A stretch of DNA of 62,433 bases from a virus (IMGVR_UViG_3300044513_004371:1-62433), one strand, 5' to 3'. Counted from the first letter of the stretch, positions 1 to 62,433 are shown. The notes: generated by a model not told the origin, from the sequence alone. Made by a program: numbers and translations.

Positions 1-755
1 TGCTGGATCGCGAGAATCGCAGTCCCATTCTTTTCGGCCGCATCGATCATGATGTTGGTCAGCCAAGACTCAGCGAACGTAGACTTCCATCCCATGACTT
101 CTTTTAATTTCACTAGGATGTCTTGATGAGAATCGATGAGTACAATATCATAATCACTGTTGAGTGTCTTCATGATGACCTGGTCCAACTGACCGGATTT
201 CACGTAGTCCATCAAGAGAAGTGTTGGCACCTTGGCGATGGACGGGGTCTTACGGTAATAGAATAGGATATCATTCCGGGTCATCTCACTCGAGATGTAG
301 AGTACCTTAGCCGCAGGGTTTTGCTCTTGAATTGCAGCTAGAGTATCCAATAGAATCGTAGACTTGCCGACTCCGGATTCACCGATCACAATGTTAACCG
401 TGCCTCCATATAGACCTCCACCTTCTTCGTGGTCTGAGAATAGATCGTCGATCTTCTTGCCGGTTCGATGTAGGGAGAACTCTGGAAATTCCATGTCCTC
501 AATTGCGATAATCTCTGGCTCTACCGGTTCTTGCGCTACGGAGTTATTAAAGTCTTTAGTAACTTGACTGTGTCCTTCTGCCACGATCTTTTTCATCGTA
601 CCATTGAGACAGCCATAGCTGATATCAGGATGGTCCAACTTGAATTTGTGGAAGAGGTCGATGACCTTAGCGTTCGTAGGAACCGCTCCATTGTGGTTGT
701 CGTTAAACCACTGCCTTACGGCTTGTTCTTTCTTTGTGCCCTTAAGCTCAATCAT
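1..755 (-). CDS. RadA/Sms-like RecA-superfamily ATPase (runs off window start)
   Basis: Own translation from ATG at 755: Walker A GESGVGKST, VLYISSE, Walker B DIVLIDS; open to position 1; absent from ORF track. Confidence 0.8.
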   Translation of the reverse strand, partial: MIELKGTKKEQAVRQWFNDNHNGAVPTNAKVIDLFHKFKLDHPDISYGCLNGTMKKIVAEGHSQVTKDFNNSVAQEPVEPEIIAIEDMEFPEFSLHRTGKKIDDLFSDHEEGGGLYGGTVNIVIGESGVGKSTILLDTLAAIQEQNPAAKVLYISSEMTRNDILFYYRKTPSIAKVPTLLLMDYVKSGQLDQVIMKTLNSDYDIVLIDSHQDILVKLKEVMGWKSTFAESWLTNIMIDAAEKNGTAILAIQ

Positions 756-825
756 ATTAATTTATTTTTATTGGTTACATAACAAATATACGAATAATTA
801 TTGGGAATAAAAAATTCCTGGTAAA

Positions 826-1266
826 TTATCCTAAACTTTTAAGTCGAGCAACTTCTTCCTCCGTCAAGGATTCCATGCCCGTTCTCGAGATCTTGTCCAG
901 TAGCTGGTCGAGTGTCAGCTGACACTGCTGCTTACCCTCTTTGAATAAGGTAATACCGTGCATCTGCTCAAAGGTTTCAATCATCTCTGCCACGTTAGGC
1001 AGAGTGAGATCCATCGCTACTGCTTCAGGCACGTCGGCTCTGAATACTATAACCGGCAGAAAGTCTTCGGTTTCCTCAGCCGCCGCTTGGTAGATATTAA
1101 TAATCTCTTCTGGAGATTTATCAGTCATGAGAAGGTTTAGGATACCCACAGGTGTGCCCGTTCCCATGATGTTAAGATCCTCTCTTAACTTTGTCACGGC
1201 AGCCATGTCGCCGATCGTAGGTTCCGATTTTCCGAATCGGATAATAAAGGTTGGTACTTCAAACAT
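826..1266 (-). CDS. Hypothetical protein with C-terminal DUF6576-like motif
   Basis: C-terminus LDQLLDKISRTGMESLTEEE resembles the tail of Bacteroidota rhomboid-family proteins; own promoter. Confidence 0.6.
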   Translation of the reverse strand: MFEVPTFIIRFGKSEPTIGDMAAVTKLREDLNIMGTGTPVGILNLLMTDKSPEEIINIYQAAAEETEDFLPVIVFRADVPEAVAMDLTLPNVAEMIETFEQMHGITLFKEGKQQCQLTLDQLLDKISRTGMESLTEEEVARLKSLG

Positions 1267-1453
1267 TGTCTATATTTTTAATTGGTTACATAGTAAATAT
1301 ACGAATAATGTTGGGAAAATAAAAATGTTGGGACACTTTTTTTCGACATTTGTTCGGAGCGAGTCGTACCACGAGGATCCACCTGCTTGCTCCGCTCCAG
1401 AGCGAGCCGGGTTTCGGGATCACCGTCAGCCGCTGGCTCCAGGCTCCGAGCAT

Positions 1454-1479
1454 AAAAAAACCCGGTAGCTAACCGGGTT
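1454..1479 (-). terminator. Rho-independent terminator
   Basis: AACCCGGT/ACCGGGTT stem followed by T-run on minus strand. Confidence 0.8.
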
Positions 1480-1539
1480 CTCTTAACATTCAGCCGTTAG
1501 GAGGAAGCATTACTACCGGCGTGATGTAAGACTCTATTA

Positions 1540-1917
1540 TTATTCTTCTACGGTCATTGCGTCGAGGAAAGTAATAGGAGTGCTGGGGAAGTTAAACGAG
1601 GATTTTACGAGCCACTGACCTTCTTGGGTATATAGGTATCTATACTCGATGAATACGTCGTCTTCATCAAAGAAATCCACCACAGATTCATTAAGATTAG
1701 GAGGACAGTCTTCATTTCTCCATGCTTTATAAGATAATTCGACCGTGCTTCGATCTCCTTCTTTAATATAGTCTAGTACTTCATCAGGATTGGTCCCATC
1801 AGGGAACATTTCTTGAAGAGCTTCTCCTACTCCTTCCAAGTATCCGTCATTGTGACAGTAAACTGAAAGTACTTTGTGTCCGTCGATTTCGACTCCAATT
1901 CTTGAACGTGTTGCCAT
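1540..1917 (-). CDS. Conserved phage hypothetical protein
   Basis: MATRSRIG...VYCHNDGY motif common in phage early proteins; own promoter. Confidence 0.75.
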   Translation of the reverse strand: MATRSRIGVEIDGHKVLSVYCHNDGYLEGVGEALQEMFPDGTNPDEVLDYIKEGDRSTVELSYKAWRNEDCPPNLNESVVDFFDEDDVFIEYRYLYTQEGQWLVKSSFNFPSTPITFLDAMTVEE

Positions 1918-1977
1918 ATTGTATAGATTTTTATTAGTTACAAAGTAAATATACGAAAAATTCTTGAAAAGAAAAAA

Positions 1978-2307
1978 TTAATTTTCAACTTTTTTCGCGA
2001 GCAATCTGGTATAGTACTCGACCATACCTTGCTCCTCCTTTAATTTACGCTGCATCCATTCAAGATGTTCCTTTGCCGCTTTACGTTTCTTTCGGGTCTC
2101 AGCTGCACTATTACCCTTTACTGAATGAATCATCGATCCTTGGACATTAATTGAAGAGGTAAGCTGACGCACGTTAGCACGACATTGAATAAGTTCTTCT
2201 TTCCATTCTTGCTTAAGGTATTCCTTACGCTCAAGCTCCATTTCTTGGCGAACTCTTTCTCTAGCTTCTTTTGCTCTATTCCAATTATGTACAAGTTGGT
2301 TTAACAT
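1978..2307 (-). CDS. Coiled-coil hypothetical protein (probably leaderless)
   Basis: ORF; ATG 3 nt after promoter box. Confidence 0.7.
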   Translation of the reverse strand: MLNQLVHNWNRAKEARERVRQEMELERKEYLKQEWKEELIQCRANVRQLTSSINVQGSMIHSVKGNSAAETRKKRKAAKEHLEWMQRKLKEEQGMVEYYTRLLAKKVEN

Positions 2308-2344
2308 ACGGTAAATATACGAATAATAGTTGGGAATAAAAAAT

Positions 2345-2521
2345 TTAGTTGAAACTTTTTATTTCATTCCACAGTTCCTCAAGCAGAACGATTTGAGCTC
2401 TAAGCTCCACAGCCTCGACGGAGTTCTCTGAATCAGGATCGCCAAGGCTAGTGTAGTCGTTAAGCTCAAATTCAAGTAGGTCTTTGCGCTCACGAATAAG
2501 GTTTAAGACCTGCTCGATCAT
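2345..2521 (-). CDS. Small acidic hypothetical protein (58 aa)
   Basis: Own translation MIEQVLNLIRERKDLLEF...; ATGA overlap with upstream gene stop. Confidence 0.6.
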   Translation of the reverse strand: MIEQVLNLIRERKDLLEFELNDYTSLGDPDSENSVEAVELRAQIVLLEELWNEIKSFN

Positions 2522-2805
2522 TTGAACTCGACTTGGGTTCCTTCACCCGGAGGAGTCCAGTCTCCAGTTACCTTTCTTGCTAGACCGATAAGGTCGCCCT
2601 CATCATCTAGAATAACTTGAACTTTACCGTCTTTGTAATAATCATTCCATTGACAGTCCCACTCTACAGGTTTACCGTTCTTAAAATTCTTAGGGATTTC
2701 AGCCGGGAGGTCACAGACATAATCGTATACCTCAGTTTCTCCTCGGTTATCACAGGAACTAAACGCTAGTACAAGTGATAATATTAAAATGTTAATTGCC
2801 TTCAT
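2518..2805 (-). CDS. Putative lipoprotein
   Basis: Signal peptide with lipobox-like LAFSSC. Confidence 0.65.
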   Translation of the reverse strand: MKAINILILSLVLAFSSCDNRGETEVYDYVCDLPAEIPKNFKNGKPVEWDCQWNDYYKDGKVQVILDDEGDLIGLARKVTGDWTPPGEGTQVEFK

Positions 2806-2855
2806 AAATCTAATATACTAATTATTTTTGACATCTGAAAATTTTTAGGGATAAA

Positions 2856-3128
2856 TTATACTCTTTTTACATGAGCAATTGTAATCGAGGCTTCCGGATC
2901 TAGATCGTCCTGGATTTGAACTGCGCCTGTCTGTCTGATTCTTTCGATCGCAGTTCTGTATTTCAGACTTGGATTCCTGATTCCAGCTACGCTTAATCCC
3001 CTCTCATAGGCTTTTTTAAAAGTATTGGAAGCTACTAAGGTAGAGCGAAGCTCCTCGCCTATGCTCGAAGGCAGGCTCGTTCGGTGAGCGTCCCTACTTG
3101 CGATCATTATGTAGATCCAATTATCCAA
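2856..3128 (-). CDS. Hypothetical protein
   Basis: ORF overlapping neighbour in operon. Confidence 0.6.
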   Translation of the reverse strand: MDNWIYIMIASRDAHRTSLPSSIGEELRSTLVASNTFKKAYERGLSVAGIRNPSLKYRTAIERIRQTGAVQIQDDLDPEASITIAHVKRV

Positions 3129-3363
3129 TTCGGTCTATGATGTCTTTAATGAAACTACATTTCTCGAACTCCTCCTTCTCTACAAAATGTTCAATCATAG
3201 AATCAAGAGCCTGAATCTTAGACTCTCTAGGAGAAGGGTCTTCAACTGCCTCGTCCGGATAAGAAGATAAACTATTAAATACTACATTATAAAATATATC
3301 TACATCTTCCCTCTTTAAGGCTTCTAACTGGTTAAGTAATTTATCTGAATTTAAATATGTCAT
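3121..3363 (-). CDS. UvrB/UvrC (UVR)-motif protein
   Basis: FVEKEEFEKCSFIKD. Confidence 0.65.
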   Translation of the reverse strand: MTYLNSDKLLNQLEALKREDVDIFYNVVFNSLSSYPDEAVEDPSPRESKIQALDSMIEHFVEKEEFEKCSFIKDIIDRIG

Positions 3364-3817
3364 AATTCTCTTTACAATGATTAAAATACTCGTTCTTCAT
3401 GCTTTCCCACCGGTCTTCATACTGCCAGTTTCGAAGAACTTCACTGTTCATAATACTAAAGTAACCCACGTGCTTTAAATCAAATACAAAATGTCCAAGC
3501 TCGTGGTATACTGCGGCTCTGACTACATACTCTCCTCGGTCGATTAGCTGGTCAGATAAGACGATTGTATTATCCTTCTTGTTCGATACTCCAACGAACC
3601 CTGAACCTACCTCTCCAAACTTGAGACTACGGAGTCTACCTATCGGGTACCTAACATCGATACCTTCTCGATCCATGTCAGCCTGCCATTCGTCTAGGAA
3701 GGGCTGTAAGCGAGGATCAACGACTGGGCCTGGGCCTGGAGGTCTAGTCCATAGGTATATACTAAAGGCCGCAATTGAAATAAAGAAGAAGAGTGTACTA
3801 CGGAGTGACTTGCTCAT
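3341..3817 (-). CDS. Membrane-anchored zinc metallopeptidase (metzincin-like)
   Basis: N-terminal TM; HELGHFVFDLKH plus Met-turn-like SIMNS. Confidence 0.75.
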   Translation of the reverse strand: MSKSLRSTLFFFISIAAFSIYLWTRPPGPGPVVDPRLQPFLDEWQADMDREGIDVRYPIGRLRSLKFGEVGSGFVGVSNKKDNTIVLSDQLIDRGEYVVRAAVYHELGHFVFDLKHVGYFSIMNSEVLRNWQYEDRWESMKNEYFNHCKENYDIFKFR

Positions 3818-4139
3818 TGATACTATTATTAGTTTGTTCGATAATTTGCTGGCCTGAGTCGTCTCCGAATAGATCCATCATCATTCCTTCTAGAATGTAT
3901 AGACCTCTCTTAGCGCTCTCCACGAATCTAGGATCCATGTATTCTTCGTTAATTGCCTTTACTGCTCCGCATTTAATGATCTCTTCCATATCGTCCAGCA
4001 GATTAGCAAACACTGCGGTTGATTGATACAGATCTACTGCCTGTCTTGGTTTTAGACTCTCGATTCTTGGGTCTTGGAAAAAGTAATCCAAGTCGATTTT
4101 CATAATGTTCTCTCCGTCAAATACTACTACGTTCTTCAT
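3798..4139 (-). CDS. Hypothetical protein
   Basis: ORF in operon. Confidence 0.65.
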   Translation of the reverse strand: MKNVVVFDGENIMKIDLDYFFQDPRIESLKPRQAVDLYQSTAVFANLLDDMEEIIKCGAVKAINEEYMDPRFVESAKRGLYILEGMMMDLFGDDSGQQIIEQTNNSINEQVTP

Positions 4140-4144
4140 TTCTT

Positions 4145-4849
4145 TTATTGATTATAGATTTTCTTCAGTTTATTTAGCGCTCTCTTTTTGATATTACCTA
4201 CAGTAACATTAGTAACTCCAAGAATCTTGCCGATCTCGATCTGAGTTACACGCTCTCCGGTTTCTAGTCCAAAGAACAAGGTTATAACTTCGCGTTCACG
4301 ATCAGTTAGCATTCCCAGAGCCGATCCAATCGAAGCTACAAAGTCGTTAGTTTCTTCAGCTGGCTCCTTGAATGGATATCTATCTGAGCGGCGCTCTTGA
4401 TTATCATCGGAGACCACCTGGTCCAGACGAACTGGCGTCAGGTTCTCGACTTCTTTACCTTCTTTCTTTGCCAAGTATCTTTCATACTCTTGATTAACCG
4501 GGATTCTTACAATCCTTCCACACTGATCAATCAGCTCGTTCATAAGCTTAATGACTCGAGTTCTAGCAAAGCTAGTGAATCTTACTCCAGCATTTGGATC
4601 GAATCTAAGAGCAGCTTCGTATAGGCCAATATTACCCTGTTGGATAAGGTCATCAACTAGGATACCTCTTCCAATATTACGATTAGCCATCGTAACTACA
4701 ATCTTAAGATTATGCTTAACCAGAGTGTTGATCGCATCTCTGTTACCTTCCTTGATTTTAAGCGCAAGGTCACGCTCTTCTTCCCTGCTTAAGGGATTTA
4801 AATTTCTGATAGATTCAAAGTATCTATCTAAGCTTTCTGATTTACTCAT
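4145..4849 (-). CDS. Sigma-70 family RNA polymerase sigma factor
   Basis: Region 2 LVKHNLKIVV...DLIQQGNIGLYEAALRFDP, RIVRIP, region 4 HTH. Confidence 0.9.
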   Translation of the reverse strand: MSKSESLDRYFESIRNLNPLSREEERDLALKIKEGNRDAINTLVKHNLKIVVTMANRNIGRGILVDDLIQQGNIGLYEAALRFDPNAGVRFTSFARTRVIKLMNELIDQCGRIVRIPVNQEYERYLAKKEGKEVENLTPVRLDQVVSDDNQERRSDRYPFKEPAEETNDFVASIGSALGMLTDREREVITLFFGLETGERVTQIEIGKILGVTNVTVGNIKKRALNKLKKIYNQ

Positions 4850-5012
4850 CTTCGTCTTCTTTAATGGTTCTTATTTCGTCGTCTGTTATAGTAACTCTAA
4901 GTGAAGCTGATACACATCTCCAACATGTTACAGCTGTCGCTTCTGAACCACAGTTATGTACTTCATCGTCGCATACTCTACAGTTCAATGTTTTACCTTC
5001 TTTTTTTCTCAT
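4842..5012 (-). CDS. Small zinc-ribbon protein (56 aa)
   Basis: Own translation MRKKEGKTLNCRVC...TCWRC...; stop overlaps the sigma start. Confidence 0.65.
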   Translation of the reverse strand: MRKKEGKTLNCRVCDDEVHNCGSEATAVTCWRCVSASLRVTITDDEIRTIKEDEDE

Positions 5013-5233
5013 TCTTTAGAGATTATTTTTATATACATTTACATATAACTAGATGTATACTGTAAATATAAGAGATTTTTTTGAAAAGTAAAAATTTTAT
5101 TGAAAAAATTTCAAACTTTTTATTGAGCGAGGTTAGTAATATATCATGCGTCACTGGACTCGCTCAAATGATATCACATAAAAAAAGGAGCCGGAGCTCC
5201 TATTATATTATACCGTTATTGGTAATAAGGTTT

Positions 5234-5428
5234 CTATCTTATAGTATCCTTACCGGCTTCTTGCCAGCCGGATGAAAAGTCTTGCAGGATACTTCGAGCA
5301 GTTTGACCTGCCGCCTTTGGAATGTTAGTAGATTCTCCACGCTGTTTGTTAACTGCCATCTGGTAGAGAACGCTGATTACTACAATGTTTAGGAAGATGG
5401 CGAGCAATGTTCTTAAAATCTTTTTCAT
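5234..5428 (-). CDS. Small membrane protein
   Basis: N-terminal hydrophobic helix. Confidence 0.6.
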   Translation of the reverse strand: MKKILRTLLAIFLNIVVISVLYQMAVNKQRGESTNIPKAAGQTARSILQDFSSGWQEAGKDTIR

Positions 5429-5733
5429 TGGTTAAATTTTAAAGTAGTTAGAAGAGAGCATGTTTCATAATCTTCTATTTCCTCATAGTAAGATACGCAC
5501 ATACCTAAATTTTCCTTAATTGATTCTGGTGTTAATTCAAATATCAATTCATCGATCGCAAAGCAAGGAACCCTGCTTAGATTATTCTCTGACATTCTGA
5601 CCAAAGATGTTTTAATCGCAGAGTAAACGTCGTCGCGGTGTAAGAATCTCAAGTCGTCCGGATGGTCCACTTCGAAGAGAGGAATCTCCCATGATTTACC
5701 GCTGTCCGGATCTTTATGAGTTATGATAAGCAT
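5425..5733 (-). CDS. UVR-motif protein
   Basis: YYEEIEDYETCSLL. Confidence 0.6.
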   Translation of the reverse strand: MLIITHKDPDSGKSWEIPLFEVDHPDDLRFLHRDDVYSAIKTSLVRMSENNLSRVPCFAIDELIFELTPESIKENLGMCVSYYEEIEDYETCSLLTTLKFNQ

Positions 5734-6191
5734 TATTCAAATATTACTTTGGTCTTCTTATTACTTAGTACTATTTCTAATCCTGATGGAGCAAAGCCTC
5801 CGATTGGTGAACCACTGATATCTGCTTCGACGTTATCCCAGAAGTCCTCGTCTTTTTCGTTCCAGCTGAATTCGTACTCGTGCTCGTACTCTTCCCACTT
5901 CTCGTCGTCAAGAGGATCGGGAACAATTACGTTGAATGTAATTATACCACTTACTTCCAATATATTTATATAAGTATCTTTTATTCCCCACGATCTTTCT
6001 TCAAATTCAGCGGACCACTTAACTTTAATATTAACCGAAGATACATCGATCTCCAGGTCAAGGGCTCCTACTTCCTGTAAGAAACTATCAGCAGTATCTG
6101 GTACAGAGAATCCAATGGTCTCAGGATTCTTGTATCCATCTACATCTACACTTATGTAGCTATCTATCGTTGTTTCATATGGTCCTAGCAT
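5733..6191 (-). CDS. Acidic hypothetical protein
   Basis: ORF, D/E rich. Confidence 0.65.
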   Translation of the reverse strand: MLGPYETTIDSYISVDVDGYKNPETIGFSVPDTADSFLQEVGALDLEIDVSSVNIKVKWSAEFEERSWGIKDTYINILEVSGIITFNVIVPDPLDDEKWEEYEHEYEFSWNEKDEDFWDNVEADISGSPIGGFAPSGLEIVLSNKKTKVIFE

Positions 6192-6207
6192 TTAAATATT
6201 CTTTTTA

Positions 6208-6459
6208 TTATTTAATCTTCTTGGCTGAATTATAAAGTTTTACAGCCTGGTCGAGGTCTCCTTCCGCCAGCATGATAGCACCTAGCTCGACTGAGAAGTT
6301 CTCTTTAAAGAATTTTAAATTAGCAGGACTTTGTTTAACGATAGGTATACAATCGTTTAACGAAACCATACGTTCAGGTATAGCTAATCTTTTAAGCTTC
6401 TTACGTACTCGGTCCTTTGCGCCGAATCTCAATAACTGATTTATCTCTTCCACTCTCAT
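6208..6459 (-). CDS. Hypothetical protein (probably leaderless)
   Basis: ATG 3 nt after promoter box at 6463. Confidence 0.65.
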   Translation of the reverse strand: MRVEEINQLLRFGAKDRVRKKLKRLAIPERMVSLNDCIPIVKQSPANLKFFKENFSVELGAIMLAEGDLDQAVKLYNSAKKIK

Positions 6460-6495
6460 ATAGTAAATATACGAAAAATAATTGGGATAAAAAAA

Positions 6496-6744
6496 TTATT
6501 GACCCAGTTTATTAATTAATTCTTTACGTTCTTCGTCTGTCATACGAATCACATCAAAGAATCTCTGCTGAAGTTCATTTTCAGCCTCTGTCGTACAGTA
6601 GTGTACGTAATCGTCAAAGTCTAACCAATCTTCTTTTTCGTCCAAAAACTCTGGGTCAGTATCAGATAACTCTACCTTTTCGACGGCTACTCCCATAATC
6701 GGATGAGTTCCAAGTAGCCAAAACTTTACTATTCTCTTTTTCAT
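6496..6744 (-). CDS. Acidic hypothetical protein
   Basis: Start moved to MKKRIVK, downstream of promoter at 6761. Confidence 0.65.
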   Translation of the reverse strand: MKKRIVKFWLLGTHPIMGVAVEKVELSDTDPEFLDEKEDWLDFDDYVHYCTTEAENELQQRFFDVIRMTDEERKELINKLGQ

Positions 6745-6878
6745 GTTTAATATCTTTACTATAAATATAGGCAATATTCTTGAAAAGTAAAATTATCTGT
6801 GATAATAATCTGCATTATTTCCAGAGCGAGCATAGCACGCCTATGCACGCCTTAGGCTTCGCTCCAGGCATGGGGCAT

Positions 6879-6902
6879 AAAAAAACCCTACCGAAGTAGG
6901 GT
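6879..6902 (-). terminator. Rho-independent terminator after tRNA
   Basis: ACCCTAC-TTCG-GTAGGGT plus T-run. Confidence 0.85.
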
Positions 6903-6906
6903 CTTG

Positions 6907-6980
6907 TGATCCGGACAGGATTCGAACCTGTGACCGTCTGCTTAGAAGGCAGATGCTCTATCCAGCTGAGCTACCGGACC
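6907..6980 (-). tRNA. tRNA-Arg(TCT)
   Basis: GGTCCGGTAGCTCAGCTGGATAGAGCATCTGCCTTCTAAGCAGACGGTCACAGGTTCGAATCCTGTCCGGATCA; cloverleaf, CCA not encoded. Confidence 0.95.
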
Positions 6981-6986
6981 GGGTTC

Positions 6987-7178
6987 TTAGTTAACCTCCA
7001 TTACTTGCTCGTATAAAGAGGCGTAGGACTTAACTATTTCTGGATGGTTACGTTGCATTCGCTTACACCAGTCTTCTGCCCATCGCATTGCATTCGATAA
7101 TTGGTCTTGGGTCTTACAGCTACGCACCACTCGGTTCACGTATTTAAACTGTTCTAAAAGGGTATCTAGATTATTCAT
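6987..7178 (-). CDS. Hypothetical protein
   Basis: ORF in operon with tRNA. Confidence 0.65.
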   Translation of the reverse strand: MNNLDTLLEQFKYVNRVVRSCKTQDQLSNAMRWAEDWCKRMQRNHPEIVKSYASLYEQVMEVN

Positions 7179-7180
7179 GA

Positions 7181-7381
7181 TTATGATTTAAGTTTCTTAG
7201 AGAGGCTGGCATAATAATAATCGCCAGTATCTTGGTACAACTTCCAAAATTTATCCGCAAGCCCAGTTGAGTCTTCGGTCATTTCTGCCAGGGCTTCAGC
7301 CGATCTGTGCTTAGCTACTGACCATACTCGATAATCGTTCGAGTTAATCAGCTTCCAATGTTCTCTTTCAGTCATGCTCAT
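7181..7381 (-). CDS. Hypothetical protein (probably leaderless)
   Basis: ATG 3 nt after promoter box at 7385. Confidence 0.6.
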   Translation of the reverse strand: MSMTEREHWKLINSNDYRVWSVAKHRSAEALAEMTEDSTGLADKFWKLYQDTGDYYYASLSKKLKS

Positions 7382-7508
7382 ATTGTAAATATACGAATAA
7401 TTATTGAAATAAAAAAATTAAAATATATGTTTTTTCCAGAGTGGCCCTGTTGCGAGAGTTCCCGAGAGGCGCTCGCTCCCGGTGGGCACGGTGACGACTA
7501 CGGAGTCA

Positions 7509-8183
7509 TTACCAATCTGCATTCTCATCTTTATATTGAATCATTAGTTCATCAAACATATCGTTATATTCTTTGTAGAGGCGGGAGTATATCTCCTTGT
7601 TCTTATTAACAATCCAATTGTTGATCCAAGGTTCTAGATACTCGCTGAACTCGGAGATCTCCTTATCGTCCTCTTCGGTAAATGTAGCGTCTTCTAAGTC
7701 TCGGTCCTTAGGGTCTAAACATACTGAGTACTCTTCCAATTCAAAGTCAAGTAGGGTGGAGCGCTCGTGTACATGTCGACTGTCTCTCCTAAATACGCTT
7801 GCACTAAATAGGTCTACATTCATTTCTAAAACCGAGTGTATAGCAGGTCTAATTGCTCCAGTATCTTCAGCTGAGAATCCAAGTCCAAGTAGAGTATCTC
7901 CAGCGAACTTCATCTCCTCTTCCCAGTTAGTCAACTGATCGCTTTGATAATTCATCTCATCCCAGTGTTTCTTTAAGAAGAGCGAAACGTCCAGATTCTT
8001 AGAGGTAAAGCTGGCTCCATCCCCTTGATTGTGCCAGCCGGAGAATTCAATATCCGTCTGGGAAAAGCCGCTTTGTTCCAGTTCTTCCTCCAGCTCTTCA
8101 ATAGTAAATTGGAACCAGTCGTCGGTTATACTGCTCTCTACTATTTCGATCTGACGATATTCGCTTAGCTCATTGAACTTCAT
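7509..8183 (-). CDS. Conserved acidic phage protein
   Basis: IEFSGWHNQGDGASF motif; start moved to MKFNEL just after upstream stop. Confidence 0.7.
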   Translation of the reverse strand: MKFNELSEYRQIEIVESSITDDWFQFTIEELEEELEQSGFSQTDIEFSGWHNQGDGASFTSKNLDVSLFLKKHWDEMNYQSDQLTNWEEEMKFAGDTLLGLGFSAEDTGAIRPAIHSVLEMNVDLFSASVFRRDSRHVHERSTLLDFELEEYSVCLDPKDRDLEDATFTEEDDKEISEFSEYLEPWINNWIVNKNKEIYSRLYKEYNDMFDELMIQYKDENADW

Positions 8184-8184
8184 A

Positions 8185-8568
8185 TTACCACCAGCTATCA
8201 TAATATACAGTGTACCCTTCTTTGATCGACTTGATAGCTTCCTTACAGAACTGAAGGTCATCGTTCTCCTCGTCCTTATCACCCATTGACTGACCGAAAA
8301 AGAATCCTTCAGTGTGAGGTAATTCATCATCAATAATAACAGAAGCGATATAATTAATATCTTCTTCAGTCAATTGAACAGGGTCTCCATTGAAATACTC
8401 TCCATTGCCTCCCTTCTCTCGATACAGACCTTCCATCAGGCCGTGTAGATTAGGGTGCTTACGCCAGTAGTGGAGTTCTTCAACTTCTACGTCTTGAATT
8501 TCATCTTGGAAGTCAACTGACTTCGTTAACTTTGTTTTGGTGCGGAACGCAAATTGGTCTAATCCCAT
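8185..8568 (-). CDS. Conserved phage hypothetical protein
   Basis: MGLDQFAF...YWRKHPNLHG...GFFFG...YYDSWW family pattern. Confidence 0.75.
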   Translation of the reverse strand: MGLDQFAFRTKTKLTKSVDFQDEIQDVEVEELHYWRKHPNLHGLMEGLYREKGGNGEYFNGDPVQLTEEDINYIASVIIDDELPHTEGFFFGQSMGDKDEENDDLQFCKEAIKSIKEGYTVYYDSWW

Positions 8569-8623
8569 AATGTTTTTGTTTTAAGTATAAGTAAATATAC
8601 GAATAATATGCGATATAAAAAAA

Positions 8624-8842
8624 TTATTCGTCATAAAATTCTTCAATAACATCAGCGCCATATATTTCTCCTCTTGCTCCAAAACCAAACTCCACACCTG
8701 GCTCTGCCTTGACTAAAAATACCGCATGATAATAGTCATTATCAATGGATTCATCGAACGACTTCTTAGCGTCTTCAATGTTCGGGAAAATCTGATAAGA
8801 GTCCCCGTCGTAATTTAAGTTTATTAGTACATACATAATCAT
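8624..8842 (-). CDS. Acidic hypothetical protein
   Basis: ORF, ATGA overlap. Confidence 0.6.
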   Translation of the reverse strand: MIMYVLINLNYDGDSYQIFPNIEDAKKSFDESIDNDYYHAVFLVKAEPGVEFGFGARGEIYGADVIEEFYDE

Positions 8843-9135
8843 ACAAATGCGCGTGGGATTCCTAATTCATCAATTAAGCAGGTCCAGTCGAATTCTTCTA
8901 ATACTTCATCTAGACTAAGGTCATTTTCCTCTCCCCAATCTTTAACGTATTCGAATAGGTCATCATCTTCAAGATACTCCTCGACTTCCTGGTTGAAGTC
9001 AATAAATTCGTCTCGGTACTTATTACCGTAACGCATTAAACGATCTAGTGATTCTTCTAAATCACTCCTAATTTCAGACTCGATACCATCGGTAAAGTCC
9101 CTCAATAATTCTAATTCTTTTTCCGTGTATTTCAT
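8839..9135 (-). CDS. Highly acidic small protein
   Basis: About one third D/E; own promoter. Confidence 0.7.
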   Translation of the reverse strand: MKYTEKELELLRDFTDGIESEIRSDLEESLDRLMRYGNKYRDEFIDFNQEVEEYLEDDDLFEYVKDWGEENDLSLDEVLEEFDWTCLIDELGIPRAFV

Positions 9136-9269
9136 GTGTTTTGTTTTAAGTGTAAGTAAATATACGAATAATTTTTGAAATAAAAAAATCTTATCACAAA
9201 ATTTTATTATTTGTTCGGAGCGAGTGCAGCTCGACTTATTTAATTGTTTCGCGGCTCAGGACTTGGAAC

Positions 9270-9298
9270 AAAGAAAAGCCCCGCCGAAGCAGGGCTTT
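9270..9298 (-). terminator. Rho-independent terminator
   Basis: AAAGCCCTGC-TTCG-GCGGGGCTTT plus T-run. Confidence 0.8.
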
Positions 9299-9323
9299 CC
9301 AAACCTAAAACAATCCACCTACA

Positions 9324-9566
9324 CTAACTACCGCTGATCTCTACAGCGGTGAGGAATCGATTATATTCCTCTTCTAGTATATCTTTTATTAACTCAATCG
9401 AATCTTCTTCTTCTGCCATCCACTTGTTGGTTACTCCGTTAAATATAGTATACCAACTGATAGGCTTATTTTCTCGGTCCAGTCTGATCCACACGCTACC
9501 TTGGGGTACTCGCCCTTCAACATGCCGATCTTGGATTGGATTCCAATTAATCATCGTCTTCGTCAA
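9324..9566 (-). CDS. Hypothetical protein
   Basis: ORF in operon. Confidence 0.55.
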   Translation of the reverse strand: MTKTMINWNPIQDRHVEGRVPQGSVWIRLDRENKPISWYTIFNGVTNKWMAEEEDSIELIKDILEEEYNRFLTAVEISGS

Positions 9567-9747
9567 GAACTAACTCAAGCGCTTCCAAGCGTTGGGCTTC
9601 TCGTTCGGCGAAGTATCCCAGCTTCGCCATCGAGTATCGAACCCCGTCCGCATTCTCGTCTTTACACGATTGAATCATTTGATTAAAATGATATTCCAAT
9701 TTTTCTTTGAATCCGTTCGGATATTTCTTTACTGTTCCTTTTTTCAT
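9547..9747 (-). CDS. Hypothetical protein
   Basis: ORF in operon. Confidence 0.6.
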   Translation of the reverse strand: MKKGTVKKYPNGFKEKLEYHFNQMIQSCKDENADGVRYSMAKLGYFAEREAQRLEALELVLDEDDD

Positions 9748-9920
9748 ATTACTCCAAAACTAATTAATACTGATGGGTTTCCATGTTCACACTCTCCGTC
9801 GGGCTCAACTTCACATCCTTCACTACAGCAAGCCGGTACTACGGAGTCATAGATTAAGTCTGCTAAGGAAACCCCGTGTATTTCCAGGGTTTCCTTCTCT
9901 GAGATTCTGGTGTTCGACAT
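9744..9920 (-). CDS. Small Cys/His metal-binding phage protein
   Basis: ACCSEGCEVEPDGECEHG; start moved to MSNTRI. Confidence 0.65.
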   Translation of the reverse strand: MSNTRISEKETLEIHGVSLADLIYDSVVPACCSEGCEVEPDGECEHGNPSVLISFGVI

Positions 9921-10168
9921 TATTCGGCGATAAAGATTTCTTGATTGACACTCACTGACCTCCACTCTTGTTTTTGCAAGTCAAAGTAGGTTACGACCTT
10001 CGGGCTTGAGCTGCCTCCCTTTGGATGATTTTCAAGCGGGACCTGTTCGAGTAGAGTGGTTCCCAACGCAGTGCGTAAGGTCCCGTCCAATTTCTTAAAT
10101 GCGAACTGTACCGTACCGACATTTAATCGGTTACGTAATTCTTGTGGATTGATTGGTTCTAATACCAT
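9920..10168 (-). CDS. WYL_2/SH3 beta-barrel family protein
   Basis: VQFAFKKLDGTLRTALGT...YFDLQKQEWRS. Confidence 0.75.
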   Translation of the reverse strand: MVLEPINPQELRNRLNVGTVQFAFKKLDGTLRTALGTTLLEQVPLENHPKGGSSSPKVVTYFDLQKQEWRSVSVNQEIFIAE

Positions 10169-10224
10169 GTTAATTGTTTTAAGTTATATAGTAAATATAC
10201 TAATTATTCCTGACAAATAAAAAT

Positions 10225-10626
10225 TTATTTACGATTTAGTAGAGTACCGTGCATAACCGGCTCGGCCGCCATGCGCTTGTCCAAGGCATCTGCGATACAC
10301 TCGTCCGTATGTGTGTCACCCATCCCGGCTCCCTTGGCCTCGGGACTCTTTGCCAACACCTTGAGTTTCTTAATCGCTCCGCTGATGAGTTCATCGATGC
10401 GCGAGTCCCCAGTCTTACGGTTCTCCCCAATCGATCCCCAGTGCAAATTGCCGTAAAAACAATATCCAATTTGGTCTGCATCGATATTAAAAGGTTGACT
10501 ATTAATTTCATTAGTCAATTCATCGAGTATGTTATCGATTGACTGGGTTACTTTCTCGAACTCGGGTGTGGATTTCATATTATCCATGTCGTAGTTCAGT
10601 AGGGCATAAGGATTTTTAAAAGACAT
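10225..10626 (-). CDS. Hypothetical protein
   Basis: ORF with own promoter. Confidence 0.7.
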   Translation of the reverse strand: MSFKNPYALLNYDMDNMKSTPEFEKVTQSIDNILDELTNEINSQPFNIDADQIGYCFYGNLHWGSIGENRKTGDSRIDELISGAIKKLKVLAKSPEAKGAGMGDTHTDECIADALDKRMAAEPVMHGTLLNRK

Positions 10627-10807
10627 AATGTAATTGTTTTAAGTTATAAGTAAATATACGAATAATCCTTGAAATAAAAAAATAAATTCTAAAAAAGGTT
10701 GAAAGTTTTTCAGAGCGAAATTTGCAACGGATAGTACCATGCAGAACCCGCTCCTGGGCGAGCATAAAAAGGTGCATAGCGATGCTCACTTGCTCCTGGC
10801 TTTGAGC

Positions 10808-10840
10808 AAAAGAAAAAGGTCTTCTAGTTGAAGACCTTTT
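10808..10840 (-). terminator. Rho-independent terminator
   Basis: AAAAGGTCTTC/GAAGACCTTTT stem plus T-run. Confidence 0.8.
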
Positions 10841-10884
10841 CCCGACATAATAACCAAAATGATAAACAATAAGATGAATATCCT

Positions 10885-11211
10885 TTAATCTATAGTACTA
10901 AATTCTTTTATTTTTTTAAAGAATTGTTCTTTTAAATTTTTTAATCTAGCACATTTCTCGTACTCTTCTTTTTCCACAAAGTATTCTAACATACTTTCCA
11001 ATTCCCACATTACCTTCTCATTCGATAGGTGAAGCATCTCAGGCCTTTGCATAAAATACTCTTGGTTCTGGTTAAAGACCTCGTCGAAATGATCTTCGAC
11101 TACCCATTCAAATAGGTTCAAGCTGTCCTCATCCCGGCCCAGTTCTCCGTCTACAGAGTTGATAAAGTTAATCAACCCCTGATTCTGTTTTACTTCGTTT
11201 ACTTCCATCAT
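10885..11211 (-). CDS. UVR-motif protein
   Basis: YFVEKEEYEKCARLKNL. Confidence 0.7.
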   Translation of the reverse strand: MMEVNEVKQNQGLINFINSVDGELGRDEDSLNLFEWVVEDHFDEVFNQNQEYFMQRPEMLHLSNEKVMWELESMLEYFVEKEEYEKCARLKNLKEQFFKKIKEFSTID

Positions 11212-11411
11212 TTTAACTCGATTAATTTTATACGGTCATTGTGTTTAAATGCTTTAAGCATTACTTTACCGCATGGAGCTACAAAGCTAAAGGTGTGGAA
11301 TTCTATATCTGGATCACTATACCTAACCTTGATTGACTTGATATCCGATTCAGCATAGCCTTTAGATTGGCTCCATAGTTTGATTGCTTCTTGTATTAAC
11401 GGTGTAGTCAT
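11208..11411 (-). CDS. Hypothetical protein
   Basis: ORF, ATGA overlap. Confidence 0.6.
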   Translation of the reverse strand: MTTPLIQEAIKLWSQSKGYAESDIKSIKVRYSDPDIEFHTFSFVAPCGKVMLKAFKHNDRIKLIELK

Positions 11412-11591
11412 AGGAGTATATTATTATTTATTTGTACAGTGGTTATAACTCTCAGGTTTTATAGACTAATTTATTGTTGTTACTGTAAATATAGTAAAAA
11501 ATTTTTAAACTAAAAAATTAAATCTAAAAAATCTATAAAAACAAGAAAGGCCGACTACGGAGTCGACCCTTCTCTAACTTAAAACAAGGAA

Positions 11592-12053
11592 TCAGAAATT
11601 ACCGGGCGCTACCTGAAAACAGGCGATTCCGTTGCGCCTCCACATATCAACAACCTTATCACGGTCATCAAATACACAGAGCAGTTTAGACCTATCCGGA
11701 AATAGACTATCCAACCAGTGTTGCTTTAACTTATCGTCCGGCATAAAGTGCCAGTCCTCCCCAGTCGGTCTCATCTTTAAGACATCATAAGGTACCTCCC
11801 ACTTGGACAACCAATCCAGCGTAGCCGACTTGGTAGCCTTGCTCCGACCAGACAGAATAGCGATCTTATAACCTCGAACCTTCATAGCTTTACAAGCCTC
11901 GATTACTGGATGGTTCGGTTCGTCCAACTCCACGTTCTTCGGATCAAAGAACTGGTCCCAATCGATCTTACCGTCAGGGAGACTTGCCAACTCTCGTCTT
12001 TTTCGAATGTCGGCAAGCGTCCCGTCCAAATCAAAGATTACCCACTTACTCAT
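11592..12053 (-). CDS. HAD phosphatase, T4 PseT (PNKP) 3'-phosphatase-like, stand-alone
   Basis: DLDGTL, SGR, FDDRDKVVDMWR...CFQVAPGNF. Confidence 0.85.
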   Translation of the reverse strand: MSKWVIFDLDGTLADIRKRRELASLPDGKIDWDQFFDPKNVELDEPNHPVIEACKAMKVRGYKIAILSGRSKATKSATLDWLSKWEVPYDVLKMRPTGEDWHFMPDDKLKQHWLDSLFPDRSKLLCVFDDRDKVVDMWRRNGIACFQVAPGNF

Positions 12054-12054
12054 T

Positions 12055-12210
12055 TTAAAACTGAATTAAATCGATTGCCATTTCCCCGGTCGGTTCCCCG
12101 TTCCTCAGGATCTCGTAGTTTGGGTCCATCCCGCTCTGTATCACGTCTGCGATGAGCTCGTCGATGGTTGAAAATAATTTCTCGTAATAATTACAATCTA
12201 GTCCGTACAT
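12055..12210 (-). CDS. Small hypothetical protein
   Basis: Start moved to MYGLDC downstream of promoter at 12231. Confidence 0.6.
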   Translation of the reverse strand: MYGLDCNYYEKLFSTIDELIADVIQSGMDPNYEILRNGEPTGEMAIDLIQF

Positions 12211-12358
12211 GTGTTTTGTTTTAAGTATAAGTAAATATACAAATAATAATTGGGAAATAAAAATCAGGTGTAAAGTTTTTAGGATATAACCTAGAGCGAG
12301 GGCGCACCTCCGGATGTCTAGCACGCCTCATGCTCTCTTCGCTCCTGGCTTTGAGCAT

Positions 12359-12384
12359 AAAAAAAGGAGTCCAATAGACTCCTT
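12359..12384 (-). terminator. Rho-independent terminator
   Basis: AAGGAGTC/GACTCCTT stem plus T-run. Confidence 0.8.
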
Positions 12385-12415
12385 CTTCCTAAATCATACG
12401 GGTCCCGCTGAGGGA

Positions 12416-12661
12416 TTACTTCGGCTGGCGATATAGAATATTCATCAGGATTCTTTTGTCTCCTGGATTCCACAAGGATTCACCGAGCTCCTGCTCCATT
12501 TGTTCCTCCTCCATCATGGCCTCCTTCATGCGCGATTGCCATTGTGCTACGCTCATTTGACTTGGCACGAACTGGTCGCAGTAAGCATAGTCTGCCAAGG
12601 TATTAAACTCTTTCTCAGTCAAGCTCAGGGCTTGAGTTAAGATTTCTTTTACACTACTCAT
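12416..12661 (-). CDS. Hypothetical protein
   Basis: Start moved to MSSVKE downstream of promoter. Confidence 0.6.
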   Translation of the reverse strand: MSSVKEILTQALSLTEKEFNTLADYAYCDQFVPSQMSVAQWQSRMKEAMMEEEQMEQELGESLWNPGDKRILMNILYRQPK

Positions 12662-12791
12662 AGGTATGGGGTTTAAGGATTTAGTTAAATATAAGAATCT
12701 TTTATGGATTAAAAAAATCAAGGGTGAAAAGATTTAGAAACCAAATGGGGGCGAGCAAAGGAGAAGAGGGCTCGCCCCTTGCTAGAGTGCT

Positions 12792-12819
12792 AAAAAAGCC
12801 GGTAACTAACGCTACCGGC
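12792..12819 (-). terminator. Rho-independent terminator
   Basis: GCCGGTA/TACCGGC stem plus T-run. Confidence 0.7.
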
Positions 12820-12841
12820 CTACTACGGAGTTAATCTTTTC

Positions 12842-13117
12842 TTATCTATAGAGAATTACATACTCTCCAAAATAACGATCGAATACTTGAATTGCATTTT
12901 CATAATCTCCTGATTTCATCTGATCCACAATCCAATCTCCTGCGCTCTGGCTTTCAGAAAAGCCTAGCCCTTCTAAGACGTCCTGACCTTCGATCTCCAG
13001 ATTTAATTGCTTTGCAAATCTCTTCGCCATACCCATGAGTACGAATACATTTCCGTCTGGTCCGCTAAGATCGATTTCAATCGGTCCACGAGGAATTTCA
13101 TTTCTGGACTTTATCAT
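12842..13117 (-). CDS. Conserved phage hypothetical protein
   Basis: IEIDLSGPDGNVFVLMG...MKSGDYE family pattern. Confidence 0.75.
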   Translation of the reverse strand: MIKSRNEIPRGPIEIDLSGPDGNVFVLMGMAKRFAKQLNLEIEGQDVLEGLGFSESQSAGDWIVDQMKSGDYENAIQVFDRYFGEYVILYR

Positions 13118-13326
13118 AGGTCATGGGGTTTACCGATTCCTCGGAAGTTAAGATTTCCTAATTGAACTGCGAGACTCTCTGCCAACTTTGCCTCCTCGAA
13201 TCGTGGGTGTGCCCTCTCCTTCTGATCACAATCGCGACAAATCATTTCCTGATTAAACCACGATCCTGTGGTGATGTTGGTGTGGCACTGACACCGATCA
13301 CACTTTTTAAATTCTAATCCGTACAT
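13114..13326 (-). CDS. Small zinc-finger protein
   Basis: CDRC...SWFNQEMICRDC. Confidence 0.7.
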   Translation of the reverse strand: MYGLEFKKCDRCQCHTNITTGSWFNQEMICRDCDQKERAHPRFEEAKLAESLAVQLGNLNFRGIGKPHDL

Positions 13327-13663
13327 GATGTATGTGTTTTAAGTTAATACTAATATAAGAAAAATCCTTTAAATAAAAAAATCCTGCGAAAAAATAAATG
13401 AGAGCGAACTCTGCCCTCCTCAGGTACGCGTGGTTTCCGGAGAGATTCGTCCAGACCTGAGCGAATCCCAAAATTTAACCCTCCGATGTAAATCAGGTTA
13501 CTGTCGCTCCGGATGCCGGGCGAAGTCTGCAAGGTATCCTAACTGGGTAGAGTCGCCCGAAGTCTGGAGCGAAACCGCAGGCGCGCAGGAGTCAGGTAGG
13601 CTGGGCCAGCTTAGGTTGTTTAACCTTTTTCCCAAAAGATTAAACACACTGATTTTGGGGCAT

Positions 13664-13692
13664 AAAAAAACCTGGCCGTAAAGACCAGGTTT
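13664..13692 (-). terminator. Rho-independent terminator
   Basis: AAACCTGG/CCAGGTTT stem plus T-run. Confidence 0.75.
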
Positions 13693-13713
13693 CTCACACA
13701 ACAATTAGGGATT

Positions 13714-13851
13714 TTAAAATTCGAAACTCATACCTGTAGAATAGTTGCCAGTTACTAGATTAAAGATTGCGAATCCAATTCCCCAAACTGATAAGCAGAT
13801 TAGGCCACTAGCCCAAACTGTAAATACTCCGTTAATTACTTTTGTTTTCAT
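13714..13851 (-). CDS. Small membrane peptide (45 aa)
   Basis: Own translation MKTKVINGVFTVWASGLICLSVWGIGFAIFNL..., between promoter at 13877 and terminator. Confidence 0.65.
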   Translation of the reverse strand: MKTKVINGVFTVWASGLICLSVWGIGFAIFNLVTGNYSTGMSFEF

Positions 13852-13958
13852 CTGATTTTTATTAATTGGTTATAGAGTAAATATAGGCATAATTCCGGAA
13901 TTAAAAAAATAATCAAACACTTTATTCGAAATCTTTTAAGGGCGAGGTCTGCTAGGCG

Positions 13959-14123
13959 CTAGTACTCGTCGCTATCGTCCGGGAGCCAGTTCTTCGGGCG
14001 TCTGCCTTTGCGAGTGTAGCGCTTTCGGTTTCTTTGAACAGAACCCCGCTGCGCATCCCACCATTCCTGCTGAGAGAGCTCAACCTCCTTTAGCCGGACA
14101 TTGGTCTTGTTCTTCTTGTTCAT
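13959..14123 (-). CDS. Small basic protein (54 aa), ArfA-like motif
   Basis: Own translation ...VQRNRKRYTRKGRRPK... Confidence 0.5.
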   Translation of the reverse strand: MNKKNKTNVRLKEVELSQQEWWDAQRGSVQRNRKRYTRKGRRPKNWLPDDSDEY

Positions 14124-15195
14124 GATAATATTTATTGATTTATTTTAGGATGTCCCCGATTTTTCTTATATTAGATATAGGGTTTCCAAAAACGGGGAGC
14201 CCTTTTTTCGTAAAGTATAATAGATCTATTTCTCGTCCAGATCCGGAGCGAGTTTTAAGACTTAAGGTAAGATTTCCTCACTAAAGATTTTAGATTCTTT
14301 TTTATTATTTACCGCATTTACCCCGCAAGTTTTTTAATAGTAGCTTTTAAGTTCGCTCAACTGATTGATTATCAACCGGTTTTATTTTGGTAATTCTCAC
14401 ACAGGATTCGGAATTACTGCTAAGAGCCAAAGGGTCAAAGAAGCCTTGATAGTTTCGCCCGATGCCGGGAGCGGGAAAAAAGAAGAATAGTATTCTTCAG
14501 GTATCGAAACAGGATTTACGGTCTCGCCTAACTGATTGACTTTCAATAACTGAGCGAGTCGGAATTCCTATAGTATTTTTAGTAGACTACTAGATTTCTT
14601 CCTGTCTACCAGGTTCCTGGAGTCTGGACGAATTTAACCCGGTAAAGTTGCAATTATTTTAGATCAGGTACCGGGCGAACCTGTAGGAAACCTCATAGAT
14701 CTACATTATATCTTATATACCAGGCCTGAACGAGCAGAATTCCTAAGCCTTGCCAAGAGCAGGTATGGAGTCTCGGGGCCCATTATTACCAGGCCATGGG
14801 GCCTCACGGGCGAGAATAGTGCCCCGGGGTCACCTCTGGGGCCCTCCAGGTGCCCCTGGGGCCTATATACCAGGATTGATATATATCATATATAGGCGGA
14901 TAGGTTGAATTTTGTGAATTAAAGGGCCGGGGCAAAAAAGGTCCCATCTCCAGGTGAGAAAAAATTTCCAGGAATGCGGGGCCCTACTAGAATGAATTTC
15001 TCCGGAGGGCAAAAAAATTCCCGGGGGCGGAAGGACCTCTGGACCTATTTCTTCTCTAGGAACCTGAATTCTATTCCGTGGCCAAACCAGACTAGGGCTA
15101 TTCCGTAAGCTCCGTTCAGGTATCTATCCCAGGTTATTATTATAGAGGGTACGAGATACCATTGGCCTACCTGTTTGAATAGTTCGATCTTCATC
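14124..15195. other. Long non-coding, motif-rich region (candidate terminus/origin)
   Basis: No ORF of 60 aa or more; many GRRCGA half-sites, GGGGCC/CCWGG palindromes, A-tracts. Confidence 0.5.
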
Positions 15196-15513
15196 TTATT
15201 CATAAAAGTTTTCTTGTATGTATCTGAGTCTCTCCAATTCGTTTTCTACTTCGTCTTCGACAGTCCAGATCTGGAGTTTACCTTCTCTTACTTCCCAATA
15301 GTATATACATGGAATCGAGTCTAACTGTGATAGATCTATCTTTTCTCTAAATTGAGTTGGTATAGGTTCTTGTTGTGTGCTGCATCCTGTCAGCAAGATC
15401 AAGGTTAATACCAAGGCCACAATGAAGATCAAGGATCTAGCTACAGCCTGGGCTACTGGTCTTTCCTGATCTGATCTATTTGGGTTATCCCACCATTTAC
15501 CTGTGTATTTCAT
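15196..15513 (-). CDS. Putative lipoprotein/membrane protein
   Basis: Hydrophobic helix ending LLTGC. Confidence 0.6.
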   Translation of the reverse strand: MKYTGKWWDNPNRSDQERPVAQAVARSLIFIVALVLTLILLTGCSTQQEPIPTQFREKIDLSQLDSIPCIYYWEVREGKLQIWTVEDEVENELERLRYIQENFYE

Positions 15514-15661
15514 TTACTTCTATTTTTATTTCTTCTTTCAGGCTGTCCTGTGTCCTGGTCTTGGTATCCTTAGATTGGTTTTCAATTGAAAGGATTAGGA
15601 TCCCGATTAGGGTTCCCCAAAAGATACAGGAAAAACACTTTCTTTGCCAAAAGTCATACAT
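15497..15661 (-). CDS. Small membrane protein (54 aa)
   Basis: Own translation MYDFWQRKCFSCIFWGTLIGILIL...; follows AAACC-type promoter. Confidence 0.45.
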   Translation of the reverse strand: MYDFWQRKCFSCIFWGTLIGILILSIENQSKDTKTRTQDSLKEEIKIEVNEIHR

Positions 15662-15668
15662 ATAATAA

Positions 15669-15696
15669 GTTATACTGCCCGCGCGACTCGAGGTTT
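15669..15696 (-). promoter_or_regulatory. Class-2 promoter AAACC-N16-GTATAAC
   Basis: Same spacing as the other copies in the window. Confidence 0.55.
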
Positions 15697-15797
15697 ACAG
15701 TGGACACTGGGTGACACCAGAAAATTTTTCGCGCGCGGCGCGGGGAACCGGGGCCCACATGGTGGGAATAAATAAAAAAAATAAATCAGGTAAACCT

Positions 15798-16064
15798 ATG
15801 AAGTACCTCTATTTTAGCGCCGCGTGGTGCGCACCGTGCCGGATACTCGGACCAGTAATGGAAAAACTCAGTGAGACTTTTCCGGTAGAAAAAATAGACG
15901 TCGACTCTGAACACGAGTACCTAGAGAGATACAGGATCCGAAGCATACCAACTGTGATCCTAGTAGAAGAAGACGGCAAGGAATTGAGCCGCTCCCTGGG
16001 TGCCAAGCCGGAGGAGTTTTTTGTTCGGGAATGGACGGAATGGAACGCAGTATCTAATAAATAA
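15798..16064 (+). CDS. Thioredoxin
   Basis: FSAAWCAPC active site, IRSIPT; start moved to MKYLYF. Confidence 0.85.
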   Translation: MKYLYFSAAWCAPCRILGPVMEKLSETFPVEKIDVDSEHEYLERYRIRSIPTVILVEEDGKELSRSLGAKPEEFFVREWTEWNAVSNK

Positions 16065-16082
16065 CTAAAAGGAACATTTAAG

Positions 16083-16712
16083 ATGAAATCAAACGTAGAA
16101 TCTTATAAGAAGTGGTATCGCCAAGTATTCGAGGCAGAAGAACCAGAAAACAAGGAATTCGGCCTAGAAGGCGGTGGCCAGCATGGGGTAATCATGTGTG
16201 TCAATTCAAATTGGAAAGAGGGCCAGTTTACTGGAGCCCAAAGATACTTTTCTAGTCGAGGAGAAACCCGTCCTAGTCGCGGTACCTACGACCAACACAT
16301 CTACTACAGTCCGGATGAATTTCAAGGCTGGGAACAGGGTCCGGCATTTCAGGACTTCGATACTCGCGGATTAAGATACTACTGGAAAGACCTCAGCGGT
16401 GGCAACCCGGTTTCGATCCTCATCCCAGGTACTGGAGAGATCGTACATCACAAAGGGGCCGAGCACATTGCCTATGAAGAAGTATACAAAGAACTGGCCA
16501 GCATTCCTGAATTTCAACAGATCATGAAAGCCAAGCAGTCTGGCAGATTAGGCAACATTCCAAAAGAAATCATCATGTCCTTAAAAGCAAAAACCCAGGA
16601 ACTGGATATAGATTCCAGATCCCGGGATATTTTTGATCGCGGAGTGAATGATAACCCAGAATTTGTGAAGGCAATGGTTAAGCGTTGCTGGGCTATGGGT
16701 CTAGTTGATTAA
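16083..16712 (+). CDS. Hypothetical protein with capsid-targeting-like N-terminus
   Basis: ESYKKW...VFE; late promoter. Confidence 0.7.
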   Translation: MKSNVESYKKWYRQVFEAEEPENKEFGLEGGGQHGVIMCVNSNWKEGQFTGAQRYFSSRGETRPSRGTYDQHIYYSPDEFQGWEQGPAFQDFDTRGLRYYWKDLSGGNPVSILIPGTGEIVHHKGAEHIAYEEVYKELASIPEFQQIMKAKQSGRLGNIPKEIIMSLKAKTQELDIDSRSRDIFDRGVNDNPEFVKAMVKRCWAMGLVD

Positions 16713-17623
16713 AGCACGTCGCTCAATTGCAGACCGCTTTCACGCACTCCAATCTGAAGCTTCTTAATCGATTTCTTGTATCTTTGTCGAATTCTTTCAG
16801 AAGAACATTCGTATCGATCTGCGATCGCACCTAAAGATTCCTGACTCTTACCGATGCCGTGGTACGAGAGCACGATATCACGCTCGATTCCGTTTAGTCG
16901 ACCTAGCTGTCGATCCAAGAACTTAATACTAGACTCTCGGTTTACCTTGTGATCAGTACCTAGAGGATCCCCATTGATCACGTTGATCGGACCAAACTTG
17001 TCGTCTGGATCTTCGTTTGGATTACCTTCTAGGCTGGCAGCTCTTTTATCAGCTGAGATCGACTGCTTTAGGGACTTGATTGCCTCTGTGCCTGGAATAC
17101 TAGTGATTCGGCCGGCCTCAAGCTCCCTGGTCAAGAACTCGTCAATTACCTCTTCTTCGGTTGCATCTCGACCAAATTCAGAAGCAAGCTCGGCCTCAAT
17201 GCGTCGCATCTTATGTAGGCTCTGAACCTTGTTTTGGGGCAGCCTAACAACTCTTGAGCTGTCAGTTAAGTATTTCAACATGTTCTTACGAATGTGCCAC
17301 ACGGCGTACGAGATGAACTTAAACCCGGTTGAAGGATCGAAGTCATGAGCTGCTTCTACAAGACCCATGTTTCCTTCGTTAATGAGATCATCCAATTTAA
17401 CTGTGCTTCCACCTGCATATGACTTGGCTACTGAGATCACGAATCTTAGATTCGCCTTGACTAGGCGTTCGATTGCCGCCTGATCTCCCTCTCTAGCCTT
17501 CCATGCTACTTCGGCCTCCTCTTGTGGAGACATGATGTCGGTCTTAGTAACTTCATTCGTGTATCGCTGGAAGTTACTTGACCTGACCGTCTTTTGATCG
17601 GCGATAATTTTAAACTGTCGCAT
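16709..17623 (-). CDS. RpoD/RpoH-like sigma-70 factor
   Basis: LVKANLRFVISVAKSY, DLINEGNMGL, GFKFISYAVWHIR, RVVRLP, ERIRQ. Confidence 0.95.
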   Translation of the reverse strand: MRQFKIIADQKTVRSSNFQRYTNEVTKTDIMSPQEEAEVAWKAREGDQAAIERLVKANLRFVISVAKSYAGGSTVKLDDLINEGNMGLVEAAHDFDPSTGFKFISYAVWHIRKNMLKYLTDSSRVVRLPQNKVQSLHKMRRIEAELASEFGRDATEEEVIDEFLTRELEAGRITSIPGTEAIKSLKQSISADKRAASLEGNPNEDPDDKFGPINVINGDPLGTDHKVNRESSIKFLDRQLGRLNGIERDIVLSYHGIGKSQESLGAIADRYECSSERIRQRYKKSIKKLQIGVRESGLQLSDVL

Positions 17624-17861
17624 TTTTATTTTAGTCTATTAAATGTGTTAGTTAATATACTATACCAGGGTGCAATATTAAAGCAAAAAACGTCAATTTT
17701 GACACCCCTTGTTCAATTTTTTCACATAATGGTTAAACAAAACTGATCTATTTGGGACCAAAAAATCACGCAAAGATTGGTCTGGATTGCAATGGGTGAA
17801 TCCCAAGCGGTTTGAATTTACTAGGTTCACAATGGAGATAAATAATAAAAATTATTACTGT

Positions 17862-17903
17862 TTGAATAGAACAAAGTCCTTTAATGATTGGAAAGAACAA
17901 TAG
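17862..17903 (+). pseudogene. Possible gene remnant: 13-codon ORF consisting of a capsid-targeting-like peptide
   Basis: TTG-start (M)NRTKSFNDWKEQ* between late promoter at 17838 and terminator at 17926. Confidence 0.35.
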
Positions 17904-17925
17904 GACAAGTAAAAATCTTCTAATC

Positions 17926-17958
17926 AAAAAAGGACCCTAATGGGTCCTTTTCTTTTTT
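17926..17958. terminator. Bidirectional terminator
   Basis: A-run, GGACCC/GGGTCC stem, T-run. Confidence 0.8.
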
Positions 17959-17975
17959 CCGATGTCTGACAATCA

Positions 17976-18545
17976 TTAAAATATCCAAGAATATCTTGAG
18001 CCGCATATGAAGGCATGAGGATTGTACATAGAAAGCCAAACAGCAGTTAATCTAAATTCTCCTTTACTCTTGTTATAAACAATCATAGTAGATACAGTCG
18101 AAGCCCAATAGGCGTCTTTTGAGATCTGATAGTTGTGACTTGGCGATTCAACCCAGGCTTGAAAGGCCAGATCAGCAATTAGGTCTAGGTTTCCACCCTC
18201 AATCGCGTCGATAAGTCTGTTATCACCGGTTGAAATTAGGCGTTTTTTATAGATACACTCAGATCCGTTAGTCCACCAAGAGAGACTATCGCTGTGTTCG
18301 AATGGAGCATCCCAGGGCATTAGATGCTCTGCCCATCGACTACCGTAATCTCTAAGCAGGCTGTCCTCAAAGGATCCGATCGGTTTCTTATTCATTGAAG
18401 CAAGTCGATCGTTGATCTTATTCCAGATTAATCGGTCTAATTGATCCGATTTGATAGTAATGTCTTGTGCACTTGCAAGGTTTGCTGTGGCTAAGATGGA
18501 AAATAAAACTAGTAACTTCTTCATAATTGTGATATTCTTATTCAT
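17976..18545 (-). CDS. Secreted CAP/SCP-domain protein
   Basis: Signal peptide; FEHS, AWVESPSHN; paralog of 20115-20663. Confidence 0.75.
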   Translation of the reverse strand: MNKNITIMKKLLVLFSILATANLASAQDITIKSDQLDRLIWNKINDRLASMNKKPIGSFEDSLLRDYGSRWAEHLMPWDAPFEHSDSLSWWTNGSECIYKKRLISTGDNRLIDAIEGGNLDLIADLAFQAWVESPSHNYQISKDAYWASTVSTMIVYNKSKGEFRLTAVWLSMYNPHAFICGSRYSWIF

Positions 18546-18615
18546 ATATTACTATTTTTTCTGTGAAAAATTAACCGAACGGCAGAATAAATAATTAAAA
18601 TACTTTTTACAAAAC

Positions 18616-20046
18616 ATGAAAAATCCAAAAATATTACCATTCGGAGACTGGTTTAAAGTCTACGAAAAAGCAGGTTCTAATTTAAATAAGACCCAAAGAT
18701 TATTAGAGTCTGAATTATTTGAAGCAAGAAGCACAAAACTAGTGAGGCTTCCTAGAATACTTCCAGGTACCACACTTAAAGATAGTATTGAAGACTACGT
18801 AGGCAGTGACTTCGCAGACATGGTGAAGGCCGCATACGAACACATCACCAACTCAAATAGTCCTAAAGTTGCAGCAATGATCGACACTGTGGGTCAACTT
18901 CTTAATATCGACAAGAAGTTCTTAAATAGCAGCTGGTGCTACGGGGTTAACAGCCCTGAGGATTTCCTATCATATATGTATGCCATAAAGTATTACCGAA
19001 TAGGAACATCATCGAATGATAAGACGAAAAAAAAATACGGAACTAAGGAAAAGGCAATAGCTGCTATGAAGGAGCGAATTGATAAAGGTTTGTTCAGGTT
19101 TGAGAGAGATTCTGACTACGATATTGAATTGATTCCTAATCCCGATAGAGATCCCGGAAGTTCTAGTTGTGTAACTGTTGGTCGAGTCGGAGACGCAGGA
19201 AACGATGTAACTAACAAGGGTGTACAAAAGGTATCTAAGTACCGAGACATCCAAGAATACATTAATGGTTACTGGATTCTCGCATATATGTCTTACCAGG
19301 CCAAACAATACGGAAAAACGAATGGAGAAGTTAGAGAAGGGGCAAATCCAAAAGGATTCGATTTTTCATCTGTTAGCGCCAATAACAATTACTCTTCAAA
19401 AATAGTAATGAGACTCGCAAGTGATTCAACTTTAGCATTGTTCTCAAGGCAAGTTGATGCTGAGACTACAGTAACAGCTGCCTCAGTTCCGATGGAAGCT
19501 GGAATTGATGTTCCATTTAAGAAGGCTACCATCGCACAAGGCGGAGCAGATGTCCCAGAGAGCTATCTTCCTCAAATTGATGCCATCGCTAAAGAAATCA
19601 ACGAAAAATTTGGTGGTAAATCAATTGCAAACTTTAAATTAGTATCTAGCGCAAGTCCTGATTACGGAAAAATAGGTAAAGGTCCAGGATGGGAGAAGAA
19701 CTATACCTCAACATCAGGTACTACTGATCCCGGCAATGGAACTGATGATGCTACTGCTAACCAGAAGCTTGCGTATCAAAGAGGAGTTAACTTCATGGAT
19801 GCCTTAAACAGCTCATTAAAGAAAGCTGGACACCCAGGTTTTAATAGCTACGAGGTTAACTGGCAAATATCTAATACTGGAGGACCTAATGATAACGGTA
19901 TCTTTGTTGATCTAAAGCTAGCTGAGAATGCTGCACAACCAAAGATTGAGACAAAGACAACGGTATCAGGAGAACAAACAGACGCTGGCAGCAAGACTGA
20001 TGGCAGTGAAATTGCAACGTTGTTAGGATATGCATTGCTTATTTAA
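18616..20046 (+). CDS. Virion-associated protein with possible OmpA-C-like domain
   Basis: CTS-like ILPFGDW...LFE; C-terminal LVSSASPD...NQKLAYQRG. Confidence 0.55.
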   Translation: MKNPKILPFGDWFKVYEKAGSNLNKTQRLLESELFEARSTKLVRLPRILPGTTLKDSIEDYVGSDFADMVKAAYEHITNSNSPKVAAMIDTVGQLLNIDKKFLNSSWCYGVNSPEDFLSYMYAIKYYRIGTSSNDKTKKKYGTKEKAIAAMKERIDKGLFRFERDSDYDIELIPNPDRDPGSSSCVTVGRVGDAGNDVTNKGVQKVSKYRDIQEYINGYWILAYMSYQAKQYGKTNGEVREGANPKGFDFSSVSANNNYSSKIVMRLASDSTLALFSRQVDAETTVTAASVPMEAGIDVPFKKATIAQGGADVPESYLPQIDAIAKEINEKFGGKSIANFKLVSSASPDYGKIGKGPGWEKNYTSTSGTTDPGNGTDDATANQKLAYQRGVNFMDALNSSLKKAGHPGFNSYEVNWQISNTGGPNDNGIFVDLKLAENAAQPKIETKTTVSGEQTDAGSKTDGSEIATLLGYALLI

Positions 20047-20070
20047 CAACTAAATCGCATTCAACTGAAT

Positions 20071-20100
20071 AAAAAAGAGGACCAATTGTCCTCTTTTTTT
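20071..20100. terminator. Bidirectional terminator
   Basis: AAAAAAGAGGAC/GTCCTCTTTTTT between convergent genes. Confidence 0.85.
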
Positions 20101-20114
20101 ATCTTCTATATCAT

Positions 20115-20663
20115 CTAGAAAATCCACTTGTATCCAGATTTAGGTATCATGCGGTTTGGGTTATACATAGACAGCCACACCGAGGTCACCTGGAACTCAC
20201 CAGTTGATTCATTATATCTAATTGAATTGGCAACTGTTGATGCTACATATAATTCACCTGAGATTGCCCGATTGTGAGACGGGGAGTTAACCCAACATTG
20301 TACAATTTTATCAGCAAGACGATCAAGATTACCACTTTGTAAATCTAGAATATAGCTTCTTCCTGCTGTGGTTCTGATTAGATTCAAACATTCCCCTCCA
20401 TTAGTCCACCACGTGATGCTGTCGTTTGGACTATGTTGGAATACTCCTCCTTCTGCATTGATTCTATCTGCAGTTCTATAAGCAAAGGCCTGAAGCTGGC
20501 TATCCTCAAAATACTCGATTGGTTTCTTACCGAGGGTAATGAGGCGTTCGTTAATTTTAGTCCATACAAGTCGATCGAGTTCATCTGATCTTACTTCAAT
20601 ATTTTGAGCCTGAATGTTATTTGATACTAGTGCGATTGCGAATAAAACTAACAACTTCTTCAT
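20115..20663 (-). CDS. Secreted CAP/SCP-domain protein
   Basis: Signal peptide; FQHS, CWVNSPSHN. Confidence 0.75.
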   Translation of the reverse strand: MKKLLVLFAIALVSNNIQAQNIEVRSDELDRLVWTKINERLITLGKKPIEYFEDSQLQAFAYRTADRINAEGGVFQHSPNDSITWWTNGGECLNLIRTTAGRSYILDLQSGNLDRLADKIVQCWVNSPSHNRAISGELYVASTVANSIRYNESTGEFQVTSVWLSMYNPNRMIPKSGYKWIF

Positions 20664-20715
20664 AATGCTTTCTTTTTGTATATTCTTATAATACCAAATC
20701 CTACTGAGAATTATA

Positions 20716-20743
20716 AAACCTCATTTATATGCATCGGTATAAT
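20716..20743 (+). promoter_or_regulatory. Class-2 promoter AAACC-N16-GTATAAT
   Basis: Upstream of 20762 ORF. Confidence 0.6.
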
Positions 20744-20761
20744 TAAAAAAACCTATAAAAC

Positions 20762-20920
20762 ATGTTAGACAAAATCAAAGCTATCGTAAACTCTTGGTGG
20801 TTTGAAATGGCGACTACTGGAGCAGCTGGAGTTGCTCTTTGGATGTATGGTCATAAGATGTATGCGGGATTTGCTCTTGGATGGGCAGCATGCAAGCTGT
20901 TTTCATACTTGAGAAGCTAA
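20762..20920 (+). CDS. Small two-TM membrane protein (52 aa)
   Basis: Own translation MLDKIKAIVNSWWFEM...; flanked by promoter and terminator. Confidence 0.6.
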   Translation: MLDKIKAIVNSWWFEMATTGAAGVALWMYGHKMYAGFALGWAACKLFSYLRS

Positions 20921-20947
20921 TAAAGAAATTAAACTCTTTAATAGGGG

Positions 20948-20980
20948 AAAACGGGAGAATAGTTTCTCCCGTTTCTTTTT
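20948..20980. terminator. Terminator between convergent genes
   Basis: AAACGGGAGAA/TTCTCCCGTTT. Confidence 0.75.
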
Positions 20981-22865
20981 ATCTAAATATCGTGATGTGT
21001 CCTGTTTTCTGGATCACTTGCACTGAGTTCATCTTCTTACCTTTAACTATATAGGTATATACACCATCGGAAACATAATGATTTCCGCCTCTAACACTTC
21101 CATCCCAGTAGGGATATGAATCAAAACTATCCCCATAATCATGATATATTTCTACTCCCCACCTGTTGAAAATCCAGAATTCAACGTCTTCCCAGCAGTT
21201 AAGATCATACATTATTTGCCAAACTTCGTTTAATCCATCCCCATTAGGGGTAAATGTATTAGGTATGTGAATTGTTGTCCAATCTGGACATTCATCAAAA
21301 CCAGGATCATCCTCACAAGGTAGCCCGGTTTCACAATCAATATATTCAGTAACTACTATATACTCGGTAATCGTGTCCGTGACGTATATGTAATTGTCTA
21401 TGATAACATCTATATATGTTGTATCGTATTCAGTTATATAGAGTGTGTCCGTGAGATACTCTGTGATATATAGAGTATCAGTGAGGTACTCAGTCTCAGT
21501 AATATAGATTGTATCCGTAACGTACTCAGTGATATAGAGAGTGTCTATAACATACTCTGTTTCTGTTACGTAAAGGGTATCAATAAGAGTGATGTATTCA
21601 GGCACAAATTCTATAATAGTATCCGTTACATATTCAGTTACGTACTCTGTAATATATTCATAAACAGTATCTGTTAGGTAAATGTAGTTGTCAACATATT
21701 CAATTAAAGTATCTTGCGGTAATTCAATGAATACCGTATCGACAATAGTCTCAGTTATAAAGATCGAATCAATTTGATAAATGTAAGTAATTGTTTCAAT
21801 CTCAACTGTATCAGGTTCACATACCTCAGGACATTCAGGCCATTCATCTGGAAAATAAACTACTGTGTTATTATTACCTGTTACGATTTCATCATTCACG
21901 CTATCTACTGACATAACAAAAAAGGTGCCAGGACTTCCGTCGAATTCAAAAAATGGCGTTGTGAATTGCTGGCCTTCTCCCACTGGAATACTATAAGACC
22001 CAAAGAGCTCATCACTAAAACATTGATAGAAATCTTCATTCCACATCTCAATACAGTAATTTGTGATTTCTTCATTACCGTAATTATAGACTGTAAATGT
22101 AATGTTGTATGCAGGCGTATCACCAATACAGCCAACTTCAAACTCTATGTTAGTTCCAATAACTGCGTCTGGTGCTACTGGTGGACATGCAAAATCTGGT
22201 GATGCTACTGCAGCTCCAGGATTTTCATCTCTACATAAATACCAAGAGTTATCGCAATCCATGTCCTGATAAGTATCTGGGCACCATGTACCATCAGCCC
22301 AACCACCATTACATTGATACCAAGTAGCTCCATAATTTAACTGCCAAACAACAAATTCTATACATTCATCTTCAGATAACCAATAATCTATTAAGTCATC
22401 ACCACATTCGGCAAGTGGAGATGGATACGTGTCATAATTTCCAGGTGGGGTTAGAGGAACATTTGTTACATCGCCTGTTACCAAACCATTTCCCATTATC
22501 TCTTCTTGAAAAGTAACAGACGCTGATGGACTATACCACCAGCCTAGGTGATTACTATTAGGATTCTGTCCTAAGTATCCTGGCCAATTAGGGCTACATG
22601 GAGGTAAACCAAAAGTTTCATTGAAATCTTCAATGACCTCATTATCCGGATTTATAGGTTCAGGCAAATGATAACCTATTTGTAATTGTGTAACTTTACC
22701 GTTTACACCACCTGGTCCATTTGCAGTACAACCCAAAGAGTTGAGTACCTCAATTGTAACCTCATAAGTATTAAGGTTAACGCCTGTTATTGCCACGTCA
22801 CATTGAGCCCTTATCGTAAAGCCCAACATAAAATAGGCAAATAGCAAAGTAGCTAAATGCTTCAT
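20979..22865 (-). CDS. Secreted protein with T9SS type-B (gliding motility-associated) C-terminal sorting domain
   Basis: Signal peptide; IPNTFTPNGDGLNE, IFNRWG, YWDG, DGVYTY, GHITIFR. Confidence 0.85.
   Translation of the reverse strand: MKHLATLLFAYFMLGFTIRAQCDVAITGVNLNTYEVTIEVLNSLGCTANGPGGVNGKVTQLQIGYHLPEPINPDNEVIEDFNETFGLPPCSPNWPGYLGQNPNSNHLGWWYSPSASVTFQEEIMGNGLVTGDVTNVPLTPPGNYDTYPSPLAECGDDLIDYWLSEDECIEFVVWQLNYGATWYQCNGGWADGTWCPDTYQDMDCDNSWYLCRDENPGAAVASPDFACPPVAPDAVIGTNIEFEVGCIGDTPAYNITFTVYNYGNEEITNYCIEMWNEDFYQCFSDELFGSYSIPVGEGQQFTTPFFEFDGSPGTFFVMSVDSVNDEIVTGNNNTVVYFPDEWPECPEVCEPDTVEIETITYIYQIDSIFITETIVDTVFIELPQDTLIEYVDNYIYLTDTVYEYITEYVTEYVTDTIIEFVPEYITLIDTLYVTETEYVIDTLYITEYVTDTIYITETEYLTDTLYITEYLTDTLYITEYDTTYIDVIIDNYIYVTDTITEYIVVTEYIDCETGLPCEDDPGFDECPDWTTIHIPNTFTPNGDGLNEVWQIMYDLNCWEDVEFWIFNRWGVEIYHDYGDSFDSYPYWDGSVRGGNHYVSDGVYTYIVKGKKMNSVQVIQKTGHITIFR
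21340..21790 (-). repeat. Intragenic tandem repeats encoding TEY(L/V)TDT(L/I)YI
   Basis: About 10-12 aa period visible in protein and DNA. Confidence 0.8.
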
Positions 22866-22956
22866 TAATTTATATGATAATTTTGTGTTGTGCTCTGCGT
22901 TCAGAGCTAAGAGAATTGATCGCTCCCAATGGGAGCGATCATGTTATTTAGTATGT

Positions 22957-24066
22957 TTAGAAATCAAAATCATCACCTAGACCTAAATCTTCAAGTCCAA
23001 GTTCAGTGAATATGTCTTTTGCAACCGATGCTGTTTTACCAGTAACGATATACTGTAGGAATTTGCTGCATGTTCCCATTAAGGAATGCTTAGCAATTAC
23101 ATCGTCAAGTAGAGCAATCTTATCATAGCTTCGATTAGGATCAGTTTCGTACTTTCCTTCATTAGCTAGATATTCTAGGAATTTTCTCAATTCTACCTTT
23201 AGCATTCCTTCATCAACAGTTCCGTTTGAAATTTCAGCAGATTTTTTGATGATGTCCTTCATAGATTGAGAAAGTTCACTTTGTCTGATCCAGCTATCAT
23301 TTGCGAGATTAGAAAAATCTTCTGGATCTAAGTTAGAAACCATTTGCTTGAATTCTTCTTTTCTTTTACCAGTTTTCTTTTCAAGACCTTTAGTAACCAT
23401 TTCAATGTACTTATTCTTAAAGTGATCTAAGAATTTTTCATCGGTCATTAGATGTTCTTTTCTAGCGGATCTTTTAGTAGTTACTCTTTCTTCTTGTTCC
23501 ATTATGTAAAGAATTGACTCATCTGTTACATCTTCAAGAAGCTGACTAATCGTTCCTCTCCATGCTGCTACTGGTTCTCCAGTTTCTCTGTCAATTGTAA
23601 TGATTCTCATGTAGAATCCTCTCTTTTGAGAAACATTAGGACGGTCTGGATCATATCCCTTCCAATCTCTGGTTTTACCAGTCTTCTTAGTAATATAATG
23701 AACCATCTCTTCTTCTGGATTAACTAATATTAGTCTTAGATCAGTATCAACCTCAGTCGGTAAACCAGTTAGATATGCATAAATTCGGTCCTTTCCGGTC
23801 TTTTGGCCGACTACCTCAACGTCGTGGGACATTGGAGCATCTTGAGCTGATGGCCAATCTCCACCGTATTCTCCATGTAGAGTTCTGAATTTACCACCTC
23901 TCATCATACCTGATTGAGTTCTTTCAATCTTTTCTCCAGTTAAGTTGTGTATAAATTGCATTAGGTCTTTAGGAACTCCTATCTTTGATAGCTCACTTGC
24001 CATTTCAAAAATTGAAGAGGATCCACTAAAATCTGAAAATCCGATTAGATGTTGTTTTCTGCTCAT
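22957..24066 (-). CDS. Hypothetical late protein
   Basis: LIGFSDF...IFE N-terminus; late promoter. Confidence 0.7.
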   Translation of the reverse strand: MSRKQHLIGFSDFSGSSSIFEMASELSKIGVPKDLMQFIHNLTGEKIERTQSGMMRGGKFRTLHGEYGGDWPSAQDAPMSHDVEVVGQKTGKDRIYAYLTGLPTEVDTDLRLILVNPEEEMVHYITKKTGKTRDWKGYDPDRPNVSQKRGFYMRIITIDRETGEPVAAWRGTISQLLEDVTDESILYIMEQEERVTTKRSARKEHLMTDEKFLDHFKNKYIEMVTKGLEKKTGKRKEEFKQMVSNLDPEDFSNLANDSWIRQSELSQSMKDIIKKSAEISNGTVDEGMLKVELRKFLEYLANEGKYETDPNRSYDKIALLDDVIAKHSLMGTCSKFLQYIVTGKTASVAKDIFTELGLEDLGLGDDFDF

Positions 24067-24150
24067 CTTAAAAAGTCTTTTTATTATTTATCTAGCTTAA
24101 CGTGAATATTTCGAATCCTGAACAAGATAAATAATAAAAAAGCTGACGAA

Positions 24151-25446
24151 ATGAAATCGTACATTCAAGAAAGTTATGGAACTTGGAATCAAAAAATAAA
24201 GTCCTCTAATTTTATATTCGAGGACGGTGCCCAACCTGAGGCCGATCAACAAGAAGTAAATAGTGGAGTACCTGAAGAGCTCAAACAGGATGATAAATTC
24301 AAAGTTAGAATAATTCAAGCAGCTGAACGTGGAGAAGATTTTCTAAGTTATGGTGGATCAGTATATAAGGTAGTAAAAGAAGAAAAGGATTTAAAGATCA
24401 CTAAAGAGGCTCCTAAGCTAAACGAATCTTTTAAAACCTATTTTGCCTGTTTAGGCGGAAAGTTAATGGAGTGTATTCCATCTAAAGCTGGAGTATTCTT
24501 AAGAGAATCTATAGTATCTAACGATGATGAACCTGCTACATTATCTGATGACTCAACTAGCGACGGAACCGGAGAAGAAATAGAAGCATTCCTAATAAAG
24601 AATGTAGACGGAAGTGATAGCGATAAGATCGCAATTGCCTCTAAAAGCTTAAAGGGAAAGTCCCTAACTCCATCTAGAGGAAGAGATGAATATGCGATAC
24701 TTAAATTAGTGATCGACAATAATAATATTCCAGCTAGAAGAAGGGCAGTTGAGATCAAATGTGAAACAGACATACTAGATGTTACTGCTAAGTCTCTATA
24801 TAACGCAATTAAGGGCCCTGGAACTGAGGAAAAAGAAATCCTAAATGCTTTAGAAGAATTGAATAACACCGAAGATCCTGGCGGAAATATGTTGGCTCTT
24901 CTTTACATGTGGGACGGTAATAAGTTTGGAATTAAAGCATCGGGAGGTGATGCTGAATTACCAATCTTTTCAGGGTGGTCTGGAGCTGTTCTTGGAGTTA
25001 TTGCAGTTGCTGCCAGTGGAGGAACTTTAGCTCCTCTGGTTTTAGCAGGAGCTGCGGCTGCGGCTACGGCTAATTCAATTAAATTTAACAGAGATACTCC
25101 AATATATGATGCTAGCGATGATACTGAATTAAGCAGTAATCATAGAGGTCTCTTGATGGATATCATGGAAGACATGGAAGATACATTCTATATGTTTGGA
25201 GGAGGTAGAGATGATATGAGAAAATGTCAAGAGTTGCTCGGATCTCTTCTTAATGCTATGCCAGAAGATAAGTACTGTTACAGAATGGTAGATTCTGCTA
25301 CTGGAGCTCTTCTATATACTACTGCAGACAGTGACTATTTTGATAGAAACGAAAAGAAAAAATGGATGATGACTCCTAAGGGAGCCAAGGATAAGTATCT
25401 GCAGATATTTAGATCTTTGAAAGCAGATCCAGAATGGGAAGCATAA
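24151..25446 (+). CDS. Late protein with annexin-like repeat and hydrophobic Gly/Ala segment
   Basis: AKSLYNAIKGPGTEEKEILNAL; GAVLGVIAVAASGGTLAPLVLAGAAAAA. Confidence 0.6.
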   Translation: MKSYIQESYGTWNQKIKSSNFIFEDGAQPEADQQEVNSGVPEELKQDDKFKVRIIQAAERGEDFLSYGGSVYKVVKEEKDLKITKEAPKLNESFKTYFACLGGKLMECIPSKAGVFLRESIVSNDDEPATLSDDSTSDGTGEEIEAFLIKNVDGSDSDKIAIASKSLKGKSLTPSRGRDEYAILKLVIDNNNIPARRRAVEIKCETDILDVTAKSLYNAIKGPGTEEKEILNALEELNNTEDPGGNMLALLYMWDGNKFGIKASGGDAELPIFSGWSGAVLGVIAVAASGGTLAPLVLAGAAAAATANSIKFNRDTPIYDASDDTELSSNHRGLLMDIMEDMEDTFYMFGGGRDDMRKCQELLGSLLNAMPEDKYCYRMVDSATGALLYTTADSDYFDRNEKKKWMMTPKGAKDKYLQIFRSLKADPEWEA

Positions 25447-25466
25447 TAAAATAAACAAATACTCAA

Positions 25467-26363
25467 ATGAGAATCGAAACTTACAAAAATTGGAAATCAG
25501 GAAAATTTGATGATATGTCAGAGAACGTTAGACTTTCTGAAAAGGATGTCGATGGCTTAGGAGGAAAGGTCAAGTTTAAATCTGCAGGAGAAAACACATT
25601 TGTTATAACGATCAGACGTGGAGAAAAGGTTTTGAACGCGAACGGAGTTCTTAATCCAGGAATGAGTGAGAAGCTTATAAGTTTTCTAGTTAGTAATGGA
25701 ATATACGATTCTAGTTACTTGCAAAGCAAAGTAATCGTATACCAAGGAGAAGTAAAAGGAAACTGGAGAGTTCAAAAGATAGGCGCAGAGCTATTTGATG
25801 TTGATCCAAATTCTGGAGTATCTGGAGGAAGTATGATATCTACAGCAGAATACGGCAAGGCTACGTCGGCCGCTCAGCTTTCTACTATTACACAGGAAGA
25901 GGAGCAAGAAGCGGAGGCAGAAGTAGCTGGAACTGATGCAGTAGTTACTGAGTTATCTGCACTAAAGCCAATTCTAGATGAATTAAGCTCGTCTTTACCT
26001 TTGGTAATCGGAGACGGTTATAAATCATCAATCGATAAGAAACCTAAGATAAAGAAATTGCAGGCTGCTCTAAATTTAGGATTCCAAAAAGGTCTTAAGT
26101 TAGATGGAGGATACGGCCCTCTTACTAATACTGCAGCTTCTGAAGTTTTAACCGAAATCAAAGGCACTACTGCTAATATATCACAGCTTTCCTTAGAAGA
26201 TTTAACTGCTATTTTAAGCAAGGCTGAATCTCAGGGAATTACAGTTGATAAGATCGATTCTGCGCTATCTGTTATAACAGGTGGAACAGGTTCAACATCA
26301 GAACCAGTATCAGACGAAGCTCCGATAGATGATGCATCTGGAGGATACAACTTTATCTGGTAA
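25467..26363 (+). CDS. Protein with peptidoglycan-binding (PG_binding_1-like) domain
   Basis: IKKLQAALN...LKLDGGYGPLT. Confidence 0.65.
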   Translation: MRIETYKNWKSGKFDDMSENVRLSEKDVDGLGGKVKFKSAGENTFVITIRRGEKVLNANGVLNPGMSEKLISFLVSNGIYDSSYLQSKVIVYQGEVKGNWRVQKIGAELFDVDPNSGVSGGSMISTAEYGKATSAAQLSTITQEEEQEAEAEVAGTDAVVTELSALKPILDELSSSLPLVIGDGYKSSIDKKPKIKKLQAALNLGFQKGLKLDGGYGPLTNTAASEVLTEIKGTTANISQLSLEDLTAILSKAESQGITVDKIDSALSVITGGTGSTSEPVSDEAPIDDASGGYNFIW

Positions 26364-26784
26364 GCTTTACTCGAAGTTCAGGCTTTATGCTTCTTTCAAT
26401 TTTAAATGAAGCATGGCTAATAAAACTATTAACGGCATCCTCAGTAGGGATGCCGTTAACTATTTTTCCACTAATTTTTCCTCCCTGGTGTTGAATTGTC
26501 GGATTTCCAGAAAGGTCTACGTCTTCCATTTGAGATAGATCTTTAGTGTAGCTAATGATCATTAAATTTGACACAGAGTTTTCGTGGCTAATGTCAAATC
26601 GATCTAGATTCCAACCAGACGTTTCGATCATTTCATTTATCTCTCTCCCAAGAGTTCCGGTGAACCTAATCTTATCTGGCCATTTACCAGTTTCTCTTCC
26701 TAGTGAATCTATTCCTCTAGCTAGTGCATCAAAGAATCTTGTTGGAAAAGTATCATCTTTATGTAGAGGTACTCTGAACTGCAT
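26353..26784 (-). CDS. Hypothetical protein
   Basis: ORF in operon. Confidence 0.6.
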   Translation of the reverse strand: MQFRVPLHKDDTFPTRFFDALARGIDSLGRETGKWPDKIRFTGTLGREINEMIETSGWNLDRFDISHENSVSNLMIISYTKDLSQMEDVDLSGNPTIQHQGGKISGKIVNGIPTEDAVNSFISHASFKIERSIKPELRVKLTR

Positions 26785-27049
26785 TCTTTAATTCTTCCTC
26801 TATGATCTTTCTGATTATAGAGTTAATAAATTCAGATCTTGGTCCCTCATAATTAAATCCGCCGTCTACTCTACAAAAGTATCTAGCTTTATCGTCCATA
26901 CATCTAAGCCTATATCTTTTTGGTCCATATGATATTACTGAAAATAAGTGAGCGAATAGCTCCTTATCATAATATCTTGGGCTAGCTTCCGCGTATTTTG
27001 ATAGAACACTATAGATTCGATCAGCAGATGAACCTGGCAATCTTTCCAT
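26759..27049 (-). CDS. Hypothetical protein
   Basis: ORF in operon. Confidence 0.6.
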   Translation of the reverse strand: MERLPGSSADRIYSVLSKYAEASPRYYDKELFAHLFSVISYGPKRYRLRCMDDKARYFCRVDGGFNYEGPRSEFINSIIRKIIEEELKNAVQSTST

Positions 27050-27073
27050 GATAAAATAAAAGGTAAATAATGA

Positions 27074-27277
27074 TTACTTAACGATCCCCATGATTGGAGA
27101 TTCTGAAACACTGATGACTGTAAATTCTGCCATAGTATCCTTAAACATCTCATTTAATTTAGCTTCGGCGTCTGAAATAGTTTGCGCCTCAACTAAATAC
27201 TGCTCTTTGGTTTTCTTAACTCGACCGTTATTATCGTCGATCGTCTCAAATTGAATTTTGCCTAAGTAATATCTCAT
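27074..27277 (-). CDS. DUF4494-like protein
   Basis: KKTKEQYLVEA...AEA...VSESPI pattern. Confidence 0.7.
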   Translation of the reverse strand: MRYYLGKIQFETIDDNNGRVKKTKEQYLVEAQTISDAEAKLNEMFKDTMAEFTVISVSESPIMGIVK

Positions 27278-27293
27278 ATTGTATGTTTAATAG

Positions 27294-27321
27294 ATTATAC
27301 AAGATAAGATGTGTAAGGTTT
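27294..27321 (-). promoter_or_regulatory. Class-2 promoter AAACC-N16-GTATAAT
   Basis: Upstream of DUF4494-like gene. Confidence 0.6.
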
Positions 27322-28709
27322 TACCTGCTTAAGATCTTTGCTGCATTTTCTATCTCAATGATTTTTTCTAGAGAATCAGCTACATCTTTATCATCGCGGA
27401 TTGATTTAAATACTGGATGCAGAGTTGAATAATTTCCTTCGTTATCATGAGAAAGGCCGCAACATTTCATAGTAATAATTGAACCCATTAATTTATCTTG
27501 ATTCTGAGTGATCCAGGACATCGTGGATTCATCGATTCCACCTGGACGTGTTACTACTTTACCACAGCTAGATGTCACCGTGAGTGAAGATATTACACCC
27601 TGGTTCTTGGTTCCAGGTGTTCCGTAATTAAAACCGATGATCTCCATTTCTAGATCTATTTCCAGTTTCATCTTGATCTGCCACTTAGGCTTTCCGTCTT
27701 TCCAAGGAGCTTTTACTGACTTCAAGATCGTTCCCTCAAGTCCTCTATTTAGGACCTCAACAAAATGTTCCATTGCTTCCTGATAAGAGGCAACTGGCTT
27801 AGTTTCGACTAAGCTAATCATCTTACATTTAAATTTATCGATACTTGTAGAGAGGTCATTGAATCGATCCTGGTAAACTTTATCAGATCTGCCGTTGAAG
27901 TATTCTTCAATTTCAATTCGATCCCATAGAGTGAATCTGATGAGCCCTAGAGCCTCTTCATATGACATTCCATGTCTATCTTGAATTTGTTTGATATCCT
28001 TAGAATAATCTTCATCTTCCTGAATCTTTTTACTGATGCTGATGATAGAATTGATAATACCGTTGCTCGTATTTCGATCTACTCCATCTATTGTCAATTC
28101 CCCGTTAAGAACGCAGTCATCCCAATTAGAGAGCTCATCTAGGATAGTTGCTCCGATAATCACTGTAGGTTCTCCTGATCGGCTTTCAAGGAATGCTTGA
28201 CCTTCTTGAATAATCGCATTACAATATCTTCCATCCATCTTAACTTGACTCCAAGCTTGACCTTCGCTTAAGATTTCCTTGGCTCTCTTTTCACTAAATG
28301 ATTGAGCCCCTTGATAAGGAGTAGTTTCGATCAGGTTAGGAAATATCTTATTGATATTTGTTCTTGCCATTCCTATCTTTGCGTCTTTTTCGATGATGCG
28401 CTCAATTACATGAGCATCTTCCGAACTAACTGACGATAGAATATAGGAAAGATAATCAATTGCTTCGTTGCCAGTTACTTCTCGATTTGATATGTCCTCA
28501 AGTTTTTCTAAAGCCCATGAGATAGGTAAATTAGAACCTGAAGTAGAATAATCGGGAATCTGTTTGATATGATATTTAACCCGATTTGAATAAGTATTAT
28601 ACAGTACCTTACTTAAACTTTCAAGATCTGAATTAATTTTTAGAACCTCCATCTTTTTATTGGTTCCAGATTCAGCTCTTATGCTATCAAATACTTGCTT
28701 AATTGTCAT
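27321..28709 (-). CDS. lig: ATP-dependent DNA ligase (T4 gp30-like)
   Basis: KMDGRY, NGEL, EGTILK, KMK motifs, OB-fold C-terminus; host-type promoter at 28732. Confidence 0.93.
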   Translation of the reverse strand: MTIKQVFDSIRAESGTNKKMEVLKINSDLESLSKVLYNTYSNRVKYHIKQIPDYSTSGSNLPISWALEKLEDISNREVTGNEAIDYLSYILSSVSSEDAHVIERIIEKDAKIGMARTNINKIFPNLIETTPYQGAQSFSEKRAKEILSEGQAWSQVKMDGRYCNAIIQEGQAFLESRSGEPTVIIGATILDELSNWDDCVLNGELTIDGVDRNTSNGIINSIISISKKIQEDEDYSKDIKQIQDRHGMSYEEALGLIRFTLWDRIEIEEYFNGRSDKVYQDRFNDLSTSIDKFKCKMISLVETKPVASYQEAMEHFVEVLNRGLEGTILKSVKAPWKDGKPKWQIKMKLEIDLEMEIIGFNYGTPGTKNQGVISSLTVTSSCGKVVTRPGGIDESTMSWITQNQDKLMGSIITMKCCGLSHDNEGNYSTLHPVFKSIRDDKDVADSLEKIIEIENAAKILSR

Positions 28710-28758
28710 ATCCTAGTATATTACGATTACTATAAATATACTAAATTATTGAGTATAA

Positions 28759-29190
28759 TTAAAAGCTTAAAGTACAGTCCTGGTCAATGTTATTCTCACA
28801 CCAGCCTCCAGGTACTTCAACTGCAAATCTAGCTGGTTTTTTACATTTATATTTAGGAAGATCCTGATCTTTTAGGTCTCGACATGGCTCCATAGTCATG
28901 TATTCAATCAGATTCATATTAGAATCAAAAAACATTATGTCCAATGGATAGTCTACTCCCTTCATCCAGAACTCAAGTGGAGTCTCATCCTCATATACGA
29001 ATAACATTCCTTCTCCAGACTTGGGCTCAGGAAGATCTCTATATCCCCGGGTTATTGAATCTTGTGTGCTAGAAACCTTTAAAGAAAGTGGAATGCCAGA
29101 TACCTCAGCTTGGATTCTTTTTCCATCTATTTCACATTGCTTACAGAAACTCTCAAATAGAGATATGTATTTATATTGATTATATTGCAT
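28759..29190 (-). CDS. DUF192 family protein
   Basis: GMLFVY...FWMKGVDYPLDIMF...AVEVPGG. Confidence 0.85.
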   Translation of the reverse strand: MQYNQYKYISLFESFCKQCEIDGKRIQAEVSGIPLSLKVSSTQDSITRGYRDLPEPKSGEGMLFVYEDETPLEFWMKGVDYPLDIMFFDSNMNLIEYMTMEPCRDLKDQDLPKYKCKKPARFAVEVPGGWCENNIDQDCTLSF

Positions 29191-29971
29191 CTCCGTGTCT
29201 ATGTAGAAGAGTAAACAGAGGATCTAAGCTCACTCCGTTTGGAAATCTATCTATGTATTTTTTAAGATCTCTTAGTTTTATATCTTTGTGAATACTTTCA
29301 TTTGATTCAGCCGAAATTACTCTTACGATTTTACGTCGAGATCTTTTAGGGATATCTTCAAAATAGGAAATAAGAGTGTCTTCTAATCCAAGCTCACTAA
29401 AAGTATCAAATGTAGATTCTAAATCACCTTCAGGATCTAGAATCTTCCAATAGTGACTGAATAAGAATCCTTCGTCATCAATCGACTCGGTCTCAACAAT
29501 TACATAATTAGAATCGGAAGCTGGTTCTTTATACGAATTAAGTAGAATCCTTAACTCGTATTCAAATCTGGTTATTCCTAGATCTGATATTTCCTTATTT
29601 ACGCGGGCCTCCTCTTCTTTTCTTTCTTTCTCAACCTTAGCCATGTGATCTGCATGTCTCTTTCGCATTCTCTCTTCTCGGGCTCTAACATCAGCTAAAG
29701 TTTCCCATTCTATATCTTCGGTATTAATTTCAAAATGATGCCCATGCTCATCAGTACTGGCTCCCATTGAATACTGATACTTACCATCATCTCCAGATAT
29801 CGATACTTCCTTTACATAAGGAGGATCGACCCATTCAGACCATTGACCATCTTCTTCAAATTCAACAGTTACTTCTTTTCCGTCTGGATTAATAAGTTGA
29901 ACTCGTGACCCATCAATTGACAGTATCTTTACGTTATTGGATACTTCAAATATTTTCTTGATATATTTCAT
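29180..29971 (-). CDS. Hypothetical late protein
   Basis: MKYIKKIFE N-terminus. Confidence 0.7.
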   Translation of the reverse strand: MKYIKKIFEVSNNVKILSIDGSRVQLINPDGKEVTVEFEEDGQWSEWVDPPYVKEVSISGDDGKYQYSMGASTDEHGHHFEINTEDIEWETLADVRAREERMRKRHADHMAKVEKERKEEEARVNKEISDLGITRFEYELRILLNSYKEPASDSNYVIVETESIDDEGFLFSHYWKILDPEGDLESTFDTFSELGLEDTLISYFEDIPKRSRRKIVRVISAESNESIHKDIKLRDLKKYIDRFPNGVSLDPLFTLLHRHGDAI

Positions 29972-30028
29972 TAAAAAGATTATTATCGTAACCAGGTTAT
30001 GATCTTACTCTAGTTTAGATTATTTATC

Positions 30029-30065
30029 TAAAAAAGAAAGGGATAGATGCTTGGCATCTATCCCT
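30029..30065 (-). terminator. Rho-independent terminator
   Basis: AGGGATAGATGC/GCATCTATCCCT stem plus T-run. Confidence 0.85.
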
Positions 30066-30093
30066 CGGTTCAAGGTATATACAGGGCAGAATT

Positions 30094-30426
30094 TTAAACT
30101 TCTTCTTCTTCGCCTTCTAGGTCTTCTTCACCTTCTAGGTCTTCGTCTTCTTCACCTTCAGCGTCTTCGTCTTCTTCTTCGTCTCCGCCTTCAAGTGCTT
30201 CAACTCTGGCTGTTAGTTCTTCAACCATAGCTTTGAGGTCTTCTAGAGTAACCTCTTCCTCTTCCATGCCTTCATCTTCCATGTCCTCGTCCTCGAGTCC
30301 TTCTAGTTCAGCAGCCATGTCCTCGTCTTCAGGGTTAGCACCGTAAAGACCAGCTTCGTATTTTTCCATTTCTTCAGACTCATTTAGTTTAGTCTTCATG
30401 AATCCTGCAAAGTTTTTAACCTTCAT
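30094..30426 (-). CDS. Very acidic prohead-core/scaffold-like protein
   Basis: KNFAGF...LNE N-terminus, EDLEGEE repeats. Confidence 0.55.
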   Translation of the reverse strand: MKVKNFAGFMKTKLNESEEMEKYEAGLYGANPEDEDMAAELEGLEDEDMEDEGMEEEEVTLEDLKAMVEELTARVEALEGGDEEEDEDAEGEEDEDLEGEEDLEGEEEEV

Positions 30427-30483
30427 GTTTAAATCAATTTTTTATTATTTATCAGCAAAATCTAACAAAAAATCAAAAATTAG

Positions 30484-30996
30484 TTAATCGTTCGATTTTA
30501 AGGATTGGCTTAATTCCTCAATCTCAGAGTCCAATTTATTAATTTCTGAGATCGCAGGTCTTAGAACCATGGAAGCTGTAAATAGTTTTTGCGCCGAAGC
30601 TGCTCCGACCCCTTCTCTATTATTTAAGAAGTAACTAATTGATTCTAATGTAGCTGAAGTTAATTGAACCTGATTCTTATCTTCCTTTGCTCCTCCCTTT
30701 AAAGATTCGCAGATTTGAGATATTTCAAGTTTAGATATAATTAACAAATAAGCCTGTTGAGGTCCTTTATATGGAGCCTTATCTAACGTATTTCTAAAGT
30801 ACACAGCATCAGAATAGGACATTTCTAGTTTAAACATGCCCATTCTTCTAGCCTGCATCTCCTTTAGTTTTTCCTCAGGTGTAAGCTCCTTGGTTTCTTC
30901 AGTAGATTCCTCAACGTTATCCACCTGTTCAGAGAGTTGCTCATTAACTTCTGCTACTTCCTCTGCGATCTGATTTTCAGTGCTTGTATTTGCCAT
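30484..30996 (-). CDS. Hypothetical protein
   Basis: ORF after class-2 promoter. Confidence 0.7.
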   Translation of the reverse strand: MANTSTENQIAEEVAEVNEQLSEQVDNVEESTEETKELTPEEKLKEMQARRMGMFKLEMSYSDAVYFRNTLDKAPYKGPQQAYLLIISKLEISQICESLKGGAKEDKNQVQLTSATLESISYFLNNREGVGAASAQKLFTASMVLRPAISEINKLDSEIEELSQSLKSND

Positions 30997-31013
30997 TCTT
31001 TTAAGTTTAGTAT

Positions 31014-31040
31014 ATTATACTTGAAACTTAGTTAAGGTTT
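31014..31040 (-). promoter_or_regulatory. Class-2 promoter AAACC-N15-GTATAAT
   Basis: Upstream of 30996 start. Confidence 0.55.
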
Positions 31041-31058
31041 TAAAATTATAGTAGGGGT

Positions 31059-33839
31059 TTATGCCAGAATGTCTCTTTCCCATTTAAGGGCTATAGTGTT
31101 GTGTGCTCCATTATTTAGGTGGACCATATCAGGTTCAAAGTTAGACTTATATGACATATTTCCATTAACATATATTCTATTATCCGCCTTATGTTCTCCA
31201 GTTTCAACAAATTTAGCAATTAAATCGTTTGAAGGATATTTAGAAGGATCCTCAACATTTTTCTTACTAGGATTAGAAATAGCAACTACACGTGCGCCTG
31301 ATTCTTTAGATATACGATACATATATGCTAAATTCTGCATAGGAACAGCTGGTGTATCTCTCCAAGCATCGTTTCCTCCAGCCATGATGGAAATAACATC
31401 ATACTTTTCCCCAGAATCAAGTTCTTTCTTTAGGGCAGTTGCTAAAACGTAAGTATTAGCCCCTGTTTTTGCTAATATCTTTCCGTCAACTCTTCCAGAC
31501 TTTAATAGTTTATTTGCGTAACTATTTGATCCTGCAGTTTGAGAATCTCCAACAAATAGAACTTTAAGCTTTTTCTCAGGTTGGGAAACATCGACTCCCA
31601 TTGCGGATAAGACTAAATTTCCATATGAGGTTCTCTTATTAATAGTCTCTTGTTGTTGAGATTGACTTCCTCTTATTATACTAGCAGGTTTTTCAAATTC
31701 TCTGACAAAGAATTCAGCAGAATCTCTAACTGTTTTCTTAGACTTCAAAGTGTTTAATTTACTAAATCTACTAGATATCCAATTAACTAAATAGGAATAG
31801 TTCACATCGTCAGTTGCAGGATACTTAGTTATATCTAATCCTTTAGATTTTGCATGAGAAATAAAGCTATCCTTTAGATTTTGAGATGTATATTGTGCCC
31901 ATGCATATCCACCGCTTCCAGATTGAGTTATCGTACCTCTCTTAATTCCAGATCCTTGAATTCTATCTGGAATCAATCTGCTTTCTGCCCATAAGTTACC
32001 TACTACGCCTGCTGCTTGTTCTTTGGTTATACCAAGATCACCGGTTAGTTTAGATGCTATAATTGCTCCTTTTTTAGCAATTTCAGCCTGATCACTAGAG
32101 CTTCCTAAATTGGGTATACCAGTGCTAGACGACGAGGTAGATCCTCCTTGAGAGGGCGAACCTGATCCTGATATTATAGCTCCACTCGTTCTGTTAAATA
32201 TCCTGTAGATTGATCTAGCAACCTGATTTTCAGAGCTTTCAGATGCATTAATTTTCTTTCCGTCGTAATCTAAAGTTATATTAGATCCAGTTCTTGTTGC
32301 TGTTCCTAATTCACTTCCAGATCTACTTTTAATAACTATGTTATTAGCATCCTTGAAGCTTGCAATTACAACCTTTTTATTCTCATTATCAAATATCTTA
32401 AACTTATTGTTCTTAGGAATAGAGAATTTGGAGCCCCTGGTTGCAGTCGAAGTGTTAACAACCTCACCAGATGACATTAATAGATCTTTAGTGTCCTTAT
32501 CAAGTTCTCCAGTTTCTGCTAAGCCATTGTCTTTTTGAAATCTTTTAAGTGCTCCTTGTGTTTCTTTATAAAACTTTCCATCTACACCATATTTAGGAAG
32601 ATCATATCCCGAGGATATAAGAGCCCTTTGTAAATCTACTACTGGCTTGCCCTTAGATCCATATTTAATGTTTAATACATCTCTAGTATCTTGACTATCG
32701 TCTGATCTAGAGATAGTTTGAGAGTTATCATCAAGTAGCTGATCTTTGTATTGATTAAGGAAATTTTGAGGAATCTTACTGTGCCCCATTTTAACGTACT
32801 CAGATTTACCCGACTGCTCTAGTTCCTGCAGAGCGGCATAAGTGTTTTTATAACTCACCCAGTTCGAGGAATTGGACATAATTTTAACCTTATCTGGTAT
32901 TGAATCAATGTTGTTCCAGTCGGTTTGTCGAGTTGAGGGATCTATTAGGCCTATAAATGTAATGGATGAATCATTTATGTGAGGCCATACCTTTCTAGCC
33001 CCTGCTGAGAATCCAATTAGCTTGGTAATATTAGCTCCAGGATTTTCAGCCTTAACTTGACTTAAATCTTTAGTATATTCCTCAAATATTACGCTTGATC
33101 CAGGTTCTCCAAGAGCTTCTGTCCACTGTTGCTTCATCCAGTCCGCAGTGGCATAACTTAATCCTCCAAAAACCACAGTTGTTCCGCCTCTACTGAGTCT
33201 TCTCTCTTGGCTTTCTCCTCTTGAGGTTTCAGGACCTCCCCATTTTTCTCTAAACGGACCAACGTATCTAAATATTGAGGTTTTAGATGGGTTTCTGGCC
33301 TCAACGGATCTCCAACCTGATATGCTATAGTTCTGTTCAATTTGACCTTTTCTATCCCCATTAAATCCTCCTGATGAATTAGATATAACCTTTCCTCCGT
33401 CAACTACAACTCCAACGTGACCTGGTCTGCTTCCTCTGGCAGTTAATATGATATCACCGGGCTTATAATCGCTCTTCCAATTGTCTATTCTCTTCCAATC
33501 ATCTGACGAGTTAAGAGCATTCCACATGCCGCTGGTAGATAGCTCCAACTTTTTTCCAGGCACTATAGTGTATCCAGTTGCTCTATAGAATATGATGGAT
33601 ACTGCGGCTGCGCATCCTAGATTTCCATTCTGAGTATATTTGATTGCTCTAGTTGGAACATTTACATTCGCATATGCCGAATCTCTGATGCTCCCTATTG
33701 GACCTGACTCAGGTAATTCTAGTCCGGATACTGATCTACCCTCGGACTTATCATTAATTCCGACAGTCTTGCCAAAGTCGTCGATTTCGACTTCTCCTGC
33801 TGATGACATTACTTCATATATCTTATTATCTGGCTTCAT
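31059..33839 (-). CDS. Multidomain cell-envelope hydrolase: NlpC/P60-like, alpha/beta hydrolase, PG-binding, phage tail lysozyme, SGNH esterase
   Basis: GCAAAVS..GHVGVV; IGFSAGA; LQRAL..VDGKF..FQKDNGL; AAGVVGNLWAES..AQYT..FEKPA; VGDSQT..GGND..DMVH. Confidence 0.8.
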   Translation of the reverse strand: MKPDNKIYEVMSSAGEVEIDDFGKTVGINDKSEGRSVSGLELPESGPIGSIRDSAYANVNVPTRAIKYTQNGNLGCAAAVSIIFYRATGYTIVPGKKLELSTSGMWNALNSSDDWKRIDNWKSDYKPGDIILTARGSRPGHVGVVVDGGKVISNSSGGFNGDRKGQIEQNYSISGWRSVEARNPSKTSIFRYVGPFREKWGGPETSRGESQERRLSRGGTTVVFGGLSYATADWMKQQWTEALGEPGSSVIFEEYTKDLSQVKAENPGANITKLIGFSAGARKVWPHINDSSITFIGLIDPSTRQTDWNNIDSIPDKVKIMSNSSNWVSYKNTYAALQELEQSGKSEYVKMGHSKIPQNFLNQYKDQLLDDNSQTISRSDDSQDTRDVLNIKYGSKGKPVVDLQRALISSGYDLPKYGVDGKFYKETQGALKRFQKDNGLAETGELDKDTKDLLMSSGEVVNTSTATRGSKFSIPKNNKFKIFDNENKKVVIASFKDANNIVIKSRSGSELGTATRTGSNITLDYDGKKINASESSENQVARSIYRIFNRTSGAIISGSGSPSQGGSTSSSSTGIPNLGSSSDQAEIAKKGAIIASKLTGDLGITKEQAAGVVGNLWAESRLIPDRIQGSGIKRGTITQSGSGGYAWAQYTSQNLKDSFISHAKSKGLDITKYPATDDVNYSYLVNWISSRFSKLNTLKSKKTVRDSAEFFVREFEKPASIIRGSQSQQQETINKRTSYGNLVLSAMGVDVSQPEKKLKVLFVGDSQTAGSNSYANKLLKSGRVDGKILAKTGANTYVLATALKKELDSGEKYDVISIMAGGNDAWRDTPAVPMQNLAYMYRISKESGARVVAISNPSKKNVEDPSKYPSNDLIAKFVETGEHKADNRIYVNGNMSYKSNFEPDMVHLNNGAHNTIALKWERDILA

Positions 33840-33852
33840 CTGACATGATTAT

Positions 33853-34341
33853 TTATCTTAATCTATCTAATATAATTAGTTGAGATCTGTGCATTTTTGG
33901 ATAAGCATTCTTAATTGGTACAAAGCCCGCCCAATCTATTTCCTCTAGCTGAAGTTGATTCTTAGGTATCTTAGTACCTTCGATTCCTACTTCCGAAGGA
34001 TCTTCTATTTTCATCACAAAATATACTAGTTGCCATTTCAATTTTCCAGACTGATTATAATTATTAGCAACATAAGGTTCTGGATCAAGCTTGCTTGAGT
34101 CTATCCTAATTCCAGTTTCTTCATATAACTCTCTAATCGCGGCGCTCATAGGATCTTCTCCTGGCTCGATTCCTCCCTTGGGTATACCATACGAGTTCTT
34201 TTTCCAACTAGCATTAGTTGGATGAACTAATAACACTGAATCTTGCCAAACAATCGCAACTCCAGCCGCGTTCTTGTTTGCTGAGTAATCTATCTCCTCC
34301 CAAGATTCATTGATGAAGTCATTAAAATTCATTATTCCCAT
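33853..34341 (-). CDS. Nudix hydrolase
   Basis: GGIEPGEDPMSAAIRELYEETGI Nudix box; MNFNDFINE N-terminus. Confidence 0.92.
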   Translation of the reverse strand: MGIMNFNDFINESWEEIDYSANKNAAGVAIVWQDSVLLVHPTNASWKKNSYGIPKGGIEPGEDPMSAAIRELYEETGIRIDSSKLDPEPYVANNYNQSGKLKWQLVYFVMKIEDPSEVGIEGTKIPKNQLQLEEIDWAGFVPIKNAYPKMHRSQLIILDRLR

Positions 34342-34511
34342 CCTCTAGAACTTTTATATTTTGCCTTTTTCATTTGTTCTCTTCGCTTTTGAGACTTTTT
34401 CTTGTATTCCCTTCTAGATTTTACCTCATCTAGCAATTTAGTCGAATTAACCTTTCTTCGATATTCCTTTAAGGCATATTCTATTCTCTTTATATTAGAT
34501 ATAATTATCAT
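34332..34511 (-). CDS. rpsU: Ribosomal protein bS21 (phage-encoded)
   Basis: Own translation MIIISNIKRIEYALKEYRRKVNSTKLLDEVKSRREYKKKSQKRREQMKKAKYKSSRGWE (59 aa, below ORF-track cutoff). Confidence 0.85.
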   Translation of the reverse strand: MIIISNIKRIEYALKEYRRKVNSTKLLDEVKSRREYKKKSQKRREQMKKAKYKSSRGWE

Positions 34512-35383
34512 TGTCTTTTTAATTTAGAGTAATCCAAAGCATGTTTGGATTTAATTAATTTTAGGTCTAATTCCATTCTTTTTTTATAGGGATCAACAGT
34601 TTTCTCAAATATGTGATCTTTAACAAAGTTAGGAAGTCTACATTCGTAGAAGTCTTCGTAAATCTTCTCATATATAATAGACTCCTGTAAAGGGTTTAAA
34701 TTCATATCGGTGTTAATAGATCTAATAAGAAGATCTCCTTTTACTGATTCTATTATCTCGATATTACATATATCTAATCCAAATTTTTCATTTACATTCT
34801 TGCAAATTTCCTTAGATTCCTTGATATAATCAAAATGGTTGAGATCGACATCTGCTTCAAACTTGTTTATTCTTTCTACAATGCTAATCGGTTCTCCTTT
34901 GAAAGATAATAGTTTAAATCGGGTCTTAGGAACAGGATTTTCAACGAATTTAGAATAATTTACTCCTGAATTTCTAAGCTTGCCTATAGTTTTATAATCG
35001 TCAGTGGTATGATCGTTACTAGCAATTACTGGGAACCTAAATCCTTTCTTAAGATCTCTTATATTTCTAACAACCCTTGGAGAATATTTAGAATCCTTGA
35101 GTCCCTCTAGCACTTGGTACTTATCTGGAGAATTTACAGAGTTGTACACAATTGAACTATTTTCATTGATCGCTTGGATACTAACATTAAATCCTGAATC
35201 TAGAATTATTGGGAAGTCATATTGATTCTCTACGAGAGAACTCTGTTCCGATATTATGGAATAATATGGGTGCTCTTTCTTGCTAAAAGTAGCAATCCCA
35301 ACTTGTCCTAAATACGATGATAAATCCTTAGAGTTATGCTTCTCAAATTCAGTAAAGCTCTTTATATTCACTTGAATTTTCAA
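34508..35383 (-). CDS. RimK-like ATP-grasp-fold protein, apparently degenerate
   Basis: FRFPVI..., FGLDICNIEII...GDLLIRSINT pattern lacking the E-x-N motif. Confidence 0.45.
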   Translation of the reverse strand: MKIQVNIKSFTEFEKHNSKDLSSYLGQVGIATFSKKEHPYYSIISEQSSLVENQYDFPIILDSGFNVSIQAINENSSIVYNSVNSPDKYQVLEGLKDSKYSPRVVRNIRDLKKGFRFPVIASNDHTTDDYKTIGKLRNSGVNYSKFVENPVPKTRFKLLSFKGEPISIVERINKFEADVDLNHFDYIKESKEICKNVNEKFGLDICNIEIIESVKGDLLIRSINTDMNLNPLQESIIYEKIYEDFYECRLPNFVKDHIFEKTVDPYKKRMELDLKLIKSKHALDYSKLKRQ

Positions 35384-35419
35384 CCTTTTTATTATTTATC
35401 GTCGAATAAATAAAATAAA

Positions 35420-36529
35420 ATGACTAAGATGGGAAACTCATATAGTACATGGAATTCTATGAATGAGGCCTTTGGTGCAAAAGCTAGAGGAAAACAGGTA
35501 ATCAAAGACCCTCAATCAGGTAAAAGACAAAAAATCGCATTCAAGGTTCAGAACGACAATAAGATCTTAATTAGATTAGTTAAGATGTTAAGTATTGTTG
35601 ATGCTGCTGGAAATATTACAGCACGAGGAGCTAGCATTCTAACAGAGTTTATGAATAGCCAACTTGCTATATTAAACTCTATCCCAGGTGCAACTAAATC
35701 AATTAATGACGAGTGGTTTAAGAATCACTTTTTCATATATACTGTTTTAAAGGACACACAGACAAGGGAAGACGAGGGACCTGCAAAGAATGGTAGAGAA
35801 AAAATACAGCTAACTATTGTTAACCGAGCTGATTTTCCTAATATTCCAGCAGGAGCTAAATTCGTAAATACCAACGTCGCAGCTAGTGGAGCAGAATCTT
35901 CACCTATTATACAAGATGTGGTTCAAGATAACCAACAAACCGTTGCAGTTGATGACACTGACGAAGGTGCAAACATTTTACAAGATGATCTTTCAACTGG
36001 AGACGCTGAAGGAACTGAAGAAACTCAGACTCTAGTCGGTAAGAAGTTTAGATATACTATGAGAACTAATCAGAAACTATATCTAATGGAGTTCACAGAA
36101 GATGGTGCAATAGATGCGAGAGCTGTGGAAGACAATAAGCCAAACGGAGTAGTATCTTGGCAGGATCCAAAAGTTATGTGGATTACTGATGAAGATGAAG
36201 GATCCGCTGGATGGGTTGAAGGATGGAGCGAAGCAGCGATGCCTCTATATTCTGACCAAGAAATAACGAATAGAATTGATAAGGATTTCTTTACTAAGAT
36301 CTTCACAGATTCTGAATTTAGAGACAGAATAATTAAGGAATATGAAGATGAGTGGGGAGATTCAGAGCTCACTGCCGAAAACATTAGAAAAATGTTGTAT
36401 TACACTAGCGGAGAAAAGATATTTCCTGGAGCAAGTTCACCTGAACCAGAACCAGCAGATCTTGGAGATGGAGCAGTTTCAGATCTTGGACCAACGGCAG
36501 TTGATATATACCAACAAAGAACATTCTAA
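35420..36529 (+). CDS. Hypothetical late protein
   Basis: SYSTW...MNE N-terminus; late promoter. Confidence 0.7.
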   Translation: MTKMGNSYSTWNSMNEAFGAKARGKQVIKDPQSGKRQKIAFKVQNDNKILIRLVKMLSIVDAAGNITARGASILTEFMNSQLAILNSIPGATKSINDEWFKNHFFIYTVLKDTQTREDEGPAKNGREKIQLTIVNRADFPNIPAGAKFVNTNVAASGAESSPIIQDVVQDNQQTVAVDDTDEGANILQDDLSTGDAEGTEETQTLVGKKFRYTMRTNQKLYLMEFTEDGAIDARAVEDNKPNGVVSWQDPKVMWITDEDEGSAGWVEGWSEAAMPLYSDQEITNRIDKDFFTKIFTDSEFRDRIIKEYEDEWGDSELTAENIRKMLYYTSGEKIFPGASSPEPEPADLGDGAVSDLGPTAVDIYQQRTF

Positions 36530-36544
36530 AAAAAGAAAACAGAT

Positions 36545-38110
36545 ATGATCTATAATTTAAATGACATTTATAAGAATTACGGAACTAGCATTGTTGAACA
36601 GAGCGCAGTTCTTTCAGCTGACGCTGATCCTAGATTAAAACAATATCTGGAGGACGATGGTCTAGTTGAGTATTTAACCACAGTATTCCCAACCTTAGAG
36701 CAAGGTGAAGATTATGAAATAAATCTAGAAAATGCCACCTACGGAATTCAGGCTAAAGATAAGCTATATGTTAGACTTGAGCCAGGTGATGCTAAAAATC
36801 CCAAGTACACAATGTGGATTGTTAACGATGAAGTATTATTCGGAGGTATTGATTTTGATACTGCCGCAACTTTATTGTATCAAGCAGGCAATGAGGGAGG
36901 AGTTATTGGTTACGTTGGAAATTTCCTAGGATCCTTAATCGGAGTCGGAGATCCAGGTGATGCTGGAACTGATGAGGAAACAGTAGTTGCTGTTGCAGGA
37001 GCAATGGCAGCAATTGCAGCAGAAAGAAATGCTGATCCTAAGATATACTACGATAAATTAGCCTCGGCCTTTAATCGTAAATACGGAAACATGGTTGACT
37101 TCCTAGAAACTGAATTCTCTGGAAGAGCTGAAACAGCTGCTCTTGCAACATTTAGGCAGCCAGTATCGTCATCAGTGACTAGAGGTCTTAATCTTCCTTC
37201 AATATTAGGTGATATTGTTTTAACAGTGGCAACGTTCGGAGGAGGAACAGCAGTTAGAGGAGCTCTTAAGGGAGCAAGTGTTGCGGCTAAATCTACTAGA
37301 GTAGGAGCAGGAGTTGTTAAAGCGGGTAATACTGTACTTAAAGGAACTACTGGAGTTCTCTCTAGAATTCCAGGATGGAGTAAACTTGCAGGTTCAACTA
37401 GAGCTACATATTTAGGTAAAGCAATCCAAAAAGGAGAAAATATTCAATATGTAACCAGAACTGGAAAGAATGCTGGTAAAGTTTCTACAGTTAAAGTACT
37501 TGATATTGCTGAGGATGGAGTTCAGATGCAAGGAGCATCTAATCAAATATTTAAAGCAAGTCACGCTGATTTCTTAATTAGCGTAGATCCAGGTTTAGCT
37601 AACAAGATATTAAATGCTGCTAAAATTAACGCAACAACAGCTGGAGTAGCTTTAGCAACTAAGAAAACAGCAGACGCTGTTAGTTCTGGGGCAGTAGATC
37701 AAGGTGCAGAAGGACCAGGATGGGTTGGAACCTCAGCCGAAGTAATGGGATGGTATGATACTCTTGCCGCAGATCCAAACGCCTTTATGGGAAGTCTAGA
37801 AGGTCAAAGTGCAGAAGGTTTAGCCGAAATGATCTTAAACTTGAAGAAAGGTACTGGAATCTGGGGAAATACTACTGATCAAGAAGAATTAGCTCTTGCA
37901 CTAATTGTAACAGCGCTAACTCCTAAAGGAGCTAAGGATGTTGCTCAAGCATATTCCAAAATAGATCCTCAAATGAGTGTTTACGCAGTAATTGATGACG
38001 AACTTGGAGGAGATCTTGGAATGTTTGCTAAAGCATACTGGTCAGCTTGTACTGGAGAAGGAGCATATGTTGGTCCAGTTCAGAATATCTTAGGTAAGAT
38101 TAAAGCATAA
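36545..38110 (+). CDS. Late protein with two annexin-like repeats and Gly/Ala-rich hydrophobic core
   Basis: AGTDEETV...AFNRKYGNMVDFLETEFSG; TTDQEEL...VIDDELGG. Confidence 0.6.
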   Translation: MIYNLNDIYKNYGTSIVEQSAVLSADADPRLKQYLEDDGLVEYLTTVFPTLEQGEDYEINLENATYGIQAKDKLYVRLEPGDAKNPKYTMWIVNDEVLFGGIDFDTAATLLYQAGNEGGVIGYVGNFLGSLIGVGDPGDAGTDEETVVAVAGAMAAIAAERNADPKIYYDKLASAFNRKYGNMVDFLETEFSGRAETAALATFRQPVSSSVTRGLNLPSILGDIVLTVATFGGGTAVRGALKGASVAAKSTRVGAGVVKAGNTVLKGTTGVLSRIPGWSKLAGSTRATYLGKAIQKGENIQYVTRTGKNAGKVSTVKVLDIAEDGVQMQGASNQIFKASHADFLISVDPGLANKILNAAKINATTAGVALATKKTADAVSSGAVDQGAEGPGWVGTSAEVMGWYDTLAADPNAFMGSLEGQSAEGLAEMILNLKKGTGIWGNTTDQEELALALIVTALTPKGAKDVAQAYSKIDPQMSVYAVIDDELGGDLGMFAKAYWSACTGEGAYVGPVQNILGKIKA

Positions 38111-38142
38111 TCGAATCTTCGATTAAATTTAAATCTAGAACT

Positions 38143-38352
38143 ATGGAAGATTCTCATAAATCTAGAATTAATCAATTAAATTCTGAGAAGAATAGGATTG
38201 AAGAGGAAATTAATCAAATTCAGTCTGATTGCTCTCATCCTAATAAGATTCTAAAGCAGAAAAAGCAGGAAATAAAGTGGGAATGCTCCGATTGTGGAGC
38301 ATTTCTTGCTTATCCAAGTAAGCAAGAACTCGAAGAATATCTTAAGAAATAA
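38143..38352 (+). CDS. Small coiled-coil/zinc-ribbon protein
   Basis: CSH...CSDC. Confidence 0.6.
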   Translation: MEDSHKSRINQLNSEKNRIEEEINQIQSDCSHPNKILKQKKQEIKWECSDCGAFLAYPSKQELEEYLKK

Positions 38353-40222
38353 ATTGAGAGTATGGGGTAATGTATCTCATACTTGAAGAGTTTGACTCAA
38401 ACGGCTTAAACATATTGTTCATAGCATCTAGTTGTTTGGTATCTCCCTGATATAAGTCCTGATAGAACTTATTTACCTCAGCAGGTACTTTATCTTTTTC
38501 TCCACGTGCGTAATATCCTACTACACCGATATTTGGTAAATTGAATAGATCCGCTTGAGTCTGCTGATATTCTCTTAAAACGTCCCGAGCCTCATTGTCT
38601 TCAGAATCTAAGTAAGGAACATCATAAACCGCATCTGGATTTTCCTCAAGTGCTTTATCTATTCTGCCTTGAATCATATCATGAATTGCGGCATTTCCCC
38701 AAGCTTCATATTCGCTATCGGTTAGGTAAGATTTTGCGTCTGTGATCCACTTATATACTTCTTTTCCGATGAATAGCGGAACTTTTTTACCGAATTGAAT
38801 TGATGCAAGTACCCTATTTCCAGCCTTTATCCAGCCCGGCTTGCCATATGCCCTGCTTGAGAATTTAAGACCATCAGATAAGGATTTATAAAAGTCAAGG
38901 GAATTCATCTCAGTCTTCCTCAAAAGCTTTTGAAGCTCTTTACCTGCTCCTTTACCGTATCTTTGAACCATGAAATCAGTTCCCTTTAAGAACTGCGCTG
39001 GAATCTGGAAAGATTTACCTTTAGCTGAAGTTACGACTAAGTCTCCTCCTTTCACAACTATCTCGCTTCCTTCTTTTCCGGCCGCCTTAAAGAATTTATT
39101 CATGTTGATCAAATCAGCCTTCTTCAATATTTGTGGTATATCATCAGCAAACTTAGTCATTTTAGATGAGAATGAAGCAATCGTATTTGCTACTCCTTCA
39201 AAGAACGCCTTTAGCGGTTTTCCAATAAATGGAATCCATCCTACTAATTTAGCTAGGAAACCACTAAAAAACTTGCCAATGAAACCTGATAGTCCGCTCA
39301 TAGCTTTTTTTCCAGTTTTAGAAATGTATTCTAATGCTTTAGCTGACTCTGGGGCCGCTGCTGCAATTACCTGCGCAGCTTCATCAGATACTTTAGCACC
39401 TGCTTTTCCAGCTCCTCCTAGATATAATTCGCCGGCTTTCATAAAAGGCTTAGCAGATTTGCTAGTTTGTAAGAATCCTTTTAGAACATTTCCTCCAAGA
39501 GGAATCATAGCAGCTATGAATGATATTCCAGCTAGAACGTACTTTCCTCTATATAGATATATCAATCCGTTTATAACGTCTGCTATTAGACCTACTGGTC
39601 CAAAGAAATCACCGACTAAACCTACTATATCTAATATAAATTGAAAGATTCCGATTGGGCTTCCACCTTCAGTTAGACCGTTCCATAAGCTCTTTAAAAG
39701 GCTCCATATTCCACCTTCTGAATTGGTTAAATCGCTTGGTATATCATCTGGACTCTCGATGTTTTGCATAACATCATTAAAGTCGTCTCCCATACTTCCA
39801 GCTATATCAGCTGAAGATGTTGGCATATTCAACGTAGCTTGCTCAAAGATAGGATCACTAGTTCTAGATTCTCTAAAGCTTTTTGACATTCTTTCAAATG
39901 CATCTTTAATAGTATCCATTTGATCCTTTGATAGAAAAGAAGAAGCGCTTTCAATTAGTGAATTTGCTCCATTTGAAATTGACCTATTATATCTAGATAA
40001 AGATTTTTTAGATTCATCAAATATCATGTTCAAATGAAGTTGAAATTGTAGATCCTCTGGGATCATAGACTCAACTTTATTCAAGAATTCTGCTTCCTCT
40101 TTGAAGGATTCCGGGCTTAAAACTCTATTGATAACATGTTCAAGACCTGATATGCTTTCGTTTATGTATAATCCTAATCTATCGTGATTAGGCATTTCTA
40201 AATATGGAGAAACGTGCTTCAT
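38342..40222 (-). CDS. Late protein with pre-toxin TG-like hydrophobic hairpin
   Basis: LDIVGLVG...IADVINGLIYLYRGKYVLAGISFIAAMIP. Confidence 0.6.
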   Translation of the reverse strand: MKHVSPYLEMPNHDRLGLYINESISGLEHVINRVLSPESFKEEAEFLNKVESMIPEDLQFQLHLNMIFDESKKSLSRYNRSISNGANSLIESASSFLSKDQMDTIKDAFERMSKSFRESRTSDPIFEQATLNMPTSSADIAGSMGDDFNDVMQNIESPDDIPSDLTNSEGGIWSLLKSLWNGLTEGGSPIGIFQFILDIVGLVGDFFGPVGLIADVINGLIYLYRGKYVLAGISFIAAMIPLGGNVLKGFLQTSKSAKPFMKAGELYLGGAGKAGAKVSDEAAQVIAAAAPESAKALEYISKTGKKAMSGLSGFIGKFFSGFLAKLVGWIPFIGKPLKAFFEGVANTIASFSSKMTKFADDIPQILKKADLINMNKFFKAAGKEGSEIVVKGGDLVVTSAKGKSFQIPAQFLKGTDFMVQRYGKGAGKELQKLLRKTEMNSLDFYKSLSDGLKFSSRAYGKPGWIKAGNRVLASIQFGKKVPLFIGKEVYKWITDAKSYLTDSEYEAWGNAAIHDMIQGRIDKALEENPDAVYDVPYLDSEDNEARDVLREYQQTQADLFNLPNIGVVGYYARGEKDKVPAEVNKFYQDLYQGDTKQLDAMNNMFKPFESNSSSMRYITPYSQFIS

Positions 40223-40254
40223 CTATGCTTAATTCGCCTTTTTATTATTTATCT

Positions 40255-40283
40255 AAAAAAAGGAGGACAAATAGTCCTCCTTT
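40255..40283 (-). terminator. Rho-independent terminator
   Basis: AAAGGAGGAC/GTCCTCCTTT plus T-run. Confidence 0.8.
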
Positions 40284-40310
40284 AATTATTATCGATATTT
40301 GTCAGACGGA

Positions 40311-41336
40311 TCACATTCCAAAGATTCTTCTGAGTTCTGCCTTTTGGCGATCAATCAGTTCAGGGGACCATGCATCTACTAATTTCTTAATATCTGCTTG
40401 ATCTTCAACATAGAGCAACTCCTGTAATACTGGATCCTGTATGAGACTCTTTTGGGGGTCATATTCAATTTGAATTGCAGCTAAGCAATTAGAAGCAAGA
40501 GTTTCGTAGAATCTATATGTTGCTACATTATCTAGATGTTCCTCATCTCCTGTAATTAGAGAGACTTTTACTTTATCTAGCTCCTTCATTAAATCAGAAT
40601 GCTTCAACTTTTTCATGAAGGTTGCTGGAACTTTGTCTGATTTATATCCTATGAGAAGGTTATTAGTATCCTTTGGAAAATACTTGCGTACTTGATTTTC
40701 TCTAAATGCTCCTCTCCGGTCTCCATAATAAACAAGATCCCATGACTTCTCGATATCGCTACTTGTGGGTGACGTGAGATCAATAGAGTCACTCTGAGTG
40801 AATCGATGCTTGAATATATAAGTGAACCAATCAACCTGTTTCCAGTTCTTAGGTTGCCATCCTAGAAACTTAGAGACGTCTTTTCCTGAGAATAAGTAGG
40901 TTGCTTCTTCGATTATCTTATCCCAAGCTTCTACTGAGTCTCCACATAGATTAAATCTATCGTTAATTACCTTTGCGTAATTAATAGGTGGAATTCTAGG
41001 ATCGTTTACCAACATGTATATTTTTCCAGTAAAGTTAGCAAGATCATTACATATTTTCTCACAATGTTCTCCCATTACTCCTCCAAAGAAGTTGGCAGTA
41101 CTTAACTGAATTATAACTGCTCCATATTCTGAGAAATCGGTGTCATTGTAATCGATATAGAAATCTAGGTCTTTAACGTTCCTGTTCTTGTATCCTACTA
41201 CGTCAACTTCTGCTCCTTTTTCTTCCATCATCTTTTTAAAGAACATTGCTTCTAGTCCTCGATGATTCTTATCATTGTAAGTTAAATTTGCGAATACTGA
41301 TGTTATTGCTACTTTTTTACTCATTTTTTTATCCAT
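40311..41336 (-). CDS. bgt: DNA beta-glucosyltransferase homolog (T4 Bgt-like); start may be 41324
   Basis: NFFGG, KIYMLVNDPRIP, DLVYYGDRR..FRE, LITGD..DNVATYRFYETLAS parallel T4 Bgt motifs. Confidence 0.8.
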   Translation of the reverse strand: MDKKMSKKVAITSVFANLTYNDKNHRGLEAMFFKKMMEEKGAEVDVVGYKNRNVKDLDFYIDYNDTDFSEYGAVIIQLSTANFFGGVMGEHCEKICNDLANFTGKIYMLVNDPRIPPINYAKVINDRFNLCGDSVEAWDKIIEEATYLFSGKDVSKFLGWQPKNWKQVDWFTYIFKHRFTQSDSIDLTSPTSSDIEKSWDLVYYGDRRGAFRENQVRKYFPKDTNNLLIGYKSDKVPATFMKKLKHSDLMKELDKVKVSLITGDEEHLDNVATYRFYETLASNCLAAIQIEYDPQKSLIQDPVLQELLYVEDQADIKKLVDAWSPELIDRQKAELRRIFGM

Positions 41337-41728
41337 TTATGTTCACTATTTAGTTGAAATGATCCTATACATTCTCGACTCCATTCAGTTGGAGATATTA
41401 AAGAAAGAAATACGTTCCCGTCATCGCCGGTATATAGATGATATGTCTCTCCTATCACGGGCTCAAAGTTGAACTTAGATGAATATACAAGTTCATTCCA
41501 CCTGTATTCTTCAATCATGAGCTTAAACTCTTCCTTTAATTCCTCAAACTTAGATTTTAATTGATGGTTAACCTTGTTGATTCCTCTTGCTTTCCATGAA
41601 TCTACATCTTCATGTTTTATAGCTGGAGCCCCTACATTTGTAGCATAAGGAAGAACTGAAGAATAGAATCCTCTTTCCTCATCGTACACTACTTGATCTG
41701 GATATTTCTTATCCTTTTTCTTGCTCAC
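41321..41728 (-). CDS. DUF2452-like protein
   Basis: LPYATNVGAP...FNFEPVIGETYHLY...LSLISPTEW. Confidence 0.75.
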   Translation of the reverse strand: MSKKKDKKYPDQVVYDEERGFYSSVLPYATNVGAPAIKHEDVDSWKARGINKVNHQLKSKFEELKEEFKLMIEEYRWNELVYSSKFNFEPVIGETYHLYTGDDGNVFLSLISPTEWSRECIGSFQLNSEHKWIKK

Positions 41729-42008
41729 TTTTCTCGTTTTCGTAATTCTCTAATCCTTGAAGATATGCGATTGCATCTAATAAATTATCTTGCTTGTGAT
41801 TATAGCTTTGTCTAGAAAGTTTTAGGGCAACCATTGCTATGTACATGTGTCTACCTTCTATTTTAATACCAGTCGAAGCTGTAAAGATAGCCGCAGCTCT
41901 ATCCATTCCTTCTGAGAACGGACCATACATTCGGTCTTTTTCTTCTCCTCTTTCGTTAATTATTTTGTGCGCGCGTTCGCAAATTGATAGTTCTTCGTGA
42001 TCTGACAT
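41709..42008 (-). CDS. DUF6378-like small helical protein
   Basis: ER...YG...MVALKLSR...HKQDNLLDAIAY. Confidence 0.6.
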   Translation of the reverse strand: MSDHEELSICERAHKIINERGEEKDRMYGPFSEGMDRAAAIFTASTGIKIEGRHMYIAMVALKLSRQSYNHKQDNLLDAIAYLQGLENYENEKSEQEKG

Positions 42009-42024
42009 TATAATCTTTTACCTT

Positions 42025-42052
42025 ATTATACATGTTAATTATACTAAAGTTT
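42025..42052 (-). promoter_or_regulatory. Class-2 promoter AAACT-N16-GTATAAT
   Basis: Upstream of the bgt operon. Confidence 0.55.
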
Positions 42053-42064
42053 ACCTATAAACTA

Positions 42065-42092
42065 AAAAAGGTAAGCTTTCGCTTACCTTTTT
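42065..42092. terminator. Rho-independent terminator
   Basis: AAAAAGGTAAGC/GCTTACCTTTTT. Confidence 0.85.
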
Positions 42093-42111
42093 ATTAGATT
42101 TGTAATTGATT

Positions 42112-43866
42112 TTAGCAATTTTCGTCGCACTCTTTCTTTTGTTCTTTAGTACAATCTTTATAATCGCATTTGAAGTGCTTTTGACAATATTTGTTCTTCT
42201 TATCTTCTAAAGCATCTTTCATTGATTCCTTCTTGTCTCCGTCTCCATCAACATCGGGATAATCAGGTCTTGCTTTCTCACTTAGATCAAGCTTAATGTA
42301 TTCTTCCTTTAGCATTGAGATTGAATCATTGATTGAGTTCTTAAGTTCGTCTAGCTTAGCAATATTAGAAGGATCAATATCCTTAGATTCTGAAGTTTGA
42401 CTTAATTTAGCGACTGATTCTTCTAGTTTCTTGATATTCTCAACTATTTCAGCTTTTCTAGTCTCAACTGCTTTGATCTTAGCTGCCGCTTCGTTAATCT
42501 TTGTTCCAAAGATTGGGCTAATATCGTAATTAAATTTACTGATAAAGTGCTCGTACATTTTATACTCGTTAGCTGCTGTCCAATTTCTTTCTGCCTCATT
42601 TAGTATATCACATAGGAAATAATTAGGTCCCAAATTAAATACAAATGATTCAGATAAAGTTCTGTCGTTTCTTATGTTCTTAATGAATTCTAGATTTAAG
42701 ATCATGCTCGTATTTTCTAGAACGGTCTTTATGTTGTTCTTAGTTTTTTCGTCAACCATTATTAAAGCTTCTGATAGATTAACTTCTTTTGCGTTATCTA
42801 CCTTGCTGCCGTTAATATAAAGATCTAAATCTTTATTTTCGTTGACTGATAGTCCGATATTAAACTTACTAACCGCATTAGATTCAACTCCTGCAAAGTT
42901 ATCAGATGCTTTAAATCCAAGCTTTGCATAAGATTCACATACATTATAGAAACTAGTATGCTTTTTCTTTACCCATTCGGGGTCTATTGTTGAGATACTA
43001 AACCCTTGCGATTTTGCATTAACCTCTACTTCAGATCCGTTTAGTTTGTCAGACTCTGTTAATCTAATAAATCTTCCGTCAATATAAGTCATAACTGACT
43101 TTTTAGCACTCTTGATTGCTGGGCAAATAACGTTTCTAACGCTAGTATCACTATTTCCTGCTCCCATGCTAAATGTTCCTGCTGATCTAGATTCTACTAC
43201 TTTAAGTGAGTTAACTAGAGAGCTCACAATTGGAAGGTTAGTTGATCCATATTTCAAGTTGATTATATCAGACGTGAATGACTCGCTGACTAACATTTCT
43301 TCTAGTCCTTCTTTGATACCTGAATATAGCTTGGCATTCATTCCTCCCATTTGATTAATTGCAAATAGAACTTCGAATTTAGCTGCATTCTTTTCCATAA
43401 TAGCTTCAATGGATGATACTGCTCTCTTTACTGATTCTTCAATTAAATGAGATTTGAAATCATTGATGAATGCTGGATAAAGAGTAAATTCAGAGCTAGT
43501 TGATTCTAAGTTAGCTTCGTATCTATTAACCTTATCTGCAATGATAGGATTAGAGTAAGCAGTAGATTCTTTGATTGCAACAATCTTTCCTGATAAATTA
43601 CCTATTTTAGCTAATTTAGATAGTCTAGATTCGCTGGTATCTTCAATCTTTTCAAACTGAGATATGATATTATCAAGATCTGCTGAGTTTATCTGCTCAT
43701 TTATAGCAGATATGCTTCTCTTTAACTCGCTATAGATTACATCCGAGCTTTCACTATTAGCGATCGATTTATTAGCTGATTCAACAACCAGCTTAACTAA
43801 TCCGTTATCTTTAATATTTTGGTTATTCTGTAGCTCCGACAGAACATTATTTACGAAATCATTCAT
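42112..43866 (-). CDS. Probable virion/head-associated protein
   Basis: Late promoter, many (I/L/V)xE sites, C-terminal PDYPDVDGDGDKKESMK. Confidence 0.55.
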   Translation of the reverse strand: MNDFVNNVLSELQNNQNIKDNGLVKLVVESANKSIANSESSDVIYSELKRSISAINEQINSADLDNIISQFEKIEDTSESRLSKLAKIGNLSGKIVAIKESTAYSNPIIADKVNRYEANLESTSSEFTLYPAFINDFKSHLIEESVKRAVSSIEAIMEKNAAKFEVLFAINQMGGMNAKLYSGIKEGLEEMLVSESFTSDIINLKYGSTNLPIVSSLVNSLKVVESRSAGTFSMGAGNSDTSVRNVICPAIKSAKKSVMTYIDGRFIRLTESDKLNGSEVEVNAKSQGFSISTIDPEWVKKKHTSFYNVCESYAKLGFKASDNFAGVESNAVSKFNIGLSVNENKDLDLYINGSKVDNAKEVNLSEALIMVDEKTKNNIKTVLENTSMILNLEFIKNIRNDRTLSESFVFNLGPNYFLCDILNEAERNWTAANEYKMYEHFISKFNYDISPIFGTKINEAAAKIKAVETRKAEIVENIKKLEESVAKLSQTSESKDIDPSNIAKLDELKNSINDSISMLKEEYIKLDLSEKARPDYPDVDGDGDKKESMKDALEDKKNKYCQKHFKCDYKDCTKEQKKECDENC

Positions 43867-43910
43867 TTTCGTTAAGTTTATTTTATTTTATTTATCTCTC
43901 GAAATCGCTG

Positions 43911-45992
43911 TTAATCTATGTTTTGGTTAAGGTTATTCTTGATATTTGTGCTTTTGGCAATCTCCTTCGTTGAAACTTTGATGTTGGATTTACTGGCAGT
44001 TTTTCCAGAATTAGATATATCAGTTCTAATTTTTTTAGGGTTAGGCATACCAATCTTATTTACAACTCCAGCCTTAGCCACTTTTTTAACCGGACTTTTA
44101 ATTGATCGGTCAATTTGATTTCTAAGTTTGCTATTCTTTACCTCAAGGGTGTTTATCTGGGCCTCGAGTTCAGATATTCGGTCTAGAGCAGTATTAAGTT
44201 CATTTACCTCTGCTTTTGCTTCGGCAATTGCAGCATTTATCTCAGGTATTTCTTTAGATGTTCTCCACTCTGCACTATACATTAGAGTTTCAGTCGAGTC
44301 CTGAGCAATTGAAGTAATGTGAACAACCTTAGAATTAGACTTAACTATTTTAGAACTATCTTCCTTGGATATTCTAAATAGTAGTTCACCGCTTGATAAA
44401 TTCTCAAGTGATTGACTATTAGCATTGTCTACTGATATCTTTCCATTATCAGTCTCGAATACCATTCTATATTTGGCGGCATTTACATTTAAATCTAGGG
44501 GAATATTCTTACCGTTAACGACATTATACATTTTAAGCTTAATTGCATTATCAAATGGACCCATTACAAACCTTAGTTTTCCAGGGCCAAATATCACCTC
44601 CTCGCTTGTGTCGTTATTCTTAACAATTCCACTATTGTTAGATACTGAAATGTTATTATTGCTAAAAAAGACAGGTACATATTCAACTTGAGTAACTGTA
44701 GTAGTTGTTGTTGTCGTAGTTTCAGCAGGTGTGTTTCCAAATCCAGGTGCAAATGTCGGCTCAATGAATAAATTAGTCGATTCAAAGTTTTTCTTTATGA
44801 TCTTGTTATATACCTTTTGTGATTGTGGCTCATCACTTAGTGGTATAACATTAAGCTTTTTCCCGTATTTTTTAGGAGATATTAGATTAAATGATGCTTC
44901 TCTAATTACCTGATCACCATTTCTTCTATTGGTCAACCTGCTTAGTAAATCAATAGACATACTAACAGCAGTTCCAGCATTCTTTAAAACCGGTCTATAT
45001 ACAAGAGGTTCGTCAAAATCTTCTTCTTGGAATATTACCTGTCTAGAAGTATTTACGAAAGCGGATCCAATTTGCTCAAATACACTTAGTTGATGGATTA
45101 TAATCCAATCGTCAGATGGGTTTCTGCGATTTAGAATAGATATTAAGTCTTCAGGAAATCCTGAATTGTATGTCAAATAATACTCTATAAAATCACCAGT
45201 GACTGATTCAGAGATGCTTGCTCCTACTCCGTCAAACTCATTACTCTGAGATAGAGAGGCTTGATAATTTTCAGTTACTTGAAATACATCATATTTAGTA
45301 GATCCAGTTGGGTTATACTTCTCTCTAGTTCCACATTCCGACAGGGATATTGTTATTGGATTATTATATATAAATCCGCTATATCCAGTGTCAGTAGGTG
45401 TTATAGCAGCTGCAAATGTACTAGCTGGCGCCAGTGCAACTCTGAGCTCTTCATTGATATTCTTTATCGATGGAACTTTTATTTCTACGTATCTATCATA
45501 TGTTGCATTAGATAGAAACATAGGCTTTGCGTTAAACGTTATTAGATCATCTATTGTTTCAGGAGCAAGAAGAATGTTAGCAAATATGTTATTCTTTCCA
45601 TTATTCTGCTGATTTATTACACTCAATATTAAGCCTTCAAATCCGTCAATGTCGAAGCCTGCTATAAAGTGAAATTTTACTTTATCGCAAACTACATTAT
45701 ATCCAGTAATTGAAGTCTCAGTAATATTTGAATCGTAATCTATGTAGTTTGGTATCTTCTCAGAATCAGTATATGCAAACTTATTATTACCAATTGGAAC
45801 AACTGAAATATCTCTAATATTTTTAGTTGCAGATAAGGATCCATCTGGATTAAATATCTGATTTACATCTGATGTTGAGTTAGTCAACAAAGTAAAGTCT
45901 TCTGTTAAAAAATTCAATGATCCTAGAGGCTCAAATATGTACTCGACTACGCAATAGGATGATAAGCTAATAAATCTGCTTTGTACTGCCAT
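43911..45992 (-). CDS. Probable structural protein
   Basis: 693 aa beta-rich ORF in late cluster. Confidence 0.6.
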   Translation of the reverse strand: MAVQSRFISLSSYCVVEYIFEPLGSLNFLTEDFTLLTNSTSDVNQIFNPDGSLSATKNIRDISVVPIGNNKFAYTDSEKIPNYIDYDSNITETSITGYNVVCDKVKFHFIAGFDIDGFEGLILSVINQQNNGKNNIFANILLAPETIDDLITFNAKPMFLSNATYDRYVEIKVPSIKNINEELRVALAPASTFAAAITPTDTGYSGFIYNNPITISLSECGTREKYNPTGSTKYDVFQVTENYQASLSQSNEFDGVGASISESVTGDFIEYYLTYNSGFPEDLISILNRRNPSDDWIIIHQLSVFEQIGSAFVNTSRQVIFQEEDFDEPLVYRPVLKNAGTAVSMSIDLLSRLTNRRNGDQVIREASFNLISPKKYGKKLNVIPLSDEPQSQKVYNKIIKKNFESTNLFIEPTFAPGFGNTPAETTTTTTTTVTQVEYVPVFFSNNNISVSNNSGIVKNNDTSEEVIFGPGKLRFVMGPFDNAIKLKMYNVVNGKNIPLDLNVNAAKYRMVFETDNGKISVDNANSQSLENLSSGELLFRISKEDSSKIVKSNSKVVHITSIAQDSTETLMYSAEWRTSKEIPEINAAIAEAKAEVNELNTALDRISELEAQINTLEVKNSKLRNQIDRSIKSPVKKVAKAGVVNKIGMPNPKKIRTDISNSGKTASKSNIKVSTKEIAKSTNIKNNLNQNID

Positions 45993-45999
45993 TTTAATA

Positions 46000-46788
46000 T
46001 TATTTGTTCAATTTAATTCTGTGATAGTAGCTTAATCCTATGTAATCCATTATTGAACCATAGTTTAACATCACTGAACTATTTTTGTATTGCAAGCCAA
46101 CTCCAAACGTTATACCATTTGTAGAATTTGGTTGAAGAGAACTTAGGTATCCTCCGCCAACTATAAATCCTAAATTATCAGTCTTAGGCTCTACTATCTC
46201 ATCTGGTGGAAGACTCTTAACTTCTATGCTATCCACATTAAGCCAATCTGGACCAACTAATCTTGAGTTCCATAGACCCCTATCAGTCTCAGTTAATATT
46301 ACTTGGATTGGAAGTCTACCAAATGTCCATTCACCTGAATATTTTTTAGTACTGGTGAATATACTTCCATTCCAATTTATAAATGGATTTTCAGACTCCG
46401 GATATCTAATACTTAGATCTATTACAGTGCTATCAGATTCATTTACAGTAACTTCTCCTGAACTTATCTGAGATTCAAGAGAGATAACAGTATTGTTTAG
46501 CATTAATATCCTTTCGTCCTTCTGCTTGATTATTTTTGCGAGCTCCTTGTTTTTACTAGAGATCTCCTCTCTTAGATCCTTCTCGGTTTTATAATAATCT
46601 ACAAGCTTGGCATATTGTCCTTCTTTTTCCTTTCTAAGAGTGTCAAGTCTTACTACTTCCTTATTAGCAGCGGTAAGTTGCTCATATAACTTTTCCTGCG
46701 CTCTTTTTCCGTTGCACTGAACGAGCAATAGAGCTATGATCAACCCTCCAATCGCTCCGAATAGTATTCTATCTTTAAGACTCTTCAT
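46000..46788 (-). CDS. Membrane-anchored coiled-coil protein with beta-strand C-terminus (possible spanin-like)
   Basis: N-terminal TM/LVQC, coiled coil, amphipathic beta strands. Confidence 0.45.
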   Translation of the reverse strand: MKSLKDRILFGAIGGLIIALLLVQCNGKRAQEKLYEQLTAANKEVVRLDTLRKEKEGQYAKLVDYYKTEKDLREEISSKNKELAKIIKQKDERILMLNNTVISLESQISSGEVTVNESDSTVIDLSIRYPESENPFINWNGSIFTSTKKYSGEWTFGRLPIQVILTETDRGLWNSRLVGPDWLNVDSIEVKSLPPDEIVEPKTDNLGFIVGGGYLSSLQPNSTNGITFGVGLQYKNSSVMLNYGSIMDYIGLSYYHRIKLNK

Positions 46789-47020
46789 ATATTATATCAT
46801 TTGCAATATCTGCTGTAAACTTTACACCAGATTCTTCTTCTATTTTATTTATCAGATCTTTTTCCAATGCTCTAAGCTTGTTTAGTCGCTCAAATAGCCC
46901 GTTCCTTTTAACGGTTAATTCATGCAATCTTTTATCAAGATCTTTATATTCTTGATGTATTTGACTAAACTCGTTAGATATTTCTAAGGCCTTGTTCTTT
47001 AATTCTGATGATATATTCAT
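46775..47020 (-). CDS. Coiled-coil hypothetical protein
   Basis: ORF in operon. Confidence 0.65.
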   Translation of the reverse strand: MNISSELKNKALEISNEFSQIHQEYKDLDKRLHELTVKRNGLFERLNKLRALEKDLINKIEEESGVKFTADIANDIIYEES

Positions 47021-48786
47021 TATTCTACTATTTTAACTTCGAGTGGACCTGATAACAATCTCTCTAGTTTCTTCAATCTACTTACAATTTCCGAATTATC
47101 AACAGTTGGCATGCTAGTCATAGAAGAACTCGAGGAATTGTTTTCAACGTTTTCCTCATTTTTAGTATTTGAACTGGATGTGTTTGTACTAGTGCTTACT
47201 GAATTAGACTCAGTTGAAGTTGAGCTATCAACCTCAGAAATATTAGATATTTGATTGCCTTCAGTATTTGACTCACTTCTTTCAGATATATTAGATATAT
47301 TAGTAATTGGAGAAGATAAGGATTTAGCCGATCTCTCAACTGTTTCAGATATGTTACTGGTTACTGATTCAACTGATGGAATACTCGCGCCGGTTTTAGA
47401 TTCTATAAAATCTTTCGCTGAATCCATTGAAAATCCTTCTGGGAGTCTATCAGATAAAGGTCTGCTTAATGCTCTTTCAATTTGATTATTAATAGGACTA
47501 TCTGACCCTGATTCAAGAACCTGGTTTAAGTTGGTTGTATTGCTTACTACGTCTGTTATTCCCCCTATAATGTCTCCGTCCTCAAATGAATCAGCTACAA
47601 CGGACTTTGCGCCTTCGAATATATTAGATATAGACGGAGTATTTCCACCCTTTTCTATTTCTAAAGTTTCAGCATCGCCAGGAGATGACTCAGGATTCAG
47701 TGAATCCCTAAGTCCCTTTAGCTTGCTTATGAAATCCTTTAAGCTGCCGACTTTTGGTTTTTCAGAGGTTACATTAGTATTGTTATTAACTGCTGTATTT
47801 TCTCCAGTAACGTTAGTTGTTGTATTATTAATATTAGAAGTCTCGTTAGATACTTCTGTTACGTTATCTTCAACTAGGTTGCTGGATATTTCAGAAATGG
47901 GACTCACAGCTGGTTGTTGATCTTGAACTTCTTCAGGTTCTTCAAGATCCTCAGCAAGGTCTGGCTGTTCTAAGTTTATATTGGCTACAATTGGCTCAGA
48001 CGGAGTTTCTTCAGCTTGCTCTATTTCAGGACCCGTCGTAGAAACTTCAGTAGTTACTTCTTCAGGTTCAACGTCCTCTGCTGGATTTATTGGGCTTATT
48101 TCTTCATCTGAAGATACTTCCTCTTCTAGAGACTCTGGCTCATTTAATGGGCTGGTCTCTTCCTCATTAGGCTCAACTTCCTCGCCTTGGGAAGCCCCTT
48201 CCATTTTTTCCTTAAGAGCTTCGTAAGCTTCTTGACTTGTTGTTACTTGACTTGGAGAACTGACATCATTGAGTTCGCTGTACGCTACGTCTTCAAATGA
48301 TTCATAGTCTTCAAATATTCGATTGATTAACGAATCTACGTTTGATCCTCCTAGAGATTGAGTTCTTAGAGCAGTTTCTGTTAACTTATTAGACAATCTA
48401 GATAGAGTTAGCTCAGCACCTTCTTCTTTAAGTTTCTCAGATTCCTGTAGATAATTTTGCGCACCTATCATGCGCTGGTCTGAATATCTAAGCTTGAATA
48501 ATCGACGTGCCTGACTCTTGAGAGGGTCTCCGAACTCTAATAGATTTACGAATCTAGGGTCAACTCCAGTTATGGCGTTTCCTTGTGCTCCACCCGTTGG
48601 GGCAGGAAATACTTCAAGGAAATTTTCTAAGATATCTCCACTTAAGCCTTCTTGAGCTTCATTCCATATCTTTTCAGCTTCGTCTAATTTCTCTTGAGCC
48701 TTTTCTATTTTAGATTGAGCTTTAGAGATATCTGCATCTACTCTTTCGTTAAATAGAGCTATAAAAGCGTTTAGTTTTTCACTCAC
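47020..48786 (-). CDS. Acidic low-complexity protein (possible tail/hub component)
   Basis: E/S/T/N rich; follows hub-assembly genes. Confidence 0.5.
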   Translation of the reverse strand: MSEKLNAFIALFNERVDADISKAQSKIEKAQEKLDEAEKIWNEAQEGLSGDILENFLEVFPAPTGGAQGNAITGVDPRFVNLLEFGDPLKSQARRLFKLRYSDQRMIGAQNYLQESEKLKEEGAELTLSRLSNKLTETALRTQSLGGSNVDSLINRIFEDYESFEDVAYSELNDVSSPSQVTTSQEAYEALKEKMEGASQGEEVEPNEEETSPLNEPESLEEEVSSDEEISPINPAEDVEPEEVTTEVSTTGPEIEQAEETPSEPIVANINLEQPDLAEDLEEPEEVQDQQPAVSPISEISSNLVEDNVTEVSNETSNINNTTTNVTGENTAVNNNTNVTSEKPKVGSLKDFISKLKGLRDSLNPESSPGDAETLEIEKGGNTPSISNIFEGAKSVVADSFEDGDIIGGITDVVSNTTNLNQVLESGSDSPINNQIERALSRPLSDRLPEGFSMDSAKDFIESKTGASIPSVESVTSNISETVERSAKSLSSPITNISNISERSESNTEGNQISNISEVDSSTSTESNSVSTSTNTSSSNTKNEENVENNSSSSSMTSMPTVDNSEIVSRLKKLERLLSGPLEVKIVE

Positions 48787-48809
48787 TTAGAGTATCTATT
48801 TTTTATTAT

Positions 48810-49049
48810 TTATTTGAGCTTTAAGTGAGAAGGTAAGTTAACTTTTAATGGAGAACCAGATGTATTTTTCTCAGATTCATTTATCTTTTGAATTTTCTCA
48901 TTGTGCTCCTCAATTTCCTCATTGACAATATTGAGCAATAGTGAATATTCAAAATATTCTAATTCATAAAGAGTGTCTAGGGACTGACCCAGCTTCACCG
49001 CTAATTGAGCATTAAGCTTAAATAAGTTCATCAAATCTAGCTGAAACAA
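48810..49049 (-). CDS. Small baseplate/tail assembly protein (ATG start possibly 49031)
   Basis: LDTLYELEYFEY...IVNEEIEEHN pattern typical of the gene after gp26-like genes. Confidence 0.55.
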   Translation of the reverse strand: MFQLDLMNLFKLNAQLAVKLGQSLDTLYELEYFEYSLLLNIVNEEIEEHNEKIQKINESEKNTSGSPLKVNLPSHLKLK

Positions 49050-50028
49050 TGAAAATATCCTTAACAGTGAAGCTTCCTCCCAAAAAAATATGGCTCTCCA
49101 TACTTTCCTTGCACTTTTCGCAAACTCCAGTTGCTTTATTTAAGGATGATTTTTTTATGTCTTCAGTAAATCTGTGAATTGCGCTGAACTTTTGATTAGA
49201 CCAGGAATTAGATTCCATTTTGAACTCGTGCAAATTCTCAGGTCTTATAGACCTCCATTCTGATAGAAGATAAGGTGCCATTGAATAAAATGACTTGTCA
49301 ATTTCAATTCCTCGGCTCTGGTCAAATTTTGCTCTTTTTTTCAACGCTGTGTTAATTCCACTAGTTGGCATGTAGAATCTTAGAGTCTCTTGAAGCTTTT
49401 CAGACGGTACAACAAAACATCTTTCAGAAGGATCATACCACTTAAGATATTCATCAGGTATGCTGAATCCTAATAGGTTTCTACTCGTCACTTGAATCTT
49501 ATTTACGTGCTTACACTTATCATTAGAACATCTAATATTTGCCATGAGTTTGTTTTCCTGATTCGGAAAAGTGAGCTCGTATATCCTAAACAAAATGTGA
49601 TATCTATCTACTGCTATAAAATCATTAAAATTGAAGGGTCTAGGATTTCCCTTAATTTTAAATTTAGTACAAGCATTTAGAACAAAGTTTATCTTTTCTT
49701 CAACGTCAACTGGATCGTGTTCATCCATAGTAGACCAATGTCTAATCTCCTTTGTTTTCGCTGAACGTATAAGGAGCTCCATATTTTCAGGGTAGAACAT
49801 ACCCTTAGAAGGGAGAAGATCTAAATTTAATATCTTCCATGGAGATTCTTCTGAGGCGCTCATCTCACTTGCCTCATACGATTTTGCTTTACCTAGAGAT
49901 GTCGGAGAAGCTTCTACCTTAATTTCAGCCTCCTCTGTTTGTTTATTGATATCGACGTTTATTCCTCCCTCTTTATCAAGAGCATCTAGATGGGAAATAG
50001 CATCCATATCGTCAATTGGATCACTCAT
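49018..50028 (-). CDS. Baseplate hub assembly protein (T4 gp26-like)
   Basis: LPSKGMFYP, DRYHILFRI, CSNDKC, CEKC. Confidence 0.65.
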   Translation of the reverse strand: MSDPIDDMDAISHLDALDKEGGINVDINKQTEEAEIKVEASPTSLGKAKSYEASEMSASEESPWKILNLDLLPSKGMFYPENMELLIRSAKTKEIRHWSTMDEHDPVDVEEKINFVLNACTKFKIKGNPRPFNFNDFIAVDRYHILFRIYELTFPNQENKLMANIRCSNDKCKHVNKIQVTSRNLLGFSIPDEYLKWYDPSERCFVVPSEKLQETLRFYMPTSGINTALKKRAKFDQSRGIEIDKSFYSMAPYLLSEWRSIRPENLHEFKMESNSWSNQKFSAIHRFTEDIKKSSLNKATGVCEKCKESMESHIFLGGSFTVKDIFIVSARFDELI

Positions 50029-50051
50029 AACATGTTGTGATTTTTTATAAA

Positions 50052-50079
50052 ATTATACCAGTAAATTGACATGTGGTTT
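50052..50079 (-). promoter_or_regulatory. Class-2 promoter AAACC-N16-GTATAAT
   Basis: Upstream of 50028 start. Confidence 0.6.
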
Positions 50080-50105
50080 CAGGATTATACCTTAGATTGA
50101 TTATC

Positions 50106-50582
50106 TTAGGATCCTAAAAATTCAGAAAAACTCTTGGCTTTCCATGGGCTTGATTCATATAGGCGTTCCATTGAATCTACATATATTTCCATGATCTCTA
50201 GAGTACTAGGGTCTTTGATGTATACTTTTATCGTATTATCTCTATAGTTGACCTCAACTTTATTTAGTTTGCCAACTACTGTTCTTCCTTTGTCTGAATC
50301 GATCTGAGAATTCACCAAGGTCCCTCTAACCCTATCTCCAGGTTGATAGTAATACTTTATTAGATTTACGTTTCTATCAAAATCTCCAATCCCAGGATCT
50401 CCCTTTCTAGACATATCACTGAGTGGCAGACTTTTTATTGATACTCCTGGAGTAAATTGGCTTTTACCAGTAACGAAATTAAAATCACCCTTTTCTCCAT
50501 AGAAAGGTAAACCACGCATGTGGTCCCTATTCTGGAAGGCAGTCATTGCCCCAGCTGACATATTTTCGTTAATCCTCTTCAT
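50106..50582 (-). CDS. Hypothetical late protein
   Basis: MKRINE start, C-terminal KSFSEF. Confidence 0.7.
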   Translation of the reverse strand: MKRINENMSAGAMTAFQNRDHMRGLPFYGEKGDFNFVTGKSQFTPGVSIKSLPLSDMSRKGDPGIGDFDRNVNLIKYYYQPGDRVRGTLVNSQIDSDKGRTVVGKLNKVEVNYRDNTIKVYIKDPSTLEIMEIYVDSMERLYESSPWKAKSFSEFLGS

Positions 50583-50989
50583 TAGAATGATGCTGGATAG
50601 TGTCTACTTCTATGACCGAAAACTTTAGCGCTTGCTCCTGCATCTACTGTAGTTCCAGAACCATTAGTAAACTCGTATTTTTGAAGCCAGATATCTAAAA
50701 TAGGTTCATTAGTAAACCTAGACTTTGGATATTCTACTACATTGTCATCGTCATTATCTAATCCCCAAATCTTAATTCCGTTAGCAGTTCCAAAGTTTAA
50801 AACCTCAATTCTAAATATAGGTCCATGAGCGTTTCCAACTTTATCAGCAGCCGTTGGTCCTCCAACTTGTGCATATTTTAGGGTTGTCTTTGTTACGTCC
50901 ACTTGTCTTCGATCAGTGCTAATCCACACTGGAGAATAGGATGTCGCGGCGGTTAATTCTAGAATTTCAGTAGGTGTACTTGCGTTCAT
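50582..50989 (-). CDS. Hypothetical (probable structural) protein
   Basis: ORF in operon. Confidence 0.65.
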   Translation of the reverse strand: MNASTPTEILELTAATSYSPVWISTDRRQVDVTKTTLKYAQVGGPTAADKVGNAHGPIFRIEVLNFGTANGIKIWGLDNDDDNVVEYPKSRFTNEPILDIWLQKYEFTNGSGTTVDAGASAKVFGHRSRHYPASF

Positions 50990-51006
50990 CTTAGTTGATT
51001 TTTATT

Positions 51007-51537
51007 TTATTGTGACTCCCCAAATATAACCATTCCAGTAATTTTTACTTTATAGTCATTTGGGTTTACTATCTTTATTCTATTTATCAATTCAGTTGGG
51101 TCATTTGACTTAGGATTGGTGAACATCATGAACAGATTATATAGAGGATACTTCTTATATTGCAATGTAGCAACATCTTCGATCCACAGTTCTACACTCT
51201 TATCAACTATCGATATTTCTTCTCCATTGTCATCATTGATAGGGTATGTAACCTTTATCAATACACCCCTTGCATAATTTTGACCCTTAGTTAGAGTAGA
51301 CGCTGGAGATCCAACTGAAATAATTTCATTATCAAAGAGAGTAGATTCTCCGTTTGATACGTTTAGATTTATATCTAGGCACGAGTATCCGTCAGATGGA
51401 AAAGCGAAATCCCCAAGACAAAAAGATCCTTTGGTATCTGCTCCGTCGACTACTTTGAAACACTTATCTTCAAATAATTGAAGTATTGCCTGATCTGAAT
51501 CACAGCAATCACATACGTTATTAATCTTAGGTAGCAT
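51007..51537 (-). CDS. Hypothetical (probable structural) protein
   Basis: ORF in operon. Confidence 0.65.
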   Translation of the reverse strand: MLPKINNVCDCCDSDQAILQLFEDKCFKVVDGADTKGSFCLGDFAFPSDGYSCLDINLNVSNGESTLFDNEIISVGSPASTLTKGQNYARGVLIKVTYPINDDNGEEISIVDKSVELWIEDVATLQYKKYPLYNLFMMFTNPKSNDPTELINRIKIVNPNDYKVKITGMVIFGESQ

Positions 51538-52289
51538 TATAGATTGGTTTTTTTGTTTATTTTTTCGCTAGCAATCCATTCATCTGATCTTTTAGGTTTA
51601 ATTTCAGGCTTTTTAGAGGCCTTAATTAAATTCTTATCTCTCTGCTTTAGAAAGCTTCTATAGTTATCCATTATATCTTCATCTGATATTCCGTCCATAG
51701 ATCCTTTAGTTTGTCCCCATATATTCAAGGCTTCTCTAAATTCTGCCTGATCATACTTTTCTCCACTATTTCTAACATCTTCAACTATCTCCTCTACTTC
51801 TTCAGCTTTAGGCTCATCTAAGTCTGACTCTAAATCTGTGAACTTTATGTAGTAATGAAGAGCAGTAAGCGACATAAGAGGAAGTGTTCCCCCTTGAACT
51901 ATAGCTAAAAGTCTCCGGTGGTCAGTTGCATTCCAATCCTCGAAGAAAGGATATATTAAGTCTACCCATGCTAAAAAATCTGCGCTAGTTATATCAATAT
52001 CCTTGTATTCAAAGAATATGTTTCCTACAATTTGAATAAAGGTGACCAATCCAAATAGAAACCAGATTGATGCTCGGTTTATTTTAATTGTTGCAGCAGC
52101 AACAGAAGAAAGGGCAAATATTTCTATCGCGATTGATAGGTATACTGCCCAGCTAATTGGATTACCAAGATCATACCAGCTCACAACGTGGCTGATCGAC
52201 ATTATTACTACTAATAATATCGGGAGCAAAAAAGTATTTCGTATTACAACATTTTTATTGTTCTTAATCCAGTTAATCATTAGATTCAA
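51537..52289 (-). CDS. Multi-pass membrane protein
   Basis: About four TM helices in N-terminal half. Confidence 0.7.
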   Translation of the reverse strand: MNLMINWIKNNKNVVIRNTFLLPILLVVIMSISHVVSWYDLGNPISWAVYLSIAIEIFALSSVAAATIKINRASIWFLFGLVTFIQIVGNIFFEYKDIDITSADFLAWVDLIYPFFEDWNATDHRRLLAIVQGGTLPLMSLTALHYYIKFTDLESDLDEPKAEEVEEIVEDVRNSGEKYDQAEFREALNIWGQTKGSMDGISDEDIMDNYRSFLKQRDKNLIKASKKPEIKPKRSDEWIASEKINKKTNL

Positions 52290-52584
52290 TCTTGTTCTTT
52301 ATCTGAGATAGACTTGTTTTGCCTCTATCTAAATCATCTTCATATATAAGATAATTCAGCATTACACGCTCCATCTCATCCTTCAGCTCTTTTTTGGTGA
52401 AGGTTTTTTCCTTTAAAGCGCTAATTTCGCTATTTAAGGAATCAATTGCCACGTGCACGTCGTCAACATTATTGTTAATCTTAGAAACCTTTTTAGACGT
52501 ACATCCTTTACCTAGGAATAGAAAAAAGAACACGATTGCAAGAATTTGCCATGCCCACTTTTTCACATTATCAACTAATTTCAT
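52273..52584 (-). CDS. Putative lipoprotein with coiled coil
   Basis: TM ending GKGC. Confidence 0.6.
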   Translation of the reverse strand: MKLVDNVKKWAWQILAIVFFFLFLGKGCTSKKVSKINNNVDDVHVAIDSLNSEISALKEKTFTKKELKDEMERVMLNYLIYEDDLDRGKTSLSQIKNKIESND

Positions 52585-52609
52585 AATAATGACTTTTTAT
52601 TATTTATCT

Positions 52610-53071
52610 TTAAAATACCAACGCAATCACCGATAACATGATTCCTATGACAACAGGAAAATAAGCTAAGGAGTAATAAAACTGGTTCTTTGAGTATCCT
52701 TTATCAGAGAATTTTATTTGAACTATGTATCCATAGAATTCTTCGGTTCTAACTCTATCATAATCAGCAATAACTGAGTCTAGAACCGATTCCTTTTGTA
52801 AAAAATCGGTGTATTTTCTCATTTTATCCGAGATAAACTTGAGCTCAGCTGATTCCTGAGTAGATTCATCATAGATCAGAAGTTCAGGATTAAGATTAAT
52901 CCCGACGTAGAGAAAGTCTTTTTCTCTTTTTAGACCTATAGCCTCGAGCTTTCCTTCTTCTTCCAATGATTTTATGATCTGAGAATACCTTCTCTTATTT
53001 TTTAGAATTCTCAGAGATTTAGAAATAGTCTTTACTATTCTAGATGGATATAAGTAGTCTTTAATGTTCAT
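52610..53071 (-). CDS. Protein with C-terminal TM
   Basis: ORF coupled to ECF-like sigma. Confidence 0.65.
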   Translation of the reverse strand: MNIKDYLYPSRIVKTISKSLRILKNKRRYSQIIKSLEEEGKLEAIGLKREKDFLYVGINLNPELLIYDESTQESAELKFISDKMRKYTDFLQKESVLDSVIADYDRVRTEEFYGYIVQIKFSDKGYSKNQFYYSLAYFPVVIGIMLSVIALVF

Positions 53072-53700
53072 ATCTTAAATAAATGATTTAGCACTTCTTT
53101 TAGATTTGGATTTTCCTTGATCACCTTTGTTTTGATGTCAGATCTAATCTTTCGAAGCTTTGTTTTGATTGTATTCTCGTTGATATCATATTTAACTGCA
53201 ATTGATTTTACTCGATCATTATTTATCATCTTATCAATCGCGATGCCCTTTAGTGTTGGATCCTCTATCTTATAGATTTCGGCAATCGTAATTTCATACA
53301 GAGCATCAAATTCTTCCTCAAATCCTCCAACTTCTTCAGTTGTAAATCCGGCAAAACCATCATACATATCGTCAAGACTAACTCCACTGTCCTTCTTCTT
53401 TTTATGTAAGTAGAAGAGGGTCTCATTTCTTGCTATACTGTAGACCCAAGTAGTGAACTTAGCCCTACTTGGGTCAAACTTTTCAACGTTATTAAATATC
53501 TTCTTAAAGGACCACTGCAGGGCTTCAGACGTATCGTCATCGTTTTTACAGATGGACCATATGTAATACCTAAGCTTTGGATAAACTAAGCCAGCAAGCT
53601 CGTTTCTTTGACGTTCAGTTATAGTTTTTTGATGTAGTCCGATTGCGATTTCTTGAATTCTTTCATTGATTATTTGGTTAGGTGTCTTATTGGATATCAT
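53068..53700 (-). CDS. ECF-like sigma-70 factor
   Basis: FDPSRAKFTTWVYSIARN; IAVKYDINENTIKTKLRKIR. Confidence 0.85.
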   Translation of the reverse strand: MISNKTPNQIINERIQEIAIGLHQKTITERQRNELAGLVYPKLRYYIWSICKNDDDTSEALQWSFKKIFNNVEKFDPSRAKFTTWVYSIARNETLFYLHKKKKDSGVSLDDMYDGFAGFTTEEVGGFEEEFDALYEITIAEIYKIEDPTLKGIAIDKMINNDRVKSIAVKYDINENTIKTKLRKIRSDIKTKVIKENPNLKEVLNHLFKI

Positions 53701-54034
53701 ATTCTATTGGTTGCTTATCTTTTAATTGGTTTATTATGTCTACACACTCTTGGCACTTCTCATACTCTTCGATTAATTCAAAGAATGAGATGCATTTTTC
53801 AAGGCTTGGAACAAACTTTTCTCGGTTGAGATTTACCGAATAGTCAATGTCCTTTGTTGAAATGCTAATGACTCCAATATTGTCACTAGATGGATTTTTG
53901 TAATTTTCGCGGATGGAATAGAGAACCTGATTGTAGATATCTTCTTCGTGTGTCTTAAAGATGTCGTCCAGTGTCTCTCCGCCGGTAGAATGTATCTTCT
54001 TCATTGCTGGCATAGGATTAACGTTGTTATACAA
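53687..54034 (-). CDS. UVR-motif protein (true start likely 54013 or 54004)
   Basis: FELIEEYEKCQEC; TATATTTG host-type promoter at 54032-54039. Confidence 0.65.
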   Translation of the reverse strand: MYNNVNPMPAMKKIHSTGGETLDDIFKTHEEDIYNQVLYSIRENYKNPSSDNIGVISISTKDIDYSVNLNREKFVPSLEKCISFFELIEEYEKCQECVDIINQLKDKQPIEYDIQ

Positions 54035-54054
54035 ATATAATACTTAAAACAATG

Positions 54055-56031
54055 TTAAGATTTAAAAAATTTAGATCTTATTTTTTCTATTTGATCTAGT
54101 GTGTCTATGTCGAATACGTTTTTGGAATGATTTTTAGCCCCTGGGCCAAATGCTTTAGGTGAATTCATCCTTCTAATTTCATCAAAATCAAACCCCGAGC
54201 CTCTTCCATCTCCCCTACTTAAGCTGAATACTCTTTCTTCTACTTCTTTAGAATACTCATCTCCCATTCTTTCGTAGGTCTCAACTGCTATTTCCCAAAA
54301 CTGACTTGACTCGAATATTGAAGACATGTTAACGGACGTCATGGCTAAATCGTCATTTCCGTTTTGTCCTCGATATACTCCGCCTGTAGATTTTCCAAAA
54401 GATCCAAGCTCGGATATTGTGTACTCGTCATTTGGAATAATTCTATTAATAGAAACTAGGTATTTAAATTTTTCGCAATATTTAATTTTATTAGTTGGCC
54501 CTAGACGTAAGCCAGGCTTAAAGGAAACGGCAGCCTGGGTATGCTTAGTGTATATTATTTGACCTGGCCAATATTGATCATTTTCTCTAAATTGGTTTAA
54601 TAGTATGTCACCCTTATGATTCAATTCGAGCACAATTCTAGTATTGTCTGGATTGAATACATTATAGATTATGTTTTCACATGCTATAGTAAACTGATTT
54701 ATGTCCAATTGGTTTGATCTTAGATATCCAATTTGCACAAGCGATATTGCGTCTACCTCGTTCTTAACAACTTCCTTCTTTTTAACTAATTCACCTACTG
54801 GAAGTGCTACAGTCTTGTATATGTTTAGGACTGAATAATCTGCTCCAATTCCGTCAGCGGTGTCTATGCTAAATACGTAAATGGACTCATCGCTTTTAAA
54901 TTGATCTACCGTCCAATTCGAATACTTTTTATGAAAGAAAATATATTCATTAAAATAGAACATTTCCTCATTTAAAAATATATTATTATTAACGTATTCT
55001 TGTTTAATAATATCTAGTTTTCTTAGGTCTTTAGAGTTCAGCAATAATTTATCAGAAGAATGGAACTGAAGTCCGTATTCCTGGTTAAAATCTTCAACCG
55101 ATCCAAGGTCTGCAATTTTCTGTTTTTTCCAATCCTCATCTCTTCCTGGAATCTGCCACCAGTCTACTCGAATTGGATAATAACTAGATTCCCTATTTAC
55201 TGCATCCTTCCAAATTTCCCAGAATTTATTTTTTCCATTTGGTGTAGATGTTATTATGATTCTCCCGTTCGGGTCAGCTGTAACTGTAGGGAATATTGCC
55301 CTGTAAAAATCGTCTAGGTTAGCATCATTAATGTGAGCAAACTCGTCGATGTAAAGTAAGTTAACTGTTAAACCAATACCTGATTTCTTAGTTGTTGTTC
55401 TACCAACCAGTCTACTATTAGAATCAAATTTGATATTACTTTGATTAATAGTATCAATTCCAGGTTTCATGTAAAAAGGAAGACCTTCAAGAGCTATTCT
55501 AAATTTATCGATAAGTTCTTTGGTCGTTGTGAAATTATCTGCAACACATAAAGCTGTTTTTTCAGGGTGAAATAATAAAAACCAGAGCATGAAGATAGCA
55601 GACGTCACAGTTTTACCTGTCTGTCTACTTGCCATTAGAATATTTAACGGATTATCTTTATATGCCTTTAGTATTTGTTCTTGGAAATCCCTGAGTCCTC
55701 CAGCATCTTTTAAAATCTTTCTACCGCCGGGTGTAGTTATAACACAGTAGTTTATCGCAAAGTATAACAAGCTGGATTTACATTTTGCTAGCTCTTTTAT
55801 TTCATCAGGTGTATATTCAAATGGCAGGTTTTCTCTTCTTAGATTTATGTCGTTATCTTTAAATGGAGACATTCCAAGCTTTCTAACATCCTTTACACCG
55901 TTATTAATATCATCAACTAATTGATTTATCTTTTCAGTAGTCCAGATATAATTATTCTCCTTAGGATCTCCTCCCATCGCAGATATCCTAGTTGAGGAGA
56001 AGCCTCCTGATGTAGACATTATATCCTTCAT
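54055..56031 (-). CDS. terL: Terminase large subunit (T4 gp17-like)
   Basis: ASRQTGKT, YIDEFAH, ITSTPNG, IDTADGIGADYS, NDDLAM. Confidence 0.93.
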   Translation of the reverse strand: MKDIMSTSGGFSSTRISAMGGDPKENNYIWTTEKINQLVDDINNGVKDVRKLGMSPFKDNDINLRRENLPFEYTPDEIKELAKCKSSLLYFAINYCVITTPGGRKILKDAGGLRDFQEQILKAYKDNPLNILMASRQTGKTVTSAIFMLWFLLFHPEKTALCVADNFTTTKELIDKFRIALEGLPFYMKPGIDTINQSNIKFDSNSRLVGRTTTKKSGIGLTVNLLYIDEFAHINDANLDDFYRAIFPTVTADPNGRIIITSTPNGKNKFWEIWKDAVNRESSYYPIRVDWWQIPGRDEDWKKQKIADLGSVEDFNQEYGLQFHSSDKLLLNSKDLRKLDIIKQEYVNNNIFLNEEMFYFNEYIFFHKKYSNWTVDQFKSDESIYVFSIDTADGIGADYSVLNIYKTVALPVGELVKKKEVVKNEVDAISLVQIGYLRSNQLDINQFTIACENIIYNVFNPDNTRIVLELNHKGDILLNQFRENDQYWPGQIIYTKHTQAAVSFKPGLRLGPTNKIKYCEKFKYLVSINRIIPNDEYTISELGSFGKSTGGVYRGQNGNDDLAMTSVNMSSIFESSQFWEIAVETYERMGDEYSKEVEERVFSLSRGDGRGSGFDFDEIRRMNSPKAFGPGAKNHSKNVFDIDTLDQIEKIRSKFFKS

Positions 56032-56040
56032 AGATTAAAT

Positions 56041-56769
56041 TTAAATAATTTCGGTCAAATCGATAAAGTCATCTCCCTCAGACTGATTATTATCCGTGGA
56101 TATGTCTAAATCTGTTTTCTTTAGAAGATGATCCTTGTTTCTGGGATCTATCAAACTGATGTCTCCGTCCTCATCAGTCACTGTAGACTCAGGAAGACTT
56201 TCTATAACGTTCTTAGTTCCAACTGATACGAAAAATTTTCCCTCAGAGGTTGAAGATTCTACTTTAACTGAATCTGGATTAGCAGGTGCTTCATTATTAA
56301 GCTTCTTATAAGTATCTTCTAGAAACAGAATATAATTGGCTTGCATCTTGGTTATGTTTGCCATTTTATCTTGTAATTGTCCCATTACCTCTAAAAGCCT
56401 AGGATGGGTATTGCCCGAAGATATTTCTTCCATCACTTTCATGATGGTTATTTTTAAGGTTTTAAGTTGAAAAAATAGATTCGATATATTGATAGTATCT
56501 ATTTCTTTCTTGTGTCGAGCATAGTCGTTTTTTTCGAAGATTCCTATATCTACGAAATTCTTAAAAAGGGAATCAGTTATACTTCTTGCTTTTTCGGTAA
56601 ACTGATCGCTCATTTCTTCAAAATCGTGAGCGCTCTCTGCTTGAAGTTCCTCAGACAATTGATTATCAATTAGCATGTCCTCGTTATCAGAACTAATAGT
56701 GCTTAATAGATTTTCAATTTCGTTTTTAAGGTGCTTTCTATTTTCTTTGCTTATTTTTCCTTCTGACAT
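56041..56769 (-). CDS. Hypothetical protein upstream of terL (possible small terminase)
   Basis: Position; helical; HPRLLEVMGQL resembles the T4 gp16-type central motif. Confidence 0.45.
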   Translation of the reverse strand: MSEGKISKENRKHLKNEIENLLSTISSDNEDMLIDNQLSEELQAESAHDFEEMSDQFTEKARSITDSLFKNFVDIGIFEKNDYARHKKEIDTINISNLFFQLKTLKITIMKVMEEISSGNTHPRLLEVMGQLQDKMANITKMQANYILFLEDTYKKLNNEAPANPDSVKVESSTSEGKFFVSVGTKNVIESLPESTVTDEDGDISLIDPRNKDHLLKKTDLDISTDNNQSEGDDFIDLTEII

Positions 56770-57014
56770 TAGTTCAGTTTGTTTTCGTTCTTGTCTACTG
56801 CTGGGTTCGCATAGGTTTTAATCATCTTAACCGATTCAATCCATTGATACACAGTATCATTAGCATTCTTTATGAACTTATCGAGAAGCGAGTTAACTCC
56901 GAACATTTGTCCAGAAAGGGTTTTTCTAAGGATGTTATCCTTATAATCATATCCAAGGTGAAGTCTTTTTTCCTTTCTCTCGTATATTGGTCTGTATATG
57001 CTATCTTTTAACAT
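56769..57014 (-). CDS. Hypothetical protein
   Basis: ORF in operon. Confidence 0.65.
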   Translation of the reverse strand: MLKDSIYRPIYERKEKRLHLGYDYKDNILRKTLSGQMFGVNSLLDKFIKNANDTVYQWIESVKMIKTYANPAVDKNENKLN

Positions 57015-57021
57015 TCTTACT

Positions 57022-58683
57022 TTATTTTATATTAGGTCTAGGGACTATGTCTGATATTTTAATATTTACAGCCCCGAGAGAATCTTCAGATATTCCCTCA
57101 GCATACTCGTTTCCATATCTGTCTTTAAATCCTCCTCTTATTATTGGTAGTTCCTTTTCAACTATTATAATATCATTATACTCATCTAATCCCGTTAGAT
57201 CTGCATTTGAGTCTTTGATTTTAGCGAGCTCATTTTTCTCAGATACTATTGTAATTGCCACAGAATCAACTCCATTAACCTCTTCTACAACCTTAATTAG
57301 ATCACTTTTTGGAATTCTAGTTCTTCTAGTGTTCTTAGTAAAGTATGCTCCAAGGGAGTTATATATGTCTCTCTTAATGATGTCAATTGTAATATCATCA
57401 AATACTATCATGCTTAGGTTTATAATGTATCTGGTTACGATAGGGTCTACTATTTTTAAATCGGTTGAAATCAGTTTACTTCCTGATTTTTCTAGGTATC
57501 TTAATAGCTGAGTTTTTTGATATTGACTCATTCTAAATATATCTAGATCGGCTCCGAAATAATCCTGGGAATTTGAAAAGCTTTTCTGAATATTTGGTAT
57601 CAAAAATAGATTCATCATTCTCTCATCCTCAGGATCTAGATAAACCGATATTAATGAGAATATATTGAGTCGTCTTAATACTATCTCGTAGTGATCCGGA
57701 TTAACTAGGGCAAAGCTTTTAGAGTGATTAGGCGCAATCAATCTAGTTAAGTCAGATGATTCCGGATTTGCGCCAAACATTGGGGGTTGTTCAGTTGATA
57801 CTATGATGTAATCGTTTAATTCGACCTCATCTCCATTTAAACTAAATCCAGTGTCTTCAAATTCAAACCTAACCGTTTTCGGATCATTAGTTTTGATGTT
57901 TCCACCAGGTCCTTCAGTTATAAGATATTCTATAATTATTTCAGATCCGGCTTTAGGTATAAGACCATAATACGTATTTCCAAAATATATGTCCAACCCT
58001 GTGGTTATGCCAGTTTTAGTGATGTATCCCTTTGCTCCAAATGGGATATCTAAAATGGAATCATACTTTTTCCATTTTTCTCCATTCACATATACATTAA
58101 CATAAAAATTATCTATGAAAAAGTTCTGAGGGCTTCCAATAGAAAAACTTTCAAGAGGAAGCCCTCTTGAAACCACAGTCTGTGTTTCTAAGATTCCTTG
58201 TCTTACTTGGATTTTAATCCCATCATCAGAGCCAACTAAAGAGAACTTTACTTCATCTTGTGGAAGATCGAGTATGTACGTTAGACCATTGTTCTGACAC
58301 GTTAGTCTAGTCATGTTTGGGATAATAACTTTGTCAACTGGAACTTCTTCTGCGTTTTCATTTATTCTAAGCGAAATTTCTCCAATCGAAGACATTGCCC
58401 TGCTTGGATTGTGACCTGATAAACTTGCAAGAGAATATACTGAAGTTAACCTAGTTGCCTCATTTATGTTTAATTCAGTTATCGAATCTTCGATATAGTA
58501 GAAGATAAGTTGAGTTAAATTCTCTAGGACAATTAGCATTTGACCAAAGGGGGAAGCCGCTGTAAATACAGATCTACTCTGGTTAAACTTGTTAGTTAAG
58601 TATTGAATGCTATCTAAGGCAATGTCCTGAATTGAAGCCTTAAATGATCTTAATATTCTATAATTTGAGAATGACTCTGCCAT
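57022..58683 (-). CDS. Baseplate wedge subunit (T4 gp6-like)
   Basis: SVYSLASLSGHNPSR, IYFGNTYYGLIP...IEYLITEGPGGN. Confidence 0.8.
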   Translation of the reverse strand: MAESFSNYRILRSFKASIQDIALDSIQYLTNKFNQSRSVFTAASPFGQMLIVLENLTQLIFYYIEDSITELNINEATRLTSVYSLASLSGHNPSRAMSSIGEISLRINENAEEVPVDKVIIPNMTRLTCQNNGLTYILDLPQDEVKFSLVGSDDGIKIQVRQGILETQTVVSRGLPLESFSIGSPQNFFIDNFYVNVYVNGEKWKKYDSILDIPFGAKGYITKTGITTGLDIYFGNTYYGLIPKAGSEIIIEYLITEGPGGNIKTNDPKTVRFEFEDTGFSLNGDEVELNDYIIVSTEQPPMFGANPESSDLTRLIAPNHSKSFALVNPDHYEIVLRRLNIFSLISVYLDPEDERMMNLFLIPNIQKSFSNSQDYFGADLDIFRMSQYQKTQLLRYLEKSGSKLISTDLKIVDPIVTRYIINLSMIVFDDITIDIIKRDIYNSLGAYFTKNTRRTRIPKSDLIKVVEEVNGVDSVAITIVSEKNELAKIKDSNADLTGLDEYNDIIIVEKELPIIRGGFKDRYGNEYAEGISEDSLGAVNIKISDIVPRPNIK

Positions 58684-58789
58684 CTAATGTGTCTATTTGT
58701 ATTATTTATACCGGATTTATAGGAAGCGTTCGATAGTAGATTTATTTACTTCGGCACCCAAATAAATAAAATAAAGTCGGTAAAAGCAT

Positions 58790-60109
58790 ATGCAGTTTAA
58801 TCTGGACAAGACTGGTTTATACGAAAACTCAAGCCTAACCTTTAAATTTGAATTTAGGTCTCCGATGAGACGTCGAGATATGGCATCTAAACTTTCTAGA
58901 AACACTGGAAGGACAGTCAAGTGGTTTAAGGGTGTGAACGAGTCGTTTAAGCCAAGCGACAATACATTCAAATTAACTAATAAGTATTCGCATAATTCCA
59001 AGATCTTTGTATTTGAGACCGGATTAGTCCAGTACAAGGACGCAATGAGATTGATGCTTCAGACTATGAATATTATAGAATCATTCGGATATACTGACGA
59101 TCGGTGCGAAATGCAGGTAGGAATAGCCTTAAACGAAAAGGCTCTAGAATTACCAGTCGGAATGTCAAAATTGAATAAGTTTAAATATTTGATAGGTTTA
59201 GACGAATCTGATATATTAAAAACTTGGAATACTGAAGACACTGATCGTAAGAAGATAGCACAGAGCACTTATTTCTACTTCCATGCTAAGAATCCATATG
59301 ATACTTACATTTCAAGCTCAATTGTTGAGAGGGTGAACGTAGATGCTTTTAACTTTCCTGAGTCCGACTTTTTCGGATCAAGCTTTAATAGACTTGGAGA
59401 AGGAATATTAGATATTACGTACATTGGAGGCAAAGATTATCACAAAAAGAAGAAGGAAGCATCCTTCACTATTAATAAGATTATCTCAAGACTTCATGAT
59501 ACTCTTTCAGATAACTTTTCATATAATGTTGACGAAAAGAGAAAGTTGGAAACTCTAGTATCAGAGTATAAGAAGTCAGTTCTTAATACCAAGTCCCCTC
59601 TTAACTTAAGAACTAATTATCCTAACATCAACTTGTACTATGATCTTAAATCAGTGGACTACTTAATTGAGTCTAACTATAATTCCTTAAGGGAAAAGAT
59701 TTTTGATCTTGTAATATTCGGAGGAGTTCATATTGCAGATATCAACTGGGATAACACTAGAAAGATGATGCAAGTAAAAGACGCAGCAATAGGTAAGAGC
59801 GTTGTAATCGAAGGAGTTGAATTTTACAATTGTGAAATTGAGGCTGATGCTAAGAATTGTCTCTTTAGCGGATGCACTATAAAGAATTCTAAAATAGAAA
59901 ACTGCGACATAGTATCTTCAAACTACGTTAAGAATTCGAAGATCATAGAATGTAAGTATCATTCAGACGACAATATTATATCTAATAGTTATTTAGACAA
60001 CGATCCAAAGAACCTCATAGGTGGAGATCTTAAAGGATGTCTAGTAAATCGAGGTTCATTTAGACTAGGATCAACCGTTGATAGTAAGACTGAGATAATC
60101 AACCGCTAA
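58790..60109 (+). CDS. Phage amidoligase-like protein, apparently degenerate
   Basis: FEF, ETG..Y, TDDRC, YIGGKDY layout with catalytic-type positions substituted. Confidence 0.5.
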   Translation: MQFNLDKTGLYENSSLTFKFEFRSPMRRRDMASKLSRNTGRTVKWFKGVNESFKPSDNTFKLTNKYSHNSKIFVFETGLVQYKDAMRLMLQTMNIIESFGYTDDRCEMQVGIALNEKALELPVGMSKLNKFKYLIGLDESDILKTWNTEDTDRKKIAQSTYFYFHAKNPYDTYISSSIVERVNVDAFNFPESDFFGSSFNRLGEGILDITYIGGKDYHKKKKEASFTINKIISRLHDTLSDNFSYNVDEKRKLETLVSEYKKSVLNTKSPLNLRTNYPNINLYYDLKSVDYLIESNYNSLREKIFDLVIFGGVHIADINWDNTRKMMQVKDAAIGKSVVIEGVEFYNCEIEADAKNCLFSGCTIKNSKIENCDIVSSNYVKNSKIIECKYHSDDNIISNSYLDNDPKNLIGGDLKGCLVNRGSFRLGSTVDSKTEIINR

Positions 60110-60176
60110 CTTTATTATTATTTCATCCAAGAACTGCATTATTTCCTAATAAATAAACTAAAATAGTAGGATATAG

Positions 60177-62433
60177 ATGTCAGTTTACAATAATCTAAAC
60201 AGCGTCAAGAAGCTGAGTAACTCAAGCGTGACGTCTATCGTTGATGTCACGAACTTAAACTTCAAGAAGTTATCTGACGCGAATTTAGAGTTTTTAAGCA
60301 ATATAAAATACGACGAAAGTGCAAATACAATTTCCTTGAATAAGGGAACTTTCACTTACGTCGATATAACTGATACTCTTTCTCTGAAGGTAAACGGAAT
60401 TCCAACGTTTACAATTGATTCTCTAGGTAGAGCTGAAGGTAAAGAGATACTCGTAAACGTCGCAGAAACAAAAAGACAGAGACTTACAGACTTTCCAGAT
60501 TGGCCAACTGAAGGCGTTCCCGGTGAAATCATATACACTGGAATTCAGAATCAAAGACCCGAATTTGGAGAAGATTTTATAGGTTATTTAGACGGTCGAG
60601 GATGGGTAAGCTTAACCACACTAAACAGCGCAGTTTCAGGAATACAAATTATACCTGAAGCGGGTAGCCCATTAACTCTTCCTACTGTAAATCCTGGAAC
60701 CGGCTTATTATGGGTAGGACCTCCTGGATATGAAAACAGTTATGATCCTCAAGATGTAACTGTTTATTTTAGTGATGATAATGGCAACGTATTTGATATC
60801 ATTACTGATCCCGTTTGGGAACTTATCGAAGGCAGCCCAGATGATGCTAAATTTAAGCCTTTAGGAACTGCGATAATTGGAGACATTACGAATAACGGAT
60901 CTCTTAGATATGTTGATGGAAATCAGCAGTCAGGTTATGTATTAACATCTGATGCATTAGGTAATGCATCATGGCAGCCAAGCACAGGAGGTGGAGGTAC
61001 CGGAGCCCTAAATGCTGCATATGTTCAAATTGTAGATCTATATGCAAATACTGCTAAGACAGTTACACACAATCTAGGATCCTCAAGTGTTCACGTTCAA
61101 TTAATTGATTTAGACACTGGAGCCTTGATAGAATCTCACGTAGATAATTATACGACAAATAGTGTCGATATTACATCTTCTCAAGATAACAATAACGTAA
61201 AAGTTGTCATTATTGCAGCAGGCGGAGCATCTCCCACTTCTTTATTTGGGCTCACTGATGTTGATCTAGTATCCCCGCTAGCGGATGGAGACATATTAGT
61301 ATATAATGCTACTTCTAATACTTGGGTAAACTCTGTGAATACAGGGGGTTCAGGAGATACTGTTATTGCTGGAGATGGAATAGATGTAAATACCGTTGGA
61401 TCTGACGAGGAAGTTTCTATTAATTTAGATACAACCCAAACTAATCTTGTTATAAATGGATCTGGAGAATTAACGTTTGACGGTGTTCATGTTAAGGATG
61501 AAGGAGTAGATGTAGGTACTTATAGGACGATCAACTTTATCGGAGATGATGTACTTGCACAAGATAGTGGAACACCTGGTCAGGTTAATGTTTATATTCC
61601 TACTCCAACGTTTGCTTCTCATTTTAATACAACGGATGGAACAACTACTGGAACAGTTAGCGAAAATATAATTAATCCAGGCGGCGGATATTGGTCAAGA
61701 GAAATAGTTAGAATTAGTACTCCTACATCAGAGGCCAGTCCATACTTCAAGACGAACGGATGGGCAGGTACAAACCAAGACGCATACCCAGTACAAGGCA
61801 CCAGTAAAGGAGCCATTAACTTTACAACTGCACAAGCAGTAACTGGTTTTAGTGCAGATGGAACTGGTGATGCTACTATTACAGTAAACGTATATGATGC
61901 CGACGGCACTACACTATTACATACATATACAACACCTACTCTCTATACTAATGGGGTATATAGCCCACTATTTAATACTAGAGTTGCTGTAACAATTAGT
62001 GGATATGCCACGGATACGTCAAAATATAAAGCCAGCATAAACGTGCAAACTCAGGTTGAGACTATTTTTAATGATCACAGTTTAGACGGTGGAAGATATC
62101 ATGTTGAAATCATCATGAATACTGATACAGCTACCGATGGTGGAAATACTTATACTTATACACAGGACGATATATTCCTAGACACTAATTCGAGTCCTAC
62201 TCCGACTGTTGATGCAATGGTTCTTCAAGAATCATCAGATTCTACTAAGATTCAAACTAAGCATTTAAGTGGAGTCGAATATTATATTCTAAACTCTTGG
62301 TTTGAAGTTGATGGGCTGGATTTCGATGATCTAAATAGAAACACCCAAGGTAGATACAACATATCTAATAGATATACTTCTAACTTTACCATGGCTGCTG
62401 CTGATTACGGTCTACCTGGATACACTCTTGCAG
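60177..62433 (+). CDS. Tail fibre / large virion structural protein (runs off window end)
   Basis: Own translation from ATG 60177: GYVLTSDALGNASWQ, VTHNLG, LTDVD...DGDILVYN...WVN motifs; absent from ORF track. Confidence 0.75.
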   Translation, partial: MSVYNNLNSVKKLSNSSVTSIVDVTNLNFKKLSDANLEFLSNIKYDESANTISLNKGTFTYVDITDTLSLKVNGIPTFTIDSLGRAEGKEILVNVAETKRQRLTDFPDWPTEGVPGEIIYTGIQNQRPEFGEDFIGYLDGRGWVSLTTLNSAVSGIQIIPEAGSPLTLPTVNPGTGLLWVGPPGYENSYDPQDVTVYFSDDNGNVFDIITDPVWELIEGSPDDAKFKPLGTAIIGDITNNGSLRYVDGNQQSGYVLTSDALGNASWQPSTGGGGTGALNAAYVQIVDLYANTAKTVTHNLGSSSVHVQLIDLDTGALIESHVDNYTTNSVDITSSQDNNNVKVVIIAAGGASPTSLFGLTDVDLVSPLADGDILVYNATSNTWVNSVNTGGSGDTVIAGDGIDVNTVGSDEEVSINLDTTQTNLVINGSGELTFDGVHVKDEGVDVGTYRTINFIGDDVLAQDSGTPGQVNVYIPTPTFASHFNTTDGTTTGTVSENIINPGGGYWSREIVRISTPTSEASPYFKTNGWAGTNQDAYPVQGTSKGAINFTTAQAVTGFSADGTGDATITVNVYDADGTTLLHTYTTPTLYTNGVYSPLFNTRVAVTISGYATDTSKYKASINVQTQVETIFNDHSLDGGRYHVEIIMNTDTATDGGNTYTYTQDDIFLDTNSSPTPTVDAMVLQESSDSTKIQTKHLSGVEYYILNSWFEVDGLDFDDLNRNTQGRYNISNRYTSNFTMAAADYGLPGYTLA

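Follow-up and report, generated by a model that had tools for sequence, protein, structure and literature searches.

Inverted sequence pairs in one-turn steps upstream of early promoters of an uncultured phage and four of its relatives

Promoter modules of the early region

The window, a stretch of 62,433 bases analysed at its full length, derives from an uncultured phage with a Bacteroidetes-type host. A T4-type large terminase and a baseplate wedge protein are encoded by this phage. Bacteroidetes hosts are characterized by unusual promoters and by translation that is not led by Shine-Dalgarno sequences, and to our knowledge very little is known about how the first genes of their phages are controlled. 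Inverted pairs of short G+C-rich half-sites were found upstream of many early promoter boxes in the window. The pairs were located by a relaxed scan (near half G[AG][AG][CT]G[AG], far half [CT][CG]G[CT][CT]C), by a strict scan (G[AG][AG]CGA-N5..60-TCG[CT][CT]C) of the entire 62,433 bases, or by reading. The features are given below; offsets are counted from the start of the box to the near half, and lengths between two hexamers are those of the spacer.

1293–1301, minus strand: -7 box, early promoter of gene 826–1266, GTAAATATA on the plus strand and TATATTTAC on the sense strand; repeat families D1–D3
1357–1397: inverted pair GAGCGA, 29 bp, CCGCTC; offset 64; relaxed scan
1400–1439: second, tandem pair GAGCGA, 28 bp, TGGCTC; relaxed scan
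1447–1480, minus strand: intrinsic terminator of the upstream unit, hairpin and T-run on the sense strand; read from the sequence
5062–5070, minus strand: -7 box, promoter of the Zn-ribbon/sigma-factor operon
5125–5165: inverted pair GAGCGAG/CTCGCTC, perfect 9-bp arms, 29 bp between hexamers; offset 63; strict and relaxed scans
6761–6769, minus strand: -7 box
6824–6864: inverted pair GAGCGA, 29 bp, TCGCTC; offset 63; strict and relaxed scans
7385–7393, minus strand: -7 box
7439–7478: inverted pair GAGTGG (degenerate near half), 28 bp, TCGCTC; offset 54, nearer by one turn; relaxed scan
9156–9164, minus strand: -7 box
9218–9257: inverted pair GAGCGA, 28 bp, CGGCTC; offset 62; relaxed scan
10650–10658, minus strand: -7 box
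10713–10753: inverted pair GAGCGA, 29 bp, CCGCTC; offset 63; relaxed scan
10756–10795: second, tandem pair GGGCGA, 28 bp, TTGCTC (far arm at 10790); read from the sequence
12231–12239, minus strand: -7 box
12294–12344: inverted pair GAGCGA, 39 bp, TCGCTC; offset 63; strict and relaxed scans
12685–12693, minus strand: -7 box variant, TTAAATATA on the plus strand
12749–12777: inverted pair GGGCGA, 17 bp, TCGCCC; offset 64; strict and relaxed scans
13349–13357, minus strand: -7 box variant, CTAATATAA on the plus strand
13402–13558: three tandem pairs, 13402–13452 (39 bp), 13459–13509 (39 bp) and 13518–13558 (29 bp); nearest half at offset 53
13877–13885, minus strand: -7 box
13940–13980: inverted pair GGGCGA, 29 bp, TCGTCC; offset 63; strict and relaxed scans

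The triple array is followed by a lone GAGCGAA at 13567, and the far half of the last pair (at 13975) lies inside the ORF 13959–14123. Degenerate arms occur mostly in the far half (CCGCTC, TGGCTC, CGGCTC, TTGCTC) and once in the near half (GAGTGG). No pair was found at boxes 1945, 2311, 6463, 8591, 10191 and 11485, the last of which had already been listed as lacking one, and box 782 has a lone GTTGCTC within coding sequence.

The earlier note had given ten promoter distances and fourteen spacer lengths. All ten distances (64, 63, 63, 54, 62, 63, 63, 64, 53, 63) were reproduced by the relaxed scan, which also returned thirteen of the spacers (29, 28, 29, 29, 28, 28, 29, 39, 17, 39, 39, 29, 29), the fourteenth being that of GGGCGA at 10756 (28 bp), recovered by reading. 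The pairs stand well above shuffled sequence, as the strict scan yielded 11 against 0.98 ± 1.10 (500 block shuffles, maximum 6). Terminator-promoter gaps hold eight of these 11, and one lies within gene 2856–3107 (3043, spacer 28); two in late genes, at 32154 (spacer 26) and 46719 (spacer 27), look like chance. A half-site is present at offset 53, 54 or 62–64 in 10 of the 18 window boxes (binomial P 1.4e-14 at a per-position frequency of 0.0029). The element is thus sequence-specific and tied to promoters, as had been claimed, and not a product of chance.

Spacing and helical register in five phages

The observation is real and extends beyond the window. The same promoter layout was found in four diverged uncultured relatives from IMG/VR, whose sigma factors are ~53% identical, in the order terminator, GC-rich inverted pair, A/T-rich stretch and TATATTTAC -7 box. 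At the sigma-operon promoters of the window phage and of two relatives, G002 and G003, the arms and the register are kept and the spacers are unrelated. Whole-contig scans for the near half plus box matched the forward strand 14 times in G002 and 13 times in G003, and the reverse strand in neither. Every match fell within one early block of 18–24 kb, and controls gave 0–1. The inverted pair is conserved across the five phages and is restricted to the early region. An unbiased count of 6-mers in the zone from -125 to -50 led to the same element, the 11 most enriched words (7.5–14 fold) all being sub-words of CGGAGCGAG / CTCGCTCYG.

The distance between the end of the GCTC core and the box was determined for 90 boxes. 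A gap of 54 was observed in 17, of 55 in 16, of 53 in 2, of 45 in 7 and of 64 in 2, so that the promoter distance also moves in 10-bp steps (45, 54–55, 64). With a background of 0.36 per position, the Poisson P is 2e-42 for gaps 54 and 55 together and 1e-7 for gap 45, values which are too optimistic, as are the binomial value above and those given below, because the modules of a phage are in part paralogs of each other and their counts are not independent. The far GAGC cores end at gaps of ~79, 91, 101 and 110 from the -7 box.

The spans of the pairs fall into three classes in 37 modules, with 28–29 bp in 9, 40–41 bp in 12 and 50–51 bp in 9, and the other 7 lie elsewhere. The Rayleigh R is 0.68–0.69 at periods of 10.5–11 bp (P 2–4e-8, with the same optimism), and when every GAGC is counted (42) it is 0.61 (P 2e-7). 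Spacer steps of about one turn recur in the four other phages. The earlier note had also placed the two half-sites on the same face of the DNA; of this, the one-turn steps stand, and the distances between hexamer centres are 23, 34.5 and 44.5 bp, so that same-face placement holds only under a helical repeat of ~11.2 bp or with a half-site centre ~3.75 nt inward from the outer edge of GAGC.

In Flavobacterium psychrophilum, the sigma-A TAnnTTTG box is placed at -12 to -5 in the cited account (PMC9723704). With the start site carried over from this organism, the near hexamer occupies about -72 to -67 and its centre lies at ~-70, with a minority at -60 or -80. The near half stands directly upstream of an A/T-rich, UP-like stretch.

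Nature of the paired element and its putative binder

Both arms independently match one consensus, R-GAGC-S-R-R, and combinations of unlike arms, for instance GAGCCAA with TTCGCTC, occur frequently. No covariation was seen between the arms: in 32 pairs, the counts of complementary flanking positions against the expectation of independence were 15/15.7, 21/19.6, 15/12.9 and 9/8.7 (inner side). Of 25 modules, 6 reached a folding z-score of -2 or lower on the sense strand and 8 did so on the antisense strand, without strand bias. Since covariation is lacking and the folding z-scores of both strands are ordinary, a protein site on double-stranded DNA is favoured and, as judged from sequence, appears to fit better than a hairpin.

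That the pair is a hairpin in single-stranded nucleic acid, either in read-through RNA as a processing or stability signal or in extruded DNA resembling an N4-type hairpin promoter, is highly improbable. Its arms are complementary by definition, some perfectly over 9–10 bp (5125/5160, 12747/12770), and small internal hairpins occur in a few spacers (6769 module). Against this stand the same absence of covariation and the same few low z-scores, C-C and G-G clashes at the fifth position of many pairs, a location after the terminator and before the promoter, and loops that would measure 17–39 nt, whose quantised length would be meaningless for a hairpin. For these loops, the missing covariation and the unremarkable folds, both the N4-type hairpin promoter and the RNA stem-loop were rejected as classes, and a search of Rfam returned tRNA and no other RNA family. 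Intrinsic terminators were also rejected, as the sense strand is A-rich after the near arm and the spacers are 17–39 nt, compared with a 3–8 nt loop and a T-run; the true terminators are located upstream of the pair. An integron attC site was dismissed on the basis of its R''/L''-L'/R' arms with a GTTRRRY core, as against R-GAGC-S-R-R here, and no integrase family was found among 73 proteins of the incomplete contig.

The pairs are probably double-stranded sites of a two-headed, sequence-specific protein which acts upstream of early promoters used by the host RNA polymerase. The predicted binder would either form a dimer or carry two DNA-binding units itself. One head would sit on the near half-site, R-GAGC-S-R-R, centred at ~-70 (-60 or -80 in a minority), and the other on the far half-site, which is inverted and lies a further two, three or four helical turns out, at ~-93, -104 or -115. 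The intervening GC-rich DNA would not be read base by base; the spacers have 54% G+C within regions of 33–43%, which a purely unread linker does not predict. With both halves in helical register with the -7 box, the protein would most likely touch RNA polymerase or a promoter-bound protein on one helix face, and binding at the far half would raise the affinity cooperatively. We infer that such a protein binds and contacts the transcription machinery.

The putative binding factor is, in our view, more likely phage-encoded than host-encoded. Among 31 early proteins, no DNA-binding Pfam match was obtained at E up to 1, and PHROGs did not reveal a binder among phage proteins either. Three small basic proteins occur in all five pair-bearing phages and are absent from L009, the locus of a pair-less relative; a DNA-binding fold was not found in any of the three, and the predicted folds of two conserved basic early proteins (pLDDT 76 and 74) had no convincing structural neighbour. 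A conserved cis-element of such precise geometry, repeated at dozens of promoters of five phages that are known solely through metagenomes, offers a concrete bait for a candidate regulator.

The missing phage protein in Pfam and PHROGs is also what would be expected if no separate factor existed and the host RNA polymerase directly contacted the cores, the upstream DNA being wound around the enzyme or around its pair of alpha C-terminal domains. This would require both cores to be in helical register with the promoter, and both indeed lie at quantised distances from the box (GCTC at 45, 54.5 and 64; GAGC at ~79, 91, 101 and 110). Known alpha-CTD sites are A/T-rich. The cores here are, on the contrary, G+C-rich and strictly inverted, and half of the strong early boxes have no pair, which makes direct contact by the polymerase very unlikely. 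An exact-pattern scan of one genome per species in 185,579 species gave 8 matches, about the number due to chance and none in this context; the pair is thus not visibly in use at promoters of the host itself, which is possibly outside this set.

As to the effect of the proposed two-headed protein, activation or recruitment is our tentative preference over shut-off or insulation, which we consider unlikely. In the latter case, the pair would be the site of an early or middle phage protein that switches the early promoters off, or a roadblock against read-through polymerase; the chance of such a site is likewise low. It would explain why pairs are found almost only behind terminators (17/33 against 1/36 with a strict terminator detector; Fisher 3e-6), why up to three of them are arrayed before the outermost promoter, 13349, and why the three small basic proteins track the pair-bearing phages and are missing at L009. 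Nevertheless, a site from -70 to -115 is clear of the DNA that the polymerase binds, its helical phasing with the box suggests contact more than simple blockage, and the three proteins are without a DNA-binding fold. Should the element prove to act as an insulator or as an activator, it could provide a compact module for expression engineering in Flavobacteriia and Bacteroides.

Comparison with known systems and mobile promoter cassettes

Class I CRP sites are centred at -61.5, -71.5 and -82.5, and the Fis sites that precede the rrnB P1 UP element at -71, -102 and -143; the function of both depends on the helix face. The near half at ~-70, with the start site borrowed from Flavobacterium, resembles these sites in lying upstream of an A/T-rich, UP-like stretch, in having variants one turn closer or further and in being accompanied by further elements whole turns upstream. 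The class I-like geometry put forward in the earlier note would hold to this extent. It does not extend to the compact CRP-type dyad, which for CRP and Fis measures 15–22 bp, as the halves here are 23–45 bp apart with a gap varying by whole turns; a CRP/FNR-dimer dyad was rejected for this distance and because a Pfam scan of 73 + 31 proteins returned no CRP-family match.

Cooperative binding or looping on separated operators, as by AraC at I1–O2 and by lambda CI, accepts altered spacings only in steps of ~10.5–11 bp, and the span classes of 29, 40.5 and 50.5 bp show the same whole-turn steps. Phasing in AraC and lambda CI was demonstrated by engineered insertions at one locus, whereas the classes here are natural and are found next to one another at dozens of promoters. 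As three spacer classes coexist with three promoter distances, they form a natural series for testing helical phase.

The phage-encoded regulator p4 of phi29 binds the target 5'-AACTTTTT-15 bp-AAAATGTT-3' (PMC1904284, in the part cited), and serves as activator as well as repressor, moulding the upstream DNA jointly with p6 (PMC3100819, likewise). Its target, as given there, resembles the pairs in that two inverted arms flank a spacer of non-conserved sequence, ahead of a promoter used by host polymerase. It differs in its fixed 15-bp spacer, its A/T-rich 8-bp arms and the small number of sites in the genome; the pairs have G+C-rich arms and spacers of 17–19, 28–29 or 39 bp, and number at least 10 per genome. 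A p4-type operator was rejected because of the G+C-rich arms and the three spacer classes. It is possible, and we put it tentatively, that a clade of large uncultured Bacteroidetes phages encodes or injects an undescribed two-headed protein which recognizes GAGCGA-like half-sites two, three or four turns apart and co-ordinates, from a constant place at ~-70, at least 10 host-polymerase early promoters per genome. The pairs would then amount to a viral "enhancer code" for immediate-early expression, with face-of-helix dependence displayed by the natural spacer classes.

The modules also resemble PeSLs (promoter-early stem-loops), composite terminator/promoter sequences which are linked in the cited account to indels in hyperplastic regions (PMC4122927). 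T4-type PeSLs, as described in the cited portions, likewise combine a terminator hairpin with a strong early promoter, are repeated between small genes of unknown function and bound gene insertions and deletions between close strains (PMC4122927; PMC2839356). In the window, the terminator-plus-box layout is repeated and the repeat families D1–D4 have 8–14 copies. The promoter here is of the Bacteroidetes TAnnTTTG type, unlike the TTGACA/TATAAT of PeSLs. PeSLs consist of terminator stem-loop and promoter only, as far as their description in these accounts goes, and a cassette of promoter and stem-loop alone was rejected, since here a third element, the conserved and phased inverted pair, lies between the two. 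The idea of mobile promoter-terminator cassettes is thereby extended to a distant phage lineage, with one element more.

The analogy to PeSLs drawn in the earlier note agrees with what is seen in L012 and L014, two strains of a single relative, which are 95.6% identical over 5,088 aligned bases. Several whole-gene insertions and deletions between them begin and end in repeated promoter modules, so that indels bounded by cassettes are seen in this relative and not in the window's own strain. Such indel ends, and the PeSL precedent for indel-linked terminator/promoter units in the cited account (PMC4122927), agree with arms that serve as recombination homology for cassette shuffling, as proposed for T4-type PeSLs, without a regulatory protein of their own. 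Recombination, however, needs no inversion, no fixed box distance of 54–55 nt and no spacer steps of 10–11 bp, and the longer repeat, in which the indels end, is the promoter itself. This role by itself is quite unlikely, but it can operate alongside the protein site. It further agrees with one module of L012 and L014 in which the spacer between the arms is swapped (27 against 23 nt, with about half of the bases different) between identical flanks of ~110 and ~70 nt.

Geometry of the inverted pair

Upstream of most early promoters in the window, the earlier note had described two inverted GAGCGA-like half-sites at a fixed distance from the -7 box, and this observation was confirmed and strengthened. 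All ten promoter distances were reproduced exactly; a single relaxed scan recovered 13 of the 14 spacers, and the remaining one was read from the sequence. In the scan of the whole contig that had been proposed as a check, 11 strict pairs were found compared with 0.98 ± 1.10 in block shuffles, eight of the 11 lying between a terminator and a promoter. A half-site was present at offsets of 53, 54 or 62-64 in 10 of 18 boxes (per-box chance 0.014, P = 1.4e-14). The promoters placed directly after a coding region, and likewise that at 11485, are without the pair, as had been said.

Relatives were found via the early sigma factor (4145-4849): proteins ~53% identical to it are encoded on three IMG/VR contigs of 118-137 kb. 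With a profile search a fourth lineage (the L006 group) was also recovered, as was a more remote locus, L009, at 38% identity; adjacent stretches of two contigs were added to the comparison. By CheckV, the contigs of the relatives are 45-54% complete. Conservation in related phages, another check proposed in the note, was observed in that all four closer phages share the same layout. The order on the sense strand is a terminator hairpin with T-run, 10-20 nt, a GGAGC-type arm, an unrelated G+C-rich spacer, a GCTC-type arm, an A-rich stretch, a T-rich -33 zone and TATATTTAC. At the orthologous promoters ahead of the sigma operon the arms and the register are kept and the spacers share nothing; the spacers have 54% G+C within regions of 33-43% G+C. 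Whole-contig scans of the related contigs G002 and G003 gave 14 and 13 sites, on one strand and in one block of 18-24 kb each, against 0-1 for the reversed control pattern. No excess over control was obtained in Tenacibaculum phage PTm1, Flavobacterium phage MaF61 or the distant contig G004. The absence of excess in G004, which is the L009 genome, and in these two cultured Flavobacteriia phages makes the element a trait of one clade.

Among 90 boxes from five phages, 33 are preceded by a GCTC core whose end is 54 or 55 nt away and 7 by one whose end is 45 nt away; distances of 53 and 64 nt account for 2 boxes each, and elsewhere there are 0.36 per position. The promoter distance is stepped at 45, 54-55 and 64. 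The modules form span classes of 28-29 bp (n = 9), 40-41 bp (n = 12) and 50-51 bp (n = 9), counted from the first base of the far GAGC to the last of the near GCTC, with 7 modules elsewhere, and each phage alone contains at least two span classes (mostly 41 in the window, mostly 29 in G002, 40-41 and 50-51 in G003). The Rayleigh maximum was found at periods of 10.5-11 bp (R 0.68-0.69, P 2-4e-8), the P value being optimistic because eight periods were tested and the modules within a phage are partly copies of one another. Spacer steps of about one helical turn, proposed for the window, are thereby recovered in the span classes of five phages. The hexamer centres are separated by 23, 34.5 and 44.5 bp, which is 2, 3 and 4 turns of ~11.2-11.5 bp or, alternatively, whole turns of 10.75 bp, the latter requiring that the true half-site centre is the C-G step of GAGCGA. 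The accessible text of PMC9723704 places the TAnnTTTG box of Flavobacterium psychrophilum at -12 to -5. With the start site taken from that species, the near hexamer would lie at about -72 to -67 and the far hexamers would be centred near -93, -104 and -115.

A terminator lies ahead of 17 of 33 pair-bearing promoters vs 1 of 36 others (Fisher 3e-6), as counted by a strict detector by which imperfect stems are missed. Since the distance from pair to box is tight and that from pair to terminator loose (~10-20 nt), the element is anchored to the promoter. A second promoter subclass in G002 (AAAAAAGTAT-TATATTTAT, lacking the T-rich -33 zone) likewise bears the pair, mostly at 45 nt:

L004 9179, second-subclass promoter, G002
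L004 11374, second-subclass promoter, G002
L004 12556, second-subclass promoter, G002
L004 12949, second-subclass promoter, G002

Within the conserved gene 2856-3107 there is one strict pair (3043-3082: GAGCGA, 28 bp, TCGTTC) that has no promoter box where one would be expected; it is a chance match or else a relic. Past the last early gene, a 900-bp non-coding stretch (14124-15044) contains at least 8 more GAGCGA-like half-sites that do not follow the geometry of the pairs, GGGGCC-rich repeats and, at 14158-14174, a perfect inverted copy of the promoter segment 13350-13366 pointing rightwards. This stretch could be a control region or an origin.

Pairing of the arms and exchange of modules

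The arms occur in variants such as GAGCGA/TCGCTC, GAGCCAA/TTGGCTC and GAGCGGG/CCCGCTC. Covariation of the arms was a first-sight impression, which was overturned by a count over 32 pairs. In these pairs the arms agree at flanking positions as often as two independent consensus draws; the variable G/C position gave 15 agreements where 15.7 were expected, other positions were similar, and mixed pairs that give C-C or G-G clashes if paired are common. A folding z of -2 or lower was obtained in 6 of 25 modules for the sense and 8 of 25 for the antisense strand, neither strand being preferred, and Rfam returned only tRNA in the window. In an unbiased word count of the -125 to -50 zone, the 11 most enriched hexamers were all parts of CGGAGCGAG / CTCGCTCYG. 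Taken together, the results indicate selection on the arms and on their placement but not on pairing, a pattern characteristic of double-stranded DNA recognised by a protein. The best explanation is a predicted protein site in helical register with the promoter, and we hold it to be rather probable. The interpretation in the earlier note is partly supported; activation, injection from the virion and the term "first-expressed" genes are guesses. The possibility that the arms are a tandem promoter used by a phage sigma factor was rejected, as an arm spacing of 28-39 bp with inverted symmetry is unlike a -35/-10 pair. A small ORF running across the pair from the ATG after the T-run was also rejected because other modules reach stops within 9 codons.

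A conserved ATGCTC comes after the T-run of the terminator (sense TTTTTTTATGCTC; repeat family D6), and this tail is also present in the related contigs G001, G002 and G003. The tail holds a further GCTC core 6-9 nt before the far arm, which may be a third half-site. In the window it is seen at:

1432-1460, T-run with ATGCTC tail
6857-6885, T-run with ATGCTC tail
10788-10816, T-run with ATGCTC tail
12337-12365, T-run with ATGCTC tail

Two strains of the L006-type phage, 95.6% identical across 5,088 aligned bases, are distinguished by gains and losses of whole genes, the end points of which are in repeated promoter modules, and in one module the spacer was replaced with arms intact and both flanks identical. 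Such differences match what the accessible text of PMC4122927 describes for the PeSL (promoter-early stem-loop) cassettes of T4-type phages. The suggestion that PeSL is the nearest analogue stands for the terminator-promoter cassette and the indels, which are shared, but not for the pair, a third element added in these phages. As shuffling leaves the helical register unexplained, we regard it as a further property of the modules and not as an explanation of the pair.

Candidate binding factors and known systems

No DNA-binding family was found among 31 early proteins (Pfam, E up to 1) or 65 proteins (PHROGs), and the three sigma factors alone are evident. Three small basic proteins (2856-3107, 6208-6459 and 1978-2307; alignments A2-A4) are common to the five phages with pairs, and none of them was seen at the L009 locus. 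Their profiles gave nothing below E 0.1 against PDB sequences. Foldseek, taken to E 0.001, matched neither of the AlphaFold models (A3 and A2, pLDDT 76 and 74), and the best VIA-align Z values of 5.4 and 4.5 are inside the stated noise range of the tool. A MarR-family likeness of A2 was discounted (TM 0.19-0.28, rmsd 11-14), and the best ESM Atlas scores for the basic early proteins, 0.81 and 0.79, are at chance level. For host-side use, an exact-pattern scan (41-bp class with box) of one genome per prokaryotic species returned 8 matches in unrelated taxa, without terminator or promoter context, which were taken as chance. This outcome is weak evidence for a putative factor encoded by the phage, as opposed to one from the host that would serve a regulon there.

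The phage is present in estuarine samples, and 14 DNA runs cover half or more of this region. Metatranscriptome contigs place the early genes in RNA libraries as well. Four such runs were mapped to 1-16000, the assembled contigs of 150-670 nt being blind to absence, starts, ends and timing; the 32 of 164 pieces listed are all confined to gene bodies, without any that spans a pair.

The class I positions of CRP and the Fis sites of rrnB P1 are upstream activator sites beside an UP element. The pair would be like them in being an upstream site next to an UP element. In the accessible text of PMC1904284, the p4 operator of phi29 is an inverted repeat with free spacer upstream of a host-polymerase promoter, features which the pair resembles. 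The pair differs from the CRP, Fis and p4 systems in halves that are far apart, spacing in three natural classes and G+C-rich arms; no homologue of their regulators was detected, and it is a member of none of these families. The note had known no described system with such a motif, and no account of one was found in the openly available article texts.

Phage type and accompanying motifs

The contig was taken entire (62,433 bp) and is open at both ends. A T4-type large terminase, a baseplate wedge protein, sigma-70 proteins, a CHU_C domain, start codons read without Shine-Dalgarno sequences ahead and a -7 element, TATATTTAC, that matches the Bacteroidetes TAnnTTTG consensus mark the phage as large and tailed with a Bacteroidetes-type host.

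4145-4849, sigma-70-family protein
16709-17623, sigma-70-family protein
53068-53700, sigma-70-family protein
20979-22865, 628-aa protein with C-terminal CHU_C type IX secretion sorting domain

A word-based protein search found no relative of the CHU_C protein in representative genomes. Among 50,697 phage records, cultured phages gave no near DNA match except to tRNA-Arg, and identity of the terminase to any record does not exceed 35%. The genes from 1 to ~14,100 lie on the minus strand as short units, all of which have their own promoter and many of which end in an intrinsic terminator. The tRNA-Arg gene (6907-6980, sense strand) is located in this early region directly upstream of a terminator and pair, and a conserved 56-aa Zn-ribbon protein (4842-5012) precedes the early sigma factor in the same operon in four phages.

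TGCC stands directly before the -7 box in 8 of 33 listed pair-bearing promoters, and at 13885 of the window, and in 0 of 35 others (by eye), for boxes in the window, G002, G003 and L006; this restriction may reflect copied modules. Examples are:

Window 6770-6773, TGCC before the box
L006:274-277, TGCC before the box

The pair was not significantly related to absence of a CCAA element near -25 (10/33 vs 16/36, P 0.32).

The 10-mer ACTCCGTAGT occurs 6 times in the window, always on the sense strand (0.01 expected), usually at or just past a stop codon and at times as the apex of a terminator hairpin. All relatives have this 10-mer too, in G003 (L003/L005) as the reverse complement.

3626-3635, minus strand, ACTCCGTAGT
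3797-3806, minus strand, ACTCCGTAGT
7497-7506, minus strand, ACTCCGTAGT
9838-9847, minus strand, ACTCCGTAGT
11554-11563, minus strand, ACTCCGTAGT
12822-12831, minus strand, ACTCCGTAGT

A second repeated intergenic motif, CTTTTTATTATTTATCTA (families D8, D14 and D19), stands before late-region genes and is likely a promoter class for one phage sigma factor.

24067-24094, plus strand, CTTTTTATTATTTATCTA motif
30014-30035, plus strand, CTTTTTATTATTTATCTA motif
30425-30460, plus strand, CTTTTTATTATTTATCTA motif
40225-40260, plus strand, CTTTTTATTATTTATCTA motif
52583-52615, plus strand, CTTTTTATTATTTATCTA motif

The gene at 40311-41336 has a weak Pfam match to T4 beta-glucosyltransferase, above threshold at 31.8 bits (cut-off 27). 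The DNA of this phage may be hypermodified, which, if true, would affect any protein reading the G+C-rich element.
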